Origin: an uncultured Planctomycetaceae bacterium
GTDB lineage: Bacteria > Planctomycetota > Phycisphaerae > SM23-33
NCBI GenBank assembly: GCA_964472875.1
Contig: CAYYMD010000005.1
Coordinates: 7,670-71,669 of the forward strand
Length of the DNA: 64,000 bases
Direction: 5' to 3'
Part shown: one piece after another, positions 1 through 64,000 of the stretch
How the letters are laid out: each line of letters starts with the position of its first letter
Position numbering within the stretch: position 1 is the stretch's first letter
Made by a program: the position numbers and the translations under genes
Notes under the pieces: model-generated
What the model was told of the DNA's origin: nothing
Databases searched by the model: none
The model's input: only the letters and a program-made list of their open reading frames with translations

Positions 1-613
1 TGATATTGACATTCGTAACGCGACCCTGCTTGCCGACAACCAGTCGCAAGATGGTTCTTCCGGTGACGCCGTCTATTTTTGCCCGCCGGGGGTAATACCG
101 GGACAGGTCCGGCGGCTGGATGAGCAGGGGCCCGCGTGTCGTTCCGGCGGGGCCGGGTGATGACGGATCGGGCGTTGGGGGGACATTCGGCGAACGGCCG
201 ACCACGGGCGTAGAAATCGCCTCGGCCGATATGTCCGGCAACCGGTCGGATACTTCCGGTACGAGGACAGCGTCGGCCCGCGGCATCGTGGGGGCGTCGA
301 GTTTTACCGTCTCTGTGGCGATTTTCGGCATCGGCGGGGAGGGCAGGTTCGGCGCGGCCGGCTTCTCGGCAGGGGCGGCGCTGGTGACAGCCGCATCAGT
401 GACGATCTTCATTTCTTCTTCGGGTAAATCTACCACCTCCAGCGGAACGGCGCGGGGCGGCTTACCTGCGGAGTCTCCTTCGGCCATGTTCCAAGCCGCC
501 AGCAATATGACGAGCGCCGCATTGAGGGCGACAGCACCGGCCGCAGCCAGTATGTGTCGGATGCGGGGCCCGGGGCGGTATTTGTGAGTCAAATTTAGTT
601 TTTTGTTTTCCAT
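1..613 (-). CDS. TonB-like energy transducer; C-terminal part runs off the window start
   Basis: Manual minus-strand translation from the ATG at 613 gives MENKKLNLTHKYRPGPRIRHILAAAGAVALNAALVILLAAW (short cytoplasmic N-terminus plus one TM helix). A Pro-rich linker follows (EKPAAPNLPSPPMPKI ... NVPPTPDPSSPGP). Then a TonB-C-like segment YYPRRAKIDGVTGRTILRLVVGKQGRVTNV. It is absent from the ORF track because the stop codon lies outside the window. It sits immediately downstream of exbD in the same orientation. Confidence 0.6.
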   Translation of the reverse strand, partial: MENKKLNLTHKYRPGPRIRHILAAAGAVALNAALVILLAAWNMAEGDSAGKPPRAVPLEVVDLPEEEMKIVTDAAVTSAAPAEKPAAPNLPSPPMPKIATETVKLDAPTMPRADAVLVPEVSDRLPDISAEAISTPVVGRSPNVPPTPDPSSPGPAGTTRGPLLIQPPDLSRYYPRRAKIDGVTGRTILRLVVGKQGRVTNVNI

Positions 614-626
614 TGCGGTTTAGCCG

Positions 627-1040
627 TTACTCTGCGATTGCGGCAACGCTGACATCCTTCGCGCCGGCGGCCTTGCAAGTGTCCAGCACCTTCAGCAGCA
701 GGTGCGTTGGCACGTCCCGGTCGGCCTGGATGACCACGCGGCGGGCGTCGAGGTCTTTCATGGCGGCCTCGATGGACGAGGCGTCGCCGGGATTTATTGT
801 GCGCCCGGCCACGTGAACGGTGCCAGCCTTGGTGATGGCCACGGGCAGGTATCGCGCGGTTATCTGCTCGGCCGAGGCGCTCTGTGGGCGGTTCACCACC
901 ACGCCGGAGTCCTGGACGAAACTCGTCGAGACGATGTAGAAAATCAGCAGGATGAACACCATGTCTATCAGCGGAGCCATCTCGATGGTCGCGCCTTTAC
1001 TGCTGTATCGCCTGCCTGTAAGCACGTCGCGGCGCATCAT
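627..1040 (-). CDS. exbD: ExbD/TolR biopolymer transport protein
   Basis: 137 aa with one N-terminal TM helix and the conserved Asp (PLIDMVFILLIFYIV), followed by an ExbD periplasmic domain. It overlaps the upstream exbB by 4 nt. Confidence 0.8.
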   Translation of the reverse strand: MMRRDVLTGRRYSSKGATIEMAPLIDMVFILLIFYIVSTSFVQDSGVVVNRPQSASAEQITARYLPVAITKAGTVHVAGRTINPGDASSIEAAMKDLDARRVVIQADRDVPTHLLLKVLDTCKAAGAKDVSVAAIAE

Positions 1041-1498
1041 CGCACCTTCTCTTTCATGCGGGCGGTTTGGGCCAATTGGCTGACCAGCTGCCGCCGACGA
1101 AGCAAAAATCTCTCGACCAGCAGGCCCGGGGCCGCTATGGCCAGACCGAACTGCGTGGTCAGCAGCGACTTCCGTATGCCGGCGCTCATCTCGGTTATAT
1201 ATCCGCCCTGCAGTATGCTTCTAAATGTTTCTATCATGCCGGTGACGGTGCCCAGCAGGCCAAACAAGGGGGCTATCACTATACACGCGCGGATGAGCCC
1301 CATGCGTCGCAGGCCCGCCAGTTCGCCGGTTTCGCGCATCGCAATGTTCCCGAAGGCCCCGGCACTGCGTAAAATTTTCGCCCGCACGGTAACGTCCCAC
1401 AGCTGCTCCAGTATCAGGAAAGTCATCGCCAGCGACAGGACGCACAGGGCGTACATCACTGCGCCGCCGTCATTTAACCATTTTATGATTTCGCTCAT
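1037..1498 (-). CDS. exbB: MotA/TolQ/ExbB proton-channel protein
   Basis: 153 aa carrying the MotA/ExbB signature LFGLLGTVTGMIETF ... LLTTQFGLAIAAPGLL. It is translationally coupled to the flanking genes. Confidence 0.8.
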   Translation of the reverse strand: MSEIIKWLNDGGAVMYALCVLSLAMTFLILEQLWDVTVRAKILRSAGAFGNIAMRETGELAGLRRMGLIRACIVIAPLFGLLGTVTGMIETFRSILQGGYITEMSAGIRKSLLTTQFGLAIAAPGLLVERFLLRRRQLVSQLAQTARMKEKVR

Positions 1499-2832
1499 TT
1501 GTCACGTCCGGATGAATCTTCGTGGTTAAGACCGAACACTCGTATCGCGTCGTGTTCGAGCAGGGCCTCGCGACGCTCGACCCAGCGGGCCAGGCCCGCA
1601 TGCGCCAACAGCAGCGGAATGGCCACCATCAATCCGAACTGCGTGGTGATAAGCGCCTCGGAGATACCGCCGGACAGCAGGCGGGGATTTCCCGTGCCCG
1701 CCGTCGAGATCGTATCGAAGGTGGCGATCATTCCAGAGACGGTACCCAGAAGCCCCAGCAGCGGCGCCACGCCTGCCAGGGCCGCCAGCACCGAGAGTGA
1801 CCTCTCCAGTTTGGGGGCCTCGGCCAGAAGGGCTGTCTCCATCGCCGCGTCGCGCTGCTGCTCGTCGGCGCCCATGGAGTCTATGCCGGCCCGCAGCACG
1901 CGGGCAGTCGGCGTGTAAGATTTTTTCAGTTCGATGTGCGCCTCTGAGGCCCGGCCGCTGCCAACCCTTGCCAATACGTCATTCACCAGCGACGGCGGCG
2001 CCTTGGTAGCCACCAGGTACACCACCCTCTCAATGATGAGGATGATTCCAACGGCCCCGACGACAATTATCGGATAAATGAACAGGCCGCCGGCGCTAAT
2101 CCAACTTTTCATCGTCCACGGCCGAGACGGGCTTCGCTCTACCAAAGACCCATCCACGTCCAAGGGCAGATGGGCAAGTTCGCCGTCGGCGGCTGCATGA
2201 AGAGTATCGGCGCCGTCCTCGGGAACGTACTGGCCCGTAACGCGCATGGAGCCGTCGGGCAATTTGCCAAGCAGGCCCAGCGTCGCCTCATTGTCGCCGC
2301 AGGCGTAGGCGGCGAAGTCGCCAAGGTGCAGCACGGTAACGCGTTGTTCGCCACCGTCGCGAGCCACGATATTTTCCGGACCGACGGTAACGTCGAAACC
2401 GTTGCGTATATTTTGCATCCGGCGCCTAAGCGCATCCCATGCTGCCTGCTCCACGGCAGCTATGGAATCGTTCACTTCTATCGAAGCGCCGGCAAGTTCC
2501 GCCAACTGTGTTACAATGTTTTTAGTGCGACGCTCGGCCATGGCGGCGTTGCTGCGGAGGTCTTCGGCCTTCTGTCGCATGCTTTCCAGCGATCGCTCGG
2601 TCTCTTTTGCCTCTGCGCGGGCGGCGTCGAGATTTTCGTAGGCCTTTTGTAACTTCGCGGCCAGTTCTTTGCGGCGTTGAAGATGTGCGGTTTTCGCCTC
2701 GGCCAGACGCTTGCGGGCCTGTTTGCGTGTGGCCCTTGCGCGGGAGAGCAGATCCTGCGGCGAGGGCAACTCCTGCGCAGCGACCGGGAGTGTAAGAATA
2801 ATGGGCACAATAACGCACAGGCCTCGCTTCAT
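1495..2832 (-). CDS. Large MotA/TolQ/ExbB-domain protein with N-terminal signal peptide and periplasmic coiled coil (TtpC-like, TonB2-system type)
   Basis: 445 aa. An N-terminal signal peptide is followed by a long coiled-coil-rich region. The C-terminal ~200 aa hold an ExbB domain (LLGLLGTVSGMIATFD ... LITTQFGLMVAIPLLL). The architecture and the position upstream of exbB-exbD-tonB match Vibrio-type TonB2 clusters. Confidence 0.6.
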   Translation of the reverse strand: MKRGLCVIVPIILTLPVAAQELPSPQDLLSRARATRKQARKRLAEAKTAHLQRRKELAAKLQKAYENLDAARAEAKETERSLESMRQKAEDLRSNAAMAERRTKNIVTQLAELAGASIEVNDSIAAVEQAAWDALRRRMQNIRNGFDVTVGPENIVARDGGEQRVTVLHLGDFAAYACGDNEATLGLLGKLPDGSMRVTGQYVPEDGADTLHAAADGELAHLPLDVDGSLVERSPSRPWTMKSWISAGGLFIYPIIVVGAVGIILIIERVVYLVATKAPPSLVNDVLARVGSGRASEAHIELKKSYTPTARVLRAGIDSMGADEQQRDAAMETALLAEAPKLERSLSVLAALAGVAPLLGLLGTVSGMIATFDTISTAGTGNPRLLSGGISEALITTQFGLMVAIPLLLAHAGLARWVERREALLEHDAIRVFGLNHEDSSGRDK

Positions 2833-3692
2833 TGTTCCTGCTCCTCGTTTTTATCGACGTTCAGGTGATGCACCGGAAGGAGCGTCCAGTGGGGCGCGGA
2901 CTGCCCCTCGGCGATGGCGAAGGCCTTTTTGATGGACTCTGCGTCCTGCTCGTCGGCCGCGGGATCCAACATCAGTTCCTCATCTTGCATGGTGGCCTGG
3001 CCGGCTTTTTTGCCGTCAAGCGACATCCACCACGCGGCCGCGCCGCCGGCGCGAAGGAGTTTGACGGTTACGGTCCGCCCGCCCAGTTCCGCGTTGACCA
3101 GTTCCACAGTTGAGGTGCAGTTGTTCTGCTCGGTTTTGGCCAGGCGATTAATATCGGCCGAAAATCGCCGCAGCGGGTCGGTTATCCCAGCAGCGGTGTC
3201 CGGCGGGACAACGCCGGGCAGCGAGTGGCCCTTCAGCGTTTCCAAGGCCTGTTCGAGCCGTTCGGCGAGTGCGTCCACCATCGCCTCGACCTCTACGAGC
3301 CGCTGCTGTTGGGCCTGCTCGTCGGCCACCTGCTTTTTCAGTTCCGAGCGATTCTTTTCGGCCTTATCGGCTTCCCGCCTGAGTTGCTCGGCCCGACGGT
3401 TGACCGAGTCTATGAGCATTTGGAGTTTTTCCTCCTCCATGGCCCATTGTTGCTCGGCCTGTTGCAGTTCATCGCGGGCCTGGTCGGCAGCGATTAGTTC
3501 GGCAATTACGTTTTGCGCGATAGAGGACGACGGGCGGGTGGCAGGCGAATCCGGCGGATCGCCCGTGGCCAGGGACATCAGCGCCAACAGACAAACAGCC
3601 GCATGCAAGTGAATGTTTTTGCATACGCGGCCGATGCCGGCGACAAACCCGACGATAATTTTCAAAACCATTTTTGATGCCTCAATTTGCAC
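2829..3692 (-). CDS. Secreted coiled-coil protein (DUF3450-like accessory protein of TonB2-type clusters)
   Basis: 287 aa with a signal-peptide-like N-terminus and extensive heptad-type coiled coil (AEQLRREADKAEKNRSELKKQVADEQAQQQRLVE...). It overlaps the downstream TtpC-like gene by 4 nt. The family assignment is by architecture and context only. Confidence 0.45.
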   Translation of the reverse strand: MQIEASKMVLKIIVGFVAGIGRVCKNIHLHAAVCLLALMSLATGDPPDSPATRPSSSIAQNVIAELIAADQARDELQQAEQQWAMEEEKLQMLIDSVNRRAEQLRREADKAEKNRSELKKQVADEQAQQQRLVEVEAMVDALAERLEQALETLKGHSLPGVVPPDTAAGITDPLRRFSADINRLAKTEQNNCTSTVELVNAELGGRTVTVKLLRAGGAAAWWMSLDGKKAGQATMQDEELMLDPAADEQDAESIKKAFAIAEGQSAPHWTLLPVHHLNVDKNEEQEQ

Positions 3693-3720
3693 GGTACAGA
3701 ATAATTATAAACTATTGAGT

Positions 3721-5769
3721 TCAAAACTTCAGGCCCAGGCCGCTTTTGAACGTGGCGCCTTCGTTGGGCCATCCGACGACCGTGGAATAATGCTCGTCGA
3801 ATATATTGTCCACGCCGAAGAAAACATAGTGCTGTTTGTCCTCGCCGAAGTAATATGTAACCTTCGTGTTGACCTCTGTGAAGTCGCCCAGGTCGACCGG
3901 CGCACTGCCCGAGGCGAGGAACCGCTGGTTTTCGTACTGAGAGACGCGCTTGGCCAGTACGGAGAATTCGACGTTCTTAATTAGGTACGACACGCCGCCG
4001 CCGAGAATGATATTGGGAACTTCCTCATCCTCGACCCATACACCATCCTCTTTTTTCTCCGTTTGCATGCCGACGGCGTTGAAGAAAAACTGCAGTCCGT
4101 TGTCGAACCTTTTTGACCGCACGTCCAGTTCCAGGCCATAGTTGTCCCTGTCGGTGTTTTCGAACAGCCCGAATTCGTTGCCATTGACGGTGACCGTCTG
4201 TCGTGTCAGCACGGCCGCGTCCTGCTGATGGACGTAAAATGCTGTCAGCGAGGCCTCGCCGAAGCGGTCCCATTCCCGCTTGAGGCCCAGGTCACATTTT
4301 GTCCTGGTCTCGGTTCCGGGCTGCTGGAGGTCGGTGTCGAGCATGCCGGGATTGGCCTCCAACTGGCCTCGCGTCACATTGGCGTGAATAGAGTAGCCCT
4401 TGGGCAGTTTATACACACCGCCGAGCGTGAACGTGTGCAGCGGATCGCGCCACTCGTCTTGGACTTTCACGTTCCTGAGGCCCCCCTTGGGGCTGCCTTC
4501 GACGTTGAAGCCGCCAAACTCGTTATAGTAGGTGCGGCTGAGGCGATAGCCGGCATTCAAAATTAAATTGCCGAAATCGTGCTCGTCGACGATTATCCCC
4601 GAATACGTCCACAGGTCAGCGGGGTTGCCCACATAAAATCGTTTTCCTGTCGGCGATATCCAGTTGTTGAACAGGCCGCCGAATCGCAGCGTGTTTTTCT
4701 CGCAGAGTTTCAGCGTCTGAGTTATTCGCGCCCCGTATTCGAAGTCGTCCTCGAGCCAGTCGTCGCTGCCGGAGGTATGGCCGTGAAATCGCCGCTGGGC
4801 GTAGTTGGCGATTATTTCTGTGGCGGCCCTGTCGCTCGGCTGATACCGCGCCTTGCCCACGAACAGGTAACTTTTCATCGGATCATAGTTAGTACTTTCG
4901 GTCCGGAACCTGGCCTGCGCGGGCGGTTCCGCAAGTTGCAGCGAGCGGTCGCCGAAGAAACTCATGCCCATAACTGAGAAAGTCCATTCCGGAGTGGGAC
5001 TGGCGACAATACGGCTATAGAGGTTGGTGATATTCTCATTGGCGTTTTCGCCATCCGGTCCGTCTGTGTGTTTGTACCCCGCCCCGATGGCGTAGGACAG
5101 TTCGCCGATTACGTCGCCGTGGCTGAGGTCAGTGCGGGAGGTGTTGTGGCTTCCGTAAAGGGTCTTAATATTGGTCCGGCGCTTGGTGTACGTGCGGGGG
5201 ATGATGTTTATCATGCCGGACATACCGCCGGGGCTGAGCATCATGGCGCCGCTGGAGCGAAGGACCTCCAGCCGTTCGAGGTTCGCGGTGCTGATAAAAT
5301 ATCCCGTTTCGTGGAATTCCCTGAACCATGCGCCGTCGATGAGATAACCCGGATAGGGATATCGCTGCCCGCGGACCGAAAAGAACTTTTTAACCTTTCT
5401 ACCGCGGGACTCCGTCCACGCGCCCGGCACGTACTTAAGCGCGTCAATGACGGAATACGCATCCAGCCATTCCATCTCCTCCTTGCCCACAACGCTTTGT
5501 GCGGTGTCCAGTCCTGGTGACTCGCTCAATGGCCGCTTGATTAGGTCGCGGGGCCCCTGGGCGGTGAAGTTGGACTTTTCGCCCTGCTCCACGGGTGATT
5601 TTTTACCCGTTATGGTGATGGTTTGCGCCTGTTCGTCCTCCCGGCCGGCGGGTTGCGTGGCCGGTTGCGTAGACGCAGCGACGGAATCATCATCGCCCGC
5701 TGCAGTCGAGTAAACGAATAAAAACGTTGCGAATATTGCCAAAAACATCTTCGAACTACTGAACTTCAT
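3721..5769 (-). CDS. TonB-dependent outer-membrane receptor
   Basis: About 680 aa with a signal peptide (MKFSSSKMFLAIFATFLFVYSTAAG), a plug-domain-like region and a long beta-barrel ending in the C-terminal aromatic GLGLKF. The probable start is the internal Met at 5769; the ORF track extends it to 5814. Confidence 0.8.
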   Translation of the reverse strand: MKFSSSKMFLAIFATFLFVYSTAAGDDDSVAASTQPATQPAGREDEQAQTITITGKKSPVEQGEKSNFTAQGPRDLIKRPLSESPGLDTAQSVVGKEEMEWLDAYSVIDALKYVPGAWTESRGRKVKKFFSVRGQRYPYPGYLIDGAWFREFHETGYFISTANLERLEVLRSSGAMMLSPGGMSGMINIIPRTYTKRRTNIKTLYGSHNTSRTDLSHGDVIGELSYAIGAGYKHTDGPDGENANENITNLYSRIVASPTPEWTFSVMGMSFFGDRSLQLAEPPAQARFRTESTNYDPMKSYLFVGKARYQPSDRAATEIIANYAQRRFHGHTSGSDDWLEDDFEYGARITQTLKLCEKNTLRFGGLFNNWISPTGKRFYVGNPADLWTYSGIIVDEHDFGNLILNAGYRLSRTYYNEFGGFNVEGSPKGGLRNVKVQDEWRDPLHTFTLGGVYKLPKGYSIHANVTRGQLEANPGMLDTDLQQPGTETRTKCDLGLKREWDRFGEASLTAFYVHQQDAAVLTRQTVTVNGNEFGLFENTDRDNYGLELDVRSKRFDNGLQFFFNAVGMQTEKKEDGVWVEDEEVPNIILGGGVSYLIKNVEFSVLAKRVSQYENQRFLASGSAPVDLGDFTEVNTKVTYYFGEDKQHYVFFGVDNIFDEHYSTVVGWPNEGATFKSGLGLKF

Positions 5770-5845
5770 CGAATAAATCCTTTCCTTTCTCTGTTGGTAA
5801 AACGTCTGTAACAATTCCGGCTGTTGGTCTACATTTTGGGGGTGA

Positions 5846-7294
5846 TTACGAGCGGCCGGGTTCGGCCATGACGATGGCGTGTACGGTGCCGTCGCGTGTT
5901 TTTATGTATCCTGTGTCGCCGACACTGGCGAAGGCGTTGCATGAGAGCACTCCGGGTATACGACGGACGATTTTTCCGGTGCGGCGATCCAGCGCCACGA
6001 GCCGTCCGTTCCGGCGGGTGTCGACGTAATAAATAAGTCCGCCGGTCTCACTCAGCGGACTGCATCCCTCGGCGGCGCGCTTCCAGAGCACCCGGCCCGT
6101 GCGACGGTCAATCGCAGTTACATTCCTGCCCCTCAGATAGAGTCCCTCGGAGGTCGTCAGCAGGCACCGGGTGGGGCTGACCGCCCTGCGCCACAGTGTT
6201 CGGCGAGAGTTTTCATCGATGCAGAACAGTTTGCTGTCCATGCCGAGTTCGGTTTGTGCGAAATAAATCCGTCCGGACCCCAGCGCCACAAGCGGTCGTC
6301 CGATGGCGAACCTGCTGTCCTCGAATTCTCGGCGCCACAAAATATGCCCGGAGGACGCCTCCAGCCGCATCAGCCGCCCCGCAGTTGCTACGTAAATATA
6401 ACCGTTTCTATTTGCCGCACGGGAAGGCAGCCCCTCACGCTCGAATGACCGCGTCCACTTTACCTCGCCCGTGGATGCGTTCAGCATTCGCACCTCGCGG
6501 CCGACGGTCCAGCATACCCTGTCCTGGCCCAGTGGCGACGGCCGGGAGGGATATATCGTGTGCCCGCGCCCCCGATAGATACTTTGCCACAATTTGCCGC
6601 CGTCGGCGGCGTCCAGCGCAAGCAGGGCGATTTGCCCGTTTTGCCCCTTGGCCAGACAGAATACCCTTTTTCCGTCGGCTGCGAGATAACCGAAACTTCT
6701 GGCCGGGCAAGTCCATTTGGACTCGCCGGTGGCGGCGTCCACGGCTACCACATGTCCGTCCGTATCATCGCCGGCAACAAAATACATGTTGTCGCCGTTT
6801 ACGATGAAACCATCCGCCGTAGAAGCCCGCGCGGCCATGGCGCCTTCGTAACGCCACTTTTCAAGAAATCCGTTGCTGGCTGATGTTTTCCGCGGCTGCG
6901 ATTCGCCACTGATTATGCCCCACAAACTCACCGCCGCGATAAGTACGGCCGCGGCGCCGAAGACAGTAATGACGCGACGAATACGACGGCCGAAACGTTT
7001 CGATTTGATTTCCCGCGACACTGCATCCTGCAATCTGTATTCGAAAGCGACCGACGGCGCATCGGCGTCGCCTGAGCATTTGACGTCGTCGGCGATCCGT
7101 CGGATTTGCTCCTTGGCCTCGCGGCAGGCCGGACATTGTCCGAGGTGCTCGCGCACCCGGCAGTGTTGCTGCGGCGAAAGGCCGCCAAAGACGTACAATT
7201 CGAGATTTTCGCGGGCTTGTCGGCAGTTCATGGCCGCATCCGGATACGGGCATATCCTTCCATCAATACGCTCAAACCGTCCGCGGCGGGACAA
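5846..7294 (-). CDS. Anti-sigma factor: N-terminal zinc-finger anti-sigma domain, TM helix, periplasmic PQQ-like beta-propeller
   Basis: The N-terminus (CRQARENLELYVFGGLSPQQHCRVREHLGQCPACRE) is a ZAS/ChrR-type anti-sigma zinc finger. One TM helix follows (ITVFGAAAVLIAAVSLWGII). The rest is repeated beta-propeller blades typical of PQQ/BamB-like repeats. It overlaps the ECF sigma gene by 23 nt. Confidence 0.55.
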   Translation of the reverse strand: MSRRGRFERIDGRICPYPDAAMNCRQARENLELYVFGGLSPQQHCRVREHLGQCPACREAKEQIRRIADDVKCSGDADAPSVAFEYRLQDAVSREIKSKRFGRRIRRVITVFGAAAVLIAAVSLWGIISGESQPRKTSASNGFLEKWRYEGAMAARASTADGFIVNGDNMYFVAGDDTDGHVVAVDAATGESKWTCPARSFGYLAADGKRVFCLAKGQNGQIALLALDAADGGKLWQSIYRGRGHTIYPSRPSPLGQDRVCWTVGREVRMLNASTGEVKWTRSFEREGLPSRAANRNGYIYVATAGRLMRLEASSGHILWRREFEDSRFAIGRPLVALGSGRIYFAQTELGMDSKLFCIDENSRRTLWRRAVSPTRCLLTTSEGLYLRGRNVTAIDRRTGRVLWKRAAEGCSPLSETGGLIYYVDTRRNGRLVALDRRTGKIVRRIPGVLSCNAFASVGDTGYIKTRDGTVHAIVMAEPGRS

Positions 7295-7880
7295 TTTTTT
7301 TGGAAATGTCGCCCGAAATTTCTTCCTCTTCCCCTGTGCTGTCTTTGTACAGTCGCCGCATCCGTCCGCTTTTACGCAGTCGCCGAAGCGCCCGCTGGGC
7401 GCGTTTTTTAGCCGCCTCGGTGGAAATCCCCATCGCTGCGGCTACGTCGACGAAAGGCATCTCATGTACAATCCGCAAAGTCAATACCATCCTGTCGTCT
7501 TTACTCAGTCCGGCCAGAATGTCCGATGCGTCAATATCTTTCCATGGTGAGGAGGTGTATGAAATGCATGTGCTCCCGAATGCCTGCTGATTCATTACAT
7601 AATTTGTCCTGCATTTCTTGTGGTGCAACCGCCGTCGAATCATATCTGTGCAAACGTTGCGGAGTATCGTATAGAACCAACTCGAGAACGGCCGGGACGT
7701 GCGGAATTTCTTACGGCTGCGAATCACACGCAGGAACGCCTCCTGGACGGCGTCTTCGGCCGCGTGCCCATCGCCGGCGTGGTCCATAATTCCATTTGCC
7801 ACTGCAAGCGCAGGCGAAGTGTAACGCCGCATGAGTTCATCGAACGCATCTGCGTCGAGGCAGGCCTTGAACCGAGCCAT
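7272..7880 (-). CDS. ECF (sigma-70 family) RNA polymerase sigma factor
   Basis: Region 2 (DAVQEAFLRVIRSRKKFRTSRPFSSWFYTILRNVCTDMIRRRL) and region 4 HTH (DDRMVLTLRIVHEMPFVDVAAAMGISTEAAKKRAQRALRRL) are both recognisable. The start is placed at the internal Met (MARFKAC...) at 7880. The ORF-track start at 8087 would add an implausible 69-aa AT-rich leader. Confidence 0.7.
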   Translation of the reverse strand: MARFKACLDADAFDELMRRYTSPALAVANGIMDHAGDGHAAEDAVQEAFLRVIRSRKKFRTSRPFSSWFYTILRNVCTDMIRRRLHHKKCRTNYVMNQQAFGSTCISYTSSPWKDIDASDILAGLSKDDRMVLTLRIVHEMPFVDVAAAMGISTEAAKKRAQRALRRLRKSGRMRRLYKDSTGEEEEISGDISKKIVPPRTV

Positions 7881-8158
7881 CAGCGATTCATCCCCAGCCG
7901 TACTTTTGCGACAGGGGACACCGTAACTTTTTCTGGAACAAAACGTTGTATTTTTCTTTTTACCGATGCTGTTGTTCCTCCGGATTTCGTGTCCCCATAC
8001 GGCACAGACGCCGCATGGCCGGCCAAATCGTCCGTTTTTGAAGTTAAACTCGATAATGTTATTATGGTTTTCCAATTTTATTGACAATTATTATTCACTA
8101 TTAATTTTCTGTTGCGATATGAAGTGTGAAGAAAATTGCCGAAATCCAAAATTTCTGG

Positions 8159-9004
8159 TTACTTGCTGAAATAAAGCCAAACGCCGTAATTGAGAGAGGA
8201 ATCTTCGGGCTTATGTCGAATTATCTCGAAGTCTTCGACATCCATTTGATTCATAATCACACGAAAACGCTTGGCGTCCTTGTCCGGATTGTACTTGGGC
8301 CCGCCGATTAAATGTTTGCGGGTCAGTTTTCTTACCTCACTTTCGGGCATAGTGGGCGCCACACCGCGCCCGATGAAGGCCTTCCCGCCCGGGCGCAGTA
8401 CCCTGTGAATTTCGGCCAGACCTGTTCGCAAGTCGCTCCAGAACTGGTAACTGCCGCGCGATATTATTATATCCGCGTAATTTTTCTTGAACGGCATGTC
8501 GCAGGCATCCGCAAACACAAATCCCGTACGATGCGCAAAATTGTAATCAAGAGATTCTTGTGCAAAGTTCCGAGCGCACCACGTGTTGATATCCGTGTTT
8601 ACCCAGTAGAAACGCTTGGTTCGCTCTACTAATTCAAAAACGAGATTGCCCGAACCGCCGCCGATATCAATCCCGATTCCCGCGCGTTTTGACAGGTTAA
8701 ACCGGTCCACCAAATAATCGGCCAGTCGGGCATAAACAATCTTCCGTCTGTCGCCAATCTTATCGATTCTCGCGGCTCTTTCCGGTCCGAATTTTTCGTA
8801 ATTCGGCCGCCGCAGGCCAAATCCAATTGTCGTGAGGGGTTTTTTTACATCAAAGCCGTGGTGAGCAAAAATTTCCCGGGCACGTGGACCGGCGCACACC
8901 AATCCCGTGCGTAAAGGAACGGCCACGATTTTCGAGCCCCTTTCAGTCGGCCGGCGGCTGCGTTCATCACCCTCGCCGCCGCTTAAAAAATGTCTTGCTT
9001 TCAA
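8159..9004 (-). CDS. Class I SAM-dependent methyltransferase
   Basis: Glycine-rich SAM motif I (GIDIGGGSGNLVFEL) and post-I/II motifs (ADIIISRGSYQFW, LRPGGKAFIG). Confidence 0.6.
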   Translation of the reverse strand: MKARHFLSGGEGDERSRRPTERGSKIVAVPLRTGLVCAGPRAREIFAHHGFDVKKPLTTIGFGLRRPNYEKFGPERAARIDKIGDRRKIVYARLADYLVDRFNLSKRAGIGIDIGGGSGNLVFELVERTKRFYWVNTDINTWCARNFAQESLDYNFAHRTGFVFADACDMPFKKNYADIIISRGSYQFWSDLRTGLAEIHRVLRPGGKAFIGRGVAPTMPESEVRKLTRKHLIGGPKYNPDKDAKRFRVIMNQMDVEDFEIIRHKPEDSSLNYGVWLYFSK

Positions 9005-9066
9005 GGCAGCACTGAATTATAAAATAATATGGAATAGTCAACTTATACTGATTTAAGGATGAACAA

Positions 9067-10227
9067 ATGAATACCATGTATGCAAGGTCAATTCGGGATC
9101 GTGTTCGGAAAGATGATTATTTTCAGGCGGCGCGTCGGCGCAGGGACACATGGTTAGGCAGCAGACTTAAGCACACTGCGTTTACCCTGGTCGAACTGCT
9201 GGTGGTCATTTTCATAATCGCTATGCTGGTGGCCATACTTGTCCCCAATCTATCCAAAGCCATGAGCGTTTCAAGGCGCGTTCAGTGCGCCAAGCAACTG
9301 CACGACATGGGCGTGGCTGCCGGTGCAATTCGTTCCAGTGGGGACACGGCGTATAACCCAGAACCGCTGTTGACCAAAACTGGCTGGGGAGGGCAACTGT
9401 TGGCCAAACTTAACGAGGAATCCTTTATTTGTCCCGAAGAAGACCCCATGCTGCCCATAGACGCAGTAAGGCATCCGCACCCCATGTCGAATTTGGGGGG
9501 ATACAGCATATACAATAAAGGCCTTGGCCACTATACGCCTTTAGAAGAAGGAGCATGGATGGTCAAACTGTCACAAACACAATTTAATAATGCTAAAAAC
9601 CAGGGTTACTTACGGGACAAGGGGCGGTGGTGGAACCCGTGGACGTATGAACCGGACAACAATCCGGGACATTACTATTTATGCTATGAAGGTATGCGAT
9701 GGAAACAAATATATAATAATCGTCAAGAGAAGGAAGAACCCGACTTTGATGATATAATCATCGAGGTGGAATTACAGCCCGGAGGCGAGACACGCGTTAC
9801 TAGTAGATATCAACCGGGGCCTTGGCCTCCTAATGGATCGACGATATATACGCATGCCATGGTTAACGAGGAGGGGGAAAAGTTTTTCGACCCGCTCAAT
9901 TTCTACCCTACTCCTACTATCTTCGATGTGGACACGGGCATGTGCAGTTACGGCATCAACTATAACGATAATGTCCGCAAGCTGGAAAGTATGGGAAAGA
10001 AGGTGCTTCTGCTGGATTACGAGGCGATGTGCGCGGAAGAGGATGACGAATACTGGGAAACCGGCCAAACGGGGGACCGCGACGGCGATGGGACGCTTGA
10101 CATCGCGCGCCACAGCGGCAAAATGAACGTTCTGTACCTCGACGGATCTGTGGAGGCGAAACGTCCGGAGGAAATCAATCCCCAGGGCGATTCGAAGATT
10201 CGCAACAGGATATGGGAAGAGAACTGA
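9067..10227 (+). CDS. DUF1559 (H-X9-DG) protein with prepilin-type N-terminal cleavage/methylation domain
   Basis: FTLVELLVVIFIIAMLVAILVPNL is a class III signal / N-methylation hydrophobic segment. The C-terminal HSGKMNVLYLDGSVE is an exact H-X9-DG motif. This family is abundant in Planctomycetota and relatives. Confidence 0.7.
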   Translation: MNTMYARSIRDRVRKDDYFQAARRRRDTWLGSRLKHTAFTLVELLVVIFIIAMLVAILVPNLSKAMSVSRRVQCAKQLHDMGVAAGAIRSSGDTAYNPEPLLTKTGWGGQLLAKLNEESFICPEEDPMLPIDAVRHPHPMSNLGGYSIYNKGLGHYTPLEEGAWMVKLSQTQFNNAKNQGYLRDKGRWWNPWTYEPDNNPGHYYLCYEGMRWKQIYNNRQEKEEPDFDDIIIEVELQPGGETRVTSRYQPGPWPPNGSTIYTHAMVNEEGEKFFDPLNFYPTPTIFDVDTGMCSYGINYNDNVRKLESMGKKVLLLDYEAMCAEEDDEYWETGQTGDRDGDGTLDIARHSGKMNVLYLDGSVEAKRPEEINPQGDSKIRNRIWEEN

Positions 10228-10281
10228 TTTGTAGTTCACGCGGCGCGGCGCAAAGACAAAGAGCGGAGAAGCGTTAATGTA

Positions 10282-10950
10282 ATGATACAGATGAGCCGTC
10301 GGATGTATATTCTTACAGGCATAGCCGTAGTGCTGGCCTGTGTTGCGGTGTGGACTCTGCTGACGGGAGAGGATATAAATGTAGATGACCCGATCCTGGC
10401 CAAAGTTTTGCGCCTGGAGCAGGAAGGCGATGTGGAAGCGCTTGCCCAAGCAGCCGGGGACGATAACACCCATCTTGCCGCCGAGGCCACAAAGGCCCTG
10501 GGGCGCATGGAAGTTGAAACCATACCACACGTGAAGGAATCCCTGAAAGACCGTCGCCAAAGGGTGCGCGAGGCGGCGGCGGGCGCGATTGGAAACATGG
10601 GCAGGCCCGCCGTGAGAAAATATCCCGGGGTAGTCGCCGACCTCGCACGGGTGGCGATGAATGACGACTCGGTGAATGTCAGGGCTTCGGCTGTGACTGC
10701 CCTCGGCAAGATGCGGGCCCACGAACACATGGAGGCGCTGCTGTCGGCCATGGACGATCCGGACGCTGCGGTCCGCGGGCGGGCGGCAAAGGCCGTTTCC
10801 AGGATTATCGGACGCGAATACGGCTTCAGGGCGAGCGCGCCGCGGGACCGGCGCCGCCAAGTTATTAAAAAGATCAGGGGCATCTGGCCGGAAATCGAAC
10901 CCTATATCCGCGAGTATTATTCCGAGGAATCACATCGCTGGAATGATTAA
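10282..10950 (+). CDS. HEAT-repeat (PBS-lyase-like) protein with N-terminal TM or signal segment
   Basis: Repeated Ala/Arg-rich helical hairpins (VREAAAGAIGNMG; VRASAVTALGKMR; VRGRAAKAVSRII) typical of HEAT/PBS lyase repeats. The N-terminus is hydrophobic (ILTGIAVVLACVAVWTLL). Confidence 0.5.
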   Translation: MIQMSRRMYILTGIAVVLACVAVWTLLTGEDINVDDPILAKVLRLEQEGDVEALAQAAGDDNTHLAAEATKALGRMEVETIPHVKESLKDRRQRVREAAAGAIGNMGRPAVRKYPGVVADLARVAMNDDSVNVRASAVTALGKMRAHEHMEALLSAMDDPDAAVRGRAAKAVSRIIGREYGFRASAPRDRRRQVIKKIRGIWPEIEPYIREYYSEESHRWND

Positions 10951-11377
10951 CTTAACCCTGTCGCAATGGGTCATAGCAACCGGAGATTTTACCTGCTGCG
11001 CTTCGGTCTGCGCCTGACTGGGGTGATAACTACTATCCGGGGCCCTGTTGCATCTCAGAGTTGAGACCGCGATTTGCCGCTGTACTTGCGGCGGAGGCGC
11101 TTAAGTATATCCAGGGCGGCCATTTGGATAACCGACGACCTGCCCGCCGACTGGTTTTCAAAAAGGTTGGCAGGCGGGTTCGTTCCATATGCTTAGATTT
11201 TTTTTGGCGCGGTAAGTCAAGTCGCGAGGCAGTTGCGCCAGCTGCACAATGGTGCTGCAATGGCCGATGGTTATAGCCGTGACCAAGTCACGAAAACGGT
11301 CCTATGCAGGTCCGACGAAGTGCTTGCATATGTGGTGAAAAAATTTTTTAACTTCCGCCGGAATCTCGCCGATGGTG

Positions 11378-11399
11378 GATTCCGGCGCGCCGGGATTCC
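11378..11399. repeat. Dispersed palindromic motif, copy 1 (GATTCCGGCGCGCCGGGATTCC)
   Basis: The core palindrome CCGGCGCGCCGG with GGATTCC flanks lies in an intergenic region and is preceded by a second inverted repeat GCCGGAATC ... GATTCCGGC. Confidence 0.6.
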
Positions 11400-11482
11400 T
11401 TCAATAAGTCTTTCTGCAAAAATGCCATATCAGCAGTTGCAGCCGCGTTTATTTTGTGCTAATCACCATCGATATTTCCTAA

Positions 11483-12580
11483 GTGGGGAAGTTTGGAGAT
11501 ATGGAGAGTAAATTAATGAATCACAAAGAACGCGTGCATACAGCTATACGTCACGAAATACCTGACATTACGCCCAAAGGCGATTTGGCAATCGAGGAAA
11601 AGCTTATTCGCAGCATTATCGGTCGGGTCCATTACGGGCGGATGAGCGCTAACGAGCGACTGCTTGCGACCTGGAACCGCCTGGGCGCCGACCTGGTCAA
11701 CATACATGAGTTCCCGATGGAACGGGTCGGGCGGACTGATTCGGGAAGTCCTATATTCCGCTCTGTTCTGGGCGACGAACATGTCATGGCGCCGGGCGCC
11801 TGCCGACTGCACCGGCCTGCAATGTCCGACATCGCGGAGGCCGAGCGATATGAAACCCCGGATGCCTCAACATGCAAAAGCGACTCTCTGGACTGGTTCG
11901 TCGCCAACAGCGATCTGTTTGTCTTCGCCCAGATCATGGGCCCGGTAAGCGCTCTGGACTGGATGCTGGGCACGGAGGATTTCCTCGTATATTGCATGAC
12001 CGAAACGAATTCCGTCCGGGACCTGATGGAGAAGGTAGCCAACTACGAAATCACTCGGGCTAAAATTTTTCTCGACCACGGCGCCGATGCGATTATGATT
12101 ACTGACGACATCGCATACAACGGCGGATTATTCCTGCCGCCGAGGATTATGGAAGAATTGGTTTGGGATCTGTACGTTCACATGTTGAGCGAGATAAAGA
12201 ACTGTCACAAAGCGCCGGTTTTTTTGCACACCGATGGCGATATCCGCGAGGTGCTTGGGAACATAGTCAAATGTGGATTTGACGGTCTGCATTCGCTGCA
12301 ACCTAGCGCAGGCATGGACATAGTGCAGGTCAAGCGCGACTTTGGCAATCGGCTTTGCCTGATGGGCAATATGGACCTGAATCACCTTATGCCTTATGGT
12401 GCGCCGGAAGAGGTAAGCAGGCAGGCAAAGTGGTTGTGCGAAACTATTGGCGGCAACGGCGGTTTCATTCTCGCAACGTGTAATGTGCTGACCGGTGCAA
12501 TCCCACTTGAAAACGTTTACGCCATGTATGGGGTTTCACCGCCGGACGGCAGTGAAACAGCCACCAGGAAAAATACATGA
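11483..12580 (+). CDS. Uroporphyrinogen decarboxylase (URO-D)/MtaA-like family protein
   Basis: 365-aa TIM-barrel-like protein resembling the URO-D/methylcobamide methyltransferase superfamily (ADAIMITDDIAYNGGLFLPP ... FLHTDGDIREVLGNIV ... LHSLQPSAGMD). The start codon is ambiguous among Mets at residues 1, 7 and 11. The stop overlaps the start of the symporter gene. Confidence 0.5.
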   Translation: MGKFGDMESKLMNHKERVHTAIRHEIPDITPKGDLAIEEKLIRSIIGRVHYGRMSANERLLATWNRLGADLVNIHEFPMERVGRTDSGSPIFRSVLGDEHVMAPGACRLHRPAMSDIAEAERYETPDASTCKSDSLDWFVANSDLFVFAQIMGPVSALDWMLGTEDFLVYCMTETNSVRDLMEKVANYEITRAKIFLDHGADAIMITDDIAYNGGLFLPPRIMEELVWDLYVHMLSEIKNCHKAPVFLHTDGDIREVLGNIVKCGFDGLHSLQPSAGMDIVQVKRDFGNRLCLMGNMDLNHLMPYGAPEEVSRQAKWLCETIGGNGGFILATCNVLTGAIPLENVYAMYGVSPPDGSETATRKNT

Positions 12581-14409
12581 CCATAATCGATACAATTGTA
12601 ATAGTTTTGTATTTAATAGGCATCGTTGCGGTGGGAGTGTATTTCTACCGCCTTTCGTCGAGGGGGACGCGGGCCTACTTCTTAGGGGGCAATAAGCTGC
12701 CGTGGTGGGCACTTGCAGCATCGGGCTCCGCGTCAAACTATGATGTGACAGGAACAATGTTCCTGGTCTCGCTGTTTTACGTAGTCGGGCTACGTAGTTT
12801 CTGGATGCTGTGGAGTTGGCAGTTCATGTCTGCGGCATTCCTGATGTCCTATATGGCTATATGGATCCGACGAACGAGGGTTATGACGGCCGTGGAACTT
12901 CTTCACATCCGCTTCGGAGCGGGCCCCGGTGGACGCATGGCTCGCACAGCCGGGGCCGTGTTAATGGTTACATTCCTGGTTTTCTCGATAGGTTATGCAT
13001 TCGTAGGTATAAGCAAGTTCCTGCCCCACGTGATCCCGGAATGGATACCCGGCAACGGGCGAATATGGGCGGTCGTGATAATGCTGTTGACTACCGTGTA
13101 CGTAACAGTGGGCGGCCTATCCGGCGTTGTGGTAACCGACCTCATACAGGCCGTGCTGATGAGCGTGGGCGGGATTCTTGTAGGGGTAATTGTTTTCATG
13201 AAACTCGACCTCTCAACCGTAGCCACCCTGCACGAACGTTTCGATACCAATATGCTTCCGCAGGCACAACTGTCGATGCCCCCCGGATATGAAACATGGA
13301 ATGACTTTGGCATCCTGTGCCTGTTCTGGTTTGCCGCTGGACTGTTGCTGAACATGAGCGGAGCCGGCGGACACTACCAGGAGCAAAGGTTTCTCGCTAC
13401 AAGGTCGGCGGGCGACTCCGCTCGCGCAGGTTGTGCATGGGGCATTTTTCTGATTCCACGCTGGGCCATGGTCGCCGGCTTCTGCTACATCGCTGCGACG
13501 GGAATGGCCGGCGCAGACGACCCGGAGCAGATTCTGCCGGTTGTGTTAATGGAAATGATTCCCGCCGGTCTTCGCGGCCTGCTTCTGGCGGCTTTTCTTG
13601 CGGCATTCATGTCCACATTCAGCTCTTACGTCAACGCTGCGGCTTCAATGGTTATCCGTGACCTGCTGCATCCTTTCATGCCGCGGATGAAAGACAGAAG
13701 CCAGGTTCTGGCTGGTTATATTGTCAGCGTAATGGCGGTTGCCTTAGGCATAATAATCGGCTTTAACGCCGAATCGATTAAAAATATATGGGTCTGGATG
13801 ATTATCGGGCTTATAGGCGGTTCTTTGATACCGAACGTGCTGCGCTGGCACTGGCACAGATTGAACGGATGGGGTTACTCTGCAGGTATATTCCTGGGCC
13901 TGATAACTGCGATGGCGGTGCGGTGCGGCCTGTTCGGCAAGGACCCTGCCGAGTATGTTTACGCACCGGTGGTCTGGATTATGACCTTGATCGGATGTGT
14001 GGCGGGATCACTTCTGACCCGCCCGGCGCCCACAAAGGTGCTGGAACGCTTCTACCGGACAGTCAGGCCGTTCGGATTCTGGGGGCCGGTCAAGAGGAAG
14101 GTCAATGCCACACCTCCTATCGGCGGCGTGGATTCTTCGCCCCTGCGCATAGCAGGTAATGTAGTGGTGGCTACAGTCAGTCTTATCAGCGCTTTCCTGG
14201 CCACATTTTTTATCGTGGGACATTATCTGCTGGCATCGATAATAACATTAATCACGGCTCTAACCGGTAGTGTTATACTCTATTTAACCTGGTACCGCCC
14301 GCTGGTTGCCGGTGAAAAGACCATAGATGATCCGCAGAAGCGGGAAAGCGAGAACACCGTCCGCTATTTTAAGATTAATCCTGAAGACTCTGAAGGCCGT
14401 AATCAATGA
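12577..14409 (+). CDS. Sodium:solute symporter family (SSS) transporter
   Basis: 610 aa with 13 or more TM helices. The N-terminal SSS signature (AYFLGGNKLPWWALAASGSASNYDVTGTMFLVSLFYVVG) is present. ATGA start/stop overlaps on both sides. Confidence 0.75.
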   Translation: MTIIDTIVIVLYLIGIVAVGVYFYRLSSRGTRAYFLGGNKLPWWALAASGSASNYDVTGTMFLVSLFYVVGLRSFWMLWSWQFMSAAFLMSYMAIWIRRTRVMTAVELLHIRFGAGPGGRMARTAGAVLMVTFLVFSIGYAFVGISKFLPHVIPEWIPGNGRIWAVVIMLLTTVYVTVGGLSGVVVTDLIQAVLMSVGGILVGVIVFMKLDLSTVATLHERFDTNMLPQAQLSMPPGYETWNDFGILCLFWFAAGLLLNMSGAGGHYQEQRFLATRSAGDSARAGCAWGIFLIPRWAMVAGFCYIAATGMAGADDPEQILPVVLMEMIPAGLRGLLLAAFLAAFMSTFSSYVNAAASMVIRDLLHPFMPRMKDRSQVLAGYIVSVMAVALGIIIGFNAESIKNIWVWMIIGLIGGSLIPNVLRWHWHRLNGWGYSAGIFLGLITAMAVRCGLFGKDPAEYVYAPVVWIMTLIGCVAGSLLTRPAPTKVLERFYRTVRPFGFWGPVKRKVNATPPIGGVDSSPLRIAGNVVVATVSLISAFLATFFIVGHYLLASIITLITALTGSVILYLTWYRPLVAGEKTIDDPQKRESENTVRYFKINPEDSEGRNQ

Positions 14410-17400
14410 AACAAACAAAAGGCATAGAGAAAATAATCGACAAGTGGCGCGGACTAATCAAGAGTAAAAAGCGGGCTATTATCAGTTTTGAAGAAATTAT
14501 CCAAGGCCGCATAGAATCACTGAAACCCTGGATATATCCCGACAGCGAACCACTGGAGGGGTGGACTTACCGGCAGTTTAAATATGACCGCCACGGCAAT
14601 CGCACCTTTGTGGATGACGAATGGCGGCCGATCCGTCCCGGCGATACCTGGGGCGGCGAGGACATGAGCGCCTATTTCCGCTGCAAGGCCTCTATTCCAG
14701 AACGGTTCAGGGGCAGAACCGTAGTGCTCAAATTATATTTTAGCGGAGACGGCCTGCTCAGAGTCAACGGCGACGCATTCCACGGTCTAGACCCGTTTCG
14801 CGACACTATATTTATGACCGAAAACGCCCAAGGTGACGAGTGCTTCGACTTGGAAGCGGAATCGTACATTATGTGGCACTTCGGCGAGGGCACCGTTAAA
14901 CATTTTGAAATCTCACAGTGGGCCGTTTTTGACCGAGAGCTTCACGAGGCGTATTGGGATCTAAAGACCGTTTTCAACCTAATGATGTCGGAGAAGACAA
15001 ACCCTGATGTCGTTAATTTTATCCGCAAGCACCTGGACGACTCCACCCGTCACATCGATCAGCGATGCGAAGACGGGGCGACAGTGCGTGAAATGGCGGT
15101 CCGGGCCCGGAAAATTATAAGAGAGAAAGTATATTCCTGCGACAGTTTCCGCCACGAGGGACTCTTGCACCTTACCGGCAATTCTCATCTTGATCTTGTT
15201 TACCTTTGGACACACGCTGAGTTTATCCGCAAGATAGGGCGCTCCCACGCCACGGCCCTGCGGCTGATGGAGCGATACCCCGAATACATATTTACCCAAA
15301 GTCAGCCCCACATGTATGATCAAATGAAGCGCCACTACCCGGAACTTTTCGAACAGGTTAAGCGGCGAATCGCCGAGGGTCGCTGGGAGGCCATAGGAGC
15401 GTTCTGGGTCGAGCCGGATTGCAACCTGATATCCGGGGAGTCAATGGTTCGCCAGATTATGCATGGTGTTGCCTATTACCAGAAAGAGTTCGGAGTCACG
15501 CCGCGGACCGCGTGGATTCCGGATGTCTTCGGCAACGCCTGGACCATGCCACAAATACTCGTCAAGTGCGGCCTGGAGTTCTTCGTAACGCACAAGATGA
15601 GCATCTGGAACGACACCAATGCGTGGACAAAGAACGTGTTCTGGTGGGAGGGCCCCGACGGATCACGTATATTCTCGCACGTGCCCACCACACATTTTAT
15701 CGGAACGGCAGAACCGGACCACTTGCAGGAGCACTGGGAAAGATTCTCCGATAAAGTGGAAATCGGCGAGTCCCTTTACTGCTATGGGTGGGGCGACGGC
15801 GGTGGCGGTCCGGATGCGGAAATGCTGGAATATTGCTGTCGTTACAGGTCGCTGCCGGGGCTCGTTCCATGCCGCAACTCCACGGTTGAGGATGCTCTGG
15901 AAAGCATGCGCGAGCGAGCCGAAAATGCCGATATACCTGTTATCAACGACGAACTCTACCTCGAAGAACATCGTGGCGTTAACACCACCAAGGGGCGACT
16001 CAAGAAATTGAACCGCTACTGCGAGCATCTGTACCGCAAGGCCGAATTGTTCAACTGTTTCTGCCGCGTTGCGTATCCGGCTGAAAGACTCCGTCAGGGC
16101 TGGCGGGAAGTTCTCGTCAACCAATTCCACGATTCACTGCCGGGGACACATGACTCGCGTTCTTACCTAGACATTCTGGAGTCCTATGACAGGGCGGTCG
16201 CCATTGGTCGGCAAGAGCTTCAAAATGCCCTGGAAGACATCATATCGCAAATCGACACCGACGGTCCGGGCCGGGCAGCCGTGATCTTCAATTCACTGCC
16301 GGCACCGCGGGACACCCGCGTCTCGATCCCGTGCGAACTTCCGGCCGCAACCGTGCTGGACCGCCGAGGAAATGAGATCCCCTGCCAGTTCAGCACAGAT
16401 TACCAAACGCACCAGCGAACACTTGAGTTTGAAGTAACCGATTTGCCTCCTGTTGGTTATGAGGTTTACCATATATTGGACAAACAGGAGGGTACGCACC
16501 GACCACGTCTCGAGTGTTACTATGGAGACAATGGTGAGATAATCCTCAATAACGAGCATATTCGAGCGGTAATCGATCAGGAGGGATGTATTGCCTCTCT
16601 GACGGACAAAAGCACCGGACGCGAGTTCATAGATACCCGCCGACGGGCAAACGTTTTCAAGCTTTACGAGGACATCCCCGGTACGTTCGATGCCTGGGAC
16701 ATAGAGGAACACTACACCAGCCACGAGTTCGACATGGGCACTGCCAAGGTGGCCATTCTTGAACAGGGTCCAGTAAAGGCGGTGGTCGAGGTCAACCGTT
16801 GTTTCCGTAATTCGCAACTTCGGCAGCAAATAGTACTGGGTGCGCAGGCCCGTCGCTTGGACTTTTGTACGTGGGTGGACTGGAAAGAACAGCGCAAACT
16901 GCTGAAGGTGCGTTTCCATACAAATATTCGCAGCCGAACGGCTACATATGACATCCCCTACGGAAACATTGAACGCCCTACTACAAGGAACAATTCTTAC
17001 GAGGCCGCCAAGTTTGAAGTACCCGGCCACGAGTGGATGGACCTTTCACAGGCCGATAGGGGCCTGAGCCTGCTGACAGATTCTAAATACGGATACGAGG
17101 CGCTCGGCTGTATGATATCGCTGTCGCTACTGAAAGGCCCCTTGTACCCAGACCCAACCTCGGATCAGGAGGAACATTACTTCACGTATTCATTGTATCC
17201 CCACGCAGACGGATGGCGGCGAACGGATACGATAGGGCAGGCCGCCGATTTGAACGACCCTGTGGAAGTTGTTATGTCCGAGCCGCATACGGGGCAAGCT
17301 CCCACCAGACGTTCATTTCTTCGGATGCAGGGTGAAGGCGTTACGCTGGAGGCAGTCAAGCAGGCCGAGAATGCCGATGGTGTAATTGTGCGCGTGGTCG

Positions 17401-17585
17401 AGCGACATGGCGGTGAGAAAACCGTTACACTCGAATTGTATGGAAATTTCGGATCAGTTTGCGAGTGCGACCTTCTTGAACGTGATGGGCAACCTCTGTC
17501 CAAAAATGCGGCCGGAAAAGTGTCGCTGGCTATCCGTCCCTACGAGATAAAGACACTGAGATTCACCAACGGACCTGCCGACTGA
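14406..17585 (+). CDS. GH38 alpha-mannosidase
   Basis: 1059 aa. The GH38 N-terminal catalytic region (HLTGNSHLDLVYLWT ... WVEPDCNLISGESMVRQ ... WIPDVFGNAWTMPQIL) and the central/C-terminal GH38 domains are present. Confidence 0.8.
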   Translation: MKQTKGIEKIIDKWRGLIKSKKRAIISFEEIIQGRIESLKPWIYPDSEPLEGWTYRQFKYDRHGNRTFVDDEWRPIRPGDTWGGEDMSAYFRCKASIPERFRGRTVVLKLYFSGDGLLRVNGDAFHGLDPFRDTIFMTENAQGDECFDLEAESYIMWHFGEGTVKHFEISQWAVFDRELHEAYWDLKTVFNLMMSEKTNPDVVNFIRKHLDDSTRHIDQRCEDGATVREMAVRARKIIREKVYSCDSFRHEGLLHLTGNSHLDLVYLWTHAEFIRKIGRSHATALRLMERYPEYIFTQSQPHMYDQMKRHYPELFEQVKRRIAEGRWEAIGAFWVEPDCNLISGESMVRQIMHGVAYYQKEFGVTPRTAWIPDVFGNAWTMPQILVKCGLEFFVTHKMSIWNDTNAWTKNVFWWEGPDGSRIFSHVPTTHFIGTAEPDHLQEHWERFSDKVEIGESLYCYGWGDGGGGPDAEMLEYCCRYRSLPGLVPCRNSTVEDALESMRERAENADIPVINDELYLEEHRGVNTTKGRLKKLNRYCEHLYRKAELFNCFCRVAYPAERLRQGWREVLVNQFHDSLPGTHDSRSYLDILESYDRAVAIGRQELQNALEDIISQIDTDGPGRAAVIFNSLPAPRDTRVSIPCELPAATVLDRRGNEIPCQFSTDYQTHQRTLEFEVTDLPPVGYEVYHILDKQEGTHRPRLECYYGDNGEIILNNEHIRAVIDQEGCIASLTDKSTGREFIDTRRRANVFKLYEDIPGTFDAWDIEEHYTSHEFDMGTAKVAILEQGPVKAVVEVNRCFRNSQLRQQIVLGAQARRLDFCTWVDWKEQRKLLKVRFHTNIRSRTATYDIPYGNIERPTTRNNSYEAAKFEVPGHEWMDLSQADRGLSLLTDSKYGYEALGCMISLSLLKGPLYPDPTSDQEEHYFTYSLYPHADGWRRTDTIGQAADLNDPVEVVMSEPHTGQAPTRRSFLRMQGEGVTLEAVKQAENADGVIVRVVERHGGEKTVTLELYGNFGSVCECDLLERDGQPLSKNAAGKVSLAIRPYEIKTLRFTNGPAD

Positions 17586-17754
17586 CACCCACGAGACTCC
17601 GCCTTCAATAATAACCATAACCAAAACTAATAAATCTTTTCCGAGCCGATTGCTCTGGCTGTAAATGACTGCCGCAAGGGGAATAAACTGCCATGGTTTA
17701 AAACCACGTAGCATTGCTGCTACGGATTTCGCCCGTCCGCCTGCTCCAAAGTGG

Positions 17755-18420
17755 TTTGGGATTTGGGTATTTGGGATTTGTTTCGCATTTCGATATCAGT
17801 ATTTCGGATTTTCATATTCTCCCATCCGGCCGTGTTTGTAAGCGCCCACTGTCAAGGGGGGGATGTTTTTTTCAATATGTTGCGTTATTATCCCCGCATT
17901 CACATGCGACAGCGGGGGCTTACTAAAATTACAAAAAACGCGTGCGGCCCTGCGGCCGAATTACGAATGACGAAATTCGAATGTCGAATCAATGACGAAT
18001 GCACGAATTACGAAACAAATCCGAAATCCCGACGGGACCTTTGGGCCCGGAGGGGCCGTCGGTCCGAAATTCGAAATATGTTTATCCCCTGCATCCCTGC
18101 TGATTTGCGCGCGCAGTTTGTCCGCGGAATCGGCCATAGCGCCCGAAAAAATAAAATTTTTTATGTCTTCTCCCGGCCGTGGGTTACGAATTCCGCATAC
18201 GCCCAACAGGCGCGGTTTGCGCGCGCAAAGGCGTTGTTTCGTCCAAGTATGGAGGGAAAAGTAAAAACTTAAAACTAAAAACTGAAAACTTAAATGCTGC
18301 CCGTCGCCATGGTGAAAAATGACCAATCCCGGCGCGCCGGGATTCCCAATGTCCAATTTCCTTACAAAAAACGCCGCGGGGCGGGCGGATCTGAAATCTC
18401 AAATTTTAAATTTCAAATTC
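17755..18420. repeat. Cluster of distinct short tandem repeats inside a 1.25-kb AT-rich non-coding region
   Basis: Seen directly in the sequence. (TTTGGGA/TTTGGGTA) x3.5 at 17755-17780. Degenerate heptamer NCGAAWN about 10x at 17955-18027 and again at 18061-18077. AAAACTN x4 at 18264-18291. AAATTTY x3 at 18398-18420. The perfect palindrome TTGCGCGCGCAA occurs twice (18105-18116 and 18217-18228). A G7 tract then a T7 tract at 17856-17872. Confidence 0.7.
18325..18344. repeat. Dispersed palindromic motif, copy 2 (AATCCCGGCGCGCCGGGATT, perfect 20-nt palindrome)
   Basis: It shares the core CCGGCGCGCCGGGATTCC with copy 1 and is intergenic. Confidence 0.6.
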
Positions 18421-18833
18421 TTGTCTGCTGTCTGCCTCGAAAAAGCGCGGCTTTTGAGAGGATCGCGGGTCAGAATTATGATTAACCACTGCAATACATA
18501 CACTTACGAATTTCTGTCAAGGGTAAAAAACGCGCAATATCGCGCAAAAAGGTCTAAAAACCTGCAACAGCCCGGCACAACGCGCAAAAAACCGGCAATT
18601 CCTGAAATAACTTACAAAGACGAGCAATACAGGCCCGAGTTCCAAGTTCCTCGCAAACGTCTTGAACGCACAGCCGGGCGAAAATACTTGCTCCCTGCGC
18701 TGAATTTGTTAATTTTACATTAATCGCAAATGCTCGTATCGGTAACGGGCCCGCCGGTACGAGAATTATTCACGGGGCCTGAATAAATTGGCGATAAAAT
18801 GGTTCGTTTAACCGCCGCCAGGAAAGGTCAATT

Positions 18834-21335
18834 ATGTCAATTATAAACACACTATCCCGTTTTGCTTTGTCACATGTTTTGTTTCTCGGCCTGCTGACCG
18901 TCTCTTTCATGGCCACGGGTCTGCGTGCGGATACGTCGCTGCTGCCGATGGAATCGCCCCAACGGGGATTCGTCAGCACGCGTCCGGCCGAGACGTGGGA
19001 GCAGGGGCTCCTGACGGGCAACGGCACCGTCGGGGCGAACGTCTTCGCCCGCCCGCTGGAGGAGACGATAATATTCACGCACGAGCGCCTGTTCCTGCCG
19101 CAGGGCGACCCGCACATGCCTCCGCCTCAGATGGGCACGCGATTGTACGACATCCGCCGTCTGATAGACCGCGGGCTCTACAGCCAGGCCGCGCAACTGG
19201 CGTCCGACCTGTCCGAACAGGACGGTTTCATGTACCCCGACCCGTTTGTGCCGGCCTTTGATATGAAAATAGACATGACATCGCCGGGGACGTCAGCGAT
19301 CGAGCGCTACCGTCGCGGCGTGAATTTCGAAAACGGCCTGGCCGGTGTGCAGTGGAAGGACGGCAGGGGCGTGTTCGAGCGGCGAATGATGGTTTCCCGG
19401 GCAGACGACCTTGCGGCGATGCAGATACGCGCGTCCAAGGCCGGTTCTATCCACTGCACCCTGGATCTGACGCCCCGCCGGCCCAGCGAGAAAATCGATG
19501 AGAAAAAACGCCGCCAGTCCGTCCGGCGTTTCGAAAATTCAATTAAGGACCTTGAGATTACCGCCGACGGCCGCACGCTGACCTTCCGCAACACCTTCGC
19601 AAACGCCTACCCGGGCAGCGTTCAAGCCGTCGAGGGCGTGGTGCACGTCCGCACGCAGGGCGGAAAGGTCACCACGAAGGACCGGACGATGATCATCGAC
19701 GGGGCGGACGAGGTTACGCTGCTTGTCGACGTGAATGTTATTTACAGGAAGGACCATTCGCGCATCGAGCAGACAAAATCGCGCCTGGCCGGCATAAAGC
19801 ACGATTTCGAGACTCTGCTGGAGCGGCATGCGCGTATCCACGGCGAGATGTTCAACCGGATGCGCCTGGAAATCGGCGGCGAGCATCACGACTGGAGCAC
19901 CGAGAAACTGCTGGCCGCCTCGACGAACGAAAAACTCTCGCGGACGCTGATTGAGAAGGAATTCGACGCCGCCCGCTACAACATAATCTGCAGCACGGGC
20001 GAGCTGCCGCCGGTGCTTCAGGGAATCTGGGCGGGGACATACGTCCCGTCGTGGGCGAGCGACTTTACGCACAACGGCAACGTTCCTTCGGCCATCGCCG
20101 CAATGCTCATGGGCAACACGCCGGAACTGATGCTCGCCTACACCAATTACATGGAATCCATCGTCGGCGACATGCGGGTCAACGCCAGGAACATTTTCGG
20201 CGCCCGCGGCATCGTCCTGCCCTCGCGGAGCAGCGCGCGGGCGTTCAACAACGCACTTGCGCCGAGGTTCGCCGGCGGATTCTGGGTGGCCGGCGCGCCG
20301 TGGGCGGCGCACTTCTTCTACGACTACTACCTCTACACCGGCGACAAAAAGTTCCTCGCCGAACACGCCCTGCCGTTCATGGAGGAGGCGGCCGTGTTCT
20401 TCGAAGATTACCTTTACGAAGGCCCCGACGGAAAATACGTGTTCAATCCCACCCAGTCGCCGGAAAACACACCCTCCAACACGCACTCGCAGGCCACGTT
20501 CAACGCGACGATGTCGGTGGCGGCCGTGAAGCAACTGCTGCGAAACCTCATCGAGGCCTCGCAGACGCTCGGCGTCAACGAGGACAAAATCCCCCAATGG
20601 CGCAACATGCTTGCCAAGATGCCGCCTTACCTCATCGACGAGGAACTCGGCGTGGTGAAGGAATGGCTGACGCCAAAACTCAAGGACAATCTCAACCACC
20701 GCCATTCGTCCCAGCTTTACCCCGTGTATTACACCATGTCGGAGGAAGTGGCCGGCAGCGAAAAACTGCAAAACGCCTTCAAGCGTATCGTCGAGATAAA
20801 ACTCGAGAAGCACTGGAAAGCCAAGCGCTCGGGTTTCATGTCCTTCGGCCTGGTGCAGCTTGGCCAGGCGGCCACGACTCTGGGCGACGGCGATCTGGCC
20901 TACCGCTGCCTGCGGCAACTGGTCAACCGCTACTGGCTGAACAACCTGGCGTCCATGCACAATCACCGCTCGCTGCTGAACATGGACATAAGCGGCGGCA
21001 TGCCGGCCGTCATTATCAAGATGCTGGTCGCCTCGGCACCGGGCAGGGTGCAACTGCTGCCCGCCCTGCCGAAAGAGTGGCCCGCCGGCGCCGTGGAGGG
21101 CGTGTTGTGCCGCGGCCAAATCGAGGTCGAACGGCTCCGGTGGGGCAAGGACGGCATACGCCTGCGGCTGCGCTCGGGCAAAAAGCAGACCGTCACGCTC
21201 GAAGCGCCACAGTGGGCCGACCGGGCCGAGGTGGCCGAAGGCGACGCCACTGTGAAGGCCGCCGACCGCGACAACGCCTGGCGGCTGTCGCTGCCCGCCG
21301 ACCGGCCGGTCGAACTGACTATATCGGCGAAATAA
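18834..21335 (+). CDS. GH95-family glycoside hydrolase (alpha-L-fucosidase/alpha-L-galactosidase-like)
   Basis: 833 aa with a signal peptide. The GH95 N-terminal motif GNGTVGANVF ... E.IIFTHERLF is present. The GH95 six-hairpin catalytic region (FWVAGAPWAAHFFYDYYLYTGDKKFLAEHALPFMEEAAVFFEDYL ... NPTQSPEN) closely follows the GH95 pattern. Confidence 0.65.
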   Translation: MSIINTLSRFALSHVLFLGLLTVSFMATGLRADTSLLPMESPQRGFVSTRPAETWEQGLLTGNGTVGANVFARPLEETIIFTHERLFLPQGDPHMPPPQMGTRLYDIRRLIDRGLYSQAAQLASDLSEQDGFMYPDPFVPAFDMKIDMTSPGTSAIERYRRGVNFENGLAGVQWKDGRGVFERRMMVSRADDLAAMQIRASKAGSIHCTLDLTPRRPSEKIDEKKRRQSVRRFENSIKDLEITADGRTLTFRNTFANAYPGSVQAVEGVVHVRTQGGKVTTKDRTMIIDGADEVTLLVDVNVIYRKDHSRIEQTKSRLAGIKHDFETLLERHARIHGEMFNRMRLEIGGEHHDWSTEKLLAASTNEKLSRTLIEKEFDAARYNIICSTGELPPVLQGIWAGTYVPSWASDFTHNGNVPSAIAAMLMGNTPELMLAYTNYMESIVGDMRVNARNIFGARGIVLPSRSSARAFNNALAPRFAGGFWVAGAPWAAHFFYDYYLYTGDKKFLAEHALPFMEEAAVFFEDYLYEGPDGKYVFNPTQSPENTPSNTHSQATFNATMSVAAVKQLLRNLIEASQTLGVNEDKIPQWRNMLAKMPPYLIDEELGVVKEWLTPKLKDNLNHRHSSQLYPVYYTMSEEVAGSEKLQNAFKRIVEIKLEKHWKAKRSGFMSFGLVQLGQAATTLGDGDLAYRCLRQLVNRYWLNNLASMHNHRSLLNMDISGGMPAVIIKMLVASAPGRVQLLPALPKEWPAGAVEGVLCRGQIEVERLRWGKDGIRLRLRSGKKQTVTLEAPQWADRAEVAEGDATVKAADRDNAWRLSLPADRPVELTISAK

Positions 21336-21366
21336 ACGCAAATTCTGTGTCCCCAGCGCGTCGTAG

Positions 21367-21382
21367 TCCCGGTGCGCCGGGA
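21367..21382. repeat. Dispersed palindromic motif, copy 3 (TCCCGGTGCGCCGGGA, one mismatch)
   Basis: It lies 30 nt downstream of the GH95 stop codon and is intergenic. Confidence 0.45.
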
Positions 21383-21553
21383 TAAACCAGTCTAAGACCA
21401 GGAGAGCCGCAAGCATTCCGGCCGTTCTGGCTGTATGCTTGCTCTACGCCTTTGCGATTTGGGGCAACGCAATTTGACACACTATTAAATTAATCTTAAT
21501 CGAATCTTAACAATCATTACAGAAACTTATTCCAACCTGAATATTTCACACGG

Positions 21554-21576
21554 CCGGCATGTCGGGAACATGCCGG
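21554..21576 (+). promoter_or_regulatory. Perfect 8-bp inverted repeat (CCGGCATG-TCGGGAA-CATGCCGG) 45 nt upstream of the porin-like gene start
   Basis: Seen directly in the sequence. It lies between a candidate promoter region and the strong SD AAGGAG of the 21620 gene. It could be an operator or a 5'-UTR hairpin. Confidence 0.25.
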
Positions 21577-21619
21577 GAAGGAATCTGAAAGTCTTTGAAT
21601 CAACCAATAAGGAGCACAA

Positions 21620-23059
21620 ATGATGACACAAAATAGATTCCTTGCAGCGGTGCTGGTGTCCGGACTCTTGTGCGGGGTTCTGTCTGCGGCCGAAACTTCC
21701 ATGGAAGAACTTCAGACCACCGTTGAGGCGCTGAAGGCCCGGATAAAGGACCAGGACAGGCGGATCGAGGAACTCGAGTCGCAGCAATCCGAAAACAAAA
21801 AGCAGCAGACGAAATTCCTCCAGATGTACGACAAGTTGCAGCATAGCGCCGCCGAACACGACAGCGATTTTCGCGTTTACTGGGACGACGGCCTGCGGAT
21901 GAAAAACGGCAACGGTTTTAAGATAAAGTTCGGCGGCCGGCTGATGTACGACATGGGCTGGGTCGACGGCGACGACGTGGAAGACCATTCCGACTTGGCC
22001 GGCGGAGATAACGACCTCGAGGACGCCGCCGACGTCCGCCGCGCGCGGTTGTATTTCCAGGGGGACATCTACGAGGATCTCCGGTTCAAGCTGCAGTTCG
22101 ACTTCGCCGGCGGCGACGCGGCGCTCAAGGACGCCTACCTGCGGTTCAAAGACGTCCCGTACGTAGGCAACATAACCATGGGCCACTTCAAGGAGCCGTT
22201 CAGTCTGGAAGAACTGACTTCCTCCAAGTACATAACGTTCATGGAGCGCGGCCTGCCCAACGCCATAGCACCCGGCCGGAACTTCGGCGTGATGGCCCAC
22301 GATTCATTTCTGGAAGACAACATGACGTACGCTATCGGCATCTTTCGCGACGTGGACGGCTACGGCGAAGACAACCCCGACGACAACGACGAGGACGGCG
22401 GATACAACATGACCGCCCGCGTCACGGCCGTGCCGTGGTACGCCGACGAGGGGAAGAAACTGCTTCACCTTGGCGGCTCTTATTCGCTGCGACACCCGCA
22501 GGAAGAGAGCATAAGGTTCCGCGCCAGGCCCGAGGCGCATTTTCTCTCGGAAAGGTACGTGGACGTAACGACCCCGGCCGAGTGGGAAAACAGGTTCGGC
22601 GCCGAGACTGCCATGGTTTACGGGCCCCTTTCGGCCCAGGCGGAATACATGGCCGTGGTCCCTGACGCCGGCAACGAGGCCGAAGTGGAGCCCACGCTGC
22701 AGGGCGCCTATGCATACGTGAGTTACTTCCTCACCGGCGAGCACCGCAACTACAGCCGCTCTTCGGGGACCTTCAAGCGGGTGACGCCGAAGAAGAATTT
22801 CCGCGAGGACGGCGGCCTGGGCGCATGGGAAGTGGGCGCCCGCTGGTCGTGGCTGGATTTCACGGACAATCCGCTGGAAGACACCGACGACGGCGCAAGG
22901 GAACTCAACAACGTCACGCTGGGCGTCAACTGGTATCTGAACCCGAACGTGCGACTGATGTGGAACTGGGTGCATCCCGTCGTCGAGGATGAGGGCCCGG
23001 TCGACGACTGGAAGGAAGAGAACGACATCTTCATGATGCGCATGCAGGTGGACTTCTGA
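21620..23059 (+). CDS. Putative outer-membrane porin (OprO/OprP-like beta-barrel) with N-terminal coiled coil
   Basis: A signal peptide is followed by about 60 aa of coiled coil. The remainder is rich in alternating amphipathic beta-strand segments and Asp/Gly loops, with a C-terminal aromatic (MRMQVDF). A strong Shine-Dalgarno (AAGGAG) lies upstream. Confidence 0.45.
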   Translation: MMTQNRFLAAVLVSGLLCGVLSAAETSMEELQTTVEALKARIKDQDRRIEELESQQSENKKQQTKFLQMYDKLQHSAAEHDSDFRVYWDDGLRMKNGNGFKIKFGGRLMYDMGWVDGDDVEDHSDLAGGDNDLEDAADVRRARLYFQGDIYEDLRFKLQFDFAGGDAALKDAYLRFKDVPYVGNITMGHFKEPFSLEELTSSKYITFMERGLPNAIAPGRNFGVMAHDSFLEDNMTYAIGIFRDVDGYGEDNPDDNDEDGGYNMTARVTAVPWYADEGKKLLHLGGSYSLRHPQEESIRFRARPEAHFLSERYVDVTTPAEWENRFGAETAMVYGPLSAQAEYMAVVPDAGNEAEVEPTLQGAYAYVSYFLTGEHRNYSRSSGTFKRVTPKKNFREDGGLGAWEVGARWSWLDFTDNPLEDTDDGARELNNVTLGVNWYLNPNVRLMWNWVHPVVEDEGPVDDWKEENDIFMMRMQVDF

Positions 23060-23100
23060 ATCCGCCTGCGGGTTTTGCAGTTATATTACGGTCGGCGGGC

Positions 23101-24519
23101 TTACATGGCGCGCCGGGAAGAAGACGAATCTCCGCTGAGCCGGCCGAAGAGCGTAAGCGGTGAGGCGTCGGTGATGTTGACGCGGACGTACCGGCCGGCC
23201 AGCTCCGCCGGGCCGTCGAAGATGACGATGTGGTCCCAGCGCGTGCGGCCGGTCAGTTGCACCTGCCCCGCCGGTGGCTCGCCCGTCTGCTTGCCGCTTC
23301 GCGGCGATGGGCCTTCGGTCAGGACTTCGACCTCCCGGCCGACGTATTGGCGATGATGCGTCAGGCCGACTTTCTGCTGGACGGCCAGCAGTTCGTTGTT
23401 GCGGCGCTTTTTTACTGCAAGTGGAACATCGTCTTTGAGCCGCCCGTCGGCGGTTGTCCCCGGCCGTGGGGAGTATTTGAAAATGAATGAATTTTTGTAG
23501 CCGGCTGTTCGGATAAGGTCCGCGGATGCGTCGTGGTCGGCATCCGTCTCGCCGGGAAAGCCGACTATGAAGTCGCCGGCCAGCACGACGCCCGGGACGA
23601 TTTCCCTCGCGCGGGCGACGAAGTCGTCGTACTGTGCCCGCGTGTAGCCGCGCTTCATCCGCTTCAGCACCGCGTCCGAGCCGCTCTGGGCCGGGCAGTG
23701 AATGTACTCGCACAGGTTTGGCAGGTCACGCATGGCCGCCAGGATGTCGTCGCCGAAGCCGGCCGGGTGGGATGTTACGAACCGCAGCCGCCGCAGGTTG
23801 TCAACGTCGGCGACCCTGGCGAGCAAATCGGCGAAAGACACCGTCCGGCCGCCGGAGCGCCAACGGTAGGCGTTGACGGTCTGGCCCAGCAGCGTTATCT
23901 CGCTTCGCCCGGCATCCACGAGACGGCGGACCTCCTCGACGACGTGGTCGGGGCTGCGGCTGTGCTGCGGGCCCCGGACATACGGCACGACGCAGTACGT
24001 GCAGAACCTGTCGCAGCCGCGCATCACGCGGACGAATGCCTGCACTCCGGCGGTGGTGTGATTGACATCGCGGCCGAGGTCCAGCGCGTCAAGGCCTGCG
24101 GCCGCCTGCTGGTCGGGCGGTTCATTCCGCGCCGGGTCGAGCGCGACTACACGCCGACCGGCGGCGGCCTCGGCCAGAAGCTCGGTCAGGCGGTGAATCT
24201 GACCCGGCCCGCATATTACGTCCACCTGCGGGTACCGGCGGGCCAGTTCCGCTCCACGCCGCTGGGCCATGCAGCCGATGATGCCGACCACGATATTTTT
24301 GCCGGATTGCTTCCGCTTGCCCTCGGCGCCGATGCGCGAAAGGACCTTGTCCTCGGCGTGGCGGCGGACCGAGCAGGTGTTATACAGGACCGCCCGCGCC
24401 TGTTTGCGGTCGGCGACCATCTCGTGGCCGGCTCGGACCAGCGAATCGGTGATTAGTTCGCTGTCCAGGCGGTTCATCTGGCAGCCCATTGTCTCAAGAT
24501 AAATCTTCATACTTTTCAT
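23101..24519 (-). CDS. miaB: tRNA methylthiotransferase (MiaB/RimO family; radical SAM MTTase)
   Basis: N-terminal MTTase domain (IYLETMGCQMN), radical-SAM CxxxCxxC (MRGCDRFCTYCVVPY) and a C-terminal TRAM domain. Confidence 0.8.
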   Translation of the reverse strand: MKSMKIYLETMGCQMNRLDSELITDSLVRAGHEMVADRKQARAVLYNTCSVRRHAEDKVLSRIGAEGKRKQSGKNIVVGIIGCMAQRRGAELARRYPQVDVICGPGQIHRLTELLAEAAAGRRVVALDPARNEPPDQQAAAGLDALDLGRDVNHTTAGVQAFVRVMRGCDRFCTYCVVPYVRGPQHSRSPDHVVEEVRRLVDAGRSEITLLGQTVNAYRWRSGGRTVSFADLLARVADVDNLRRLRFVTSHPAGFGDDILAAMRDLPNLCEYIHCPAQSGSDAVLKRMKRGYTRAQYDDFVARAREIVPGVVLAGDFIVGFPGETDADHDASADLIRTAGYKNSFIFKYSPRPGTTADGRLKDDVPLAVKKRRNNELLAVQQKVGLTHHRQYVGREVEVLTEGPSPRSGKQTGEPPAGQVQLTGRTRWDHIVIFDGPAELAGRYVRVNITDASPLTLFGRLSGDSSSSRRAM

Positions 24520-24598
24520 TCTACGAAATTTTGAACGTGAAGTTTACCGCCGGCGATGCGCTAAAATGATATAACAAGAAGATAGAAAGGAGACAGAC

Positions 24599-24940
24599 AT
24601 GGAAAAAGAACTTTGCGATTTAAAATGCAAGGCGTGCCGTGGCGACGTCGAACCGTTCGGCCCGGAGCAAATAAGCGAGTATCTCCCGCAGCTCGATGAC
24701 GCATGGAAGGTGCAGGACAACAAGCGCCTGGTGCGAGAGTTCAAACTGAAGGATTTCGCCGCGGCGCTGGAACTAGTCAACCGCATCGGCGAACTGGCCG
24801 AGCAACAACAGCACCACCCCGACATATTCCTTACCTGGGGCAAGGTGAAAGTGACGCTGATGACGCATAAGATAGGCGGCCTGCACGAAAGCGACTTTAT
24901 AATGGCGGCCAAGATCGACAAACTGTGGCAAGAGGGTTAA
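24599..24940 (+). CDS. phhB: Pterin-4a-carbinolamine dehydratase (PCD/DCoH)
   Basis: 113 aa with the hallmark EQQQHHPD motif and overall PCD length and pattern. Confidence 0.75.
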   Translation: MEKELCDLKCKACRGDVEPFGPEQISEYLPQLDDAWKVQDNKRLVREFKLKDFAAALELVNRIGELAEQQQHHPDIFLTWGKVKVTLMTHKIGGLHESDFIMAAKIDKLWQEG

Positions 24941-24972
24941 ACACAGTTTCGCAGGCACTAAAAATCTAAACG

Positions 24973-26127
24973 TCAGCCGGTGATTGTTTCCAATATCCGC
25001 AGGTAGCGTTGGTATCGGCCTGAAGGGATTTGTCCCTGCTTTACGGCATCCTTGACGGCGCAGCCGGGCTCGTGCGTGTGCGTGCAGTCATTGAACTTGC
25101 AATCTTGGGCCACATCCTCAAATTCCGGGAAGTACCACGGCAACTGCTCCGGCGACAGGTCGATGGCCAGTTCGCGTATGCCGGGCGTGTCGATCAGGAT
25201 GCCGCCTTCGCCCGCATCTTCGGCCGGCGGCAGGTCGTATACAGACGCCGCGGCCGTGGTGTGCCGCCCGCGATTGTCCTTCATGCGTATCGAGCGGGTT
25301 TTCGCCCCCGCCCCTGGAACAAGGGCGTTGACCAGTTCGCTCTTCCCCACGCCGGAGGCCCCCGCCAGGACACTTCGCCTGCCAGCCAGTTCGCGACGCA
25401 GTTCATCCACGCCGCTTCCGGTTATCGCCGATGTCTGGTATATCGGCAACTCCACGGCGCGGAACTCGGCCAGGAGTTTCTCGTCGGGGGCGGCAAGGTC
25501 CGTCTTGTTGACCACCAGCAGCGGCGCCATTTCGCCCCGCTCGGCGATTATCAGAAAACGGTCCACCAGCCCCGGTCGGAACCGCGGTCGGCGAGTGGAC
25601 GAGACAACCAGCAGGGTGTCCATGTTCGCGGCCACAACCTTCTGCACCGGTTGCGGGCCGTATTCGTCGCGATGCCGGCCGGCCTTCGGCGCCGGACGGG
25701 CCAGCACGGTCCGCCTGGGCTTTCGGGCTATTATCATGCCGTCGGCGCGGTCCTTGTCTCCTTCGGCTGCCTGTTTGGCGTCTTCGGCCACGGCCGCGGT
25801 CACCTCGTCGCCTACCGCGATGGGGCTCAGGTGCTCGCTACCGGCCGGCGGGCGAAACGCCTTTGCCACCCCGCACAGCAGTTCGCCTTCGCCGTCGGCG
25901 GGTCGAACCATCGCCCCACCGGGGAACAGGCCGGTTATCATGCCCTCGACGCACGGCAGCTCGTCGAGATTGCTGCCGGGCTCCGCCAGCCGGGACGGCG
26001 GCAGTTTGACGGCGCGGTGCGAGAGACTCTCCCGCGATGTCGCTCGGGCGTCGCCGGTCTTGCCGTCGAGATATTTTTGGCGCCAGTCTTTTATGCGCCG
26101 CTGCGATTTGCCCTTGTGTTTGGCCAT
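24973..26127 (-). CDS. rsgA: Ribosome small-subunit-dependent GTPase A
   Basis: OB-fold, a circularly permuted GTPase with P-loop GASGVGKSELVNAL, and a C-terminal zinc finger CKFNDCTHTHEPGCAV. Confidence 0.8.
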   Translation of the reverse strand: MAKHKGKSQRRIKDWRQKYLDGKTGDARATSRESLSHRAVKLPPSRLAEPGSNLDELPCVEGMITGLFPGGAMVRPADGEGELLCGVAKAFRPPAGSEHLSPIAVGDEVTAAVAEDAKQAAEGDKDRADGMIIARKPRRTVLARPAPKAGRHRDEYGPQPVQKVVAANMDTLLVVSSTRRPRFRPGLVDRFLIIAERGEMAPLLVVNKTDLAAPDEKLLAEFRAVELPIYQTSAITGSGVDELRRELAGRRSVLAGASGVGKSELVNALVPGAGAKTRSIRMKDNRGRHTTAAASVYDLPPAEDAGEGGILIDTPGIRELAIDLSPEQLPWYFPEFEDVAQDCKFNDCTHTHEPGCAVKDAVKQGQIPSGRYQRYLRILETITG

Positions 26128-26189
26128 TGTGGTGTATTTTCTCCTTATATCGTGTAAAAATCAAATCTCACCGCTGCGGGGCAATGCAC

Positions 26190-26218
26190 TTGACAACCGC
26201 TGCAATTAAGGTAAATTA
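26190..26218 (+). promoter_or_regulatory. Candidate sigma-70-type promoter for tRNA-Phe (TTGACA, 16-17-nt spacer, TAAATT)
   Basis: TTGACA at 26190-26195 and TAAATT at about 26212-26217, roughly 30 nt upstream of the mature tRNA 5' end. This applies E. coli consensus to an uncertain phylum, so it is tentative. Confidence 0.3.
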
Positions 26219-26248
26219 AAGATTTCGCTCCGTAGTCGCGGGCGTAGC

Positions 26249-26321
26249 GGGCAGGTAGCTCAGTCGGTAGAGCAACGGATTGAAAATCCGTGTGTCGGCG
26301 GTTCGAATCCGCCCCTGCCCA
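26249..26321 (+). tRNA. tRNA-Phe (anticodon GAA)
   Basis: Manual fold: acceptor GGGCAGG/CCTGCCC, D-arm TAGCTCAGTCGGTAGAGC, anticodon stem ACGGA/TCCGT with loop TTGAAAA (anticodon GAA), T-arm GGTTCGAATCC, discriminator A. CCA is not encoded, and a T-run follows. Confidence 0.85.
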
Positions 26322-26410
26322 TTTTTTATCACTTTGCAATCTTTGGGCGCCCTTGTGGCGGGCAGGTTCAACTGTTAGCATTTTTCAGGAATCACTGGTA
26401 AGGAACACCC

Positions 26411-27832
26411 GTGCCGAAGCGCAACTTAATCTGGCTAATAGTAATAGTGGCATTCACGGCCGTGCTGGGGCTGGTTCTCCGCCCGCACCGCTCGGTGAGC
26501 ATTTCCGCGCGGAAGCAGTTCCGGCCCGTCGTGCACACCTACTCGCTGATAAAAGAACATTACGTCGAGCCGATGGACGATGAGGAACTGGCCCGCAAGG
26601 CCATCCGGGCCATGGTCGGCGAACTGGATAAATACTCCACTTACATCCCTCAACAACAGGTGCAGATGGTTCAGGATCACATGCTGGGTCTGGAGCACGG
26701 TTTGGGCCTGGTGTGGGAGTTTGAAGACTCTGCGGTTAAGATACTCGGCCCGCTGCCCGATTCGCCTGCATGGAGGGCGGGAATATGCACCGGAGATGAA
26801 ATCGTGGAAATAGACGGGCAGGCAACAGCCGAACTTGGCAAGGATAAAATTTGCGAACTGCTTGACCCGCAGCAGGACGATCGCGTTGCGCTGACCGTCC
26901 TCCGCGGCGGCCGACAGCAGGAGCACGTTACACTCGCGGCCGATAAGTTTCCCATCCGCACCGTCACGGGTATGTACCGCCGCGACGATTCGCGGTGGGT
27001 GTATCGCCTGCCGCCGGCGGAAGACAAAGGCCTCCCCCGGCGTAAAAATCGTTCGCCCGCATACATCCGCATACGCGAATTCGTCCGCACGACCGGCGAG
27101 CAGTTCCGGCAGGCGGTGCGGCAGGCGCCGCTGCGGGACGGGATGATACTCGACCTGCGCGACAACCCCGGCGGGCTGTTGCCTGTGGCGGTTGAAACGG
27201 CAGATATGTTCCTCCGCGACGGACCCATTGTAACCGTCGTCGAGCGGGACGGGCCGCCGGAGCTATACCGCGCGCACGCCGACGGAACGCTGCCGGACGG
27301 GATGCTGGTGGTGCTGGTTAATTCAGAAACCGCTTCGGCGGCCGAACTGCTGGCCGGGACGCTGCTGGCGGGCGACCGGGCGGTTATTATCGGCGCGCCC
27401 ACGCGGGGCAAACACTGCATCCAGAGCATGTTTCCGCTCGGCGACGAGATGGGACAGTTGAACCTGACAACTTCGCGGTTTTTCGTTGGCGAATACGAAC
27501 CCGAGGAAAAATCCACAACGCCGCAGGCGGATAACGATACCACCGCCGAAGAAACAAGTCACACCGACGAACCTGTCACGCCCGACTTGCTGGTGGAAGT
27601 CACGGACGAACAACTCGAAAAAATACGATGCTTCCGCCGGCGGCAGGAGGTTCTGCGACGACGGGGCGAAACACGCACCGACGATAACGCGCCACGGCCT
27701 CGGCAGTACGACCCTCAACTGGCCGCGGCCGAGGAACTGTTGAATAATCCCCGAAAATATTATTCCATAATTGCCGAGCGTAAGCGCCGCCGCTCCGAGC
27801 GAACGAGCGAATTAAAGGCAACTTCTGAATGA
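26411..27832 (+). CDS. ctpA: Carboxyl-terminal processing protease (S41 family) with PDZ domain
   Basis: N-terminal TM/signal, a PDZ segment (ILGPLPDSPAWRAGICTGDEIVEIDGQ) and an S41 catalytic region (ILDLRDNPGGLL). A low-complexity charged C-terminal extension follows. Confidence 0.75.
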   Translation: MPKRNLIWLIVIVAFTAVLGLVLRPHRSVSISARKQFRPVVHTYSLIKEHYVEPMDDEELARKAIRAMVGELDKYSTYIPQQQVQMVQDHMLGLEHGLGLVWEFEDSAVKILGPLPDSPAWRAGICTGDEIVEIDGQATAELGKDKICELLDPQQDDRVALTVLRGGRQQEHVTLAADKFPIRTVTGMYRRDDSRWVYRLPPAEDKGLPRRKNRSPAYIRIREFVRTTGEQFRQAVRQAPLRDGMILDLRDNPGGLLPVAVETADMFLRDGPIVTVVERDGPPELYRAHADGTLPDGMLVVLVNSETASAAELLAGTLLAGDRAVIIGAPTRGKHCIQSMFPLGDEMGQLNLTTSRFFVGEYEPEEKSTTPQADNDTTAEETSHTDEPVTPDLLVEVTDEQLEKIRCFRRRQEVLRRRGETRTDDNAPRPRQYDPQLAAAEELLNNPRKYYSIIAERKRRRSERTSELKATSE

Positions 27833-28887
27833 CACCCGAAACTAACATCTTCGCCGTGGAGACCAGTTGTGACGAGACGGCGGCTGCGGTCGTGGCCGAG
27901 GGGCGATACGTGCTGTCCGGCGTGGTGGCCAGCCAGGTCGAACTACATGCACGTTATGGCGGCGTAGTGCCCGAGGTCGCATCCCGCGCGCATCTGGAGA
28001 GCGTTAACACGGTTATCGAAAAGGCGCTGGCGGATTCGCAACTTGCCCCGCCTGATATCTCGGCCGTGGCAGTCACCAGCGAACCGGGGCTCATCGGCTC
28101 GCTACTGGTGGGGCTGATGGCCGCAAAGACGCTTGCGTGGGTGTGGGACGTGCCGCTTATCGGCGTCAATCACATTTACGCCCATGCCTACTCGCCGGCG
28201 CTGGACGCCGAGGCGATAGATTATCCGGCCGTGGCGCTGATATGTTCCGGCGGGCACACCGCGCTTTACAAGTGCGACTCGCCGACGGAGATGGAACTGC
28301 TGGGGGCAACGATAGACGACGCGGCCGGCGAGGCGTTTGACAAGGTAGCCGCCGTCCTGAAACTGGGCTACCCGGGCGGCCCGGCCATCGAGCGGGCTGC
28401 GGCCGGCGGCGATGCATCGGCGGTGGATTTTCCGCGGCCGTTGTTGGCGGACAAGTCGCTGGATTTCTCCTTCAGCGGGCTCAAGACCGCCGTATTGTAC
28501 CACATAAACGGCGTGCCAGGCGCGCATCGCAAAAAGAGTAAATTGCCACGGCCGGGTGGAATCGAAAACTTCACCGACAAGCAAATCGCCGACGCGGCCG
28601 CGAGTTTTCAGTCGGCTGTGGTGGACGTTCTGGCGGGCAAACTCCGCCGCGCGGCCGAGACGGTGCGGCCGAAGTCGCTGATTCTCGGCGGGGGCGTCTC
28701 GGCCAACAAGGCACTCCGCGAGGCGGCGGGGCGAATCGCCGAGAAAACCGGCTGCCCGCTGCGCCTGCCGCCGATGCAATTCTGCATAGACAACGCCGCA
28801 ATGGTAGCCGGGCTGGCATGGCACTATCTCCGTGCCGGGCGAACCAACAATCTGGACCTCGAGGCCACACCGACGGTGAGGAGATAG
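27829..28887 (+). CDS. tsaD: tRNA N6-adenosine threonylcarbamoyltransferase
   Basis: Kae1/TsaD family. N-terminus IFAVETSCDETAAAVV, with a His-His metal site region (GVNHIYAHAYSP) and the conserved ICSGGHT. Confidence 0.85.
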   Translation: MTPETNIFAVETSCDETAAAVVAEGRYVLSGVVASQVELHARYGGVVPEVASRAHLESVNTVIEKALADSQLAPPDISAVAVTSEPGLIGSLLVGLMAAKTLAWVWDVPLIGVNHIYAHAYSPALDAEAIDYPAVALICSGGHTALYKCDSPTEMELLGATIDDAAGEAFDKVAAVLKLGYPGGPAIERAAAGGDASAVDFPRPLLADKSLDFSFSGLKTAVLYHINGVPGAHRKKSKLPRPGGIENFTDKQIADAAASFQSAVVDVLAGKLRRAAETVRPKSLILGGGVSANKALREAAGRIAEKTGCPLRLPPMQFCIDNAAMVAGLAWHYLRAGRTNNLDLEATPTVRR

Positions 28888-29350
28888 GATATAGAGTTTC
28901 CGATTTCGATATAAATATTCGGAGATTGGATTGAAAAACGTAAACGATCATACTGGCCGCCAAATTCGCCTGACTGATGAAAAACTGTCATATTCTCGAA
29001 CATCCCGAGATGAATGAGATGCTTGAGAGCACCAAAACACCTTCATTGTCACAGCTTATTTAAGGGATTCGCTCAAACGAGGCGGGAAAACATGGCCGAA
29101 AGAATAAAAGTCTGGGATGGCGCGGAAGCGGATTTTATCGAAGTTCTGTTTTCGATAAGGAAGGTTTCATGCGACGCACGGACAACGAGGCCGTAATGGA
29201 GAGTGTAAGCAAACATCAAAAAGATGCGCCGCCGGAGACCAAACTTGCTCAGCCATTTCCTGATGCGGTGTGCGAGGGGATTTTGACGCGCGGGGCATTT
29301 GCGATTGATTATCGCGGCCGGGCGCTGTTTAATCGTAATTTACAGCAATC

Positions 29351-31063
29351 ATGAGTTATCTCGTACTGGCAAGAAAATATCGCAGCGCCACGTTCGAGGA
29401 GGTTATCGGCCAGGAACCCATCGCGCGGACGCTGAGCAACGCCATCAAAGAAGACAGGGTGGCGCACGCATACCTGTTCGCCGGCGCCCGCGGCGTGGGC
29501 AAGACCACCACCGCGCGAATACTGGCCAAGTGCCTCAACTGCATGTCGGTCGAGGAGCCCACCACCGAACCGTGCAACAAGTGCGAGGCGTGCGAGGCGA
29601 TATCCCGCGGCGATGACATAGACGTGGTGGAGATAGACGGCGCCTCCAACCGCGGCATAGACGAAATCCGCGAACTCCGCGCAAACGCCATCTACCGCCC
29701 CGCCCGCAGCCGGTACAAGATTTATTACATCGACGAAGTCCACATGCTCACCCGCGAGGCGTTCAACGCGCTGCTGAAGACCCTTGAGGAGCCGCCAGAG
29801 CACGTGAAGTTCATCTTCGCCACCACCGAACCTGAGAAGGTCCTGCCCACAATAACCTCCCGCTGCCAGCGGTTCGACTTCGCCGACATCCCGACCCGCC
29901 TGATAGCCGACCACCTCAAGGCAATCTGCGAGAAAGAGAAGATAAAGGCCGACGACGAGGCCCTGTTCCGCATCGCACGCGCCGCGGCCGGGTCCATGCG
30001 AGACGGGCTGAGTCTGTTGGACCAGATAATCGCCTCCGATGCGGAAATAACGCCCGAGGCCGTCGTCTCCATCCTCGGCACGCCGCCGGACCAGAAGGTG
30101 CTGTCCATCGTCGAGGCGATCGCCGCCGGCGACTCAGCGGCTGCGCTGGGCGAACTGAACAAGGTGCTAAGCGGCAGCGTAACGCTGTCATCGGTTGCTA
30201 AGGCCCTGGGCGATGCGTTCCGCAATATGATGCTGGCGGCCACATGCGGTGGCGACAGCGACCTTATTGAACTGCCCGATACGCAAAAACAGGCCACGGC
30301 GGAACTCGCCGGGCGATTCTCGCTGCCGGTGCTGGTGCAGGCGGTCTCGGTGGTACAGAACGCCGCATGGCGGATGCGCAGTTCGGCGCTGGCGAGGGCG
30401 CTGCTGGAGGCGGCGGTGGTGCGACTGGCCGAGGCCGACAAGTTCGTCGACCCGGAAAGTCTCATCGAGCGGCTACAGGAATTATCCGGCGGCCAAAAAA
30501 AAAATTCCCCACTAAAAGGTAAACCCTCTCCCGCAGCCACTGCCGGCTCACGCAGCGCCAAAAAAGAATCCTCTACCGGCCGTTACCTCGCAAACGAGCA
30601 ACCCAAACCCCCGCCACAGCTTCAGTGGGAACAGACCTGGCTTAGCGCTAACTGGGAAACTCTTATCGAAGCGCTGGCGGCCGTGGGCGAAAAGCAGGTG
30701 GCCGGGGCGATACGCCCTGCCCGTCTGGTGGAACTGGATGGCGAGACGGCCACGCTCGGCTTCGACAAGGACCATGAAATTCTACGGCGGCGATGCGACG
30801 GTGCGCTTAAGGCGCCTATCTGCAAAGCCCTTTCGCGACTGGCGGGCCGGCGTATAGAATGTAAATTCGTCTCCACGGCCACAAACGGCTCCGGCGAAGG
30901 CAAACGGGTGTTCGGTGGGCTGAGCACGGCAGAAAAAAACGGCATAGTAAAAGATCCTCACGTGCAGAAGGTCCTGGCGATGTTCGAAGCCGACGTCGTG
31001 GACATAACGAAGACCCAACCCTCGGCACCCGACACCGCCGGGGACAACACGCAGGACGACTAA
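29351..31063 (+). CDS. dnaX: DNA polymerase III subunit gamma/tau
   Basis: AAA+ clamp-loader N-terminus (LARKYRSATFEEVIGQE ... AYLFAGARGVGKTTTARILAKCLNC), a zinc module (CNKCEACEAI) and the SRC motif (TSRCQRF). Confidence 0.85.
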   Translation: MSYLVLARKYRSATFEEVIGQEPIARTLSNAIKEDRVAHAYLFAGARGVGKTTTARILAKCLNCMSVEEPTTEPCNKCEACEAISRGDDIDVVEIDGASNRGIDEIRELRANAIYRPARSRYKIYYIDEVHMLTREAFNALLKTLEEPPEHVKFIFATTEPEKVLPTITSRCQRFDFADIPTRLIADHLKAICEKEKIKADDEALFRIARAAAGSMRDGLSLLDQIIASDAEITPEAVVSILGTPPDQKVLSIVEAIAAGDSAAALGELNKVLSGSVTLSSVAKALGDAFRNMMLAATCGGDSDLIELPDTQKQATAELAGRFSLPVLVQAVSVVQNAAWRMRSSALARALLEAAVVRLAEADKFVDPESLIERLQELSGGQKKNSPLKGKPSPAATAGSRSAKKESSTGRYLANEQPKPPPQLQWEQTWLSANWETLIEALAAVGEKQVAGAIRPARLVELDGETATLGFDKDHEILRRRCDGALKAPICKALSRLAGRRIECKFVSTATNGSGEGKRVFGGLSTAEKNGIVKDPHVQKVLAMFEADVVDITKTQPSAPDTAGDNTQDD

Positions 31064-31142
31064 AATTAATATTGAGAGATGAGGTTCGTATTCGCGAAAT
31101 CCCATCGGGATAAGTTCGCGGCTGAAATAATCAGGAGTAAAA

Positions 31143-31508
31143 ATGTTCGGTGACATAGGCAAGATGATGAAAATGGTGGGGCAGATGAAAAAGCGACTGC
31201 CCGAGATGCGCGAAAAGATGGCCAACAGCGAGTTCACGGCCGAGATAACCGCACCGGAGTCTCAGCGAGGCACCACCGGCACGGTCAGGGCGACAGTCAG
31301 CGGCAGGGGCACACTGCTGGATTTGCGGATAGAGCCGGAAGTTCTCGACCGTGACGACACGCCGGCCCAGATGGCTGAAATGCTCGAGGACATCACTGCC
31401 GCGGCCGTAAAGGCCGCTCAGGAAAAGGCCGCCGACGCCATAAAAGAAGCCATGAACGAACTCACCGGCGGCGCCGAACTACCCCCCGGCCTTTCTGACA
31501 TAATTTGA
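31143..31508 (+). CDS. ybaB: Nucleoid-associated protein YbaB/EbfC
   Basis: 121 aa with the N-terminal MMKMVGQMKKRL motif. It lies in the conserved dnaX-ybaB-recR order. Confidence 0.8.
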   Translation: MFGDIGKMMKMVGQMKKRLPEMREKMANSEFTAEITAPESQRGTTGTVRATVSGRGTLLDLRIEPEVLDRDDTPAQMAEMLEDITAAAVKAAQEKAADAIKEAMNELTGGAELPPGLSDII

Positions 31509-31524
31509 TGATTACTATAAAGTC

Positions 31525-32124
31525 ATGGCAGATTATCCCAGCACAATCCAGCGTTTGATAGACCAGTTCGGGCGGCTGCCGGGCATCGGCGCCCGCACGG
31601 CCGAGCGGCTGGCGTTTTTTCTGCTGCGGTCGGAAAGACAGGAGGCGTTCGCCCTGGCCGAGGCCATCCGCGACATCAAGACCAAGGTCCGCCCGTGCAC
31701 GGTTTGCTTCAACATCGCCGAGGATGACCTGTGCAACATCTGCGCCGACCAGCAGCGGGACAAGTCCACCATCTGCGTGGTCGAGCAGCCCAAGGACCTG
31801 CTGGCACTGGAATCGACCGGCGCATACAACGGCGTGTATCACGTGCTGATGGGACACATAGCCCCGCTGGAGGGCGTCGGTCCGGAGGACCTGACCATCG
31901 ATGCGCTGGTGAAGCGCGTAAAGGCAGGCGGCGTGAAGGAGATTCTCCTGGCCACCAACCCCACAGTCTCAGGCGACAGCACGGCACTGCACATATCCGA
32001 GCGACTGGCAGACACGGCCGTAAACGTCACTCGCCTGGCGCGGGGACTGCCCACCGGCGGGCAGATAGAATACTCCAACAAATCCATCCTCGCCGACGCC
32101 ATAAGCAACCGGCGCAAAATCTGA
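31525..32124 (+). CDS. recR: Recombination protein RecR
   Basis: Helix-hairpin-helix (GIGARTAERLAFFLL), C4 zinc finger (CTVCFNIAEDDLCNIC) and a Toprim domain. Confidence 0.9.
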   Translation: MADYPSTIQRLIDQFGRLPGIGARTAERLAFFLLRSERQEAFALAEAIRDIKTKVRPCTVCFNIAEDDLCNICADQQRDKSTICVVEQPKDLLALESTGAYNGVYHVLMGHIAPLEGVGPEDLTIDALVKRVKAGGVKEILLATNPTVSGDSTALHISERLADTAVNVTRLARGLPTGGQIEYSNKSILADAISNRRKI

Positions 32125-32211
32125 TAAAATAATTTATCTGCGACCGCACCTCTGTGGCTGCCTGCAACGCTTGACAGTTTCGCGCCGGTGGGATATCGTC
32201 GTTTACAATAC

Positions 32212-32298
32212 GCCCGGGTGGCGGAATTGGCAGACGCGTCAGGTTGAGGGCCTGGTGGCCTATAAAAGGCCGTGCTGGTTCGAATCCAGTCCCGGGCA
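32212..32298 (+). tRNA. tRNA-Leu (anticodon GAG), class II with long variable arm
   Basis: Manual fold: acceptor GCCCGGG/CCCGGGC, D-arm GCGGAATTGGCAGACGC, anticodon stem-loop TCAGG-TTGAGGG-CCTGG (anticodon GAG), long variable arm TGGCCTATAAAAGGCCG, T-arm GGTTCGAATCC, discriminator A. A TTGACA hexamer sits about 40 nt upstream. Confidence 0.8.
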
Positions 32299-32397
32299 GT
32301 TTCACATTTCGGATCTCAAATTTGAGATTTCAAATTAAGAAACGTGTGGGAGGGTGACCAAGAGTCAGATTTTGTCTGTGGCGGCCGATTTTATGTT

Positions 32398-33339
32398 TTA
32401 AGTTTCGTTTTCCGTCGGTTTTGTTCCCGGCTTCCCCTCGGCCAGGTTGTCGTAAAACCGCCGTGTCGGATAGGCGAAATCCACGTTCTCACACTTCGAG
32501 AACTCTTCCAATATCGCCTCCCACATCTGCGCCTCGGTGCTGCGTCGGCGGCGCGGGTCGCACAGGTACCGCACGGTCAGCGTCACGCCGTAATCTATCA
32601 CCGACGTCCAAACGATGGGCGTTAGTTTCTCGTAGAAAATCATGTACTTGCCGGCCACGCGGCGGATCTGTTCGGCCGCACGCTCGCTCTTAAAGGCGGT
32701 GTGCTCCTGCGCCACGCCGGTGAGAATGTCCTTCGCCTTTCGCCAGTCGCTTTCGAAGGTAACCGTGACGGGAATCTCGTTCCAGATGAAGTTGAAGCCC
32801 TTGTTGTAGTTCGAGCACGAGTACTGGAATATCCAGTTGTTCGGCACATGGATGATCCTGCCGGTGCTCTGGTCGGCGTCGACCCAGTTGCCTATCTCGT
32901 TTATCGAAAACTGGAAGAGACTGATGTCGATAACGTCGCCGGCGTGCGAATGTATCTCGATGCGGTCGCCGGCGGTGAACGGCCGGGCGAATACTATGTA
33001 CAGCCAACCGGCCAGGTTTGTCACCGGGTCGCGTAGGGCTATGGCCAGGCCGGCCGAGACCAGGCCAAGATAGGTCATCAGGCCTGCTGCGCTGCCAACC
33101 CATACGCGGACCAGCGCCAGAACGGCCACGATGCCCAGCAGGTAGGTGATGCTCTTGGTGGCCATGTATTTACGGGCAACGTCCTTAACCCGCCGCCGGG
33201 CCAGGCGGACCAGTATACTGCGCACTACAAAGTAGCCCGCCACCACCGCCAGCGAAAGCAGTATGCTTCGCAGCGTATCCGGAGATATCCCCAGGTAACG
33301 GTGCACAACATCGCTGAAATGTTTCCAGATTGCATCCAT
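32398..33339 (-). CDS. Small-conductance mechanosensitive channel (MscS family)
   Basis: Three N-terminal TM helices including the pore-lining Gly/Ala-rich TM3 (GLVSAGLAIALRDPVTNLAGWLYIVF), followed by MscS beta and alpha-beta domains. Confidence 0.75.
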   Translation of the reverse strand: MDAIWKHFSDVVHRYLGISPDTLRSILLSLAVVAGYFVVRSILVRLARRRVKDVARKYMATKSITYLLGIVAVLALVRVWVGSAAGLMTYLGLVSAGLAIALRDPVTNLAGWLYIVFARPFTAGDRIEIHSHAGDVIDISLFQFSINEIGNWVDADQSTGRIIHVPNNWIFQYSCSNYNKGFNFIWNEIPVTVTFESDWRKAKDILTGVAQEHTAFKSERAAEQIRRVAGKYMIFYEKLTPIVWTSVIDYGVTLTVRYLCDPRRRRSTEAQMWEAILEEFSKCENVDFAYPTRRFYDNLAEGKPGTKPTENET

Positions 33340-33822
33340 ATTGATTGAACTGTAAGCGTTACGGATAATTCTACGAGGTTACAGTCCGATATTTCGACAA
33401 AATTACGCTGAAAGGCCGCGCATGCCGGCGGAAAATCGGTTACAAAACACGTTCGTCGCCGAGAAGGTGCAGGAATGCCCCGCGGACGTTTAGACTCTCC
33501 TTGCGGGCTGGCATGAGGACGGCGGAACTGACGCCGTTGGCCGACAGGCCCAGAACGGCAATGACCAGCATCAACGGCGCATCTATGCTCATGTCCCGCC
33601 CGAAACGCCGCCATGAGTTTCCGCGGCCGAATGCGCGCTTTACAGTCCTTGCAGGTATTTTCAGGTCAGCGGAGTTGACCTTTTATCGTAGTTTGATAAA
33701 ATCACTTTAGGTTATAAAGTAACCGGCTTATAAATGTACGATGGCAATGCCTCGCCAGCGTGATGAAGCCATAATATAAACGAAATATCGCAAAATCTTC
33801 GCGTAAAGACAGGAGATCGTTC

Positions 33823-36108
33823 ATGCGATTCTATTTTGAACTAAGCGATGATGTCGGTTCCACTGCCTTCGCCGCTTTATCGAACAGATGCCGTGCGCTG
33901 GGCTGGATTTGCCTTCTGGCCGCGATGCTTACGTTGTCTGTCGCCTCCGCCGCCGACGTCGTCGCGCCGCCTGATACGGAGGATGTATCCGAACAAATTG
34001 TCTCTAAGTACAAGTCGGTGTACACTACACGGCCGATAGGCCCAAATTATCAATCCTTGGATGCTGTTCTGATAGGCAACGGTGACGTGGCCGTCGCCAT
34101 CAGCACTACGCCGTCGCAGTTAAAAGGGCACCGGAGCCATCGCAAACCCGAGCAGATTCGTTTCTGGTTTCACAAAAACGACTTCTGGAAACTCGGCGGG
34201 CCAACCAAGAGTAAACTCCTGGGCTATATCGATTTCTGGTTCGAACTTCGCCACGGCAAGAATCGCCCTAAGCGAAAATACCGTTTCGAGAACGACCTAT
34301 ACACCGCAACCGCTCATGGCCGCGTGTCTCAGGGCGAGGACCAGATCCTCGACATAAAGGCCTGGGTCAGCGCGATTGACGATATGGTTTTTATACAGTT
34401 CTCCGCTCCCGCCAAGCAAAAGGTCTACTGGGTTAACACAGACCCTCAGATAATGCGGGCCGGCAGCGAGTGGGAAGCGAAAGGGGTAGACGGATACGAA
34501 AAGATTTTCTGGCGGCGGGAGTTTCCCGACGGCGATCCGCCTACGGGCATGAGCATGTGCTTCAAGAGGTATGGTGACAAAATGCGGCACGGCGAACTGG
34601 GCAAGAAGCCGCAGACGCTGGTTTTCGCCATTGACAGTCTTCTGGAGAACAAAAACTACGGCGAAAGCGTCCAAAAAAAGATAAAAGATTTTAAAATCGA
34701 GGACATGGAGAAGCAATACGCGGCCCATAGGCAATGGTGGTCCGATTTCTGGGCTAAAAGTTTCATCGACATTCCCGACGAAACAATCGAAAAGCAATAC
34801 TACCTGGCGAATTACGTGCTGGCCGGTTGCTGCCGCAACAAGGATTTCCCGCCCGGACTGCGGACTACATGGACGTGCAACGACAATCCGCGATGGAGTA
34901 ACGACTATCACCTCAACTATAACTTCCAGGCCGGATTTTACAGTCTGTATGGAACCAATCACCCCGAAATGGGCGAAGTGCAGGACCAGCCGCTGCTGGA
35001 TTACATGCCGGTCGGACGCAAACTCGCAAAAGAGCGACTGGGCGTGCCAGGCATTTTATATCCGGTCGGTATAGGTCCGAAGGGCACAACAACATGGGGA
35101 AATGACTACGGCCAGAAAAGCAACGCCTCATATGGCGCAGTCAACATGATTTTCCGCTGGAAGACCACATATGACCTTGATTATGCAAAAAAAGTTTACC
35201 CATACTTCAGGGAACTGACAACTTTCTGGGAGGCATACCTTAAGTACGAAAAAGAGAATGACCGCTACGTTATCGAAAAGGACTCGGTCCACGAGCAAAG
35301 CGGCAAGGACTTCAACTCCATTGTCTCCCTCGCGCTGTGCCGCGCGGTGTTCGAAACGGCCATGGACATGAGCAAGGCCCTCGGCGTGGACGTTGAAAAG
35401 CAAGAGAAGTGGAACCGCATCCTTGAACATCTCAGCGACTATGCCACCCAGCAGCGGGAGGGTAAAACGGTCTTCCGCTACACGGAAAAGGGTACGGAAT
35501 GGTGGAAAGGCAACACGCTCGGCATTCAGCACATATACCCTGCGCTGGGCATCGGCCTGGAAAGTGACCCGCGCCTTATAAAGATAGCCCGAAATACTAT
35601 TGACGTTATGCAGCGATGGTTCGACCACAACGGCGACAATAGTTTCTTCCCCGCGGCCGCTTACGTCGGATACAAACCCGAGGTCATCTACAAAAAACTC
35701 CACGAGTATGTCGCCAGCCACTATCGGCCTAACGGCCTGCGCGCCCGCCAGGGACATGGAACGGAGAAATTATCCACCATTCCAAACACGGTGAACATGA
35801 TGCTGTGCTCCGTACACCGCGGTGTCATGCGGCTTTATCCGGCCTGGCCGAAAGACGTCGACGCACGATTCGGCAACCTCCGTCAGTTTGGAGCGTTCCT
35901 TGTCTCCAGCGAACTAAAAGATGGAACGGTGCGGTATGTCACTATCCTGAGCGAAAAGGGCCGTGACCTGACACTCGTGAACCCCTGGCCCGGCCGGGAC
36001 GTGGCGCTGCGTCGGAACGGGCAGGAGGCAAAAAAGGTCCTCAGCGGGAAAAACTTTACTATTGAGACAAGCCCGGGCGAGACACTCGCACTGACTCCGG
36101 CTGAATAA
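33823..36108 (+). CDS. Secreted divergent GH95-like six-hairpin glycoside hydrolase (function uncertain)
   Basis: 761 aa with a signal-anchor-like N-terminus. The segment WSNDYHLNYNFQAGFYSLYGTNHPEMGE resembles the GH95 catalytic N-x-N-x-Q/E-x-N-Y-W region. The downstream layout (YG, aromatic-rich helices, VYPYFRELTTFWEAYL) parallels GH95. Similarity is remote and judged by eye. Confidence 0.4.
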   Translation: MRFYFELSDDVGSTAFAALSNRCRALGWICLLAAMLTLSVASAADVVAPPDTEDVSEQIVSKYKSVYTTRPIGPNYQSLDAVLIGNGDVAVAISTTPSQLKGHRSHRKPEQIRFWFHKNDFWKLGGPTKSKLLGYIDFWFELRHGKNRPKRKYRFENDLYTATAHGRVSQGEDQILDIKAWVSAIDDMVFIQFSAPAKQKVYWVNTDPQIMRAGSEWEAKGVDGYEKIFWRREFPDGDPPTGMSMCFKRYGDKMRHGELGKKPQTLVFAIDSLLENKNYGESVQKKIKDFKIEDMEKQYAAHRQWWSDFWAKSFIDIPDETIEKQYYLANYVLAGCCRNKDFPPGLRTTWTCNDNPRWSNDYHLNYNFQAGFYSLYGTNHPEMGEVQDQPLLDYMPVGRKLAKERLGVPGILYPVGIGPKGTTTWGNDYGQKSNASYGAVNMIFRWKTTYDLDYAKKVYPYFRELTTFWEAYLKYEKENDRYVIEKDSVHEQSGKDFNSIVSLALCRAVFETAMDMSKALGVDVEKQEKWNRILEHLSDYATQQREGKTVFRYTEKGTEWWKGNTLGIQHIYPALGIGLESDPRLIKIARNTIDVMQRWFDHNGDNSFFPAAAYVGYKPEVIYKKLHEYVASHYRPNGLRARQGHGTEKLSTIPNTVNMMLCSVHRGVMRLYPAWPKDVDARFGNLRQFGAFLVSSELKDGTVRYVTILSEKGRDLTLVNPWPGRDVALRRNGQEAKKVLSGKNFTIETSPGETLALTPAE

Positions 36109-36293
36109 TTATGCCACAGTTGCCGTGAATACTTTCGTAAATACTTGGACGGAAATATTAGGATAGACGGAAGTGGCCGACAAAAATGTTCCTGCGCCGG
36201 ACGAATCGTATTGAGAGCACCCGCAGCGTGATTTGCATGAGACCTTTCGAGAATTGTCCGTCAATTAGGGAAAAATACAATATGGGCATGATT

Positions 36294-37379
36294 TCAATCG
36301 ATGGGAAGTTGAGGTGGCCGCGACTTTTTATCGCTTCCAGACTCGGGCTTTGGCTTAGGTGGCTTTACGCCTTTACACTTATATTGCCACACTATGATAG
36401 TCCACTTGTCACGGGTGGTGGGCACCCACCCTGCTGCTAAAGAGTATTCGTCGCTAACGCGACGCGCACGGACATAGAGTTCAAAACTATCGGGCCAGAC
36501 GACAAATCGCACGTACCGCTTATCTTTGTCCGTATGCCGCAACACTCGTTGAAAAAGACTGTGCGGCATTTGGATTCGATTTATTGTTTCGCCGCCTCCG
36601 CGCTTACGGTTCAATACCACTTGTACCCCTCGCCAGTGTGGCTCGACGGTGTATCTAAAATCGTTCGTTCCCAGATTGTGGTTCTGGAAATACTCCGCAA
36701 GCACCTTGCAATCGACAGGGGCTGTTTTGTCCGACCGATTGGGAAAGCAATGTCGAACAATCGCACTGACGACCTTTTTGACGTTATCGTAACTGACATG
36801 ATACAGACGACCCTCCCGGCAAAGAAATAATACGGGCCTGGCGCCTTTCGGCGCCGGGCGGGGATTTGGAAGAGTCACGATTTTTGGTGGCGGCGCTTTG
36901 ACCTTCGCCACCTCAGCCAGCTGTGTCTGGATACGGTCCTCTTGCTGATCGAGCTTACCGATTTGCTCGGTGAGTTTATTGATTTCGTTCTTGCGTTGTG
37001 TCAGGAGTTTTTCAACCTTTTGTTTGAACTTGTCCGGCTCAGTGGGTTCAGATAGCTGCTTTTGCAGACCGGCGATGCGCTGCTGTGTCTCGTCGAGTCG
37101 GCGACGCAATTCAGGCAGATGCTTCTTTTTCTGGTTCCATTGACGAAGCAGTTGATTGATTTCTTGTTCCTGTTGATTGGCTTTCTTCTCGGCCAGCGCC
37201 AGCTGCCGTCTGCTGACTACCGGAATGTCTTGCTCCGCGCGTAAAACCCTCTTGACCGCATCAGCGACATTAAGTTGCGTAACCACCAGCAGAATAACCA
37301 GAATGCCGACAACGTTAGTCATCGTGTCAAGCAGTGAATCGAGACTCCCAATTTCGGTTTTTCGCCTGCGTCGCGACAT
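36294..37379 (-). CDS. ExbD/TolR-like membrane protein with long coiled-coil spacer (paralog B; retains TM Asp)
   Basis: 361 aa. The N-terminus MSRRRRKTEIGSLDSLLDTMTNVVGILVILLVV matches the ExbD/TolR basic patch plus TM helix with the conserved Asp. About 140 aa of heptad coiled coil follow. The C-terminal ~150 aa have an ExbD-like periplasmic-domain pattern and end in the paralog-shared motif W-Y-K-C-G-K-P. Confidence 0.5.
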   Translation of the reverse strand: MSRRRRKTEIGSLDSLLDTMTNVVGILVILLVVTQLNVADAVKRVLRAEQDIPVVSRRQLALAEKKANQQEQEINQLLRQWNQKKKHLPELRRRLDETQQRIAGLQKQLSEPTEPDKFKQKVEKLLTQRKNEINKLTEQIGKLDQQEDRIQTQLAEVAKVKAPPPKIVTLPNPRPAPKGARPVLFLCREGRLYHVSYDNVKKVVSAIVRHCFPNRSDKTAPVDCKVLAEYFQNHNLGTNDFRYTVEPHWRGVQVVLNRKRGGGETINRIQMPHSLFQRVLRHTDKDKRYVRFVVWPDSFELYVRARRVSDEYSLAAGWVPTTRDKWTIIVWQYKCKGVKPPKPKPESGSDKKSRPPQLPID

Positions 37380-37382
37380 GAT

Positions 37383-38189
37383 TTATTTTCCTTCAAAATG
37401 AGACAGATCAATCTTCCCCTCCCCCAGAACGGGAAGTTTACCGACTTGGCATTTATATTTCCATGCCTGATTGCGCATCGGTCTAATCAATCCTATAGAA
37501 TTGGGGCGAACCAGCAGGACCGCAACGCCTTTGCGCCTCTTCGCCGTACGGGAGAACACTTTAGCCAGTTCGGAAGAGTTTCCTATATCTTTCTGGTGAA
37601 TACGTACCGGCGGATCGCTGCTGTGGATTATAACATGGGGGTTGTCGAGTTCTATAAAAGCCGGCTGCATATTAACCCCGGAGCCGCTGGCGCGTATGCT
37701 GACACGCGGTTTCCTCAAAGATTGCTTTTCCTCCAGTTGCTGTTTGAGTTGCTTAATTTTCTCCTGCTGTTTGTGATATTGCTGCTGAAATGTTTGGATT
37801 CTCAGTTTCAGTCTTTCGGCTTCTTCCAGGCGCTTGGCTACTTCGCCGCTTTGCCTTTTAATTCTTTTCAACCGAACCTGTAACTGCTCAAGTTGTTGGC
37901 GATTCTTATTTAACTGATCGTTCAGTTTTTGGGCTTCATCGATTCGTTTTTGCAGTTGAGCAATCTGGTCGCTACGCTCCTTGTCGGAGCGGACCAACTG
38001 CGCATATCGTTGGGCCCGCTTTTTTGCCTCGACCAGTTCTCGCTCCGCTTTGGCTACCGCCTGCGGGTCCAATTGCCCCAGGGCCATAGCCGTGATCATC
38101 AATGTCAGAGTGCCTATTACACACGCCAGGATGCTCAGGAACGGAAACAGGGAAACGATATTCGCATTTTTACGCTTTCGACGGGCCAT
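37383..38189 (-). CDS. ExbD/TolR-like membrane protein with long coiled-coil spacer (paralog A; TM Asp replaced by Pro)
   Basis: 268 aa. The N-terminus is MARRKRKNANIVSLFPFLSILACVIGTLTLMI, a basic patch plus TM aligned to paralog B, with Pro where the Asp sits. About 140 aa of coiled coil follow. The C-terminal domain shares VIIHSSD / AWKYKCQVGKLP with paralog B. Confidence 0.45.
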   Translation of the reverse strand: MARRKRKNANIVSLFPFLSILACVIGTLTLMITAMALGQLDPQAVAKAERELVEAKKRAQRYAQLVRSDKERSDQIAQLQKRIDEAQKLNDQLNKNRQQLEQLQVRLKRIKRQSGEVAKRLEEAERLKLRIQTFQQQYHKQQEKIKQLKQQLEEKQSLRKPRVSIRASGSGVNMQPAFIELDNPHVIIHSSDPPVRIHQKDIGNSSELAKVFSRTAKRRKGVAVLLVRPNSIGLIRPMRNQAWKYKCQVGKLPVLGEGKIDLSHFEGK

Positions 38190-39561
38190 TACCTTTGTTT
38201 TTCTTCCTCAGAGCGCCCCAGTTGAATAAACCGCGCTTCCGCACCTCCACGACGACATGTTCATGCCCGAGTTTTTCCAGCACCCGGTTCAGCGATGCCA
38301 TCCCCTCTTCCAGGCCGGTGAAGCAGCGATGAATTCTATCCGTCGTTTCAGTCAGCGACTGACTTAATTCGGTGTGCGCAGACTTCGAGCGTTCGCTGAT
38401 GGTCTCCATATTCGCGGCTGCTTCCTGCCCGACAACCTCGGCTTGTTCATGTATCGTTTGGGCGATATGCTCCATCTGGGCGATTTGAGACTCATGAAGT
38501 TCGGTAACTTTTTCCTGCACTTGTCTGATTTCGGAGTAAACTTCCGGTGCAAGTTGCCCCGTGGCCGAGGCACCGCCACCACCGTCGTCCAGCCGTTTAA
38601 GCAGGTTTTCGTTGCAGTACTCATCGACCCAATTGAGCAGGTCGTCCTCGCTCTTTTGCAGTGCGTGGGAGGGTATGGCGATTATCAGACTCATCACCAG
38701 CGCCACAAGCGTGGTGTCGAATGCGATGCCGAGCCCGGTTGTTACAGTGCCGAGTTTCGCCTTGAGGTCTTCGATGTCGGCGCCGGAATCCAGTTCACCG
38801 CTGAATCCGCCAACCGCGGCGCTGATGCCGATTACCGTACCAATAAACCCCAGAATAGGAATCGCCCACGTGAAAACGCGCACAAGCGTGTAACTGGACT
38901 CAACGGCATTGGCGTCAATATCAGACTGACTGTTCATCAGCGAGGCAACCTCACCGTTATTTCGACGAGCCGTGAAATGCTCCAGGCCACGAAGTACACG
39001 GTTTATCATGAAACTTCCGGAAGCCCGCACGGGCAACTTTCTGACGTGAGAGATGAACTTCTCGGCGTTGTGAGCAGTTATGGTGTCGGCTATTATATTG
39101 GGCAGGACATCGAACAGCATTACGTCGCGATGTCGTCGATGACGCAGCCATTTAAGCACAAGTATCGCTACCGACCATCCGAATAGAAGAACCAGCACGA
39201 ACGGAACCCACCCGCGCCGCCAGAACAAGTCGTGGAAATAAGTTCCTTTAAAGGGCAGGATAACCACCATGAACGCTGCGGCGATTATCAAGCCAACTAT
39301 AAAACTTCGAAGCGGGCTTACATTAACGCCCGTGCCGCCGAGTTCCGCCACGGCTTTACTGGCTACCTTTTTTGAAGTCTTAGCGGATATTTTCTCCGAG
39401 GTTGTTTCCGCGGGCCTGGCCGTGGGAATCGTCGCTTTAGATTGACAAGGAATTATTACCGTATTCTTACAGTATGGACAACGTGCTTTTTTACCCCTTT
39501 TGTCCTCTTGTGCCCGAAGATCTTTGCCACAGTGTTCACATGTGAATTTAAAGTAATTCAT
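38170..39561 (-). CDS. MotA/TolQ/ExbB-family proton-channel protein with N-terminal zinc ribbon and C-terminal coiled-coil tail
   Basis: 463 aa. N-terminal CxxC-x16-CxxC (CEHCGK ... CPYCKN). There are four TM helices in MotA topology: two N-terminal, then a cytoplasmic loop, then TM3/TM4 carrying the PF01618-type signature ILGFIGTVIGISAAVGG ... GLGIAFDTTLVALVMSLIIAIP. The C-terminal ~130 aa are coiled coil. It overlaps paralog A by 20 nt. Confidence 0.6.
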   Translation of the reverse strand: MNYFKFTCEHCGKDLRAQEDKRGKKARCPYCKNTVIIPCQSKATIPTARPAETTSEKISAKTSKKVASKAVAELGGTGVNVSPLRSFIVGLIIAAAFMVVILPFKGTYFHDLFWRRGWVPFVLVLLFGWSVAILVLKWLRHRRHRDVMLFDVLPNIIADTITAHNAEKFISHVRKLPVRASGSFMINRVLRGLEHFTARRNNGEVASLMNSQSDIDANAVESSYTLVRVFTWAIPILGFIGTVIGISAAVGGFSGELDSGADIEDLKAKLGTVTTGLGIAFDTTLVALVMSLIIAIPSHALQKSEDDLLNWVDEYCNENLLKRLDDGGGGASATGQLAPEVYSEIRQVQEKVTELHESQIAQMEHIAQTIHEQAEVVGQEAAANMETISERSKSAHTELSQSLTETTDRIHRCFTGLEEGMASLNRVLEKLGHEHVVVEVRKRGLFNWGALRKKNKGNGPSKA

Positions 39562-40174
39562 TTTATTGACAACTTCTCCAATTTTTATCGGTCAACTTTA
39601 CTCATTGACTCATTGATTATAGCAACAACCACCACCTTTGAAAATGGGTTTCAGTGTAAGAGAGGTTTGCTTTGTAAGGATTTTTGCGGGGCCGTGGTGG
39701 TTGAAGGACACGGATTGAGGCGATCCGGCAAGGTGCGGCAGAATGAAAACACCGTTCTAAAGCGGAATTTGCTCCACACAACAGATCAACGGCTCATCGT
39801 GAGGGCTTTGACGGCCTGATAGCGCAGAGTTCCCCCGCAGGGACACATAAACGCCATAGATTTTCGGCTCCGGCGCCCCCCCTAAGCCACCTTCACCAGA
39901 GACCGAAGGTGCGGCTTTTGCTTCTCCCTGATACGGCCCAAGGCCATCGCCAGCATCACCAGCAGCGACAGACCGATCCGAAGACGCATCTTGGCCAGCC
40001 CACGAATAAAGTGATCCTCGAACCCAAAAGACACATCCGGTCCCCTCTTAAGCTTCATCCCGCACCGGATTTGAGCGGTGCGGGACTTCGGTGGACATGT
40101 TATATTGATTAAAACCTCTAACAATATGCTACTGACTTCGTTCGGCTGCATCGCCGAGGCGCTGCGTCGAACAG

Positions 40175-41578
40175 CTAATGGGTCGCTATTTTGAAATACT
40201 TTTTACATCGGCCTACGACATCCGGCTTTTTCTTGGCCAAATCATTTTTTTCGGCGATATCGTTTTCAAGGTCATACAGTGCGAATCCGCGTTTGCCGCA
40301 TCGGTGCAGTTTCCACTTACCGACCCGAATCACCCGTTTCCAGTAAAGGTACTCGTGCTTTTTTTGTTGGTCTGTGCGGCCCAGCAGTTCGGGCGAATAA
40401 CTGATTCCGTCTATATCCGAGGGCGGTTCGACCCCAGCCAGTTCGCAGGCCGTCGGCAAGAAATCCCAGAACGCGCTGGGATGATCGCTGGTACGGCCGG
40501 GATCGATCCTGCTGGGCCAGCGGGCGATGGTGGGCACGCGGATGCCTCCTTCTCGCAAAGACCGCTTTCCTCCTGAAAGCGGCCCGTTGCTGTTGAAAAA
40601 CTTCATAGACTGCCCGCCTTCGCCCGACGGGCCATTATCACTACTGAATATAACCAACGTGTTCTCGCTGAGATTCAGTTCATCCAGCAAGTCCAGTATG
40701 CGCCCGATATCGCGGTCCATCCGCGATATCATTCCGGCATATGTAGCGTTCGGGTGGCTCTGCCCGCAGTAGCCATTCTTGTATTGGCTACCGTAAGCGC
40801 CGCCGCCAGTATTTCCCTTGCCCTCGATTTTGGGCGTCTCCGGCCAGCCATTCTCCAGGTAGGGCTTCAAGGAATCTTGCGGCACAGTCAGTTCCGCATG
40901 TGGAATCGTGTAGGGCAAATAGAGAAAAAACGGATGGTCCTTGTTCTTTTTTATCCAGCCAAGTGCCTCTTTTGTAAATTCGTCGTGGCTGTAGGTCCCC
41001 TTGCCCGGGATGTATTCTCCGTTTTTCCGCAGTTTGTGATTTTCCGGGTATTTGACCTTTTTGTCGTTGCGCCACAGGAAACCCGGATAGTAAAAGTGCG
41101 CGAAGCCCTGGTTGTCGTATCCGAACCAGTGGTCGAAACCCTTGTTGTTGGGACTGCCCGGGTGTCCCGGCCGGCCGAGCAATCCCCATTTGCCTATCAT
41201 GCAGGTTTTGTATCCCGCCTGTTTCATGAGCATGGCGACCGTAACGTCTTGATTTTTCAAGCGGCCGCCGTTACGGGTTACTCTTGCGTGTCCCATATGC
41301 TTGCCGGTCATTAGGGAGCAGCGCGAGGGCGAACAGACCGTGTACCCGGCGTAATGATCTGTGAACCGCAGTCCCTCGGCGGCCATTTTGTCCAAGCGCG
41401 GAGTTTTAATCCTCTTCTGGCCGTAGCAGCCGAGGTCGCCGTAGCCAAGGTCGTCCGCCAGGATAAATACTATGTTGGGGCGGCGAGGGGACTTCTCGCC
41501 TGACACGGCGCGGGCCAGCGCCGGGATCGCGGCGCATGCAGTCATGCTCTTTAGAAATTCTCTGCGGTTTTTAATCAT
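40175..41578 (-). CDS. Sulfatase (formylglycine-dependent, Cys-type) with twin-arginine signal
   Basis: The Tat motif RREFLK is present. The sulfatase signature is CSPSRCSLMTGKHMGHARV (C-x-P-x-R). The N-terminal metal-binding region is IVFILADDLGYGDLGCYG. Confidence 0.85.
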   Translation of the reverse strand: MIKNRREFLKSMTACAAIPALARAVSGEKSPRRPNIVFILADDLGYGDLGCYGQKRIKTPRLDKMAAEGLRFTDHYAGYTVCSPSRCSLMTGKHMGHARVTRNGGRLKNQDVTVAMLMKQAGYKTCMIGKWGLLGRPGHPGSPNNKGFDHWFGYDNQGFAHFYYPGFLWRNDKKVKYPENHKLRKNGEYIPGKGTYSHDEFTKEALGWIKKNKDHPFFLYLPYTIPHAELTVPQDSLKPYLENGWPETPKIEGKGNTGGGAYGSQYKNGYCGQSHPNATYAGMISRMDRDIGRILDLLDELNLSENTLVIFSSDNGPSGEGGQSMKFFNSNGPLSGGKRSLREGGIRVPTIARWPSRIDPGRTSDHPSAFWDFLPTACELAGVEPPSDIDGISYSPELLGRTDQQKKHEYLYWKRVIRVGKWKLHRCGKRGFALYDLENDIAEKNDLAKKKPDVVGRCKKYFKIATH

Positions 41579-41858
41579 GGCAAATCCTTTACCTCGTTTT
41601 GCAGCAAAAAAGATTCTCTCTCATTATTCCCAACCGATAAATACGGCCGACGTTTCGGATGATCATATCCCAAATAAGTGGCGAAAGAAATCTTCTGTCA
41701 TAAAAGGACAATGACATGCTTGCGGTACAGTAAGAAGAACAGGACCGACTGACTCCATAGCGAGATCCGCCTTCAGTCTCGGCTTGTGCTTTGTTCCACA
41801 CCGGCCCGCACACACCATGGCTCCGGAAAAATTGTCATAAAGCAACCCGTCCCGCACA

Positions 41859-43079
41859 CTACTTACTTTTCAATTCCCTCGCTTTGGCCAGGGCCTCCCG
41901 GCGTGTGGTGAGTTGTTCGTTGAGTTGTGCGTCGTAGAGTTTTCTAAGCACCCGGCCGAGGCGCGGCCCCTGTTTGTAGCCCATTTTCATCAGGTCCCGG
42001 CCGGTCACTAAAGGCGGCGGCGCGATTTTGTCTTCGGGGATTTTCCCCGCCCGGGCGGCTATGCGGCGGCACTGCGTGTCGGAGCCGGTGAGGCGCTCTT
42101 CCTCCACGCGCCACAGGGCATGCAGGCGACGGTAATCCTCATCGGCAAGGATGCGCTTGAAATCGCACAGCGGCAACTCGGCCGCTTCGCGCCATGCATC
42201 GAGTTTGTCGGCCAGTTTGCACAGCGTCGCGCGCAGCCGGTTAGACCCGCCCCAGCGGCGGATAATTTTGCTCACCTGCGACTGCGACAGCCCCGCCAGC
42301 AGGCCGCCGAGCGTCAGCACCCAGTCGCGCCTGCGGCAAAGCGCTTCGGCCCGGGCGAACCCGTCGCGCCACAAATCCTTTGACGAGAACAGTTCCGGCA
42401 AAACTGCGCCGGCGAGGTTGAGTTTGTTCAGCATCTCCAGCGCCACTGCCGCCGACTCTCGCGCGAGCATGCTGCTCATCTCATCCAGTATGCGCTCGCC
42501 GCTGATTGAGGTGATTTTCGGTGCGTGTTTTTTGATGGCAGCGGCTGTGGTCGGTGCGATTTTAAACTCCAGCCGAGCCGCGAACCGTACAGCCCGCATC
42601 ATCCGCAGGTAATCCTCGCCGAAGCGCTCGTCAGGCGCTCCGATGGTTCGGATGACGCCCTTTTTCAAATCCTCCCGACCGCCGACGTAATCCACCACCT
42701 TATCGGCCAGCGGGTCGTAGAACATGCCGTTTATGGTGAAGTCCCGCCGCTTGGCGTCTTCCTTTGCGGAGGTGAATCGGACGCCGGCCGGCCGCCGCCC
42801 GTTGCTGTATGACATATCGCTGCGGAAGGTGGTGACCTCGACCTTGCGGCCGCGCATAAGAACCATCGCCACGCCGAATTTTGCGCCGACCATCAGCACG
42901 CGGCGGAATATCCGCTGCACCTGCTGCGGCGTGGCGTCGGTGGCGATGTCGTAGTCCTCGGCCCTGCCGCCCAGCAGCATGTCCCTTACGCATCCGCCGG
43001 CGAAGTAGGCCTGATGTCCGGCGGAGTGCAGTTTGCGCAGAACGCGGACGGCGGTTTTTTTATCGGCGGATTCAGCCAC
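41859..43079 (-). CDS. tRNA nucleotidyltransferase (CCA-adding)/poly(A) polymerase family protein
   Basis: The head-domain motif is GHQAYFAGGCVRDMLLGGRAEDYDIAT (the GG...DxD nucleotidyltransferase motif). The class II body shows RRDFTINGMFYD. CCA-adding and poly(A) polymerase activity cannot be distinguished from sequence alone. Confidence 0.7.
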   Translation of the reverse strand: MAESADKKTAVRVLRKLHSAGHQAYFAGGCVRDMLLGGRAEDYDIATDATPQQVQRIFRRVLMVGAKFGVAMVLMRGRKVEVTTFRSDMSYSNGRRPAGVRFTSAKEDAKRRDFTINGMFYDPLADKVVDYVGGREDLKKGVIRTIGAPDERFGEDYLRMMRAVRFAARLEFKIAPTTAAAIKKHAPKITSISGERILDEMSSMLARESAAVALEMLNKLNLAGAVLPELFSSKDLWRDGFARAEALCRRRDWVLTLGGLLAGLSQSQVSKIIRRWGGSNRLRATLCKLADKLDAWREAAELPLCDFKRILADEDYRRLHALWRVEEERLTGSDTQCRRIAARAGKIPEDKIAPPPLVTGRDLMKMGYKQGPRLGRVLRKLYDAQLNEQLTTRREALAKARELKSK

Positions 43080-43228
43080 GGCGGCATTTTAACGCCGAAG
43101 CGGCCGTAAAATAAGCGCAATTTGCTGTTCCATCGCGAAAGGCGGATTAAAATCGCGAACTTGTCATTATGAGCGGCTACATAAACTTCTTGCCACGGGT
43201 CGGCACATGAGTTCAAAATATTTGGGTT

Positions 43229-44536
43229 ATGCCACGAAGAGAATCAAAATCACGAGCGGCGTTCGACCGATCCGAGAAGGTTCTGGTCGGCGGGGTGAAT
43301 TCACCCGTCCGCGCCTACGGTGCGGTGGGCGGCACGCCACCGGTCATTGACCGGGCGGTCGGCGCCTCTATAACGGATGTGGACGGCAACACATACGTGG
43401 ATTACGTATGCGGTTACGGTCCGGCCATACTCGGCCACGCGCACGAGCGGGTGGTAACGGCCATCAACAAGGCGGTCCGCAAAGGCGTGGTTTTCGGCGC
43501 TCCGTGCGTGGCCGAGACAAAACTCGCCGAGGCAATAGTCGCGGCCGTGGATTCCATCGAAAACGTGCGGTTCGTCTCGTCCGGAACCGAAGCGGTGATG
43601 TCTGCGGTCCGGCTGGCGCGAGCTGCCACAGGACGCGATAAGATAATTAAGGCGGTGGGCTGTTATCACGGCCACTCCGACGCGATGCTGGTCTCTGCCG
43701 GCAGCGGCGCGGCCACTCTGGGTGTTCCGTCCAGCCCGGGTGTCACATGCGGCGCGGCGGCCGACACAATAGCAGTCGGCTACAACGACCTGGATGCGGC
43801 GCGGCAGACTTTCAGCCACTACGGGGATGAAATCGCCGCCGTCCTGGTGGAACCTGTGGCCGGCAACATGGGCGTCATACCTCCGGCCGAAGGATACCTC
43901 GAAGGTCTGCGGCAGCTTTGCGACGAGCATTCCGCGCTGCTGATTTTCGACGAGGTTATAACGGGTTTCAGGGTCTCTTACGGCGGCGCGCAGAAATTGT
44001 ACGGCGTAAGGCCGGATCTGACGACCCTCGGCAAAATAATCGGCGGCGGCCTGCCCGTGGGCGCACTGGGCGGCCCGAAAGACCTCATGAAAGAACTGAT
44101 GCCGCTCGGCAAGGTTTACCAGGCCGGCACGCTATCCGGCTCGCCGGCGGCGATGGCCGCCGGACTGGCCGTGCTGCAGGTATTGCAGGAGAAGGGATTT
44201 TACAACCGGCTGGAGAAGATTTCGGCCGCCGTTCAGGACGCCCTGGAGCAGGCGGCGGTCGGTGCAGATGTCGACTCGAAGATATGCATAAACCGCGTGG
44301 CGAGCATGATGTGCTGCTTCTTCAATCCCGGACCAGTCAGAGATTTCGCCTCGGCCGGCCGGTCCAACACAGATGCCTACGCCTCGTATATGCACAAGAT
44401 GCTCGCCGGCGGCGTTTACCTGGCGCCGAGCCAGTACGAGGCAATGTTCGTATCCGCCGCGCACGGCCCGGACGACGTGTCCAAAACACAACAGGCGGCC
44501 GAAGCCGCTTTCGCCGACGTAGCTAAACTTATGTAG
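43229..44536 (+). CDS. hemL: Glutamate-1-semialdehyde 2,1-aminomutase
   Basis: Class III aminotransferase with a typical HemL N-terminus (SEKVLVGGVNSPVRAYGAVGG) and a PLP-lysine region (TLGKIIGGGLPVGA). Confidence 0.9.
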   Translation: MPRRESKSRAAFDRSEKVLVGGVNSPVRAYGAVGGTPPVIDRAVGASITDVDGNTYVDYVCGYGPAILGHAHERVVTAINKAVRKGVVFGAPCVAETKLAEAIVAAVDSIENVRFVSSGTEAVMSAVRLARAATGRDKIIKAVGCYHGHSDAMLVSAGSGAATLGVPSSPGVTCGAAADTIAVGYNDLDAARQTFSHYGDEIAAVLVEPVAGNMGVIPPAEGYLEGLRQLCDEHSALLIFDEVITGFRVSYGGAQKLYGVRPDLTTLGKIIGGGLPVGALGGPKDLMKELMPLGKVYQAGTLSGSPAAMAAGLAVLQVLQEKGFYNRLEKISAAVQDALEQAAVGADVDSKICINRVASMMCCFFNPGPVRDFASAGRSNTDAYASYMHKMLAGGVYLAPSQYEAMFVSAAHGPDDVSKTQQAAEAAFADVAKLM

Positions 44537-44641
44537 AACACCCGTGTACGTCGATAAATATATGCGTAATACGGCTGCGAAACCGTTCAAAATAGATGTA
44601 TAAGAACAATTCAAACGACAGCCCTTTTACAGGAGCAAATT

Positions 44642-45325
44642 ATGGAACAGCCGGACTCACAGGCAATGGAATATGCGGCGGCGTTTAAGACAATCAGATG
44701 CGCCAAGAATTTGTTCATTTTTCTGGTTCTGGCGGCGATAGTGGTTCAGCTGGCCAGCTTCGTCATGGTGGAATTCGTCGGCGTGGCGGATGAGATGTAT
44801 GCGGCGAGTACTGCCGGCGGCGTGGAAACGAAGCCCGCCGAAGCAAGCCCAAACGGCTGGGTCGAGCTGATGCACTGGTTGCTGCCGGGAGTGAAATTCG
44901 TGGCAGTGGTGGCGGCCGCGATTCTGTCGCTGACTCTGCTGGTGGGTTTGAAGATATCGCTGGTAGGCCGCCTGGGCGGAGCGGCCGGGCTGGTAAGCGC
45001 GTTTTTCTGGTCTCTTATCCTGCTGGCAATGGTCACACCCTGGCAGAAGGTGCTCAACAGTAGTTTCGCGTGCGGCGCGCTGTATAACTATGGCCATCTC
45101 GCCGGCGAGGCCGCGAAGATAAAGCCCTCCTGGGGCGCTGCCGGCGTTGGCCTTGTGGACAAAATTCTCTACTACGCGCGGTTTATCGCCTATCCGGTGT
45201 TGGCCGTTTTCGTTCTGCTGATAGTGCAGGTAAAGTGGAGTCGCGGATTCTCGCAGATGATATCCCCGCCCAAGCAACAGCCGCAGCGGCCGAGCGAACC
45301 GCCCGCCGAACAGCCGGAACAATAA
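44642..45325 (+). CDS. Hypothetical polytopic membrane protein with Pro/Gln-rich C-terminus
   Basis: 227 aa with 4-5 predicted TM helices. No family was recognised. Confidence 0.4.
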   Translation: MEQPDSQAMEYAAAFKTIRCAKNLFIFLVLAAIVVQLASFVMVEFVGVADEMYAASTAGGVETKPAEASPNGWVELMHWLLPGVKFVAVVAAAILSLTLLVGLKISLVGRLGGAAGLVSAFFWSLILLAMVTPWQKVLNSSFACGALYNYGHLAGEAAKIKPSWGAAGVGLVDKILYYARFIAYPVLAVFVLLIVQVKWSRGFSQMISPPKQQPQRPSEPPAEQPEQ

Positions 45326-45380
45326 ACTTATATGCAAAGCAAATTATGAACGACGACGCCGGAACGCCGCCGCGCCATTA

Positions 45381-45412
45381 AAAAAAGCCCACGGTATTGC
45401 CGTGGGCTTTAA
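45381..45412. terminator. Bidirectional rho-independent terminator between convergent genes
   Basis: AAAAA-AGCCCACGG-TATTG-CCGTGGGCT-TTT has a perfect 9-bp GC-rich stem flanked by an A-tract and a T-tract. It lies between the 3' ends of the 44642-45325 (+) and 45434-46165 (-) genes. Confidence 0.55.
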
Positions 45413-45433
45413 TCCCGAAACCTATCCGAATAT

Positions 45434-46165
45434 TTACGTTCTGCGCTTGCGCAGCAGAGTGATTAAGCCCCCGCCCAACAGCAGCGCAAAGGCAGCCGGC
45501 TCGGGAACAAACTCGAAATCGTCGAAGTAGGCGTCGATTTCTACATCCATTTCGTCGCCCTGGTTTTGACCACCCGGCTCGCCGCTGTTGCGTAAGCAGT
45601 TGGTCAGCGCAGTGATGGTGAACTTGTAATCTTCGATGTTATCAATAACGTTCTGGTCAGTAATATTGATCTCGTACATTTTGAAAGCGTCATCATTGAT
45701 TGAGACCTCATTTATGTCTTCGATGCTACTGTCCGTTTTCTTCTCCCATGTGAGAGTAACGGAAATCTGTCTGGCAGTTGGCGTTTCTGCTATACCGTCT
45801 CTTTTGTAAACCGATGACGCTTTAAATCTCAGCTTCGTTGTGTCCTCGGGCGCTTCGAGCATTACGCCGCTTTCCGGCTGAATAAGCGTAACGGTGGCTA
45901 CGTCAATTGTGCTGGGGAGCACCCACTCGCTGCCGTTCCAATTGTATTTAATTTCAGTGTCAGCGTGGAAAGTATCAGAGTTATCGGAATAGTCCACGAT
46001 TTCGTGTGAAGCTAATCCGGCACCAAATTCTGAATCACTGACATCCCAGTTTGCTGTACTGCCGCCTCCTGTAGAAAAGTCCCCGTTAATGATGTCCGCA
46101 CGCGCGTAGCTGCACGCCATTACGATAATCGTCGTCGCCAATGTCCTCAATGTTTTCGCCTTCAT
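45434..46165 (-). CDS. PEP-CTERM sorting-domain protein (exosortase substrate)
   Basis: Signal peptide (MKAKTLRTLATTIIVMACSYARA), a secreted Asp/Ser/Thr-rich domain, and the C-terminal motif VPEPAAFALLLGGGLITLLRKRRT (PEP plus TM plus basic tail). The start is placed at the internal Met. Confidence 0.6.
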   Translation of the reverse strand: MKAKTLRTLATTIIVMACSYARADIINGDFSTGGGSTANWDVSDSEFGAGLASHEIVDYSDNSDTFHADTEIKYNWNGSEWVLPSTIDVATVTLIQPESGVMLEAPEDTTKLRFKASSVYKRDGIAETPTARQISVTLTWEKKTDSSIEDINEVSINDDAFKMYEINITDQNVIDNIEDYKFTITALTNCLRNSGEPGGQNQGDEMDVEIDAYFDDFEFVPEPAAFALLLGGGLITLLRKRRT

Positions 46166-46385
46166 GATTCGGCCCTCGATTTTACGTCTATACTGTCCGG
46201 GCACACTGCGCCGCCCGGAATGACGCGAGCATTTTTTTCAATCGAGCTGCCTCACATAAGCTTCAAGACGTGAATTACATCGTCACATCCATTTCCTCCC
46301 GGCTAATTTATCTTACCTCGGAAATGTGTTTTCACAAAGCACAAAATGCCGGTTGCCGTAAAAAATTACGCATTCGCGCGTAATT

Positions 46386-47411
46386 TCAGCAAATCCGCGG
46401 CAGTTCTTCACCATAGGGCATGCGAATAATCCGCCGGCCGCCTATAGAGGTTACCATTTCCACGAAGGGATTTTCACTTTTGTCGCAGATTCGCCCTATA
46501 TTGGCCGCCCTGGAAGCGATGGGATGCCGCCGGAGCACCTCGACGGCCTTTTCGGCCGCTTCGCCGTCGACCACTGCCACGAGTTTGCCCTCGTTGGCTA
46601 CGGACAGCAGGTCGAGCCCGAGCATTTCCCCGGCCGCCAACGCCGCTTGGTTCATCGGAATCGCCTTCTGACGAATTTCCACATCCGCGCCAGCGCTTTC
46701 GGCCAGTTCAACCAGCGTGGCCGCCACGCCCCCGCGTGTCGGGTCGCGCATGAAGTGCACACTGTCGCCCAGCGACTCCAGCAGGTCGGCGGTCAACTCG
46801 TCAACGGCCGCACAGTCGCTTTGCAGTTCTCCGGTGAACTCCAGCCCCTCACGCAGGCACATCACCGCCAGGCCGTGCTCGCCCGGCGGGCCCGAGAGGA
46901 TAACCGCATCATCCTTCTTTATTCGCTCGAAACCAAGCGACGCCTCCGGCCGCAGTTGCCCCACGCCTGTGGTGTTAATGACAAGCCCGTCCAGCGCATC
47001 GCGCCCCACCACTTTGGTATCGCCGGTTACTATTTTGACACCCGCCTCAGCAGCCGCCCGCCCGGCCGAGGCCAGCAGGCGGCCAAGAAGTTCGATTTCC
47101 ATCCCCTCGGCGATGACAAGGGCAATGCTTATGGCAGCGGGCGCCGCACCTGCCACGGCCAGGTCGTTGACCGTGCCGCAGACCGCCAGTTTGCCGATGT
47201 CGCCGCCGGGAAATTCCAGCGGCTGAACAACGTAAGTGTCGGTGGTAAATGCCACCCGCCCGGCGTCAAAATCCAGCCCCGCTGCGTCGCTGAGGTGCTC
47301 GGCATCCTGCGCGCCGGCTTCGCCCAGCGCTGGGAGAATCACGTCGTGAATAAGTTCGGCGGTCAGTTGTCCCCCGCCGCCGTGCGCGAGTCGAATACGA
47401 TTATCCTGCAA
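46386..47411 (-). CDS. hypE: Hydrogenase maturation factor HypE
   Basis: AIR-synthase-related fold with the HypE N-terminus RIRLAHGGGGQLTAELI. Confidence 0.85.
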   Translation of the reverse strand: MQDNRIRLAHGGGGQLTAELIHDVILPALGEAGAQDAEHLSDAAGLDFDAGRVAFTTDTYVVQPLEFPGGDIGKLAVCGTVNDLAVAGAAPAAISIALVIAEGMEIELLGRLLASAGRAAAEAGVKIVTGDTKVVGRDALDGLVINTTGVGQLRPEASLGFERIKKDDAVILSGPPGEHGLAVMCLREGLEFTGELQSDCAAVDELTADLLESLGDSVHFMRDPTRGGVAATLVELAESAGADVEIRQKAIPMNQAALAAGEMLGLDLLSVANEGKLVAVVDGEAAEKAVEVLRRHPIASRAANIGRICDKSENPFVEMVTSIGGRRIIRMPYGEELPRIC

Positions 47412-47441
47412 ATCTGAACTCCGTTCAGGGTTGTTAACAAA

Positions 47442-48548
47442 TCAGCGATTTCTGTATTTATACGCGGCCGCGCACGCACCCTCGGAAGACACCATGCACG
47501 GCCCCAGAGGGCTGCGCGGCGTGCACCGCCCGCCGAACTGCGGACACTTGTCGGGGGCGATGCGACCGCAGATTACATCCCCGCAGCGGCATAAGTCCAG
47601 TTCGGATTTCTTCCTGTCGCGGCTTTCATCTCCCGGTTTTTCTTCCGCGGCAAGGTAAAATTGCTTTTGCGCATCGAAATCCGCGAACTCGCCGCTCGGC
47701 GACAGGCCGCTTTCGGGAATACGCCCCAGCCCGCGCCAGTCGGCGTCGCATGCCTCGAGGGCGCCGTTAACCATTTCCATAGCGTGCGCGTTGCCCCCGG
47801 CCGAGACGACCGGATACACAGTGCAGGCGGCGGGCCGCTGGTCGACAATTTGCCGCAAAATTTCCTCCACTCCGTAGAGAATCTGCCCCGGATCGAAACC
47901 TGCCACCACGCAAGGCCGGCCGTAATCGGCGGCTATCTGCTCATAGGCACGCCAGCCGATTATAACGCTGACATGGCCGGGACACAGGAAGCCGTCTATC
48001 TGAAGATCGCCGGAGTTCAGCAAAGCGTTCATAGCCGGTATGATTAATTTGTGCGCAGCGCAGACGGAAAAGTTATTCACTCCGTTTTCGCGTGCTCGGT
48101 TGAGGGCGATTACCGTCCCCGGCGCCGTGGTCTCGAAACCGACCGCCAGGAACACCACCTGCCTGTCGGGGTTCGCCTCGGCCAGTTCCACCGCCCGCCG
48201 CGCCGAGTAAACCACGCGCACGTCGGCGCCGTCGGCGCGTGCGTCGGCAAGCGAACCGTCCATGCCCGGAACCCGAACCATGTCGCCATAGGTGGCGATG
48301 GTTACGTCGTCGCGCTGGGCCAGAGACACGGCCGCATCTATATACGCCTGATCGGTTACACACACAGGACAGCCCGGACCGGATATCAACTCCAGCCCCT
48401 CCGGCAGCAGAGATCGCAGGCCGCTGCGCGCGATGTTCATGGTGTGCGTGCCACAGACTTCCATTATCCGCACCGGCCTGCCGATGCTTTCGTGCAGATG
48501 GTGTATGCTCTCAAAACGAGCGTTAATTTGTTTATTGCTTGTCGTCAT
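47442..48548 (-). CDS. hypD: Hydrogenase maturation factor HypD
   Basis: Conserved motifs CGTHT, GPGCPVC and the C-terminal Fe-S cysteine cluster (CRCGDVICG ... CPQFGGRC). Confidence 0.9.
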   Translation of the reverse strand: MTTSNKQINARFESIHHLHESIGRPVRIMEVCGTHTMNIARSGLRSLLPEGLELISGPGCPVCVTDQAYIDAAVSLAQRDDVTIATYGDMVRVPGMDGSLADARADGADVRVVYSARRAVELAEANPDRQVVFLAVGFETTAPGTVIALNRARENGVNNFSVCAAHKLIIPAMNALLNSGDLQIDGFLCPGHVSVIIGWRAYEQIAADYGRPCVVAGFDPGQILYGVEEILRQIVDQRPAACTVYPVVSAGGNAHAMEMVNGALEACDADWRGLGRIPESGLSPSGEFADFDAQKQFYLAAEEKPGDESRDRKKSELDLCRCGDVICGRIAPDKCPQFGGRCTPRSPLGPCMVSSEGACAAAYKYRNR

Positions 48549-48771
48549 TGTCCGCGGGCGTGACGTTCATTTCGGCCAGGACGTCGAAGGTTTCCTTCGC
48601 CTGTTCGGCGTCGATAACTGTTATGGCGAAGCCGGCATGAACCAGCACCCAGTCGCCTGCTCCGGCATCGGGGACAAGGTCCAGCGACACTTCTTTCCTG
48701 GCGCCGCCGAGCGTGACGGTGGCGCGATTCGACGTTTTCTTCTCAATTTGTACCGGTACTGCAAGACACAT
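48532..48771 (-). CDS. hypC: Hydrogenase maturation factor HypC
   Basis: 79 aa with the N-terminus MCLAVP that is diagnostic of HypC/HupF. It overlaps hypD. Confidence 0.8.
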   Translation of the reverse strand: MCLAVPVQIEKKTSNRATVTLGGARKEVSLDLVPDAGAGDWVLVHAGFAITVIDAEQAKETFDVLAEMNVTPADNDDKQ

Positions 48772-48775
48772 TATT

Positions 48776-51145
48776 TTATTCCTGTTGTTTGCCTGTTAAC
48801 GCCTGCGACGGCGCTTGTTTGTTTTGCGCTATTCTTGCGGCGGCTACAATCGCCTGCCCCAGGGCCACGCCCCCGTCGCCGGGTGGGATAATCCTGTGAC
48901 GGATGACCTTCAGGCCCTTATCGGACAGCAACTCAATAACGCGGGCAGTCAGATATCTGTTGGCGAAGCAGCCGCCGGTAATGGCTACGGTCTCGAGGTT
49001 TGTTTCCTCGGCGGCGCGGACGGCGGCGGCGGTCAGAAATTCCGCGACAGTATTATGAAACTTCGCCGCAATTACCTCCGATGTCATCCCGCCTTCCAGG
49101 TCCGCAATTATATCTCTTACCATTATACACGGGTCTATGTGAAATTTCACGGTGCCGGCGGCTTCGACGATTTCAAATCCGTAGGAAGAATCGACGCCTT
49201 TTTCCACGGCCGCCTCGAGCTTCATGGGGGCTTCGCCCTCGTAGCGGTTTTTCTCGGCCACGCCGGTCATCCATGCCACGGCATCGAATAACCTGCCCAG
49301 CGAACTGGTCGGCGGGCAGTTGACGCCGGTCCGCAGCATCTCCATGGCCGCATGGATGTTTTCCGCTTCGGCTCGGCCGCGACACGCCGACATGCGCTCG
49401 GCGCAATCCGACCCGAATGCTCCATGCAGCGCCGCAAGCGCCGGCCGCCACGTCTGCACGGCCGCGGCGTCGCCACCGATAAGCGGCATCTCCTTCAGGT
49501 GGCCAATCCGTCGATAAGAGGCCAGGTCGGCGCGGAGAATTTCACAGCCCCACACGCCCCCGCCCGGGCCGTACCCTACGCCGTCACACGCAAGACCGAT
49601 GACCGGGCCATTGGTGGAATTCTCACCCAGGCACGCGGCCACGTGCGCGTGGTGGTGCTGAACCTTCTCAAGCGGCAGGTTGTCATCCTCGCTGCGCCGG
49701 GTAGCGTAGCGGCTGGAGAGGTACTGCGGATGCAGGTCGGCCGCGATGAGCGACGGCTCAAACTCGAACAGTCGACAGAGGTGTTCGATGGTGTCCGTAT
49801 AATGGCGATAGGTTCTCGAGTCGGTCAGGTCGCCGATGTGCTCGCTTATCAGGGCGCGGTCGTTCTGTATCAGGCAGAACGTGTTGTTTAACTCCGCCCC
49901 CACGGCCAGAATGCGCGCATCGGCGATGTTAAGACCCTCCAGCCGCACCGGCCTCGGCGCATATCCCCGCGCGCGACGCAGCAGGGCCGTGGCACCGTCG
50001 GTGTGCAGTTGCGCGACGCTGTCGTCGAGGCGGCGGGCGATGGGACGGTCGTGGATCAGGAACGCATCGGCAATGTCGCCCAGCAGGCGCAGGGCCTCGT
50101 CGTTGTCCTTGACCAGCGGCTCGTGAGAGAGATTGCCGGATGTCATCACCAGCGGCAGTTCGCGGACCGCCTCCTCGGCAAACAGCAGGTGATGCACGGG
50201 CGTGTAAGGCAGCATCACGCCGAGCGTGTCGAGGCCTTCGGCCACGCCCGCAGCGATATCGGCCTCCTCGCGGGTCGGCATGATGACTATCGGCCGCAGC
50301 GGCCCTTCCAGCAGGCGCGCGGCATCTTCGCTGACGCGGCACAAACGCCGGGCGCCGGCAAGGTCAGCCACCATAAGCGCGAACGGCTTGGCATCGCGGC
50401 GCTTCCTGCGGCGAAGGCGCGCCACGGCCTGTTCCTCGTCGCCGCGGCAGGCCAGGTGAAAACCGCCCAGCCCCTTGATGGCCAGTATTTTCCCGTCGCG
50501 GAGTATCTCGGCCGCCGTGGCGAAGGGCGACTCGGCCTGCATCTGCCGGCCACGGTTATCGCTCAGCCATACTTGTGGGCCACAGTCGGGGCACGCCACC
50601 GGCTGTGCGTGAAACCGCCTGTCGGCCGGGTCGTCATACTGTGATTTGCAGAAGTCGCACATCGGGAACGCGGCCATCGTCGTATTGGGGCGGTCGTATG
50701 GTATGCCGCCAACGATGGTGTATCTCGGCCCGCAGTTGGTGCAGTTTATGAATGGGTAGCGGTAACGTTTGTCGGCCGGGTCGAACAATTCCTTCAAACA
50801 CTCGGCGCACGTGGCGGTATCGACGGTCACCTGCGCTTCGGCCAGGCCGGACTCGCTGGATGGCACGATGCGAAAGTCGCTTTCACCGGCGCGCAGCTCG
50901 ATTTCCCGCCGGTCGCACGAGGCGATTTCCGCAAGCGGCGGCAATTCGCTGCCCAGTCGCCGGGCAAAGTCGTCAACGGCGTTCCTGTGGCCCTGAACCT
51001 CGATGAGCACGCCACGGGCGTCGTTGGAGACCCGGCCGGTAAGACCAAGCCCCGCCGCCAGGCGGTACACAAACGGGCGGAAGCCGACGCCCTGGACCTG
51101 TCCTGTGATGCGAAAGCGGCTACGAATTTTTTGCTGGTTGGCCAT
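48776..51145 (-). CDS. hypF: Carbamoyltransferase HypF
   Basis: An acylphosphatase domain, two CxxC zinc fingers (CAEC ... CTNCGPRYT; CDFC ... CPDCGPQV), a YrdC-like domain and a Kae1-like domain, 789 aa in total. Confidence 0.9.
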   Translation of the reverse strand: MANQQKIRSRFRITGQVQGVGFRPFVYRLAAGLGLTGRVSNDARGVLIEVQGHRNAVDDFARRLGSELPPLAEIASCDRREIELRAGESDFRIVPSSESGLAEAQVTVDTATCAECLKELFDPADKRYRYPFINCTNCGPRYTIVGGIPYDRPNTTMAAFPMCDFCKSQYDDPADRRFHAQPVACPDCGPQVWLSDNRGRQMQAESPFATAAEILRDGKILAIKGLGGFHLACRGDEEQAVARLRRRKRRDAKPFALMVADLAGARRLCRVSEDAARLLEGPLRPIVIMPTREEADIAAGVAEGLDTLGVMLPYTPVHHLLFAEEAVRELPLVMTSGNLSHEPLVKDNDEALRLLGDIADAFLIHDRPIARRLDDSVAQLHTDGATALLRRARGYAPRPVRLEGLNIADARILAVGAELNNTFCLIQNDRALISEHIGDLTDSRTYRHYTDTIEHLCRLFEFEPSLIAADLHPQYLSSRYATRRSEDDNLPLEKVQHHHAHVAACLGENSTNGPVIGLACDGVGYGPGGGVWGCEILRADLASYRRIGHLKEMPLIGGDAAAVQTWRPALAALHGAFGSDCAERMSACRGRAEAENIHAAMEMLRTGVNCPPTSSLGRLFDAVAWMTGVAEKNRYEGEAPMKLEAAVEKGVDSSYGFEIVEAAGTVKFHIDPCIMVRDIIADLEGGMTSEVIAAKFHNTVAEFLTAAAVRAAEETNLETVAITGGCFANRYLTARVIELLSDKGLKVIRHRIIPPGDGGVALGQAIVAAARIAQNKQAPSQALTGKQQE

Positions 51146-51259
51146 GATTACACATTGGATTGAGCACTACATTGTACAACAATCGAGCGGGTATTGTGAT
51201 GTTTTGGGCAGGCGTAAGGTCCCGCGGACTTGTAAAAACCATCGATTGCGACGATACTC

Positions 51260-51904
51260 TTGGTCCGTATGGAAGACATCGCGCGAAAACTGGCCGGCAG
51301 GTTCATCGTCATAGACGGCCCGGACGGTGCGGGCAAGTCCACGCAGATGGAAATGCTCGCCGACCGACTGGAGAAAACCGGCGCGTCACTGGTGCGGACG
51401 CGTGACCCGGGCGGAACCGTCATCGGCGACAAGATACGGGATATTCTGCTGGACGGCAGGCACGATACAATGTCCGTCGAGTGCGAGGTGATGCTTTACA
51501 TGGCCAGCAGGGCGCAACTCGTGGCGGAGGTGATTCGCCCGGCACTTGCCGAGGGCAGGTGCGTGCTGTGCGACAGGTACATCTCCGCGACGGTCGCCTA
51601 TCAGGGCGCCGGCGGGGCCGACATAGACGCCATCCGCCGCGTGGGCGAAATAGCCGTGGGAGGGCTGATGCCGGATTTGACGATAATACTGGACATTCCG
51701 GCCGATGAGGGGCTCTCGCGCCTCGGCGAGTCGCCGGATCGTATGGAGTCCAAGGATGCGGCTTTCCACAGGCGCGTGAGGGAAATGTTCCTCGAACAGG
51801 CCGAACAGATGCCGGAAAGATTCGAAGTAGCCGAGGCAACAGGACCGCCCGAGAGTGTCCACAAAAAAATCCTGGATGCAATATCTGCATACCCTTGGGA
51901 ATGA
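51260..51904 (+). CDS. tmk: Thymidylate kinase
   Basis: P-loop FIVIDGPDGAGKSTQ, the DRY motif (LCDRYISATVAYQG) and LID-region arginines. Confidence 0.85.
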   Translation: MVRMEDIARKLAGRFIVIDGPDGAGKSTQMEMLADRLEKTGASLVRTRDPGGTVIGDKIRDILLDGRHDTMSVECEVMLYMASRAQLVAEVIRPALAEGRCVLCDRYISATVAYQGAGGADIDAIRRVGEIAVGGLMPDLTIILDIPADEGLSRLGESPDRMESKDAAFHRRVREMFLEQAEQMPERFEVAEATGPPESVHKKILDAISAYPWE

Positions 51905-52052
51905 ATTTAAAATTTCTTGACAAACGACATTGAAAGGTCGATATTATAAATAGGGATAAGGGAAATTTTGATTGGATAAATTATGGCTTTGTCTTACGCG
52001 TGACATCAATAGCAAGGCAAGGCCTTTTTATTTGTAATGGGGATATTTTGAA

Positions 52053-52691
52053 ATGAAAAAGAAAGCAGCCATATTAATTGACGGTGGGTTTGTTTTAAAA
52101 AGACTATACCTTCTTATGGGTAGAACATGTCCTGAGGCCGAAGATGTATATCGATTTGCACATGCATGCTTAGGGGATGATGAAGAAATTTTCCGAATAT
52201 ACTTTTATGATTGCCCTCCTTACGAAGAAAATGCCTGCAATCCACTTGATCCCGAGCACCCGATAAACTTCGCCGAGACGAGTGTAGCAATTCGTAACAG
52301 ACGTCCGCAGCAGCAACTTTCCTTAATGCCGCACGTCGCGTTTCGCAAAGGCGAACTTTTACTGCAAGGGTGGCGATTGTCAGGCAAGTTGCAGAAAGAA
52401 ATTATCAGTAAACACAGACCGATTTGTAAGGATGATCTTTCGCCCGAACTGCGTCAGAAGCGTGTGGATATAAAAATCGGACTGGACGTAGCATGGCTTG
52501 CTTCAAAAAGGATTGTAGACAGGATAATACTGGTAACCGGAGATACGGACTTCATACCGGCGATGAAATTCGCCAGAGGCGAAGGTGCACAGGTAGTGCT
52601 TATAACGATGGGAGTAAAAGTAAAATCTTCGCTCAGGGAAAATACTGATCTGATTAGAAAAGGTTGGCCCCTGCGCGATGATGAAGCGTAG
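52053..52691 (+). CDS. NYN-domain (LabA-like) putative ribonuclease, low-GC
   Basis: Acidic PIN-like motifs are spaced as in NYN/LabA proteins: AAILIDGGFV, RIYFYDCPPYE, VDIKIGLDVAWLA, ILVTGDTDFIPA. Local GC is about 40-45% against a background above 60%. Confidence 0.6.
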   Translation: MKKKAAILIDGGFVLKRLYLLMGRTCPEAEDVYRFAHACLGDDEEIFRIYFYDCPPYEENACNPLDPEHPINFAETSVAIRNRRPQQQLSLMPHVAFRKGELLLQGWRLSGKLQKEIISKHRPICKDDLSPELRQKRVDIKIGLDVAWLASKRIVDRIILVTGDTDFIPAMKFARGEGAQVVLITMGVKVKSSLRENTDLIRKGWPLRDDEA

Positions 52692-52705
52692 GATGGACAG
52701 ATAAA

Positions 52706-53857
52706 ATGCTTCAGTTTACGGACATAGTCGGACAGGATGAGGCGATTATGCGTCTGCAGGAGGCGATGCGGTCACATCGCGCGCCGCACGCGTACATCTT
52801 CGCAGGTCCTGAGGGCGTTGGCAGGCGGACCACGGCCGAGGCACTGGCCGCGACTCTGCTCTGCCACAATGCCGCGGAGGTCGATTCGCCCGAGGCGCTG
52901 CAGCGGGCGGGCATGGACAAAATAGTCCAGGCCTGCGGCAAGTGCAGCGACTGCCGCACAGTGGCCGACGGCACACACAGTGACTATCACGTCATCCGCA
53001 AGGAACTGGCCCACTACCACCAGGACGCCAACGTCCGCAACCGCAAGATGCAGGAACTGTCGATAGACGTTATCCGCAGTTTCCTTATCGAACTGGCCGG
53101 GCGCACATCCGCCGGCGGTCGGGGCAAGGTGTTCGTGGTGCTGGAGGCGGAACTGATGAGCACCGCAGCGCAGAATGCGCTGCTCAAGACGCTCGAGGAG
53201 CCGCCGGATGGGGTGACAATCATACTTGTATGCAGCCGACCCGAGCGCCTGCTGCCCACCACGCTGAGCCGCTGTTCGATGGTGCGGTTCGTTCCGCTGA
53301 CCGCGGAATTCGTGGCGTCGCGGCTGTCCGAGGCGGGCGCGGACAAGGAACAGGCGCGTTTCTGGGCGGCGTTTACAGGCGGGTCGCTTGGCCGCGCGAT
53401 GAGACTGTCGCAAAAGGATCTTTACGAGACGAAGACCGAAATCATCCGGCGGCTGGCCTCGCCCGCGCCCGGGGAGGAGATGGAATTCGGCGAGGAACTG
53501 GCCGGCATAATGGACAATTTCGCAAAGGACATGGTCAGCGATACGAGTCAACAGGAAGGGCCGGAACTGGCCAAGACTCTCGCCGACCGTAGGGCGGCCG
53601 CCGTTCTGCTGGGCATTATCTCATCGGCCTACCGCGATGCGATGAAAATCGCCGCCGCTGCGGAGGCGGATCTGACAAACTCCGACCAGGCGGACGCCGT
53701 TAGCGCCATAGCCGCCCGCTTCGATACGGTGCGCCTGGCCGATATCATCGAACAAATGGGACGCTTTGAGCAACTGCTGTGGCGTAACTTAAACGCCAAG
53801 ATAATCTGGTCGAACGTGGCCGTCACGTGCGCATCGGGCGCGCCGCTGAACGTGTGA
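52706..53857 (+). CDS. holB: DNA polymerase III delta-prime subunit
   Basis: AAA+ clamp-loader fold (HAYIFAGPEGVGRRTTAEALAATLLC), zinc module CGKCSDC and the SRC motif (LSRCSMV). It normally sits directly downstream of tmk. Confidence 0.75.
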   Translation: MLQFTDIVGQDEAIMRLQEAMRSHRAPHAYIFAGPEGVGRRTTAEALAATLLCHNAAEVDSPEALQRAGMDKIVQACGKCSDCRTVADGTHSDYHVIRKELAHYHQDANVRNRKMQELSIDVIRSFLIELAGRTSAGGRGKVFVVLEAELMSTAAQNALLKTLEEPPDGVTIILVCSRPERLLPTTLSRCSMVRFVPLTAEFVASRLSEAGADKEQARFWAAFTGGSLGRAMRLSQKDLYETKTEIIRRLASPAPGEEMEFGEELAGIMDNFAKDMVSDTSQQEGPELAKTLADRRAAAVLLGIISSAYRDAMKIAAAAEADLTNSDQADAVSAIAARFDTVRLADIIEQMGRFEQLLWRNLNAKIIWSNVAVTCASGAPLNV

Positions 53858-53949
53858 ACACGGAGGGTTACACTTGACCGTGATAAACAAGGGCGAATAT
53901 CATTCCATGGCGAAGCCATGTATTAAAACATTGGTCATCGGAGCCAAAC

Positions 53950-54579
53950 ATGAAATCTGCTGAAGTTCCCAATCCGGTCGTAAGAAGAATCAGTCTATAC
54001 TTGAGACAACTCGAGGAATTCTCGGCACGCGGCATGGAGAAGGTCTCCAGCAGGGAACTGGCCGAGAGTCTCCAGCTCAGCGACGCCCAGGTACGCAAGG
54101 ACCTGGGGTACTTCGGACATTTCGGGCAGACCGGCGTGGGATATCAGGTCAGCGATCTCGTGGACGAACTCAAACGCATACTGGGCACGGATCGAATGCA
54201 CGAGGTAGTGGTTGTCGGCGCCGGCGACCTTGGCAGGGCGTTGTTGCGATACAAGGGTTTTGTGCCGAAGGGATTCGAACTCGCGGCGGCGTTCGACGTG
54301 GCGGCGGGCAAGGTCGGCAAAAAGGTCGGCTCTGTTCCCGTCTATCACATGGACAAACTCAAGGATGTAACCGCCGAACACAACGCGAAGCTGGCGGTGG
54401 TGACCGTTCCCGCCGAAGCCGCCCAGGAGGTTACCGATGCGCTGTGCGAGGCGGGAATAAAGGGAATACTGAATTTCGCCCCCACCACAATACAAACGCC
54501 TGCGGAAACCGCCGTTTACCAGGTTGATCTCGCGGCGGGACTCGAACAATTGTCTTTCCGCCTGAAAGATAAAAACTGA
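53950..54579 (+). CDS. rex: Redox-sensing transcriptional repressor Rex
   Basis: Winged-helix N-terminus (RRISLYLRQL ... SSRELAE) and a Rossmann NADH-binding domain (VVVVGAGDLGRAL). Confidence 0.85.
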   Translation: MKSAEVPNPVVRRISLYLRQLEEFSARGMEKVSSRELAESLQLSDAQVRKDLGYFGHFGQTGVGYQVSDLVDELKRILGTDRMHEVVVVGAGDLGRALLRYKGFVPKGFELAAAFDVAAGKVGKKVGSVPVYHMDKLKDVTAEHNAKLAVVTVPAEAAQEVTDALCEAGIKGILNFAPTTIQTPAETAVYQVDLAAGLEQLSFRLKDKN

Positions 54580-54729
54580 CCCGCGGCTGATGTAGCTGTC
54601 GACCGCTCAGTGCCCGAGTGCGCATATATTACGATGGATGACTATGGTTCGGACGAATAAGGCAAAGGGGACTTTTCGGAAACGTCCGACTCACCGGGTG
54701 AATAATCCGGCGTCGACCCGAACGTTAGA

Positions 54730-55041
54730 CTACTGTCCCGGTCCTTTCTGCTCCATGCCTTTCTGAAGTTTGATTTTCATCAAACGGCCGGCCTTGAACT
54801 TGACCGCCCGGCGGGGTGGAACTTTTACTCTTTCGAGCGTTTTGGGGTTCTGCGCGATGCGCTCGGCGCGATCCTTGGTCTCGAATACTCCGAAATCACG
54901 GAACTCCAGGCGGTTGCCCTTGCCAAGTTCGTCTATGATTTCGTCGAGAAAACGCTGGACCACTTCCTTGACCAGAATGCGTTTCGTGTCGGCCTTGTCG
55001 GCGATCCTGTCTACCAATTCCTTCTTTGTTACTGTATGCAT
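54730..55041 (-). CDS. HU/IHF-family nucleoid DNA-binding protein
   Basis: MHTVTKKELVDRIADKADTKRILVKEVVQRFLDEIIDELGKGNRLEFRDFGVFETKDRAERIAQNPKTLERVKVPPRRAVKFKAGRLMK shows the HU-fold arm motif. The start is placed at the internal Met. A Lys-rich tail follows. Confidence 0.65.
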   Translation of the reverse strand: MHTVTKKELVDRIADKADTKRILVKEVVQRFLDEIIDELGKGNRLEFRDFGVFETKDRAERIAQNPKTLERVKVPPRRAVKFKAGRLMKIKLQKGMEQKGPGQ

Positions 55042-55198
55042 AGCGTCACCCTTTGCCTGGGTTAAAAGAACCTTATGCTTAACCTTCGACCGGAATCCAC
55101 TCACATGGCAAAACCATGATATGCCGGTTATTTCCAACGTGCTAAATATATATTATGGCATTACCTATCAACGCCACAAGAAAAATTTTACGTATTCT

Positions 55199-56251
55199 TT
55201 ACGATTCTTCGTCGGGAAGATCGCGGCTGTGGCGGAGGTCTTCGAGTTTGTCAAGCGGTTTGCGGAGCATGTTCGTGCGTGTGGTGCGGATATTTTCGTA
55301 TGTCCGCGAGACCGTATCGAGCTGGCTGCCGAGGCGGTCTATCTCCTCATTGTATTTCTGCCACTGCTTGTCGAACTCGTGTAACAGGTTCATCACCTCG
55401 TCGGCCGCGCGCATGAGATTGGCGCTTTCGGCCGACTGGCGAATCACCGCCAGCATGGCGTACAAGGTCAGCGGGCTGGCCAGGACGACCTTGCGCGACA
55501 ACGCCTGGTCTATCATGTCCGGCCCGGCCTCCAAGGCCAGTGCGTAAACCTGCTCGCTCGGTACGAACAATATCACGTAATCGACCGTTGGTATTTTCTT
55601 GTCCACGTAACCGCGCGACGATACGGCGCGGACGTGTGAATTAAGGTCCGACACGAGTTGTTTGCAGGCCGCCTTGATTGCCTCGTCGGTTTCGGCGTCG
55701 AGGTAGGCCTTGTACGCCTCGAGCGGAAATTTCACATCCATGTTGACCTTCAGGTCGTTGGGAAGGAAGAAGGTAAAGTCCGGCCGGTCGTTGCCCGTGG
55801 CGTATTGGCTGTCCTGCTTGGCATAGTTTATACCCTCGGCCATGCCCGCCAGCCGGAGGATGTCCTCGGCCATGCGCTCGCCCCACGCGCCTCGCCGCTG
55901 CGTGCTTGCAAGCATGCGGTGCAGTTCTCCGGTGGTCTGCGAGAGTGTCTGAAGTGATTTGTCCAGTTCGCCGAAGTCCTGCTTCCTGGAAGACTCCACA
56001 CTTTGAAGGTATCCGCGCACGTGCTCGAGGCGGTCGTTGACCGCCTTGATGGCCTGGTCGATGAGTTCCTTCTTGGACTCCATCGCGGCCGCGGTCTGTG
56101 CGGCCAGGCGCTGCGAGTTGGAATCGAGCGCTTCGGTCGCCAGGGCCTTGAAGGCGTCGCGCGAGCGGGCGTAGTACACCCTGCCGATTATAAATACAAG
56201 CGCTGCGCTAATAACCGCACCCATCAAAAATCCGATAATAAAGTAAATCAT
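55199..56251 (-). CDS. rmuC: DNA recombination protein RmuC
   Basis: N-terminal TM helix, a long coiled coil and the C-terminal RmuC nuclease-like domain (VDYVILFVPSEQVYALALE). Confidence 0.8.
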   Translation of the reverse strand: MIYFIIGFLMGAVISAALVFIIGRVYYARSRDAFKALATEALDSNSQRLAAQTAAAMESKKELIDQAIKAVNDRLEHVRGYLQSVESSRKQDFGELDKSLQTLSQTTGELHRMLASTQRRGAWGERMAEDILRLAGMAEGINYAKQDSQYATGNDRPDFTFFLPNDLKVNMDVKFPLEAYKAYLDAETDEAIKAACKQLVSDLNSHVRAVSSRGYVDKKIPTVDYVILFVPSEQVYALALEAGPDMIDQALSRKVVLASPLTLYAMLAVIRQSAESANLMRAADEVMNLLHEFDKQWQKYNEEIDRLGSQLDTVSRTYENIRTTRTNMLRKPLDKLEDLRHSRDLPDEES

Positions 56252-56367
56252 CTTATTGTCTGAAGGTATTGTATTGCCCGGCCGGCCAAATAAAAAGCCC
56301 CCACGCGGGAAACGCAGGGACTTTTATTAATTAGTCTTTATCCGCATTAATCTCTCGTACATCCCCG

Positions 56368-58185
56368 CTATTTAACACGTTTGAAGCGGACGGCCCGCAG
56401 GTTCATCACCGCCATTGCGGGTTTTTTAATCGGTTTGACGGCCAGGTTTATTTTGCCCGACTTGTCGATTTTAACCGTTCCGAGTTTCTCTGTGACGTAA
56501 CTGTCCCATCCGCCGGTTGGCTCTATCTTACCTTTAAGCGTCTGATTACCGACGGCCACCTTGTAAGTTGAGCCGCCGCTGCCGTTATCGCATGCGTAAA
56601 CAATTTCCACATCGAACCGGCCGGGTTTATCGATTTTGAAAGTCCATTCGACCCAGTCCTTGGCGTCGCTCCAGTATCCGATATTGTCGCCGGCCGCCCT
56701 CTGCTCAAGTCTTGCCGAGGAGCCGTGGATTTCGGCATCGGAGGCATTTAGAGATACCACGCCGTTTTCTTCTTGCACCAACATTTTGGAAACGGACAGT
56801 TCGCCCTTGTATTTCACCGCCACCACTGTGTCTATGGCGTCGGGGAGTTCTTCCGGCAAGGATATTGTCACGCCGTGGTCGGAAGAATTGACCTTAAGCG
56901 CTGACCTGCTCTTATCGGCCAGCAGGTAGGCCTTTTTGACCTTATTGTCAAGCCCGCGAAGGTCCAGCACGCCGTCTTTCGGCGCGTCAAATACGTGCAG
57001 ATACATGGTGCCGTCACCGACAGTTATTCTGCCCCACGACGGATGATGCCGCCAGGGCCCATCGCCGCAGCCGTAAATGGATTCGCCGTTGACCTTCATC
57101 CAGTCGCCGATTTCCTTGAGGCGTGTTATAGACGCCTGTGGAATCGTGCCGTCGGCCTTGGGCCCGACGTTCAACAGGTAATTACCGCTCTTGCTGACGA
57201 TGTCCACCAGGTTTCGGATTAGCGTCTTGGTGGATTTCCAGTTGTCGTCGTAACTCTTGTATCCCCACGTGTTGTTCATGGTCATGCAGGTTTCCCAGTA
57301 GTTTTCACTTTTTTGGCCGGGTATGTGCTGCTCCGGCGTGCCGTAGTCGCCGCCGAAGCCCCCGCCCAGACGGTTGTTGGTTATGATGTGCGGCTGGAGT
57401 TTCACCAGCTTATAGAGTTTTCTGGCGCGTTCGGCGTTCATGCCCACCGGCGTGTCCCACCACAATATTCCAAGCGGGCCGTAATTGGTGAGTATCTCGC
57501 GGACCTGTGGAACGGCGATTTCCTCTATGTATTTGTCCATGTCGCCGTCCTGTTTTTTGTCCCAGTGGCCCCTCATCGCGGCGGCGCCGCCGGGATGGGT
57601 CCAGTCCTGCGCCTGAGAATAATAGAAGCCAAGCTTGATGCCGTGCTTTCGGCAGGCCTCGGCCAGCGGCTCAAGAAGGTCCTTGCCGTAGGGTGTGGCG
57701 TCAACGATATCCCACTTGGTTACTTTCGAATCGAAAAGGGCGAAGCCGTCGTGGTGTTTCGAGGTTATGATTATGTACTTCATCCCCGCATCTTTGGCCA
57801 TGCGAACCCATTCGTCCGGGTCGTATTTGACAGGATTGAACTGCTTTGCGTACTGGCGGTATTCGTCCACGGGGATTTTGCCCCTCAGCATAATCCATTC
57901 ACCTATACCGCCGATACGCCTGCCCTTGTACGTTCCGGCCGGCACGGCGTAAACGCCCCAGTGGATGAACATGCCGAAGCGGTCTTCCCGCCACCACTGG
58001 CAGCGCTGCCGGCGCGTCTCCTGTCGCCATTGCCTGAACTGGGCCAAACCGGCATCCTCCGGCGGTTCGCCGTCATAATAAACATCGCTGACTTTGTTTG
58101 CGCCGCCCGCACCGCTGCATCCCGAGACGATTAAGAATACACAAACCGCCGTCGCCGCCACCATCAATCCTGCAATGCTTTTCAT
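56368..58185 (-). CDS. GH29 alpha-L-fucosidase lipoprotein with C-terminal beta-sandwich domain(s)
   Basis: Lipoprotein signal (LIVSGCSG). The GH29 catalytic region shows FGMFIHWGVYAVPAG ... GEWIM ... KYIIITSKHHDGFALFDS. The C-terminal ~200 aa are beta-rich, consistent with a carbohydrate-binding module. Confidence 0.8.
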   Translation of the reverse strand: MKSIAGLMVAATAVCVFLIVSGCSGAGGANKVSDVYYDGEPPEDAGLAQFRQWRQETRRQRCQWWREDRFGMFIHWGVYAVPAGTYKGRRIGGIGEWIMLRGKIPVDEYRQYAKQFNPVKYDPDEWVRMAKDAGMKYIIITSKHHDGFALFDSKVTKWDIVDATPYGKDLLEPLAEACRKHGIKLGFYYSQAQDWTHPGGAAAMRGHWDKKQDGDMDKYIEEIAVPQVREILTNYGPLGILWWDTPVGMNAERARKLYKLVKLQPHIITNNRLGGGFGGDYGTPEQHIPGQKSENYWETCMTMNNTWGYKSYDDNWKSTKTLIRNLVDIVSKSGNYLLNVGPKADGTIPQASITRLKEIGDWMKVNGESIYGCGDGPWRHHPSWGRITVGDGTMYLHVFDAPKDGVLDLRGLDNKVKKAYLLADKSRSALKVNSSDHGVTISLPEELPDAIDTVVAVKYKGELSVSKMLVQEENGVVSLNASDAEIHGSSARLEQRAAGDNIGYWSDAKDWVEWTFKIDKPGRFDVEIVYACDNGSGGSTYKVAVGNQTLKGKIEPTGGWDSYVTEKLGTVKIDKSGKINLAVKPIKKPAMAVMNLRAVRFKRVK

Positions 58186-58373
58186 TTGTTCGCTCCTTGA
58201 AATATCATACCAACTGAAATTTCCGAACTACCCGCATAATTAATTGTTGTCTTTGTTGCCATCCATAAGCAACCTGTAATTGATGTATTTCGTGCTGATA
58301 ATATTTAGCGCAGAATTATCGCAAAATCGTCTTAGTGTTGTCAAATCCTACTTGTTCGGATAAGAATGTCTTT

Positions 58374-59702
58374 ATGTCCCTTCCGATGGTAGCAATCGTG
58401 GGCCGGCCTAACGTCGGCAAGAGCAGTCTGCTGAACTGCCTGATGGGCAGGCGCATCGCGATAGTCGACGCCACGCCCGGCGTTACGCGCGACCGCGTCT
58501 CCGGCCCGTGCGCGCTGGACGAAGACCGCTGGGTGGAACTGGTCGACACCGGCGGGATGGGAATCGATGACGTGGACAACCTCACAGACCACGTCGAGGG
58601 CCAGATTAACTACGCCGTCTCGGCCGCGGCGGTGATTCTGTTCGTCGTCGACGCTCGCGAAGGGCTGACGCCGCTGGACCGCAAGGTCGCCGAAATGCTC
58701 CGCCGGCAGGACAAGCCGGTGGTGCTGCTGGCCAACAAGGCCGACAAGCCCGGCCTGGCCCTGGAACTCGGCGAACTGCACAAACTCGGATTCGGCGAGC
58801 CGCTGGCGGTCTCGGCCATGCATCGCCTCGGGCGGGATGAGATACTCGAGGCAGTCGCAGAAAGACTACCTACGGACGCCGCCGCCCGACCGCCGGAGGC
58901 GGTCATGAAACTTGCCGTCATCGGCAAGCGCAACGCCGGCAAGAGCACGTTCATAAACACGCTGGCCGGCAGCGAGCGGGTCATCGTCTCCGAGACTCCC
59001 GGCACCACGCGCGACAGCGTGGACGTCAGCGTCGATATGGACGGGAGAACGTTCGTGCTAATCGACACCGCAGGCGTCCGCAAGAAGCGCAAAATTGCCG
59101 ACTCGGTCGAGTATTACAGCATCGCCCGCACCAACCGCTCCATCCGCCGCGCTGACGTGGCCGCGCTGCTCATCGACGCCTCCGTGCCCGTCTCGCGCGT
59201 GGACAAGCACCTGGCCGGACTCATCGCCGAGCAGCACAAGCCGGTCGTGCTGGTGGTCAACAAGTGGGACATCGCCGCCGAAAAGACCGAACCCGACCAG
59301 TACTCCGATTACCTCCGCAAGACCTTCCCGCAGTTCGACTACGCTCCGGTGAGTCTCACGGCCGCGATTGACGGCACGAACGTGCCCCAGACGGTCGAAC
59401 TGGCCGAGCAGTTATACGAGCAGGCGAACTCCCGCGTGCCGACCGCCCCGCTGAACGAGGCCGTCGAAGATATTATGGCCTCGCACCGCCCGCCGCGCGG
59501 CAGGAGCGGCCGGCCCGCCAAGATTTTCTACGCCTCGCAGGTGGCCACCGCGCCGCCGACAATAGTATGCTTCGTAAATGACCTGGACTGCTTCACACAG
59601 TCCTACCGGCGGTTCCTGCTGAACCGCCTGCGCGAATACGTGCCGTTTGCCGAAGTGCCTATCCGGCTGCTGTTCCGCCCGCGAAGCGGTAGAAATAAAT
59701 AA
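58374..59702 (+). CDS. der: GTPase Der (EngA), tandem GTP-binding domains plus KH-like domain
   Basis: Two P-loops (GRPNVGKSSL; GKRNAGKSTF) with DTGG/DTAG and NKAD/NKWD motifs. The start is placed at the internal Met MSLPMVAIVG. Confidence 0.85.
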   Translation: MSLPMVAIVGRPNVGKSSLLNCLMGRRIAIVDATPGVTRDRVSGPCALDEDRWVELVDTGGMGIDDVDNLTDHVEGQINYAVSAAAVILFVVDAREGLTPLDRKVAEMLRRQDKPVVLLANKADKPGLALELGELHKLGFGEPLAVSAMHRLGRDEILEAVAERLPTDAAARPPEAVMKLAVIGKRNAGKSTFINTLAGSERVIVSETPGTTRDSVDVSVDMDGRTFVLIDTAGVRKKRKIADSVEYYSIARTNRSIRRADVAALLIDASVPVSRVDKHLAGLIAEQHKPVVLVVNKWDIAAEKTEPDQYSDYLRKTFPQFDYAPVSLTAAIDGTNVPQTVELAEQLYEQANSRVPTAPLNEAVEDIMASHRPPRGRSGRPAKIFYASQVATAPPTIVCFVNDLDCFTQSYRRFLLNRLREYVPFAEVPIRLLFRPRSGRNK

Positions 59703-59773
59703 TTTCCGCCAACTTGTCTGCTGCAGGTGGATTCGTGTAACTTGTTCGCTGAAGGCGGAGTCGTGGACTGAAA

Positions 59774-60823
59774 ATGGACCCGGCGAGAATGCACAGGATA
59801 ATGAGCGGCCGTGCGCTCGACCCAGGCGCACACCTGCTGCGTGCGCTTATGTGGACGGCGTGCGGGACATACGCCGCGGCCGTGCGGCTGCGGCGGTGGT
59901 TATACCGCACGAACCCGCTTCTGTCGCGCTCGGCGCCGGTGCCGGTGATATCGGTGGGCAACATAACCACAGGCGGCACGGGCAAGACGCCAATGACCGC
60001 GTGGGTGGTGCAGCGGCTCACCGAATCCGGCAAAAGTCCGGCCATCCTGACCCGCGGTTACAAGTCATCCAAAGGCGCCTCCGACGAGCCGCAACTGCTT
60101 CGCCAGTCAACGGGCGCGGCCGTGGTGGTCAACCCCAACCGCGTGGCCGGGGCCAAACAGGCGGCCGCCGACGGCGCCGACGTGTGCGTGATGGATGATG
60201 GCTTCCAGCACCGTCGCCTGCGGCGCGACCTGGACATCGTGCTGGTGGATGCGACAAACCCGTTCGGCTACGGGTACTGCCTGCCGCGGGGACTGCTGCG
60301 CGAGCCGCTAAACGCGCTGACCGACGCGCACGCTATTGTCATCACGCGAAGCGACATGATTCTCGAAAACCAAATGGAGGACCTGGCCTCCCGCCTGGGC
60401 GAACTGGCCCCGCAGGCCAGCGTGCACCGGGCGGTCCACAGGCCCACCGGCGTGATAGACGAGGCCGGACTGGACGTGCCGGCCCAGACCGCCTCGCGCA
60501 AGCGGGCGTATGCCTTCTGCGGACTGGGCAATCCGGAGAGTTTCCTCGAGACGCTCGCCCACCAGGGCATCCGAGTGGTAGGCAGCAAAATGCTGGCCGA
60601 CCACGTCGGCTACGACAGCCGCAGGATAGAAGCCATCGAGGCCGACGCGCACAGGCAAGAGGCCGAGGTGCTCATAACCACGCAGAAGGATTACGTCAAA
60701 CTCCCGGCCGGGGCGTTCGATATTCCCGTATGGCAATTGGGCGTGGAGATACAGATAACGGCCGGACGCGACGAACTCGTGGAGAAAATTAATCGCGCCG
60801 CACGAAAAGCCACCACGGATTAA
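59774..60823 (+). CDS. lpxK: Tetraacyldisaccharide 4'-kinase
   Basis: P-loop VISVGNITTGGTGKTP with overall LpxK length and pattern. This implies a lipid A-containing outer membrane. Confidence 0.8.
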   Translation: MDPARMHRIMSGRALDPGAHLLRALMWTACGTYAAAVRLRRWLYRTNPLLSRSAPVPVISVGNITTGGTGKTPMTAWVVQRLTESGKSPAILTRGYKSSKGASDEPQLLRQSTGAAVVVNPNRVAGAKQAAADGADVCVMDDGFQHRRLRRDLDIVLVDATNPFGYGYCLPRGLLREPLNALTDAHAIVITRSDMILENQMEDLASRLGELAPQASVHRAVHRPTGVIDEAGLDVPAQTASRKRAYAFCGLGNPESFLETLAHQGIRVVGSKMLADHVGYDSRRIEAIEADAHRQEAEVLITTQKDYVKLPAGAFDIPVWQLGVEIQITAGRDELVEKINRAARKATTD

Positions 60824-60827
60824 CGGG

Positions 60828-62039
60828 ATGAATATGAAATTGCAACTGACTGTGTTATTTGTGGCCGCGATGGCGGCCACAGCGGCCCTGCACGCGACGG
60901 AGGATGAGGTGGAAATCCCAACCGAGTCGAAGTGGCAGTTCCCGCGCATCGCGATGTTGTGGTCGGCGGCAGACAATCCCGACACCGGCAAACGACACCG
61001 CCCGAACCAGAAAGGATTCTGGAAAAATGTCGCGAGGCACGATGTGGTGCTTCTGGGCGCGGGCACGCTCGGGCTGGAGTGGACACACGCCAAGTACCAC
61101 GCCATGGTCGAATCTTTCCAAAAGGATTCCATCCCCGCCGCCAGAAGAAATCTCGCCCGCATAAAGGAATTGAATCCGCAGGCCGTCGTCCTGGTGGAGG
61201 TGTACTTCTTCGAAGATGCAAAGGACGCCTACCCTCCCGGGCACCAGTGGTGGCTGCGGGATGAGAAGGGACAAAAGAAGACGTTCTGGCCGGGCACGTG
61301 GCAGTGCGACATCAGCAACGAGGAATATATCTCACACGTGGCGCGGCGGATCGCCGCAGTTCACCGGGCCACCGGCGAGAAGGCCGGCATATTCCTGGAC
61401 AACATCCGCCTCGACAAAAATTCCAGGGCGGCCTGGGAAAAACTGCTCAAGAAAGTGCGAATCGCCTGCGGGGCCGAGATGCCCATACTGGTCAACGCCG
61501 GCTGGAACAGCCACGGCCTGCTGTGGCTGGGAAGGTACGTAAACGGCATCATGTACGAAGATGCAATCAACCACCTTCCCAAAAACGATCCGTCGAAGGA
61601 ATCGTACTACGGCCGTATCGCCGCCCTCGACGCCACGCTCCGCCCGCCGCGCATCAGCGTCAACGAGATATTCGGGTCGCGAGACGATGCGGCCGCGATG
61701 CGGCGGGAACTTATCCGCACGCTTGTCTATACGAATATGTCGTATCTGTATTCCGACTCAACGCAAGGTCACGAGCATCCCTGGTACGACATATGGAGCG
61801 CCCCCTTGGGCGAGGCCGTGGATACGCCGCAGAAGCCCGCACACGGCCGGCTCGCCCGGCGCGACTTCGCCGGCGGGACGGTCCTGTGGCTGCCAAAAAA
61901 CGCCGAGAACCCCGCCACAATCGAGTTCGACTCGCCAATGCTACCTTACGGCAGCGAGAATGAAGTCACAAAAATCACGCTCAAACCAAACCACGGCGAA
62001 ATCCTCCTGAAACCCGAACCAGCCACGAAGCAGAAGTAA
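60828..62039 (+). CDS. Secreted hypothetical protein (possible TIM-barrel glycoside-hydrolase-like fold)
   Basis: 403 aa with a signal peptide (MNMKLQLTVLFVAAMAATAALHA). No confident family was found. It starts 4 nt after lpxK. It has good GC3 coding character. Confidence 0.35.
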   Translation: MNMKLQLTVLFVAAMAATAALHATEDEVEIPTESKWQFPRIAMLWSAADNPDTGKRHRPNQKGFWKNVARHDVVLLGAGTLGLEWTHAKYHAMVESFQKDSIPAARRNLARIKELNPQAVVLVEVYFFEDAKDAYPPGHQWWLRDEKGQKKTFWPGTWQCDISNEEYISHVARRIAAVHRATGEKAGIFLDNIRLDKNSRAAWEKLLKKVRIACGAEMPILVNAGWNSHGLLWLGRYVNGIMYEDAINHLPKNDPSKESYYGRIAALDATLRPPRISVNEIFGSRDDAAAMRRELIRTLVYTNMSYLYSDSTQGHEHPWYDIWSAPLGEAVDTPQKPAHGRLARRDFAGGTVLWLPKNAENPATIEFDSPMLPYGSENEVTKITLKPNHGEILLKPEPATKQK

Positions 62040-62047
62040 CCCACGCA

Positions 62048-62254
62048 ATGCCGGCCGAAAAATGCAAATGGTACGAGTGCTGTCCGATAAAGCGTTTCAC
62101 CGACGCCGGGCTGCTGGATGAGAAATGGACGCGGCGGTACTGCCTCGGCGGGCTGTGGAACGAATGCGTTCGCTACAAAATGGAGGAATCACACCGGCCG
62201 CACCCGGACAATATGCTCCCCGACGGTTCGATAGACCGGAACCTGCCGGCTTAA
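62048..62254 (+). CDS. Small Cys-rich hypothetical protein
   Basis: 68 aa with five Cys (KCKWYECCP ... RYCLGGLWNEC). High GC3 typical of host coding. It starts 9 nt after the preceding stop. Confidence 0.3.
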   Translation: MPAEKCKWYECCPIKRFTDAGLLDEKWTRRYCLGGLWNECVRYKMEESHRPHPDNMLPDGSIDRNLPA

Positions 62255-62490
62255 CACCTTAAGAATAATCTGTCATCCGCAGTGACTACATAGTCGCCTT
62301 CGCTTACGGGTTAGGGAACTGGTTGCCCCTCGACCCACAGGCCTTCAATGTGCAGGTCAATGGCTTCATTGATGAATTGCTTCAAAGCTTCGACGCTATT
62401 ACCTCAGTACGCGCAGCCGGGTAGGACGGCAACGTAAGCACAGTAACTGCCATCGGCGCCCCTTCCGATTAATACCAGGTATTTCACCAT
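62240..62490 (-). pseudogene. HicB-family (UPF0150) antitoxin remnant interrupted by in-frame stops
   Basis: Manual minus-strand translation gives MVKYLVLIGRGADGSYCAYVAVLPGCAY*GNSVEALKQFINEAIDLHIEGLWVEGQPVP*PVSEGDYVVTADDRLFL. This matches the HicB N-terminal pattern (Y-x-v-x-i ... dGgYvAyvPdLPGC ... EEAL ... EAi ... hlE ... G-x-P-x-P). In-frame TGA (62404-62406) and TAA codons interrupt it. Confidence 0.45.
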
Positions 62491-62946
62491 AATCGACCTC
62501 GCCAACGTTTCAGTCTACGCCTGTTTAATGTTCCTTTTGTTTGGCACGTCTATGGTCGGTTTAAGTGGTAGCTCCTAGTAAAGTGCTACGGGTTAAAACC
62601 CGGTACCTGTTTAGCGTGTTAAAATATTTTATTACCGTCCCAAAGGTGTAGGAACGATCTGTATCTTCCGAAGTAACCACATGACGTTGCCTTCCAGCCG
62701 CAGCTTCTTCTTCCAGTAATCATCCCAGGCCTTCTTATTAGTGAATCGCTTGAGGACAATACGAGTCATCTTTGCGGCTCCGGCTCCACACCGGCCGCGG
62801 GCGATGCGCTTGTTGAACGCTTTCTATAGTGAATGTTATAGCATCGGCTGCAGTGCCGCAGGCGTATTTTTGGAAAACATGGCTACAGGGCTGATATCTA
62901 CCAGGATGCTTGCGTATATACGGCCGTCCGTTGAGCAGGTTTTCAC

Positions 62947-63055
62947 CGCTTGACGGCCGTGGGGGATTTGCGGAAAATGGCATTCATGCAGGGGTCGCCA
63001 ACATTTGACGACTGGGCGTTGGGGCGGCGGCACGGCCGTATCCCCGGCCGTCGTG
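62947..63055 (+). repeat. Direct repeat copy 1 (~110 bp), containing the start of the 62950-63351 ORF
   Basis: The segment CGCTTGACGGCCGTGGGGGATTTGCGGAAAATGGCATTCATGCAGGGGTCGCCAACATTTGACGACTGGGCGTTGGGGCGGCGGCACGGCCGTATCC is about 85% identical to 63906-64000. Confidence 0.7.
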
Positions 63056-63351
63056 TCCATGTGAACGTCAATCCCGGCGGTACTTCGCATGCGCTCAGCG
63101 TAATCGCGCTGATTGACGATTCTGGTAACGTGGCCGAGCGGATGATCCGTCCTGCGGTGATACTGCGTAAGGTCAGCCAGTCGAACCGGAGCGAGAAAGG
63201 CCCTGCAGTTCAGGCGGTGTTGATGGGCGTGTATCGTACGTTGAATCTCCGCGGCCATGCACCTCTGGCTACGATCACCTCAACCCTGCGAACTTACATG
63301 AGCACCGGCGAACTACCTCCGCTGCCGATAAAATCTGTTGCAGATGGGTAA
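62950..63351 (+). CDS. Hypothetical protein (133 aa), first copy of a tandemly duplicated gene start
   Basis: The ORF begins inside the repeated segment (MAFMQGSPTFDDWALGRRHGRIP...). GC3 is only moderate. No family was recognised. The start is ambiguous among TTG 62950, ATG 62977 and ATG 62986. Confidence 0.3.
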   Translation: MTAVGDLRKMAFMQGSPTFDDWALGRRHGRIPGRRVHVNVNPGGTSHALSVIALIDDSGNVAERMIRPAVILRKVSQSNRSEKGPAVQAVLMGVYRTLNLRGHAPLATITSTLRTYMSTGELPPLPIKSVADG

Positions 63352-63407
63352 AGTGTTACAAGAAAATATAGAATAAAACTTAAAACAATGACAGGTTAAT
63401 ATATTAT

Positions 63408-63776
63408 ATGCGAAATATTTATAAATTACGATTATTATGCGATATATTTATAGCCCTATTTTGGTTGTCGTTTTTTATATTTACATTAATAGGTAATATA
63501 ATATTAATTATAGACTTAAATGCGGGTAGGATATTCTTTAATTATTGTATGCATGCGTTATCTGATGATTTGTATATGGCTATATTTTATTATATATATT
63601 TGTTTATTTATGCTATATGGCTATATTCTGGTGGTCTAAATTCAAACCTCTGGAAGTGGTGCCCGCCCTTTGTTATTATTAACAGCGCTTTACCATTTAA
63701 AATATGTCGAATATTATTTGTGTTATTCATAAGTATGTGGTTTCCCATCTTTGCTACGATTGAATTGATAAAATAG
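63408..63776 (+). CDS. AT-rich small polytopic membrane protein (122 aa), likely horizontally acquired
   Basis: About 25% GC. It has 3-4 hydrophobic helices rich in Ile/Phe/Leu/Tyr (FIALFWLSFFIFTLIGNIILII; YMAIFYYIYLFIYAIWLY; ILFVLFISMWFPIFATI). It lies between the two repeat copies. Confidence 0.4.
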   Translation: MRNIYKLRLLCDIFIALFWLSFFIFTLIGNIILIIDLNAGRIFFNYCMHALSDDLYMAIFYYIYLFIYAIWLYSGGLNSNLWKWCPPFVIINSALPFKICRILFVLFISMWFPIFATIELIK

Positions 63777-63905
63777 GATAGTGTCCTATGATATTTAGAA
63801 GCGCCAGCAACAGGCAAGAAGCAGCGGGTGAAAGTTCCGCCCGGTGAAGGCAGTAGCGACCCACACCGAACATGATTTATTGAATTGCCTTGCTTTAGTA
63901 AACCG

Positions 63906-64000
63906 CTTGACTGCCACGGAGGATTAACGGAAAATAACGCTTATGCAGGGGTTGCGAACATTTGACGACTGGGCGTTGGGGCGGTGGCACGGTCGTATCC
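63906..64000 (+). repeat. Direct repeat copy 2, truncated by the window end
   Basis: About 85% identical to 62947-63055. It contains a second ATG at 63943 encoding MQGLRTFDDWALGRWHGRI..., a paralog of the first copy that runs off the window. Confidence 0.7.

Follow-up and report, generated by a model that had tools for sequence, protein, structure and literature searches.

A probably ECF-regulated TonB-dependent import gene set with a propeller-bearing anti-sigma factor in a Planctomycetota-type bacterium

Eight genes at the start of the window, the whole 64-kb stretch of DNA that we analysed, form a probably ECF-regulated TonB-dependent import gene set of a Planctomycetota-type (Phycisphaerae-like) bacterium. 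On the minus strand they follow the order ECF sigma factor, ZAS anti-sigma factor, TonB-dependent receptor, DUF3450, TtpC-like long ExbB, ExbB, ExbD and TonB. What is new is that a known regulatory theme appears here in a variant form, with a dedicated sigma factor and an anti-sigma factor that carries a propeller. We favor, with some reservation, the reading that the cluster is a self-contained, transcriptionally gated import module whose anti-sigma factor senses through that propeller. The features are as follows.

8159..8926, minus strand: class I SAM-methyltransferase-fold protein gene, 255 aa by gene call (Methyltransf_11, 53.1 bits)
7881..8158, minus strand: AT-rich 278-bp region 5′ of the sigma gene (GC 0.46-0.52 versus about 0.58-0.62 in the cluster)
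7272..7880, minus strand: ECF sigma factor, 202 aa (Sigma70_r2, r4, r4_2)
7267..7293, minus strand: predicted ECF-type promoter TGTCCC-N17-CGTA (TGTCCCGCCGCGGACGGTTTGAGCGTA), the sole exact site in the window
5846..7231, minus strand: single-pass membrane anti-sigma factor, 461 aa (zf-HC2, PQQ_2)
7231-7073, minus strand: its ZAS domain, residues 1-53
6973-6905, minus strand: its TM segment, residues 87-109
6862-5870, minus strand: its periplasmic 8-bladed propeller, residues 124-454
3721..5769, minus strand: TonB-dependent receptor without STN, 682 aa, identical to database protein P0001
2829..3671, minus strand: DUF3450 (TtpB-like) coiled-coil protein, 280 aa (PF11932, 61.9 bits, cutoff 32.6)
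1495..2832, minus strand: TtpC-like long ExbB paralogue, 445 aa (PF01618, MotA_ExbB, 108.9 bits)
1037..1498, minus strand: short ExbB, 153 aa (PF01618, 60.1 bits)
627..1040, minus strand: ExbD, 137 aa (PF02472, 77.6 bits)
1..613, minus strand: TonB, N-terminal 204 residues, cut by the window edge (TonB_C, 25.2 bits)

The eight co-oriented genes listed in a preliminary description of this DNA are real and correctly identified: all eight open reading frames are present, and every domain assignment lies above Pfam's own threshold. The cluster had also been called complete, which it is not. TonB lacks about 30 C-terminal residues at the window edge, the TtpD-like TPR gene that follows TonB in relatives falls beyond that edge, and the list omitted the co-oriented ninth gene at 8159-8926, which recurs beside the receptor in relatives. 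The sigma factor matches Sigma70_r2 (61.7 bits) and r4 (41 bits) in Pfam and TIGR02937 at 85.2 bits against a cutoff of 42.9. Its start is most likely ATG 7880 rather than TTG 8087, because the gene call on the identical Logan contig L001 begins there. The sigma gene presumably has its own promoter in the AT-rich region upstream; a weak sigma-70-like match at 8104-8075 within this region is no evidence by itself.

The receptor comes with a TonB2/TonB3-type energizer of its own, which has six components; the sixth, a TtpD-like TPR protein, is seen in relatives. Profile searches, the refuting test named for the DUF3450 and TtpC-like assignments, support both. The TtpC-like protein consists of a signal peptide, a periplasmic coiled-coil extension of about 280 residues, and a C-terminal MotA_ExbB channel domain; the profile match is limited to residues 307-426. 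Its identity to known long ExbB proteins is 33% for Alteromonas pBGP9 (across 292 aa) and 28% for a Vibrio plasmid cluster (across 393 aa, residues 29-414). Against the Alteromonas cluster, the DUF3450 protein shows 24% identity over 229 aa with the annotated DUF3450, and ExbD shows 41%. TonB has a TM anchor, a Pro-rich spacer, and the start of TonB_C, a partial domain at the window edge that scores above the cutoff of 24.6 bits (residues 173-204). Its homolog in L004, an 86%-identical relative, is 235 aa long, with a 422-aa TPR protein encoded next, and a TPR gene occupies this position in many other relatives as well.

The arrangement had been likened to that of Vibrio TonB2. [quoted passage not shown] The receptor-first layout, however, is that of TonB3, not TonB2: in Vibrio, the tonB3 operon comprises six genes, ttpB to ttpD, preceded by a receptor gene (PMC6957404). 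The order on Alteromonas macleodii plasmid pBGP9 (receptor, DUF3450, long ExbB, ExbB, ExbD, TonB, TPR) is identical to that of the window cluster plus the relatives' TPR, and homology can be seen for each component (24-41% identity), but the pBGP9 receptor is unrelated to ours beyond the superfamily level. The energizer sequences are far under the equivalog cutoffs; the best NCBIfam match of the short ExbB, for example, is exbB2 (TIGR02805), far under its cutoff. The ttpB/C/D genes have been described as restricted to vibrios and some marine bacteria (PMC10734418), and the window cluster comes from a different phylum. Regulation differs too. In Vibrio, a Fur box is predicted for tonB2, which responds to iron limitation by induction, and tonB3 is reported not to be iron-regulated (PMC6957404), whereas the window cluster has an ECF sigma/anti-sigma pair.

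The order of sigma factor, anti-sigma factor, and receptor resembles Fec, Fpv, and Has loci, in which the receptor signals to the anti-sigma factor through an N-terminal signaling domain. [quoted passage not shown] Yet the domain search confirmed the suggestion that the receptor has no STN domain (no match at E<=0.01): it reads signal peptide, linker, the TonB-box-like QTITITG, plug (48.4 bits in Pfam), and a 22-strand-type barrel, and the linker is only about 25 residues long. Nor did Pfam find a FecR or DUF4880-type domain in the anti-sigma factor, which instead has a zinc ZAS domain that would bind sigma and an 8-bladed propeller as the putative sensor. The predicted promoter, unlike that of Fec, would also drive the anti-sigma gene. 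These domain tests refute membership in the FecIRA-type family, and we regard canonical signaling of this kind as exceedingly improbable here.

The anti-sigma factor matches zf-HC2 at 36.9 bits (cutoff 22.2) and PQQ_2 at 104.3 bits (cutoff 27.6). With ZAS-family anti-sigmas (RsrA, ChrR, RslA type) it shares the N-terminal zinc motif C-x25-H-x3-C-x2-C, invariant across the family; C3, H29, C33, and C36 are invariant across 28 homologs. RsrA is soluble and redox-sensing; the window protein is membrane-anchored and has a large periplasmic propeller. Homologs form 140 representative clusters at E<=1e-30, most of them full length. In an AF2 model (mean pLDDT 84.2) the protein has 32 strands, and Foldseek returned BamB proteins as the best matches (E 4e-22, TM about 0.77); both are 8-bladed PQQ_2-type propellers. 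BamB, which serves outer-membrane protein assembly, is a lipoprotein, whereas the window propeller is the C-terminal domain of an anti-sigma factor and not a lipoprotein. Signal input through the propeller is plausible and agrees with the architecture and the modeled BamB-like fold. The best functional analogy may be the hybrid two-component systems of Bacteroides polysaccharide utilization loci, in which a periplasmic propeller sensor is coupled to expression of TonB-dependent import. Those propellers are Reg_prop/Y_Y_Y and their output is a histidine kinase/response regulator, as against PQQ_2 and an anti-sigma/ECF pair here, and the window cluster has no SusD partner.

The evidence for wiring between this pair and the receptor comes from the promoter motif. 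The window site, at 7293-7267, lies partly within the 3′ end of the sigma gene, and 35 nt separate it from the anti-sigma ATG; a scan of both strands of the window expects 0.07 exact sites. Across 70 related loci, N17 spacing gave 25 exact sites on the cluster strand (simulated mean, 0.33) and 1 on the opposite strand; other spacings gave 0-3. Spacers and flanks are not conserved. Placement is almost exclusively just upstream of the anti-sigma gene (13 exact or one-mismatch cluster-strand sites) or the receptor gene (14); no such site lies upstream of the sigma, methyltransferase-fold, or DUF3450 genes. Where the anti-sigma gene follows, its start is mostly 13-41 nt away from the -10 element. 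Loci anchored independently on anti-sigma homologs carry the motif as well, and 5 loci without an adjacent sigma gene still have it upstream of the receptor. In one MAG, the sigma/anti-sigma pair (L079, anchored on the anti-sigma homolog) and the lone receptor (L005) sit on separate contigs, and the motif is on both, which, with its recurrence across relatives, supports the proposed functional tie of the sigma/anti-sigma pair to the receptor. Some relatives without an adjacent sigma/anti-sigma pair, such as the complete genome L002/L022, have no exact motif. The motif's shape agrees with known ECF promoters, for example, ECF41 TGTCACA-n16-CGTC (PMC3426412). Judged only by position and co-occurrence, TGTCCC-N17-CGTA would be the promoter read by the cluster's sigma factor.

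Conservation bears on how obligatory this wiring is. Among Planctomycetota-type relatives, energizer genes occur in 22 of the 26 that have at least 4.5 kb downstream, the anti-sigma gene in 17 of the 29 that have at least 2.2 kb upstream (a strict count; about 18 by a wider one), and the full arrangement in 9 of the 17 with both flanks. Neither energizer nor anti-sigma gene was found at the loci from other phyla (0/29). The association with a sigma/anti-sigma pair is optional: about 60% of those Planctomycetota-type relatives whose upstream sequence is long enough have it. The other 40% or so have receptor and energizer without an adjacent pair, which counts against our main reading, as does the unusual position of the promoter before the anti-sigma rather than the sigma gene.

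Under the import-module reading, the sigma factor would read the motif in the sigma/anti-sigma junction and drive a single transcript of anti-sigma, receptor, DUF3450, TtpC-like, ExbB, ExbD, and TonB genes (plus TPR). We infer one transcript because the genes overlap by 4 nt at three junctions (DUF3450/TtpC-like, TtpC-like/ExbB, and ExbB/ExbD), the remaining gaps from sigma to TonB are short (40, 76, 49, and 13 nt), and no terminator-like site is predicted in the intergenic gaps. Since no motif directly precedes the window receptor or energizer genes, cotranscription depends on assumed read-through across the 76-nt and 49-nt gaps. The sigma gene itself would have a promoter of its own within the AT-rich 278 bp, where no motif site occurs at up to 1 mismatch; induction would then raise transporter, motor, and anti-sigma together, a built-in negative feedback. 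The propeller may read a periplasmic signal, which could be the ligand being imported or else the condition of the receptor or of its TonB box. This signal would free sigma, probably because the anti-sigma factor is cleaved by regulated proteolysis or changes its conformation.

The BamB-like fold also invites another reading, in which the propeller watches over the assembly of outer-membrane proteins or responds to envelope stress, for instance through docking on BamA or unassembled barrels, and the receptor and TonB genes merely belong to a stress regulon. BamB acts by protein-protein docking on BamA POTRA domains, and stress responses are the classical role of ECF/ZAS pairs. More distant homologs of the anti-sigma factor (35-37% identity) adjoin unrelated genes (PEP-CTERM/DUF1501, ATP-citrate lyase, CBM96/SBP_bac_11), so the sensor family is not necessarily tied to this receptor, which also counts against our main reading. 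However, the propeller is no more than 17-20% identical to BamB, it reaches 75 bits with the BamB equivalog model, whose cutoff is 285, and the conserved A-x-D-x-x-T-G-x-x-x-W repeats are a structural trait of every PQQ-type propeller. Near the cluster, the motif is confined to anti-sigma and receptor genes, and its retention at receptors unlinked from sigma argues for a specific sigma-receptor relationship. We consider envelope sensing improbable.

What the import module carries is a separate question, and clues from relatives conflict, pointing to glycan loci on one side and to fusions with oxyanion-binding proteins on the other. An oligosaccharide had been proposed from the surrounding CAZymes. 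In this scheme the receptor imports oligosaccharide freed by these enzymes, and the propeller is a periplasmic sensor that binds the same oligosaccharide, much like the propellers of Bacteroides hybrid two-component systems. GH38 and GH95 genes do lie within 13 kb, but they are encoded on the opposite strand, with unrelated pilin-like, HEAT, URO-D-like, and SSF genes in between, carry no motif, and are not conserved beside close relatives (at least 47% identity); these findings do not support the argument from proximity, and since these lineages are CAZyme-rich, proximity means little. Other observations could still point to a glycan ligand. Receptor relatives at about 40% identity are found in glycan loci, with NagB, GntR/UTRA, GH123, GH78+PA14, and GH2 (L045), LacI and a SusC-like receptor (L047), or a sulfatase (L052). 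Propeller proteins beside receptor orthologs carry the carbohydrate-binding modules PA14 and CHB_HEX_C (L066) or malectin (L056), and a CBM96 protein follows the anti-sigma gene in L076. Propeller proteins beside receptor orthologs in other phyla resemble the anti-sigma propeller at family level only (18-24 bits), a point against our main reading. A ttpB/C/D-type TonB2 system is required for use of cellulose-derived carbon in T. turnerae (PMC10734418). The receptor's 47-60% identity across phyla fits a single conserved small ligand better. Overall, we find glycan uptake rather doubtful, and we lean toward a small molecule over a polysaccharide.

One such possibility, unlikely though slightly less so, is a metal, oxyanion, or cofactor (for instance, a molybdate/tungstate-type anion, a metal chelate, or a corrinoid-like cofactor), for which the exported methyltransferase-fold/SBP protein would be the periplasmic binding partner. 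Conservation of the receptor is high across anaerobic-sediment phyla, the ortholog in L003 has a DtxR-type Fe_dep_repress regulator and an ABC transporter on its flanks, and an SBP_bac_11 protein follows the anti-sigma gene in L076. On the other hand, no riboswitch (cobalamin, Moco, or other) was found in the window cluster or 8 related loci, no Cys or Met metal-binding cluster stands out among invariant receptor residues, and the ABC partners are of the FtsX/MacB type, to our knowledge no known importer class. In 15 Planctomycetota-type loci, and also in L041, homologs of the proposed partner adjoin the receptor, and most homologs have a signal peptide or lipobox. Fusion to SBP_bac_11, in a form that also matches PBP_like of the ModA/TupA/sulfate type, is seen in two loci only (L007 and L017), and the window copy has no SBP domain and, by eye, no obvious signal peptide. 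The open reading frame of this copy extends to 9004, and its closest solved chain is 3dlc (79.5 bits).

The preliminary description listed eight co-oriented minus-strand genes, ending in a TonB reading frame truncated at the window edge, and all eight are present. In profile searches every domain assignment held at or above the Pfam gathering thresholds, including the DUF3450 and TtpC-like assignments on which that description had staked itself. It had also called the cluster complete, but TonB is cut by the edge, a TPR gene follows TonB in relatives, and one more co-oriented gene, coding for a class I SAM-methyltransferase fold (the MTase-fold gene), lies upstream of the sigma gene. The sigma start comes from the gene call on an identical 7-kb Logan contig; the anti-sigma, receptor and DUF3450 starts come from gene calls on that contig together with exact database copies of the proteins.

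8159-8926, minus strand: MTase-fold gene
7880, minus strand: most likely start (ATG) of the sigma gene, 202 aa
5846-7231, minus strand: anti-sigma gene, start at 7231
5769, minus strand: start of the receptor gene
3671, minus strand: start of the DUF3450 gene

The DUF3450/TtpC-like, TtpC-like/ExbB and ExbB/ExbD junctions are 4-nt overlaps, and the remaining gaps in the cluster measure 40, 76, 49 and 13 nt. No terminator-like structure was found in the intergenic gaps of the window, consensus terminator and sigma-70 scans did not rise above shuffles, and neither positions 1-12000 of the window nor eight related loci contained a riboswitch or other relevant Rfam element.

The energizer genes, or motor, begin with DUF3450 (PF11932, 61.9 bits against a cutoff of 32.6), directly upstream of a long, TtpC-like ExbB of 445 aa whose MotA_ExbB domain is restricted to residues 307-426. 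A short ExbB of 153 aa and ExbD come next. The TonB_C domain of TonB starts at residue 173, and the window edge truncates the protein at residue 204; in L004, the nearest relative, whose receptor is 86% identical, TonB is 235 aa long and precedes a 422-aa TPR protein (TPR_14/16/19). A TPR protein also comes after TonB in a complete Phycisphaerales genome (L002) and in other relatives. The Vibrio tonB2 operon reads ttpB-ttpC-exbB-exbD-tonB-ttpD, where TtpD is a TPR protein, and in V. vulnificus TonB2 function requires TtpB, TtpC and TtpD; the tonB3 operon has the same gene set with an outer-membrane receptor gene in front (PMC6957404). The window shares with both the DUF3450 head gene, long ExbB, short ExbB, ExbD and TonB, so the TonB2-type order proposed earlier stands as gene order. 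However, since the receptor gene comes first here, as in the tonB3 operon, TonB3 is the closer analogue, and judged by gene order the cluster appears to be organised like a TonB3-type system.

An Alteromonas macleodii plasmid carries an identical gene order, annotated as such. The long ExbB is 33% identical over 292 aa to its Alteromonas plasmid counterpart and 28% identical over 393 aa to that of a Vibrio plasmid cluster, the latter alignment extending into the periplasmic extension. ExbD is 41% and 36% identical to the Alteromonas and Vibrio plasmid clusters, respectively; DUF3450 reaches 24% and the TonB C terminus about 30%. Scores against the NCBIfam equivalogs fell below cutoff, both for exbB2 (TIGR02805, 31.2 bits, cutoff 135.35) and for ExbD_2 (TIGR02804, 32.8, cutoff 123.45). 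These comparisons indicate a distant homolog with conserved synteny, non-orthologous by the curated equivalog models. The ttpB/C/D genes have been called specific to vibrios and some marine bacteria, and a TonB2 system of this type supports both the uptake of siderophores and the utilisation of carbohydrate derived from cellulose (PMC10734418). The ttpB/ttpC/ttpD-type energizer now extends well beyond marine Gammaproteobacteria. At one related locus (L015:782-5864), the family receptor is separated from the DUF3450 energizer genes by another TonB-dependent receptor unrelated to it (744 aa, Plug and barrel), an arrangement suggesting that the motor is not restricted to a single receptor.

In sediments and anoxic habitats Planctomycetota rank among the major degraders, and their outer-membrane nutrient uptake is poorly understood. 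We scanned species-representative genomes for the receptor, obtained 70 loci, and located the homologs of the window genes in each. At 47-86% receptor identity the loci come mostly from MAGs with the label Planctomycetota, Phycisphaerae or Sedimentisphaerales, together with Desulfobacterota and some "Verrucomicrobia"; those at 32-42% are from KSB1, Calditrichota, Acidobacteriota, Latescibacterota and Bacteroidota. Some MAG labels are evidently unreliable. Nine loci (L009, L011, L019, L023, L027, L028, L044, L046 and L048), labelled as differently as Brocadiaceae, Anaerolineales, Pirellulales and Planctomycetaceae, have near-identical arrangements and receptors 50-59% identical; the labels of these third-party MAGs look untrustworthy and are no basis for inferring horizontal transfer.

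Table. Neighbours of the receptor in the 70 loci. Truncated receptors (L043, L048, L062, L071) distort automatic synteny counts, and figures are given as ranges.
Planctomycetota-type (41 loci), at least 4.5 kb downstream, n = 26: energizer genes in 22/26
Planctomycetota-type (41 loci), at least 2.2 kb upstream, n = 29: anti-sigma in 17/29 by strict count (about 18 by a wider count)
Planctomycetota-type (41 loci), both flanks, n = 17: full arrangement in 9, energizer only in 4, anti-sigma only in 1, neither in 3
Other phyla, all 29 loci: anti-sigma or energizer genes in 0/29

With energizer genes in 22 of 26 loci against anti-sigma in 17 of 29, receptor and motor therefore form the stable core in the Planctomycetota-type lineage, and the sigma/anti-sigma pair is by its distribution a frequent but optional neighbour of the receptor. 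The literature that could be searched, an incomplete library, yielded no account of TonB systems in Phycisphaerae, and the Phycisphaerae genomics papers that we did find do not contain the term "TonB-dependent." The locus supplies a conserved receptor with its own TonB3-type motor, a defined anti-sigma family and a predicted promoter motif that links them.

The ECF sigma factor matches Sigma70_r2, r4 and r4_2 in Pfam and passes the generic TIGR02937 at 85.2 bits (cutoff 42.9), the only NCBIfam model to do so; all specific models score below cutoff. Its anti-sigma factor combines zf-HC2 (36.9 bits, cutoff 22.2) with PQQ_2 (104.3 bits). The zinc ligands C3, H29, C33 and C36, that is, the ZAS H-x3-C-x2-C pattern and its upstream ligand, are invariant in 28 sequences. 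So are the propeller cysteines C390 and C431, and C192 nearly so; in the periplasmic propeller, C390 and C431 may pair in a disulfide or provide a site that is sensitive to redox state or binds metal. In an AF2 model (mean pLDDT 84.2) the ZAS domain is helical, the TM segment is a single long helix, and 32 strands, at high pLDDT, make up eight blades. A-x-D-x-x-T-G-x-x-x-W repeats are visible in the sequence, as in eight-bladed PQQ_2/BamB-like propellers. Among solved structures the propeller is matched best by BamB proteins (E about 4e-22, TM about 0.77, 17-20% identity), with tetrathionate hydrolase next. It is not BamB proper, a lipoprotein of the BAM complex: the equivalog TIGR03300 scores 75.4 bits against a cutoff of 285.2, and the domain is fused behind the TM helix of an anti-sigma factor. 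A FecR-type anti-sigma factor (FecR/DUF4880/DUF4974) was likewise rejected, as only zf-HC2 and propeller families match. The protein belongs to the ZAS and PQQ_2 propeller families and is distinct from BamB.

Exhaustive searching found 140 representative clusters at E≤1e-30, the majority of them 450-480 aa long and aligned from residue 1, so the family numbers at least 140 clusters at 50% identity. By these alignments the family is real and its architecture fixed. In a reciprocal search from anti-sigma homologs, every one had an ECF sigma factor immediately upstream. The main text of ECF classification 2.0 makes no mention of propeller, PQQ or BamB-type anti-sigma factors, and our search of the literature, in a library that is incomplete, found no description of propeller-type ZAS anti-sigma factors. 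Distant members, 35-37% identical to that of the window, precede other genes: a CBM96 protein and an SBP_bac_11 protein at L076:1522-5820, and PEP-CTERM, DUF3352, DUF1800 and DUF1501 proteins at L077:9354-17866. The sensor family is therefore not limited to a single regulon.

PQQ_2 propeller proteins also adjoin receptor orthologs in Desulfobacterota (L038:11969-18364), Acidobacteriota (L057:9992-16395), Bacteroidota (L066:11918-18115) and Calditrichota (L056:2325-9340), with further cases at L037:650-7206 and L039:11979-18390. They range from 445 to 1565 aa, some with PA14, CHB_HEX_C, Fn3_assoc or malectin modules, and usually occur with two FtsX permeases and an ABC ATPase. We matched this receptor-ortholog/propeller/FtsX/ABC envelope module to no described system. 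A specific kinship with the anti-sigma propeller was rejected, the scores of 18-24 bits being at family level.

A candidate promoter motif, TGTCCC-N17-CGTA, was first found in the gaps between anti-sigma and receptor genes. Blind enumeration of 5-mer/4-mer pairs upstream of sigma and receptor genes did not rise above shuffled controls, and the motif emerged only after inspection of one borderline pair (TGTCC...CGTA) and then a fixed-spacing scan. Across the 70 loci (935,572 bp), the exact N17 form occurs 25 times on the cluster strand against a single occurrence on the other, and other spacings from 10 to 25 give 0-3 occurrences each. In second-order Markov simulations the count averaged 0.33 and never exceeded 2. 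On the cluster strand, sites that are exact or have one mismatch precede the anti-sigma gene in 13 cases and the receptor gene in 14, and the -10 element mostly ends 13-41 nt ahead of the anti-sigma start. The 64-kb window has exactly one site, against an expected 0.07; this site covers the final codons of sigma and stops 35 nt short of the anti-sigma ATG.

7293-7267, minus strand: TGTCCC-N17-CGTA motif, predicted ECF-type promoter

Spacer and flanks are unconserved, so the motif is not a block of inherited sequence. Up to one mismatch, no site was found upstream of the sigma, MTase-fold, DUF3450 or long ExbB genes, and an autoregulatory sigma-gene promoter with this motif was accordingly rejected. 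In a test anchored on the anti-sigma gene, two of three independent contexts had the exact motif in the sigma/anti-sigma junction. The motif also stands just upstream of the receptor in five loci that have no adjacent sigma gene. One such receptor locus (L005, CAZLBC010000064.1) and one of those two contexts, a contig carrying sigma, propeller anti-sigma and motif (L079, CAZLBC010000063.1), come from one MAG, which is consistent with regulation in trans, provided that the binning is correct. In form the motif resembles known ECF promoters such as that of ECF41, TGTCACA-n16-CGTC (PMC3426412); the motif itself was not found described in what could be searched of an incomplete library. From its statistics, its positions, the in-trans picture and its ECF-promoter form, we therefore infer that the sigma factor of the cluster reads this motif. 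The earlier suggestion that the sigma/anti-sigma pair is wired to the receptor is supported by motifs upstream of anti-sigma or receptor genes across relatives, including the unlinked L079/L005 pair. For hard-to-grow organisms the motif is a concrete regulon predictor and a basis for reporter design.

The receptor has a Plug domain, and the absence of an STN domain noted from the sequence was confirmed, with no PF07660 match at E≤0.01. Between the signal peptide and a TonB-box-like QTITITG lie only about 25 residues, and residues 23-59 are disordered in the AF2 model. Because just these few disordered residues precede the TonB-box-like motif, the FecA-type STN signalling route is excluded. The family is large and well conserved (621 matches, the best 120 of the 621 at 51% identity or more). 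A single-sequence search against solved structures gave no match; with the family profile, similarity was confined to the plug domains of BtuB, Cir and FhuA. A SusC/SusD polysaccharide utilisation locus was also considered and rejected, as the combination of a SusC-type receptor (about 1000 aa, CarboxypepD_reg N terminus), SusD and co-oriented CAZymes is not found here.

Like FecIRA, the locus encodes an ECF sigma factor next to a receptor; a sigma-dependent promoter before the transport genes is predicted here from comparative data only. Unlike FecIRA, the receptor lacks STN and the anti-sigma factor lacks a FecR-type domain, so that the tests defining that system failed. The system would work like transport-coupled ECF regulation. 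In the window, the anti-sigma, receptor and energizer genes would be transcribed together from the motif, and a separate promoter within the AT-rich 278 bp upstream of the sigma gene would serve that gene. Given the predicted architecture, signal input through the anti-sigma propeller would be the natural reading. BamB acts by docking on another protein, and for this reason a receptor-contact model stays beside a ligand-binding model for the propeller. Tentatively, and with some doubt, we propose an STN-independent form of cell-surface signalling: the propeller would dock on the periplasmic face or TonB box of the receptor, or capture the ligand that the receptor has just imported, and report transport activity to the sigma factor; the TGTCCC-N17-CGTA promoter would then raise receptor, TonB3-type motor and anti-sigma factor. 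If true, this would be a third architecture coupling outer-membrane transport to transcription, beside FecR/STN and hybrid two-component sensors. The candidate system appears conserved in Phycisphaerae-like Planctomycetota, and the main value of the locus lies in a testable promoter and regulon prediction together with this candidate signalling route.

An oligosaccharide had been proposed as substrate on account of the surrounding CAZymes. This argument does not hold: the two glycoside hydrolase genes lie on the opposite strand, behind pilin-like, HEAT, URO-D-like and SSF genes, lack the motif and are not conserved neighbours.

14406-17585, plus strand: GH38
18834-21335, plus strand: GH95

Other evidence points in two directions, one of them a glycan as the imported ligand. 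Receptor relatives at 40% identity lie among NagB, GntR/UTRA, GH123, GH78, GH2, LacI and sulfatase genes, and the PA14, CHB_HEX_C or malectin modules of the propeller partners of receptor orthologs fit the same substrate. Pointing instead to a small ion or cofactor are the usually exported MTase-fold partner, fused to SBP_bac_11 in L007 and L017, the SBP_bac_11 gene after the anti-sigma gene in L076, and a DtxR-type regulator flanking a Desulfobacterales receptor ortholog. We lean toward a small ligand.

Homologs of the MTase-fold gene are recurrent neighbours of the receptor family. Searches against specific families returned generic matches only, all below cutoff. The family mostly carries a signal peptide, often with a lipobox (L007, L017, L040, L042, L010, L046, L061), and SAM is unexpected in the compartment to which its members are exported. 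By eye the window copy has no obvious signal peptide. The fusions at L007:4819-6348 and L017:12025-13458 are to the SBP_bac_11 oxyanion-binding domain.

Beyond the cluster, the window has genes for a URO-D-family protein (methyltransferase/decarboxylase type), a sodium:solute symporter and the GH38 alpha-mannosidase whose stop and start codons overlap, so that they look like an operon; they have no motif, and their orientation is unrelated to the cluster. Downstream of GH95 is a member of the phosphate-selective porin family (194.8 bits). Adjoining the cluster are genes for a pilin-like protein, which bears a methylation motif at its N terminus, and for a protein with HEAT repeats.

9067-10227, plus strand: pilin-like protein
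10282-10950, plus strand: HEAT-repeat protein
11483-17585, plus strand: URO-D/symporter/GH38 apparent operon
21620-23059, plus strand: Porin_O_P

In distant relatives, HEAT (L076:762-1364) or N_methyl (L077:8459-9211 and L078) proteins are encoded just upstream of sigma, and this pilin-like/HEAT neighbourhood may reflect coincidence or a loose association.

Follow-up and report, generated by a model that had tools for sequence, protein, structure and literature searches.

A gene-free spacer with heptanucleotide arrays and a REP-like palindrome between GH38 and GH95 genes in a planctomycetotal contig

What occupies the roughly 1.25 kb that separate a GH38 gene from a GH95 gene in this planctomycetotal contig, and is it a gene, an RNA, a control region or merely spacer DNA? 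The locus was examined within a 64,000-nucleotide stretch (the window), whose RsgA has named homologs only in Planctomycetota or Phycisphaerae, marking the source as a Phycisphaerae-like bacterium. Pfam confirmed the identity of both neighbours, the GH38 gene on the left (14406-17585, plus strand) and the GH95 gene on the right (18834-21335, plus strand), the latter with a AGGAAAGG ribosome-binding site and a signal peptide. The gap claimed by an earlier reading made from sequence only is therefore real, running from the GH38 stop to the GH95 start (17586-18833, no strand) over 1248 nt. That reading had seen no convincing ORF in it, and we agree: codon log-odds were negative for every ORF within the gap, Pfam gave no match to gap ORFs or to concatenated six-frame segments, and no protein homologous to the gap in any frame was found among 5.8 billion proteins. 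The same three results serve as a check for a hidden conserved gene, and a hidden gene or pseudogene is rejected on their basis. Rfam 15 gave no match in the gap at the gathering threshold and, at E ≤ 10, just three of 11-18 bits, far under their thresholds, so that a known RNA was not borne out at either setting. The gap is thus real non-coding DNA. Other apparent gaps in the window are occupied by lower-GC genes (an ECF sigma factor, a methyltransferase and a NYN-domain gene), leaving 17586-18833 as the longest gene-free stretch among those checked.

The GC content of the gap is 47.6%, against 56.9% for the window, 53.6% for GH38 and 61.8% for GH95. Its earlier description as AT-rich is consequently apt relative to the window and the flanking genes, and not in absolute terms. 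Composition and codon usage also shift at this position, with a left block at ~7.4-18.8 kb of 52-55% GC and a codon score of 0.10-0.16, and GH95 onward at 60-63% GC with a score of 0.35; codon usage at 1-7.4 kb is the same as on the right side of the gap. The nearest homolog of GH95 is 70% identical and not syntenic, and the contig of the closest relative (L128) stops short of GH95.

Four arrays, each with at least three head-to-tail 7-nt copies (3.6-8.6 units by TRF), lie in the gap, mostly as 3-4 imperfect units with unit matches of 72-90%. Array A (17750-17815, plus strand; TRF and sequence) consists of TTTGGGA x3.6 (17755-17780) followed by degenerate TTTCGNN units, is T/G-rich on the plus strand and contains GGA motifs. 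Array B (17955-18027, plus strand), recognised by TRF (8.6 degenerate copies), by pattern search (3 overlapping matches versus 0.24 expected) and from CGAA positions, comprises nine CGAAWNN units and is A-rich on the plus strand; CGAA-phased units number eleven at 17957-18072, the first five spaced exactly 7 nt. A and B are the left and right arms of an inverted repeat (17766-17792 versus 18004-18030, 27 nt, 85%), the core of which (17769-17785 versus 18011-18027) matches over 17 nt with 1 mismatch, the arms standing 211 nt apart. TRF also identified array C (18256-18296, plus strand), which is G-poor and A-rich on the plus strand and has AAAACTN x4.4 at 18264-18294, alternatively scored as period 14 x2.8, and array D (18385-18420, plus strand), which reads GGATCT GAAATCT CAAATTT TAAATTT CAAATTC with the consensus AAATYTN x3.7-4.3 at 18389-18419. 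Array D matches the 3' flank of a tRNA-Leu gene elsewhere in the window (32313-32336) over 24 nt at 92% identity. About half of the heptamer units, counted by eye, contain a stop codon (considered as stops in all three frames), and 10 of 24 are without G or without C.

The 7-nt periodicity of the gap is significant. Self-match at lag 7 was 0.315 versus 0.250 ± 0.013 in 300 dinucleotide shuffles (z = 5.0), and TRF returned seven rows in the gap versus 0.33 ± 0.55 in shuffles, five of them of period 7 versus 0.06. These values bear out the earlier claim of several unrelated short tandem repeats accompanied by palindromes. Four of the five period-7 array calls in the window fall in the gap, the fifth being a short (CAGTCAT)3 at ~15930-15950 inside the GH38 CDS that appeared solely in an unfiltered TRF re-run; the standard window listing has period 7 in the gap alone. 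The repeat mosaic is unique within the 64-kb window. To call the gap 'built from' microrepeats overstates the case, the arrays totalling ~232 nt or ~19% of its length. They lie at least 415 nt upstream of the GH95 start. Among shorter motifs, TTACAAANACG was not above chance and ATTTCGGWT was at best weakly enriched (5 matches versus 1.4 expected; 1 of 100 shuffles reached 5). A signal at lag 349 (z = 4.6) was diffuse and did not resolve into a duplication.

Interspersed with the arrays are hairpins and palindromes, even though short palindromes overall are not enriched in the gap. Starting ~110 nt past the GH38 stop, two adjacent small hairpins (TGGTTTAAAACCA and CGTAGCA-TTGC-TGCTACG; 17694-17724, plus strand, fold z = -2.5) are listed by a terminator scan on the minus strand with T-rich tails. 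A local fold scan of the gap showed structure in one stretch only, an 86-nt self-complementary, Y-shaped element (17838-17923, no strand; fold z = -4.9 on the plus and -6.7 on the minus strand), with a 16-nt outer stem (14 of 16 paired) and two inner hairpins, in which a GUGA (GNRA) loop forms on the minus strand only. No relative of this Y element was found in the window, in the fetched loci (~1 Mb) or in a JGI metagenome 20-mer scan. Two minus-strand modules share the exact 13-mer TTACAAAAAACGC at their heads, followed in the first (17929-17958) by a GC mini-hairpin and in the second (18362-18388) by the GC-rich stretch CGCGGGGCGGGCGG; on the minus strand the first forms a weak hairpin and then T6, and the modules agree at 67% over 61 nt (17929-17989 versus 18362-18418). 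Within a CGAAAT array lies a GC-rich hairpin (CCGACGG...CCGTCGG; 18029-18062, no strand; inverted repeat, fold -22.4 kcal/mol), with TCCGAAAT directly repeated either side and two further CGAAAT units running to 18078.

Further rightward, and without strand, sequence inspection gave an imperfect palindrome TTTGCGCGCGCAG (18104-18116), an AT palindrome AAAAAATAAAATTTTTTAT (18146-18164) that includes the palindrome AAAATTTT at 18153, and a perfect 14-nt palindrome TTTGCGCGCGCAAA (18216-18229). Two perfect copies of one palindrome had been reported here; there is a single perfect TTGCGCGCGCAA (18217), the other copy being TTGCGCGCGCAG (18105), with the 12-mer TTTGCGCGCGCA repeated exactly in both. 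Measured from centre to centre, 18216-18229 lies exactly 112 nt from both 18104-18116 and 18325-18344. A tandem 112-nt unit was rejected, in-register identity between units being at background. The feature at 18325-18344 (no strand) is a 20-nt REP-like palindrome, AATCCCGGCGCGCCGGGATT, with an 8-bp stem and a CGCG loop; its core at 18328-18341 is CCCGGCGCGCCGGG, and GGTCATTTTT comes next on the minus strand. That the gap holds a copy of a dispersed palindrome was confirmed, with three window sites at ≤1 mismatch versus 0.1 expected. All three are intergenic, the near-copies lying at 11381 and at 21368, the latter 33 nt past the GH95 stop and preceded by CGTCGTAG (GTAG tag), which the copies at 18325 and 11381 lack.

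The part of the gap nearest GH95 contains an A-tract region (18525-18596, plus strand; sequence) with A5-6 runs at 18525, 18546, 18556 and 18586, spaced in ~10-nt multiples around a hairpin CGCGCAATATCGCGCA (18531-18546); AAAAAACGCGC occurs at 18525 and CGCGCAAAAA(A) at 18541 and 18581. A hairpin CTCGTATCGG...CCGGTACGAG (18733-18764, plus strand, fold z = -2.5) stands some 70 nt before the GH95 start. The suggestion of a long structured 5' leader for GH95 was not borne out, the local fold z being near 0 across 18400-18833. A consensus scan placed the best sigma-70-like match, TTGAGA-17-TATGAT (10/12), at 18454-18482 (plus strand), a candidate GH95 promoter; such sites are not above shuffles (2 found versus 1.8 expected). 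Terminator-like sites in the gap number seven, all on the minus strand, versus 2.2 ± 1.4 expected, and the terminator scan of the gap found no plus-strand hairpin with U-tract after GH38. The gap contains no DnaA box TTATCCACA at ≤1 mismatch and no GC-skew switch, so that a replication origin is rejected and the replication-related role once offered for the region is not upheld.

The gap shares elements with other Planctomycetota. The palindrome 17-mer is common to many Planctomycetota MAGs (at least 120 matches listed), including at least 10 copies in MAG SOY_64_metabat_58 among the fetched loci, and in other Planctomycetota MAGs, too, it is found next to 7-base arrays. Array B aligned with positions 6499-6553 of one such locus (L032) over 56 nt at 80% identity (E = 3e-6), and array D with positions 1921-1952 of another (L069) over 32 nt at 91% identity (E = 4e-5); the shared-array score was reached by 0 of 200 shuffles and 7 of 400 synthetic random arrays. 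No class of tandem repeat is more common in the fetched Planctomycetota loci than period 7, whose arrays are mostly intergenic there; they number 17 in 275 kb versus 6 in 570 kb of other phyla (binomial p = 6e-5). No Rfam family covers the arrays in other loci. Equivalent mosaics occur in a ~1.1-kb gap at L097 2706-3785 and at L006 6470-6790; the mosaic, deemed unusual by the sequence-only reading, is thus unique in the window and yet of a kind seen in L097, L006, L032 and L069, and heptamer repeats are documented in bacteria.

Placement varies among these loci. In the ribosomal-protein operon of a member of the Pirellulales (L015), arrays fill the L14-L24, S14-S8, L6-L18 and L18-S5 spacers, directly upstream of start codons, which indicates that heptamer arrays can be co-transcribed. 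Two other loci (L032 and L061) have arrays just past stop codons, and L032 has inverted arrays around the palindrome. In the window, a heptamer-armed hairpin (32299-32340, z = -3.4) forms in the 3' flank of tRNA-Leu(GAG), and the orthologous flank in L128 has a T-rich period-7/8 array of different units. Of the arrays that lie between co-directional genes in other Planctomycetota loci, 10 of 13 are T-rich on the sense strand (by eye, with rough gene calls), unlike arrays B, C and D, where the strand shared with the flanking genes is A-rich. Three loci chosen by GH95 and not by the palindrome (58 kb, high GC, taxonomy unassigned) contained no heptamer arrays, showing that the feature is patchy. 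Across Planctomycetota, the immediate flanks of the palindrome are only marginally enriched in heptamers as a group (lag-7 0.294 versus 0.266, p = 0.056), and the association between heptamers and palindrome accordingly holds for a subset of sites only.

We favour, with moderate confidence, a spacer at a transcription-unit boundary that has collected slippage-derived heptamer arrays and REP-like hairpins, and that serves as hairpin-rich 3'-end or insulator DNA. Such a spacer would divide an operon comprising a URO-D-like gene, an SSF transporter and GH38 from the GH95 gene, and would gather two kinds of small repeat apparently typical of Planctomycetota, namely heptanucleotide arrays and GC-rich REP-like hairpins. 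Replication slippage, which would favour 7-nt units in bacteria, is the most likely source of the arrays and of their turnover; the palindromes are dispersed small elements. The most likely role of the spacer would be terminator or insulator: the two hairpins and the T-rich array A follow GH38, and the minus-strand modules of hairpin plus T-run would halt transcription that runs antisense or divergently. The GH95 promoter, at a position predicted from the consensus match, and the leader presumably lie in the final part of the gap, a few hundred bases long. The lack of a plus-strand terminator after GH38, the A-rich sense strand of arrays B, C and D and the patchy occurrence of heptamer arrays tell against this reading.

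Several other readings account for parts of this evidence. The arrays could instead be sequence-specific RNA or DNA platforms for one or more Planctomycetota-wide proteins, for instance post-transcriptional regulators of the S1, Csp or CsrA kind or a heptad-reading ribbon-helix-helix protein; the spacer would then be a hub for the regulation of GH95, the GH38 operon or both. Array types common to distant Planctomycetota beyond chance, the GGA motifs in array A and the L015 arrays near start codons, a placement parallel to that of TAACTGA repeats, which have been proposed to act in this way (PMC4679880), all point this way; we nonetheless hold it to be rather unlikely, given that the gap has at least four different units within 700 nt, too many for a single binding protein, that the arrays are short, degenerate and separated from the GH95 start codon by at least 415 nt, that units differ between relatives at the orthologous tRNA-Leu flank, and that no candidate binding protein was identified. 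A related and equally tentative proposal, to which we assign a similarly low probability, is that the GC palindrome and heptamer arrays form a conserved functional or mobile module throughout Planctomycetota. Slippage alone does not account for the recurrence of array vocabularies (CGAATGA-type and TCTCAAA/TTTCAAA-type) in distant Planctomycetota, which is a hint of function or mobility. The unit vocabulary of the module may be limited and shared (these types and an AAAACTN-type), and the module could consist of new hairpin-centred miniature elements with heptamer arms, or of arrays bound by an RNA- or DNA-binding protein. Mobility is more specific in the proposal, which we consider unlikely, that 17750-18080 is a MITE or its remnant, with arrays A and B as terminal inverted repeats enclosing the Y core and the rest of the gap as insertion debris. 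It draws on inverted repeats that are nested (27 nt, 85%; 17 nt, 1 mismatch) and separated by 211 nt, on the folding of the whole unit (z about -3.9 on both strands; core z = -4.9 and -6.7), on the inverted arrays around the palindrome in L032 and on the TCCGAAAT direct repeats flanking the hairpin at 18029-18062. Direct repeats around a hairpin, however, arise automatically within a tandem array, the outer ends show no target-site duplication, no second copy turned up in the remaining 62.7 kb of the window, in some 1 Mb of fetched loci or in plasmids and phages, and the JGI metagenome scan with a Y-core 20-mer gave a single chance match.

The strand bias of the structural signals raises the prospect of one or more small minus-strand non-coding RNAs, for instance a ~225-nt transcript with a Y domain (17923 to 17838) and a C/A-rich (AAAUCCC)n tail, which may end at the 17724-17707 hairpin with UGGUUUU. 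All seven terminator-like sites lie on the minus strand, where the Y element also folds better (z = -6.7, ensemble frequency 0.40) and alone has the GNRA loop, and where local fold z reaches -3.0 to -3.3 at 17800-17960. We judge such RNAs quite unlikely, since neither the promoter scan nor a reading of the sequence gave a convincing promoter upstream, Rfam gave no match, no homolog suitable for covariation was found in the fetched loci or the JGI 20-mer scan, and the strand asymmetry may merely reflect an A-rich plus strand. A contingency region had also been put forward; in it, changes of repeat number would switch GH95 expression, and the position of tandem repeats upstream of a gene is in its favour. 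Simple repeats near such genes can vary, as shown by (AAAGG)n upstream of a GH95 homolog, which differs by metagenome sample (7.8 copies in L122 versus 5.8 in L123 and L124). The arrays in the gap, however, at 3-4 units (8.6 degenerate ones in B) with 72-90% matches, are too short and imperfect for high slippage, lie at least 415 nt upstream of the GH95 start, and are absent from the candidate promoter spacer (18460-18476) and from the ORF; phase variation is therefore not borne out and we regard it as extremely improbable. An equally slight probability attaches to the ideas that a gene has decayed here or that the assembly is at fault, for example through a chimeric join at a shared repeat. 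Such an origin would fit the shift in GC content (52-55% versus 60-63%) and codon usage (0.10-0.16 versus 0.35) across the gap, but no frame has a coding signal or a homolog, there are no N runs, an 18-mer of the palindrome flank also occurs in the low-GC block at 11382, and the right-side codon usage recurs at 1-7.4 kb, so that the contig is no chimera of two genomes.

The gap is a modest curiosity and not a new system, being repeat clutter of a known bacterial type. If the boundary-spacer reading is true, it provides a clear example of Planctomycetota sharing the unexplained bacterial excess of heptanucleotide repeats, and of heptamers occurring together with a REP-like palindrome that is spread across the phylum. 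For annotation, gaps of this kind should not be forced into genes, and repeat gaps can break or mis-join metagenome assemblies. The orthologous tRNA-Leu flank, where the array was kept and the unit sequence changed, offers a comparative handle on the 7-nt preference. Should the conserved-module reading instead be true, the Y element (17838-17923) would be an uncharacterised structured RNA or element core, and the locus would represent a new small mobile element or RNA/DNA-binding system. To our knowledge, the regulatory sequences of Planctomycetota are almost unstudied.

The gap arrays are heptanucleotide simple repeats, a known class for which no description in Planctomycetota was found in the searchable literature. 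According to PMC4679880 and PMC4692102, which summarise Mrazek, Guo & Shah 2007, repeats with 7-nt units outnumber other long simple repeats in the majority of bacterial genomes, and polymerase slippage has been proposed to explain this bias. The gap resembles bacterial heptamer repeats, including the cyanobacterial STRR of Calothrix, Nostoc and Anabaena, in its tandem, intergenic 7-nt units, which match them in size class, in the presence of several units in one genome and in the lack of a known function; unlike STRR, it clusters four or five different units in 700 nt, interleaved with GC palindromes. The Xanthomonas GGGAATC and Nostoc GGGGA(T/C)T repeats form heterogeneous intergenic arrays of mostly ~4 units (Rehm et al. 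2015, PMC4692102). Like the gap arrays, they include some inverted pairs able to form stem-loops (PMC4692102), but they have one dominant G-rich, G-quadruplex-capable unit, whereas only TTTGGGA is G-rich in the gap, with just three G3 runs, and its other units are A/T-rich. TAACTGA repeats occur in 2-6 intergenic copies in marine Beggiatoaceae, some Cyanobacteria and some Bacteroidetes (MacGregor 2015, PMC4679880), also in ribosomal-protein operon spacers (PMC4679880), the same placement as in L015; they consist of a single unit a few nucleotides from start codons, in contrast to the differing units of the gap at least 415 nt from the GH95 start. Similarity to REP/BIME sequences (PMC3733652, PMC2817692) lies in a GC-rich 20-nt extragenic palindrome that is above chance in the window, stands within a mosaic of motifs and has a copy 33 nt past the GH95 stop (21368); it differs in that the GTAG tag is found solely at the 21368 copy and that the palindrome spans many Planctomycetota genomes and is not species-specific. 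No RAYT (Y1 transposase) was present among the window ORFs scanned. Of the earlier suggestions, repeated or mobile small elements comes closest, inasmuch as the palindrome is dispersed across many Planctomycetota MAGs, the arrays themselves being of the known heptamer class. Small dispersed repeats (SDR) in Nostoc punctiforme, reportedly described by Elhai et al. in 2008, are said to be tiny hairpin-forming elements embedded in tandem heptamer repeats. The gap differs from these in phylum and sequences, and is like them in carrying small hairpins within heptamer arrays.

The 1248-nt gap at window positions 17586-18833 separates two plus-strand genes: a GH38 alpha-mannosidase gene (14406-17585), the last in a three-gene run of URO-D-like, SSF transporter and GH38 genes, and a GH95 gene (18834-21335), which has the ribosome-binding site AGGAAAGG and encodes a signal peptide. 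Its GC content is 47.6%, as against 56.9% for the window, 53.6% for GH38 and 61.8% for GH95. Because lower-GC genes occupy the other seeming gaps in the window (they encode an ECF sigma factor, a methyltransferase and an NYN-domain protein), this is the longest verified gene-free stretch of the window. The sequence-only reading had called the gap non-coding and proposed looking for a hidden gene; that check was negative and the non-coding call holds. Codon log-odds scores, based on a model trained on the long genes of the window, were negative for all ORFs in the gap and the GC1-3 profile was flat, Pfam gave no match to the gap ORFs or to any six-frame segment of ≥30 aa, and the concatenated six-frame segments retrieved nothing at E ≤ 0.01 from 5.8 billion proteins. 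No Rfam family matched the gap at gathering threshold, E ≤ 10 added only three matches, all far below thresholds, and plasmid and phage collections contained no match to the gap.

Four of the five period-7 arrays called by TRF in the 64-kb window lie inside the gap: TTTGGGA ×3.6 (17755-17780), CGAATGA ×8.6 (17957-18014), AAAACTT ×4.4 (18264-18294) and AAATTTC/ATCTCAA ×4 (18389-18419), referred to here as arrays A to D. The fifth, a short (CAGTCAT)3 at ~15930-15950 inside the GH38 coding sequence, came from an unfiltered re-run only, the standard window listing having period 7 in the gap alone. CGAA recurs at 17957, 17964, 17971, 17978 and 17985, then at 17996, 18004, 18011 and 18022, and again past a hairpin at 18065 and 18072. 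Compared with 300 dinucleotide-preserving shuffles, the gap has a lag-7 self-match z of 5.0 and seven TRF rows versus 0.33 ± 0.55. The arrays cover ~232 nt (19% of the gap), so the mosaic of microrepeats described earlier stands to the extent that the gap is dotted with such repeats, not that it is built from them.

Arrays A and B are mutually inverted (27 nt with 85% identity, including 17 core nucleotides with a single mismatch, and lying 211 nt apart) and flank an 86-nt Y-shaped self-complementary element (17838-17923), the sole locally structured part of the gap. This Y element has fold z-scores of -4.9 on the plus and -6.7 on the minus strand, with a GNRA loop on the minus strand only, while the 17740-18090 unit as a whole has a fold z of ~ -3.9 on both strands. 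A module consisting of TTACAAAAAACGC, a GC mini-hairpin and an A-rich array is present twice (17929-17989 and 18362-18418; 67% identity over 61 nt). Three GC palindromes (18104-18116, 18216-18229 and 18325-18344) have centres exactly 112 nt apart (18110.5, 18222.5 and 18334.5); a 112-nt repeat unit was rejected, as the sequences between them lack in-register similarity. Two perfect copies of TTGCGCGCGCAA had been reported, of which only that at 18217 is perfect, the copy at 18105 having a G at its end. All seven hairpin plus T-run sites in the gap are on the minus strand (2.2 ± 1.4 expected). A5-6 tracts at 18525-18591 are spaced by multiples of ~10 nt, and the best sigma-70-like match (18454-18482) is a candidate promoter from a class of sites no more numerous than chance. 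The CCCGGCGCGCCGGG-type palindrome has two further copies in the window, one at 11376-11399, which precedes the URO-D-like/SSF/GH38 operon by ~85 nt, and one at 21364-21383, 33 nt past the GH95 stop and preceded by CGTCGTAG, a tag typical of REP elements.

No close relative was found at the GH38-GH95 locus. All named homologs of RsgA, a housekeeping GTPase, come from Planctomycetota or Phycisphaerae, so the organism is probably a Phycisphaerae-like planctomycete. The closest available relative (L128; RsgA 79% identical) can be compared at tRNA-Leu(GAG) (window 32212-32340 including the 3' hairpin region; L128 2099-2340). Array D resembles the heptamer-armed AT hairpin directly 3' of this tRNA (32299-32340; arms TTTCACA TTTCGGA TCTCAAA TTTGAGA TTTCAAA; fold z = -3.4). 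L128 conserves both the tRNA and its promoter (CTTGACAGTTTCGCGCCGGTGGGATATCGTCG), and the 3' flank there holds a T-rich period-7/8 array with units different from those of the window.

Scanning species-representative genomes with the palindrome 17-mer gave at least 120 loci, and ~40 of the matches listed are in Planctomycetota MAGs. Many of these place the palindrome in non-coding DNA adjoining 7-nt arrays whose unit varies by locus. Among the matches listed, period 7 is the commonest tandem-repeat class in Planctomycetota loci, with 17 mostly intergenic arrays in 275 kb versus six in 570 kb of other phyla (binomial p = 6e-5). The Planctomycetota MAG LSA5.bin36 (L097, 2706-3785) offers a direct counterpart of the gap: a ~1.1-kb gene-free stretch between same-strand genes, filled with five or six distinct heptamer arrays (units GTTGCTC/GTTACTC, (GTTGGTA)10, GCATTGA, TTGATCG and GTTGGCA), GC hairpins including the same palindrome, and a repeated longer motif, TATCCGCG TCATCCGCGC TATCCGCGG. 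Arrays can also be transcribed within operons, since a Pirellulales ribosomal-protein operon (L015) holds them in its L14-L24, S14-S8, L6-L18 and L18-S5 intercistronic spacers (1266-1306, 2458-2529, 3512-3560 and 4083-4110; units AGTTNNN, GCAATAC, TAGTNNN and TTTTGAG), with the palindrome in S14-S8. A stop triplet is present in several of these units, and three of them in a row would therefore give stops in all three frames.

Two of the gap arrays resemble arrays of distant Planctomycetota: B matches locus L032 (56 nt at 80%, E = 3e-6) and D matches L069 (32 nt at 91%, E = 4e-5), scores reached by 0 of 200 dinucleotide shuffles of the gap and 7 of 400 synthetic random heptamer arrays. The feature is patchy; heptamer arrays were absent from three high-GC loci of unassigned taxonomy chosen by GH95 and not by the palindrome (58 kb), and the lag-7 excess in immediate palindrome flanks was marginal for Planctomycetota as a group (p = 0.056). 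The MAG SOY_64_metabat_58 carries a ~60-nt element, GGCGGAGCCTTTGGTTCCCGGCGCGCCGGGATTCCACGGCGGGAGCCGTGGAACGAG, on at least six contigs (L004, L044, L061, L067, L069 and L114), followed in L069 by (CGAGTTAAA)3 (TCTCAAA)5 (TTTGAAA)3. A Phycisphaeraceae contig (L073, 832-877) has an Acido-Lenti-1 RNA match above the Rfam gathering score (44.6 bits).

The evidence supports a non-coding gap with significant periodicity and elements common to other Planctomycetota. Most economically, the gap is read as a spacer where two transcription units meet, with slippage-generated heptamer arrays and REP-like hairpins of a sort common in this phylum. Slippage would have made the arrays, the gap may serve as hairpin-rich 3'-end or insulator DNA, and the GH95 promoter would probably lie within it. 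A unit vocabulary common to distant lineages stands against a purely neutral view, which also leaves unexplained why arrays B-D and every terminator-like site have minus-strand polarity. That the arrays are sequence-specific binding sites for a protein is unlikely, and a phylum-wide hairpin-plus-heptamer module with function or mobility is similarly unlikely. The stretch from array A to just past array B (17750-18080) has the inverted arrangement of a MITE-like element, but no second copy was found in the window, fetched loci, plasmids, phages or the metagenome scan, and we consider this origin somewhat less likely. A minus-strand small RNA including the Y element is less likely still. The gap is very unlikely to be a phase-variable region, a decayed gene, an assembly artefact or a replication origin. 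The description in the sequence-only reading was right, with minor corrections; most of the functions it proposed are not supported.

The gap forms the right edge of a block (~7400-18800) of 52-55% GC and weaker codon bias, flanked by DNA of 58-63% GC, which may be an old acquired island. The block contains an ECF sigma factor, a methyltransferase, prepilin-like and HEAT-repeat proteins and the URO-D-like/SSF/GH38 operon. A minus-strand cluster (3724-8087) could regulate the neighbouring glycan-use genes; it encodes an ECF sigma factor (7272-8087), an anti-sigma-like protein that combines zf-HC2 with a PQQ beta-propeller (5846-7441), and a TonB-dependent-receptor Plug-domain protein (3724-5901). 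The window is rich in fucose and mannose glycan breakdown genes, including a second, divergent GH95-like gene (33775-36108) and a GH29 alpha-L-fucosidase (56368-58227). A ~55-nt stretch beginning GCAGGGGTYGCSAACATTTGACGACTGGGCGTTGGGGCGG occurs twice at ~90% identity (62985-63050 and 63940-64000), with a very AT-rich segment (63351-63800) between the copies, which look like two insertion-sequence ends or transposase gene starts. Elsewhere, the copy number of (AAAGG)n ~270 nt upstream of a GH95 homolog differs between metagenome samples, with 7.8 in one (L122, 9691-9729) and 5.8 in two others (L123/L124, 9701-9729), which is real repeat-number variation near a GH95-type gene.

No account of heptamer arrays in Planctomycetes turned up in our literature search, which shows only that none was found. 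Among long simple repeats, heptanucleotides have been reported to be the most abundant in most bacterial genomes, and a proposed cause is that DNA polymerase holds ~7 nt, favouring slippage of that length (Mrazek et al. 2007, as summarised in PMC4679880 and PMC4692102). Three STRR heptamers have been described in Calothrix. The GGGAATC repeats of Xanthomonas and GGGGA(T/C)T repeats of Nostoc mostly have ~4 units and include inverted pairs (PMC4692102), and TAACTGA heptamers of marine Beggiatoaceae occupy sites that include ribosomal-protein operon spacers (PMC4679880). Dispersed GC-rich extragenic palindromes that make mosaics are known as the REP/BIME class (PMC3733652). The gap is of this known kind, a combination of heptanucleotide simple repeats and REP-like palindromes, here in Planctomycetota.

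Follow-up and report, generated by a model that had tools for sequence, protein, structure and literature searches.

Current rotation models for MotAB, ExbBD and TolQR invoke a pair of identical Asp residues that engage the pentamer in alternation (PMC12215075, PMC9389320). The axle of the E. coli systems is a homodimer with two Asp (PMC12215075), and at a given moment the two residues of a canonical motor differ in environment, alternation between them being assumed (PMC12215075). The locus described here, located in a window (i.e. the whole stretch of DNA that was analysed) of 64,000 nt, raises the question of how such a motor would be built if one of two axle-type subunits lacks the membrane carboxylate. 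On the minus strand, from 39561 to 36294, three ORFs are arranged head to tail, comprising a channel gene (designated here M) followed by two paralogs (designated A and B). The following features were defined, listed from upstream to downstream:

39616..39644, minus strand: promoter-like site, TTTTCA-17-TATAAT with TG in front, from a consensus scan (a pattern match alone)
38170..39561, minus strand: gene M, encoding a channel protein of the MotA/ExbB/TolQ family (PF01618), 463 aa, with four predicted TM helices
39469..39540, minus strand: putative N-terminal zinc ribbon of M, CxxC...CPYC, residues 8-31, with four Cys that are at least 90% conserved and weak matches to zinc-ribbon families
38653..38994, minus strand: channel core of M, residues 190-303, corresponding to the Pfam match region, with WAIPILGFIGTV (Thr242) and AFDTTLVAL (Asp282, Thr283, Thr284)
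38242..38574, minus strand: predicted cytoplasmic C-terminal helical tail of M, approximately residues 330-440, with weak ZorA-tail matches (PADLOC; PDB 8qyd)
37383..38189, minus strand: gene A, encoding a TolR/ExbD-like paralog of 268 aa that lacks a membrane carboxylate, from the ORF, homologs and an AlphaFold2 model
38076..38153, minus strand: predicted TM (pore-type) helix of A, residues 13-38, from conservation and from its register against D-type orthologs and TolR
37722..38066, minus strand: predicted periplasmic helical hairpin of A, residues 42-156, with helices 42-113 and 115-156 in the AlphaFold2 model (pLDDT ~90)
37407..37706, minus strand: predicted TolR-like α/β domain of A, residues 162-261, with 5by4 as top PDB match in Foldseek
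36294..37379, minus strand: gene B, encoding a TolR/MotB-like paralog that carries carboxylates, 361 aa, from the ORF, homologs and an AlphaFold2 model
37272..37346, minus strand: predicted TM helix of B, residues 12-36, from the conservation of Asp14/Asp18 and alignment to TolR and MotB
36912..37211, minus strand: predicted periplasmic helical hairpin of B, residues 57-156, from the AlphaFold2 model
36390..36839, minus strand: predicted α/β domain of B, residues 181-330, homologous to the A domain with an extra insertion, from hhalign to A and the AlphaFold2 model (pLDDT >90)
36297..36389, minus strand: proline-rich C-terminal tail of B, ending in the invariant Asp361, from the family alignment

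A begins within the end of M, its ATG preceding the M stop codon by 20 nt (a 20-nt overlap), and the ATG of B is located 3 nt past the stop codon of A. The promoter-like site precedes the M start codon by ~55 nt. The flanking genes, a sulfatase upstream and a GH95-like gene downstream of M-A-B, are either convergent with the operon or unrelated to it, and no conserved neighbours other than M, A and B were found around orthologous loci.

The ORFs, translations and quoted A and B sequences of the first-pass annotation proved exact on recheck, and its description of the operon as stator-like was borne out for the upstream gene by profile searches. The window protein M scored 32.8 bits against PF01618 (cutoff 22.9), a model that was also matched by all 33 M orthologs analysed (best E 2.9e-11), which places M in the MotA/ExbB family. 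In the ortholog alignment, columns of the channel core were invariant or nearly so, and Thr242 (in GFIGTV) and Asp282-Thr283-Thr284 (in AFDTTL), which are located in the last two TM helices, were invariant or at least 90% conserved. Based on motif similarity, these Thr motifs may be equivalent to Thr145/Thr178 of TolQ. The tail of M was shown to be variable in sequence among orthologs.

The A protein begins with MARRKRKNANIVSLFPFLSILACVIGTLTLMITAMALGQ and its N-terminal region reads ...IVSLFPFLSILACVIGTLTLMITAMALGQ; the TM helix, SLFPFLSILACVIG, contains neither Asp nor Glu at any of residues 13-38, in agreement with the earlier claim that it has no acidic residue. The ORF of A is already maximal, as no start codon lies between an upstream in-frame stop and its ATG, and homologs share the start residues M-[AS]-R-R-[KR], so that a corrected start cannot place an acidic residue within the helix. 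The B protein begins with MSRRRRKTEIGSLDSLLDTMTNVVGILVILLVV, its N-terminal region reads ...GSLDSLLDTMTNVVGILVILLVV and its helix, SLDSLLDTMTNVVG, carries both Asp14 (codon 37338-37340) and Asp18 (codon 37326-37328). The latter is the canonical Asp that the first-pass annotation had recognized in this helix, as it aligns with TolR Asp23 and MotB Asp32; Met20-Thr21 of B pair with Met34-Thr35 of MotB, placing Asp18 at MotB Asp32. Asp14 represents an additional invariant Asp, one helical turn cytoplasm-ward of Asp18, at a position where the TolR family has Val/Ile.

To define the relationship between the two paralogs, the family alignments of A and B were compared using hhalign, which aligned 254 columns spanning the helix, the coiled coil and the C-terminal domain (probability 98.8%, E 1.3e-16), indicative of true paralogy over the full length. 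In this alignment, B Asp18 pairs with A Ser19 (codon 38133-38135, AGC) and B Ser15 with A Pro16 (codon 38142-38144). Consistent with this register, an HMM of the A N-terminus placed A Pro16 at Pro20 and A Ser19 at Asp23 of E. coli TolR. Among 123 diverse TolR-family sequences, Pro20 was present in 122/123 and Asp23 in 123/123, with Asn17 also essentially invariant; this set was obtained from a representative search, and a homolog search with E. coli TolR returned only sequences that were at least 86% identical. Alignment of the A and B helices and domains against these 123 sequences (hhalign) returned the same register at a non-significant probability (<8%).

The A orthologs that carry Asp at the Ser19 site read VSLFPFLDIMAC..., SLFSFLDIMAS... 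or VSLFPFLDILACVIG, and the VSLFPFLDILACVIG group differs from the A helix of the window essentially at position 19 only. The first-pass annotation had proposed that Pro replaces Asp in A, setting SLFP against SLLD. Because A orthologs read SLFPFLDI at that place, this reading, which disagrees with all four independent alignments, reflects a register error of three residues, and the true counterpart of the Asp is Ser19. By alignment, A Pro16 corresponds to the proline that is conserved in ExbD/TolR three positions ahead of the Asp, and the Pro-x-x-Asp of ExbD/TolR appears to have become Pro16-x-x-Ser19 in A. Since A orthologs of three lineages possess the canonical P-x-x-D, the A helix can be regarded as a genuine ExbD/TolR-type pore helix. 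Small-xxx-small motifs were also found to be in register between the two helices (Ala22...Gly26 in A and Thr21...Gly25 in B).

Protein structure predictions using AlphaFold2 (mean pLDDT of 90 for A and 85 for B) revealed a common plan, in which an N-in TM helix leads into a helical hairpin (~100 residues) and then into an α/β domain, B having its proline-rich tail in addition. The hairpin of A was shown to vary in sequence while being constrained in length across the homolog alignment. When the A model was compared with 350,542 PDB chains using Foldseek, the best match was the periplasmic domain of E. coli TolR (5by4; E 3.4e-3, probability 1.0), with a TM-score of 0.58 on the target; this match is modest but specific, and the predicted C-terminal domain of A was thus shown to adopt a TolR-like fold in the model. 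Two fold searches with B against the PDB were swamped by its long hairpin helices, so that B is linked to the TolR fold only through A. Sequence-based searches were less informative. PF02472 (ExbD) did not match A or B, as whole proteins or as isolated helices/domains, even at E up to 10, and PF00691 and PF13677, representing the OmpA-like peptidoglycan-binding domain and plug helix of MotB, did not match A or B, the C-domains of which have a different fold. Searches of A and B against Pfam, NCBIfam and PADLOC yielded coiled-coil noise alone, with the Pfam ExbD, MotB and OmpA models all unmatched, and when the alignments of A, B and M were run as profiles against PDB sequences, coiled coils dominated the output.

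Relatives of A were found to be encoded in 394 species-level genomes, nearly all of which are labelled Planctomycetota. Among the 80 species loci retained for comparison, A always abuts M, the start and stop codons usually overlapping or abutting; M is located directly upstream of A in ~77, the remainder being cut by contig ends, and the order M-A-B is complete, with B next after A, in ~67. In Gimesia-type genomes the operon consists of M-A, and B is encoded by itself at another site that has no MotA-like gene next to it. Across Planctomycetota, the synteny of M-A-B is maintained. The complete genome ZRK34 was observed to carry two full M-A-B copies.

Overall identity among orthologs amounts to 30-40%, and the helices are nearly invariant: the majority residue reached a mean frequency of 0.92 in the helix of A and 0.88 in that of B, as compared with 0.36-0.37 for the coiled coils. 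Fourteen consecutive residues of A (13-26), covering all faces of the helix, were each at least 92% conserved. Among the best 120 database homologs of A, Pro16 and Ser19 were present in 120/120, and Asp, Glu and His were absent from the helix; among the best 120 of B, Asp14 was found in 118/118 and Asp18 in 119/119. The Asp asymmetry between A and B is far beyond chance, and the Asp-less A is recurrent in related operons rather than a one-off, as the conservation check suggested by the first-pass annotation established (Ser19 in 120/120 close homologs). The C-domain of A is also well conserved, and several hundred species genomes retain A as a full-length ORF.

The asymmetry is, however, not universal. 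Divergent B homologs led to the first operons with Asp19 in A, and a metagenome scan, with patterns that accept Ser or Asp and an Asp-type protein as lead query, yielded 61 Ser-type and 13 Asp-type loci. In total, 157 operons were sampled, 138 of them with Ser at position 19 of A, 18 with Asp and one with Ala, proportions that are biased by the search patterns. B retains Asp14 and Asp18 in every class of A position 19 across these 157 loci. The contrast between a helix with Asp and one without, as originally described, therefore stands in the window and its close homologs and gives way in the 18/157 operons with Asp19. In a neighbour-joining tree of M, the Asp-type operons formed three coherent groups, corresponding to at least four state changes when the single Ala is counted. 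Which way the Asp/Ser change ran depends on the root of this tree, and an ancestral Asp at this position is suggested by comparison with ExbD/TolR.

Ser19 was encoded by AGC/AGT in 136/138 cases and Asp19 by GAC/GAT, such that an Asp-Ser exchange requires two nucleotide changes. The prevalence of AGY codons argues that the site has not passed via a non-Ser state, and persistence within one codon family is the signature of a selected serine. Judged from these patterns, Ser19 and the whole A helix are under strong purifying selection. Compensation by B Asp14 for an Asp lost in A was considered and rejected, as Asp14 is equally present where A has Asp19. When M was scanned for columns co-varying with the residue (Ser or Asp) at A position 19, lineage effects were returned, with no pore-specific signal beyond them.

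Taken together, these data led us to propose, at a level of belief that is evenly poised, that M-A-B, which is spread throughout the planctomycete phylum and uncharacterised, belongs to the MotA/ExbB/TolQ 5:2 motor family and is assembled as a 5:1:1 complex with a heteromeric axle that has carboxylates on B alone. M would form the pentameric channel, and A and B, as paralogous ExbD/TolR-type subunits, would each contribute a pore-type ('transpore') helix, most likely with one A and one B helix side by side inside the pore of the M pentamer. Placement of both helices in one pore is suggested by the ExbD/TolR type of the A helix, with its canonical motif in some lineages, and conservation on all faces is as expected of an enclosed helix. 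Pairing of A with B is further supported by the small-xxx-small motifs in register and by the gene slot of A, directly downstream of the MotA-like gene, which is normally held by B-type subunits. Moreover, TolR-like domains dimerise, which also favours the shared pore.

In the proposed 5:1:1 complex, protons would be bound via B alone, through Asp18 and the invariant Asp14 one helical turn below, and A would offer the pore polar, non-ionisable residues only (Ser19, Cys23 and Thr29). From this arrangement we infer a rotation in which the pentamer, on every turn past the axle, would encounter one protonatable chain rather than two, so that the motor would either have half as many firing sites as usual or behave as a biased switch. 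The cellular role is probably an envelope-spanning mechanical task, since the hairpins and the proline-rich tail of B are predicted to point into the periplasm. The wider claim, that most planctomycetes may run such a half-site 5:1:1 ion motor, with an obligate heterodimer axle, one protonatable chain and the Asp of the partner exchanged for a selected Ser, is put forward tentatively and with rather less than even confidence. The persistence of both Asp19 and Ser19 could also indicate that the A helix is outside the proton path altogether.

The same observations can be read in other ways. A and B share their architecture and have similarly conserved helices, and canonical family members use homodimers (PMC9389320), as would be expected if two alternative homodimeric complexes existed, i.e. 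M5B2 as the working proton motor and M5A2 as a non-conducting (parked, structural or regulatory) form, with A and B competing for the pore. The Gimesia-type genomes, by encoding B apart from M-A, would permit separate regulation of such complexes. Contiguity with coupled starts and stops in ~67/80 loci nevertheless favours equimolar co-assembly, lineages with Asp19 in A still retain B, and an Asp-less A dimer would have no known activity, yet its helix is among the most conserved parts; competing homodimers are accordingly considered rather unlikely. Still harder to accept, and given only a slim chance, is an arrangement in which B2 forms the axle and A acts as a TolA/TonB-like force transducer with its helix bound outside the M pentamer. 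A resembles TolA and TonB in its lack of a carboxylate, its long helical periplasmic segment recalls domain II of γ-proteobacterial TolA, and three-gene operons of the TolQ-TolR-TolA type exist (PMC12215075, PMC12204202). The peripheral helices of TonB/TolA are conserved mainly at Ser and His (PMC12215075), whereas His and the Ser-x3-His motif (SHLS; as defined in PMC12215075) are absent from the A helix in 120/120 homologs, and this helix is conserved on all faces. A is furthermore homologous to B over its whole length, with a C-domain that is TolR-like rather than TolA/TonB-like, some A orthologs carry the P-x-x-D pore-helix signature, and the gene order is M-A-B rather than M-B-A.

That A is merely a degenerating duplicate, which lost its Asp without functional meaning, was raised by the first-pass annotation as what orthologs with Asp in both paralogs would imply. 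Such orthologs do exist (18/157, in three lineages), and the degenerate-copy inference nevertheless fails against a frozen helix (92% conserved, versus 37% for the coiled coil, with Pro16 and Ser19 in 120/120), AGY codons in 136/138 Ser19 sites, a well-conserved C-domain and full-length ORFs in several hundred species genomes, leaving this explanation with hardly any credibility. An equally negligible probability is assigned to M-A-B being a Zorya-like anti-phage system with a ZorA-like channel, its tail and ZorB-like partners. Weak PADLOC/NCBIfam matches of M to ZorA, mostly in the helical tail, and a weak match to PDB 8qyd are what recommend it, but ZorB, ZorC, ZorD and ZorE were unmatched, no conserved defence genes were found beside the operon, the distribution is phylum-wide and housekeeping-like with varied neighbourhoods, and the M tail, at ~120 residues, is far shorter than that of ZorA.

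The 5:1:1 heteromeric axle that we favour has precedents among known systems, namely AglQ/AglS (PMC11761067) and paired TPH-vWA proteins (PMC12204202). The gliding motor AglR-AglQ-AglS of Myxococcus xanthus, like M-A-B, comprises one MotA/TolQ-like gene and two different TolR-like genes, and AglQ and AglS are predicted to enter the pore of one AglR pentamer as a heterodimer (PMC11761067). Both of these partners retain the membrane Asp, according to the account of Sun et al. 2011 cited in PMC9389320, in contrast to M-A-B, where A has Ser19 and Asp in both partners was found in 18/157 operons only. AglQ and AglS also lack the helical hairpin of ~100 residues present in A and B, and AglRQS works with Glt gliding proteins, while no conserved Glt genes were found beside M-A-B. 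Paired TPH-vWA proteins, encoded beside tolQ-like genes in Proteobacteria and Verrucomicrobia, represent two heterologous single-pass partners, the pore helices of which are predicted to lie in one TolQ-like pentamer (PMC12204202). Both helices keep their Asp, and the periplasmic domains have a vWA fold, not the TolR-like fold predicted for A.

ExbB-ExbD and TolQ-TolR of E. coli resemble M-A-B in that the channel subunit belongs to PF01618; M likewise has pore motifs with Thr and, in its last helix, an acidic residue. Likenesses to ExbD/TolR comprise an N-in single helix, a TolR-fold domain in the model of A and a Pro-x-x-Asp near the cytoplasmic end, which is fully present in D-type A orthologs. 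In contrast, A of the window departs from this motif with Pro16-x-x-Ser19, and B has the Asp of ExbD/TolR/MotB (Asp18) but Ser15 in place of Pro. ExbB has three TM helices, compared with four in M, and the E. coli systems lack the zinc ribbon, the cytoplasmic tail and the hairpin insertion. In ZorA-ZorB of Zorya, as in M, the MotA-like subunit carries a helical tail at a cytoplasmic C-terminus; the system differs in the much longer ZorA tail, the peptidoglycan-binding domain of ZorB and the effectors ZorC/D/E, which are absent here. The GldL-GldM motor of gliding/T9SS is of the 5:2 type with pore charges that depart from the two-Asp rule; GldM carries Arg and GldL carries Glu. GldL-GldM, which is treated in a review (PMC9389320), has no detectable sequence relation to M-A-B and a different periplasmic architecture in GldM.

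A search of the accessible literature library found no description of the M-A-B family, of a natural stator axle with carboxylates on one chain, or of experiments on single-Asp heterodimers. If the half-site motor is true, two alternating Asp would not be required by the 5:2 mechanism. With Ser or Asp occurring in close relatives, nature offers a direct test of whether a single protonatable chain suffices and what a second contributes, for which the sister lineages that keep Asp19 in A provide a built-in evolutionary control. M-A-B would, moreover, define an envelope machine of hundreds of planctomycete species, in a phylum whose envelope biology is poorly understood. Compared with the MotA/ExbB 5:2 motors, the new elements of M-A-B are the one-sided heteromeric axle, the zinc ribbon and cytoplasmic tail of M, and a hairpin in both partners. 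As a test of co-assembly, the hairpin lengths of A and B were compared across orthologs and proved only weakly correlated (Spearman 0.32, without phylogenetic correction).

The helix of B, the second TolR/MotB-like paralog, carries an invariant aspartate, Asp14, four residues ahead of the canonical Asp18 and on a helix face common to both, whereas members of the TolR family have Val or Ile at this position. Since Asp14 was found with either state of position 19 in A, the TolR/ExbD-like paralog, being kept in both the Ser19 and the Asp19 classes, a role as compensation for the aspartate missing in A was ruled out.

37338-37340, minus strand: Asp14 codon of B, invariant
38123-38125, minus strand: Cys23 codon of A, 98% conserved

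In the helix of A, the nearly invariant Cys23 shares a helix face with Ser19, from which it is one turn further up, and is often replaced by Ser in Asp-type group 1. Alanine was observed at position 19 of A in one ortholog only (L036, 8001-8819; FLAVLAC, codon GCC).

Further elements were identified outside these helices, in B and in M, the MotA/ExbB-family channel protein.

36297-36389, minus strand: proline-rich tail of B, residues 331-361
39469-39540, minus strand: N-terminal four-cysteine zinc ribbon of M, conserved
38242-38574, minus strand: helical cytoplasmic tail of M, ~120 residues

Alignment of 48 orthologs revealed that B ends in P-x-D-x-I-D, which reaches the C-terminus and of which the terminal Asp is invariant; it has the look of a docking motif conserved at the C-terminus and bears some similarity to a TonB-style extended linker. 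The helical tail of M weakly resembles those of ZorA and, taken together with the zinc ribbon, suggests a cytoplasmic partner or input.

Within the window, the M-A-B operon is surrounded by ordinary genes.

29351-32124 and 33823-36108, plus strand: ordinary flanking genes

The dnaX-ybaB-recR genes lie upstream on the opposite strand, an MscS-like gene is also nearby, and a GH95-like glycoside hydrolase gene is convergent with B; none of these was conserved beside the operon in other genomes. Regarding operon content, Gimesia-type genomes were shown to harbour an operon of M and A only, with a lone B at a distant locus beside unrelated genes (M-A-only loci: L042, L043, L048, L051, L053 and L057 from Gimesia, and L081). 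The complete genome of Planctomycetales bacterium ZRK34 (CP050848.1) encodes two full M-A-B operons (L002 and L003), in both of which A is Ser-type. In the deep Asp-type clade, a gene for a glycine-zipper outer-membrane-type protein (PF13441/PF13488), which could be a lineage-specific partner, is located directly upstream of M at all three loci (L090, L091 and L092).
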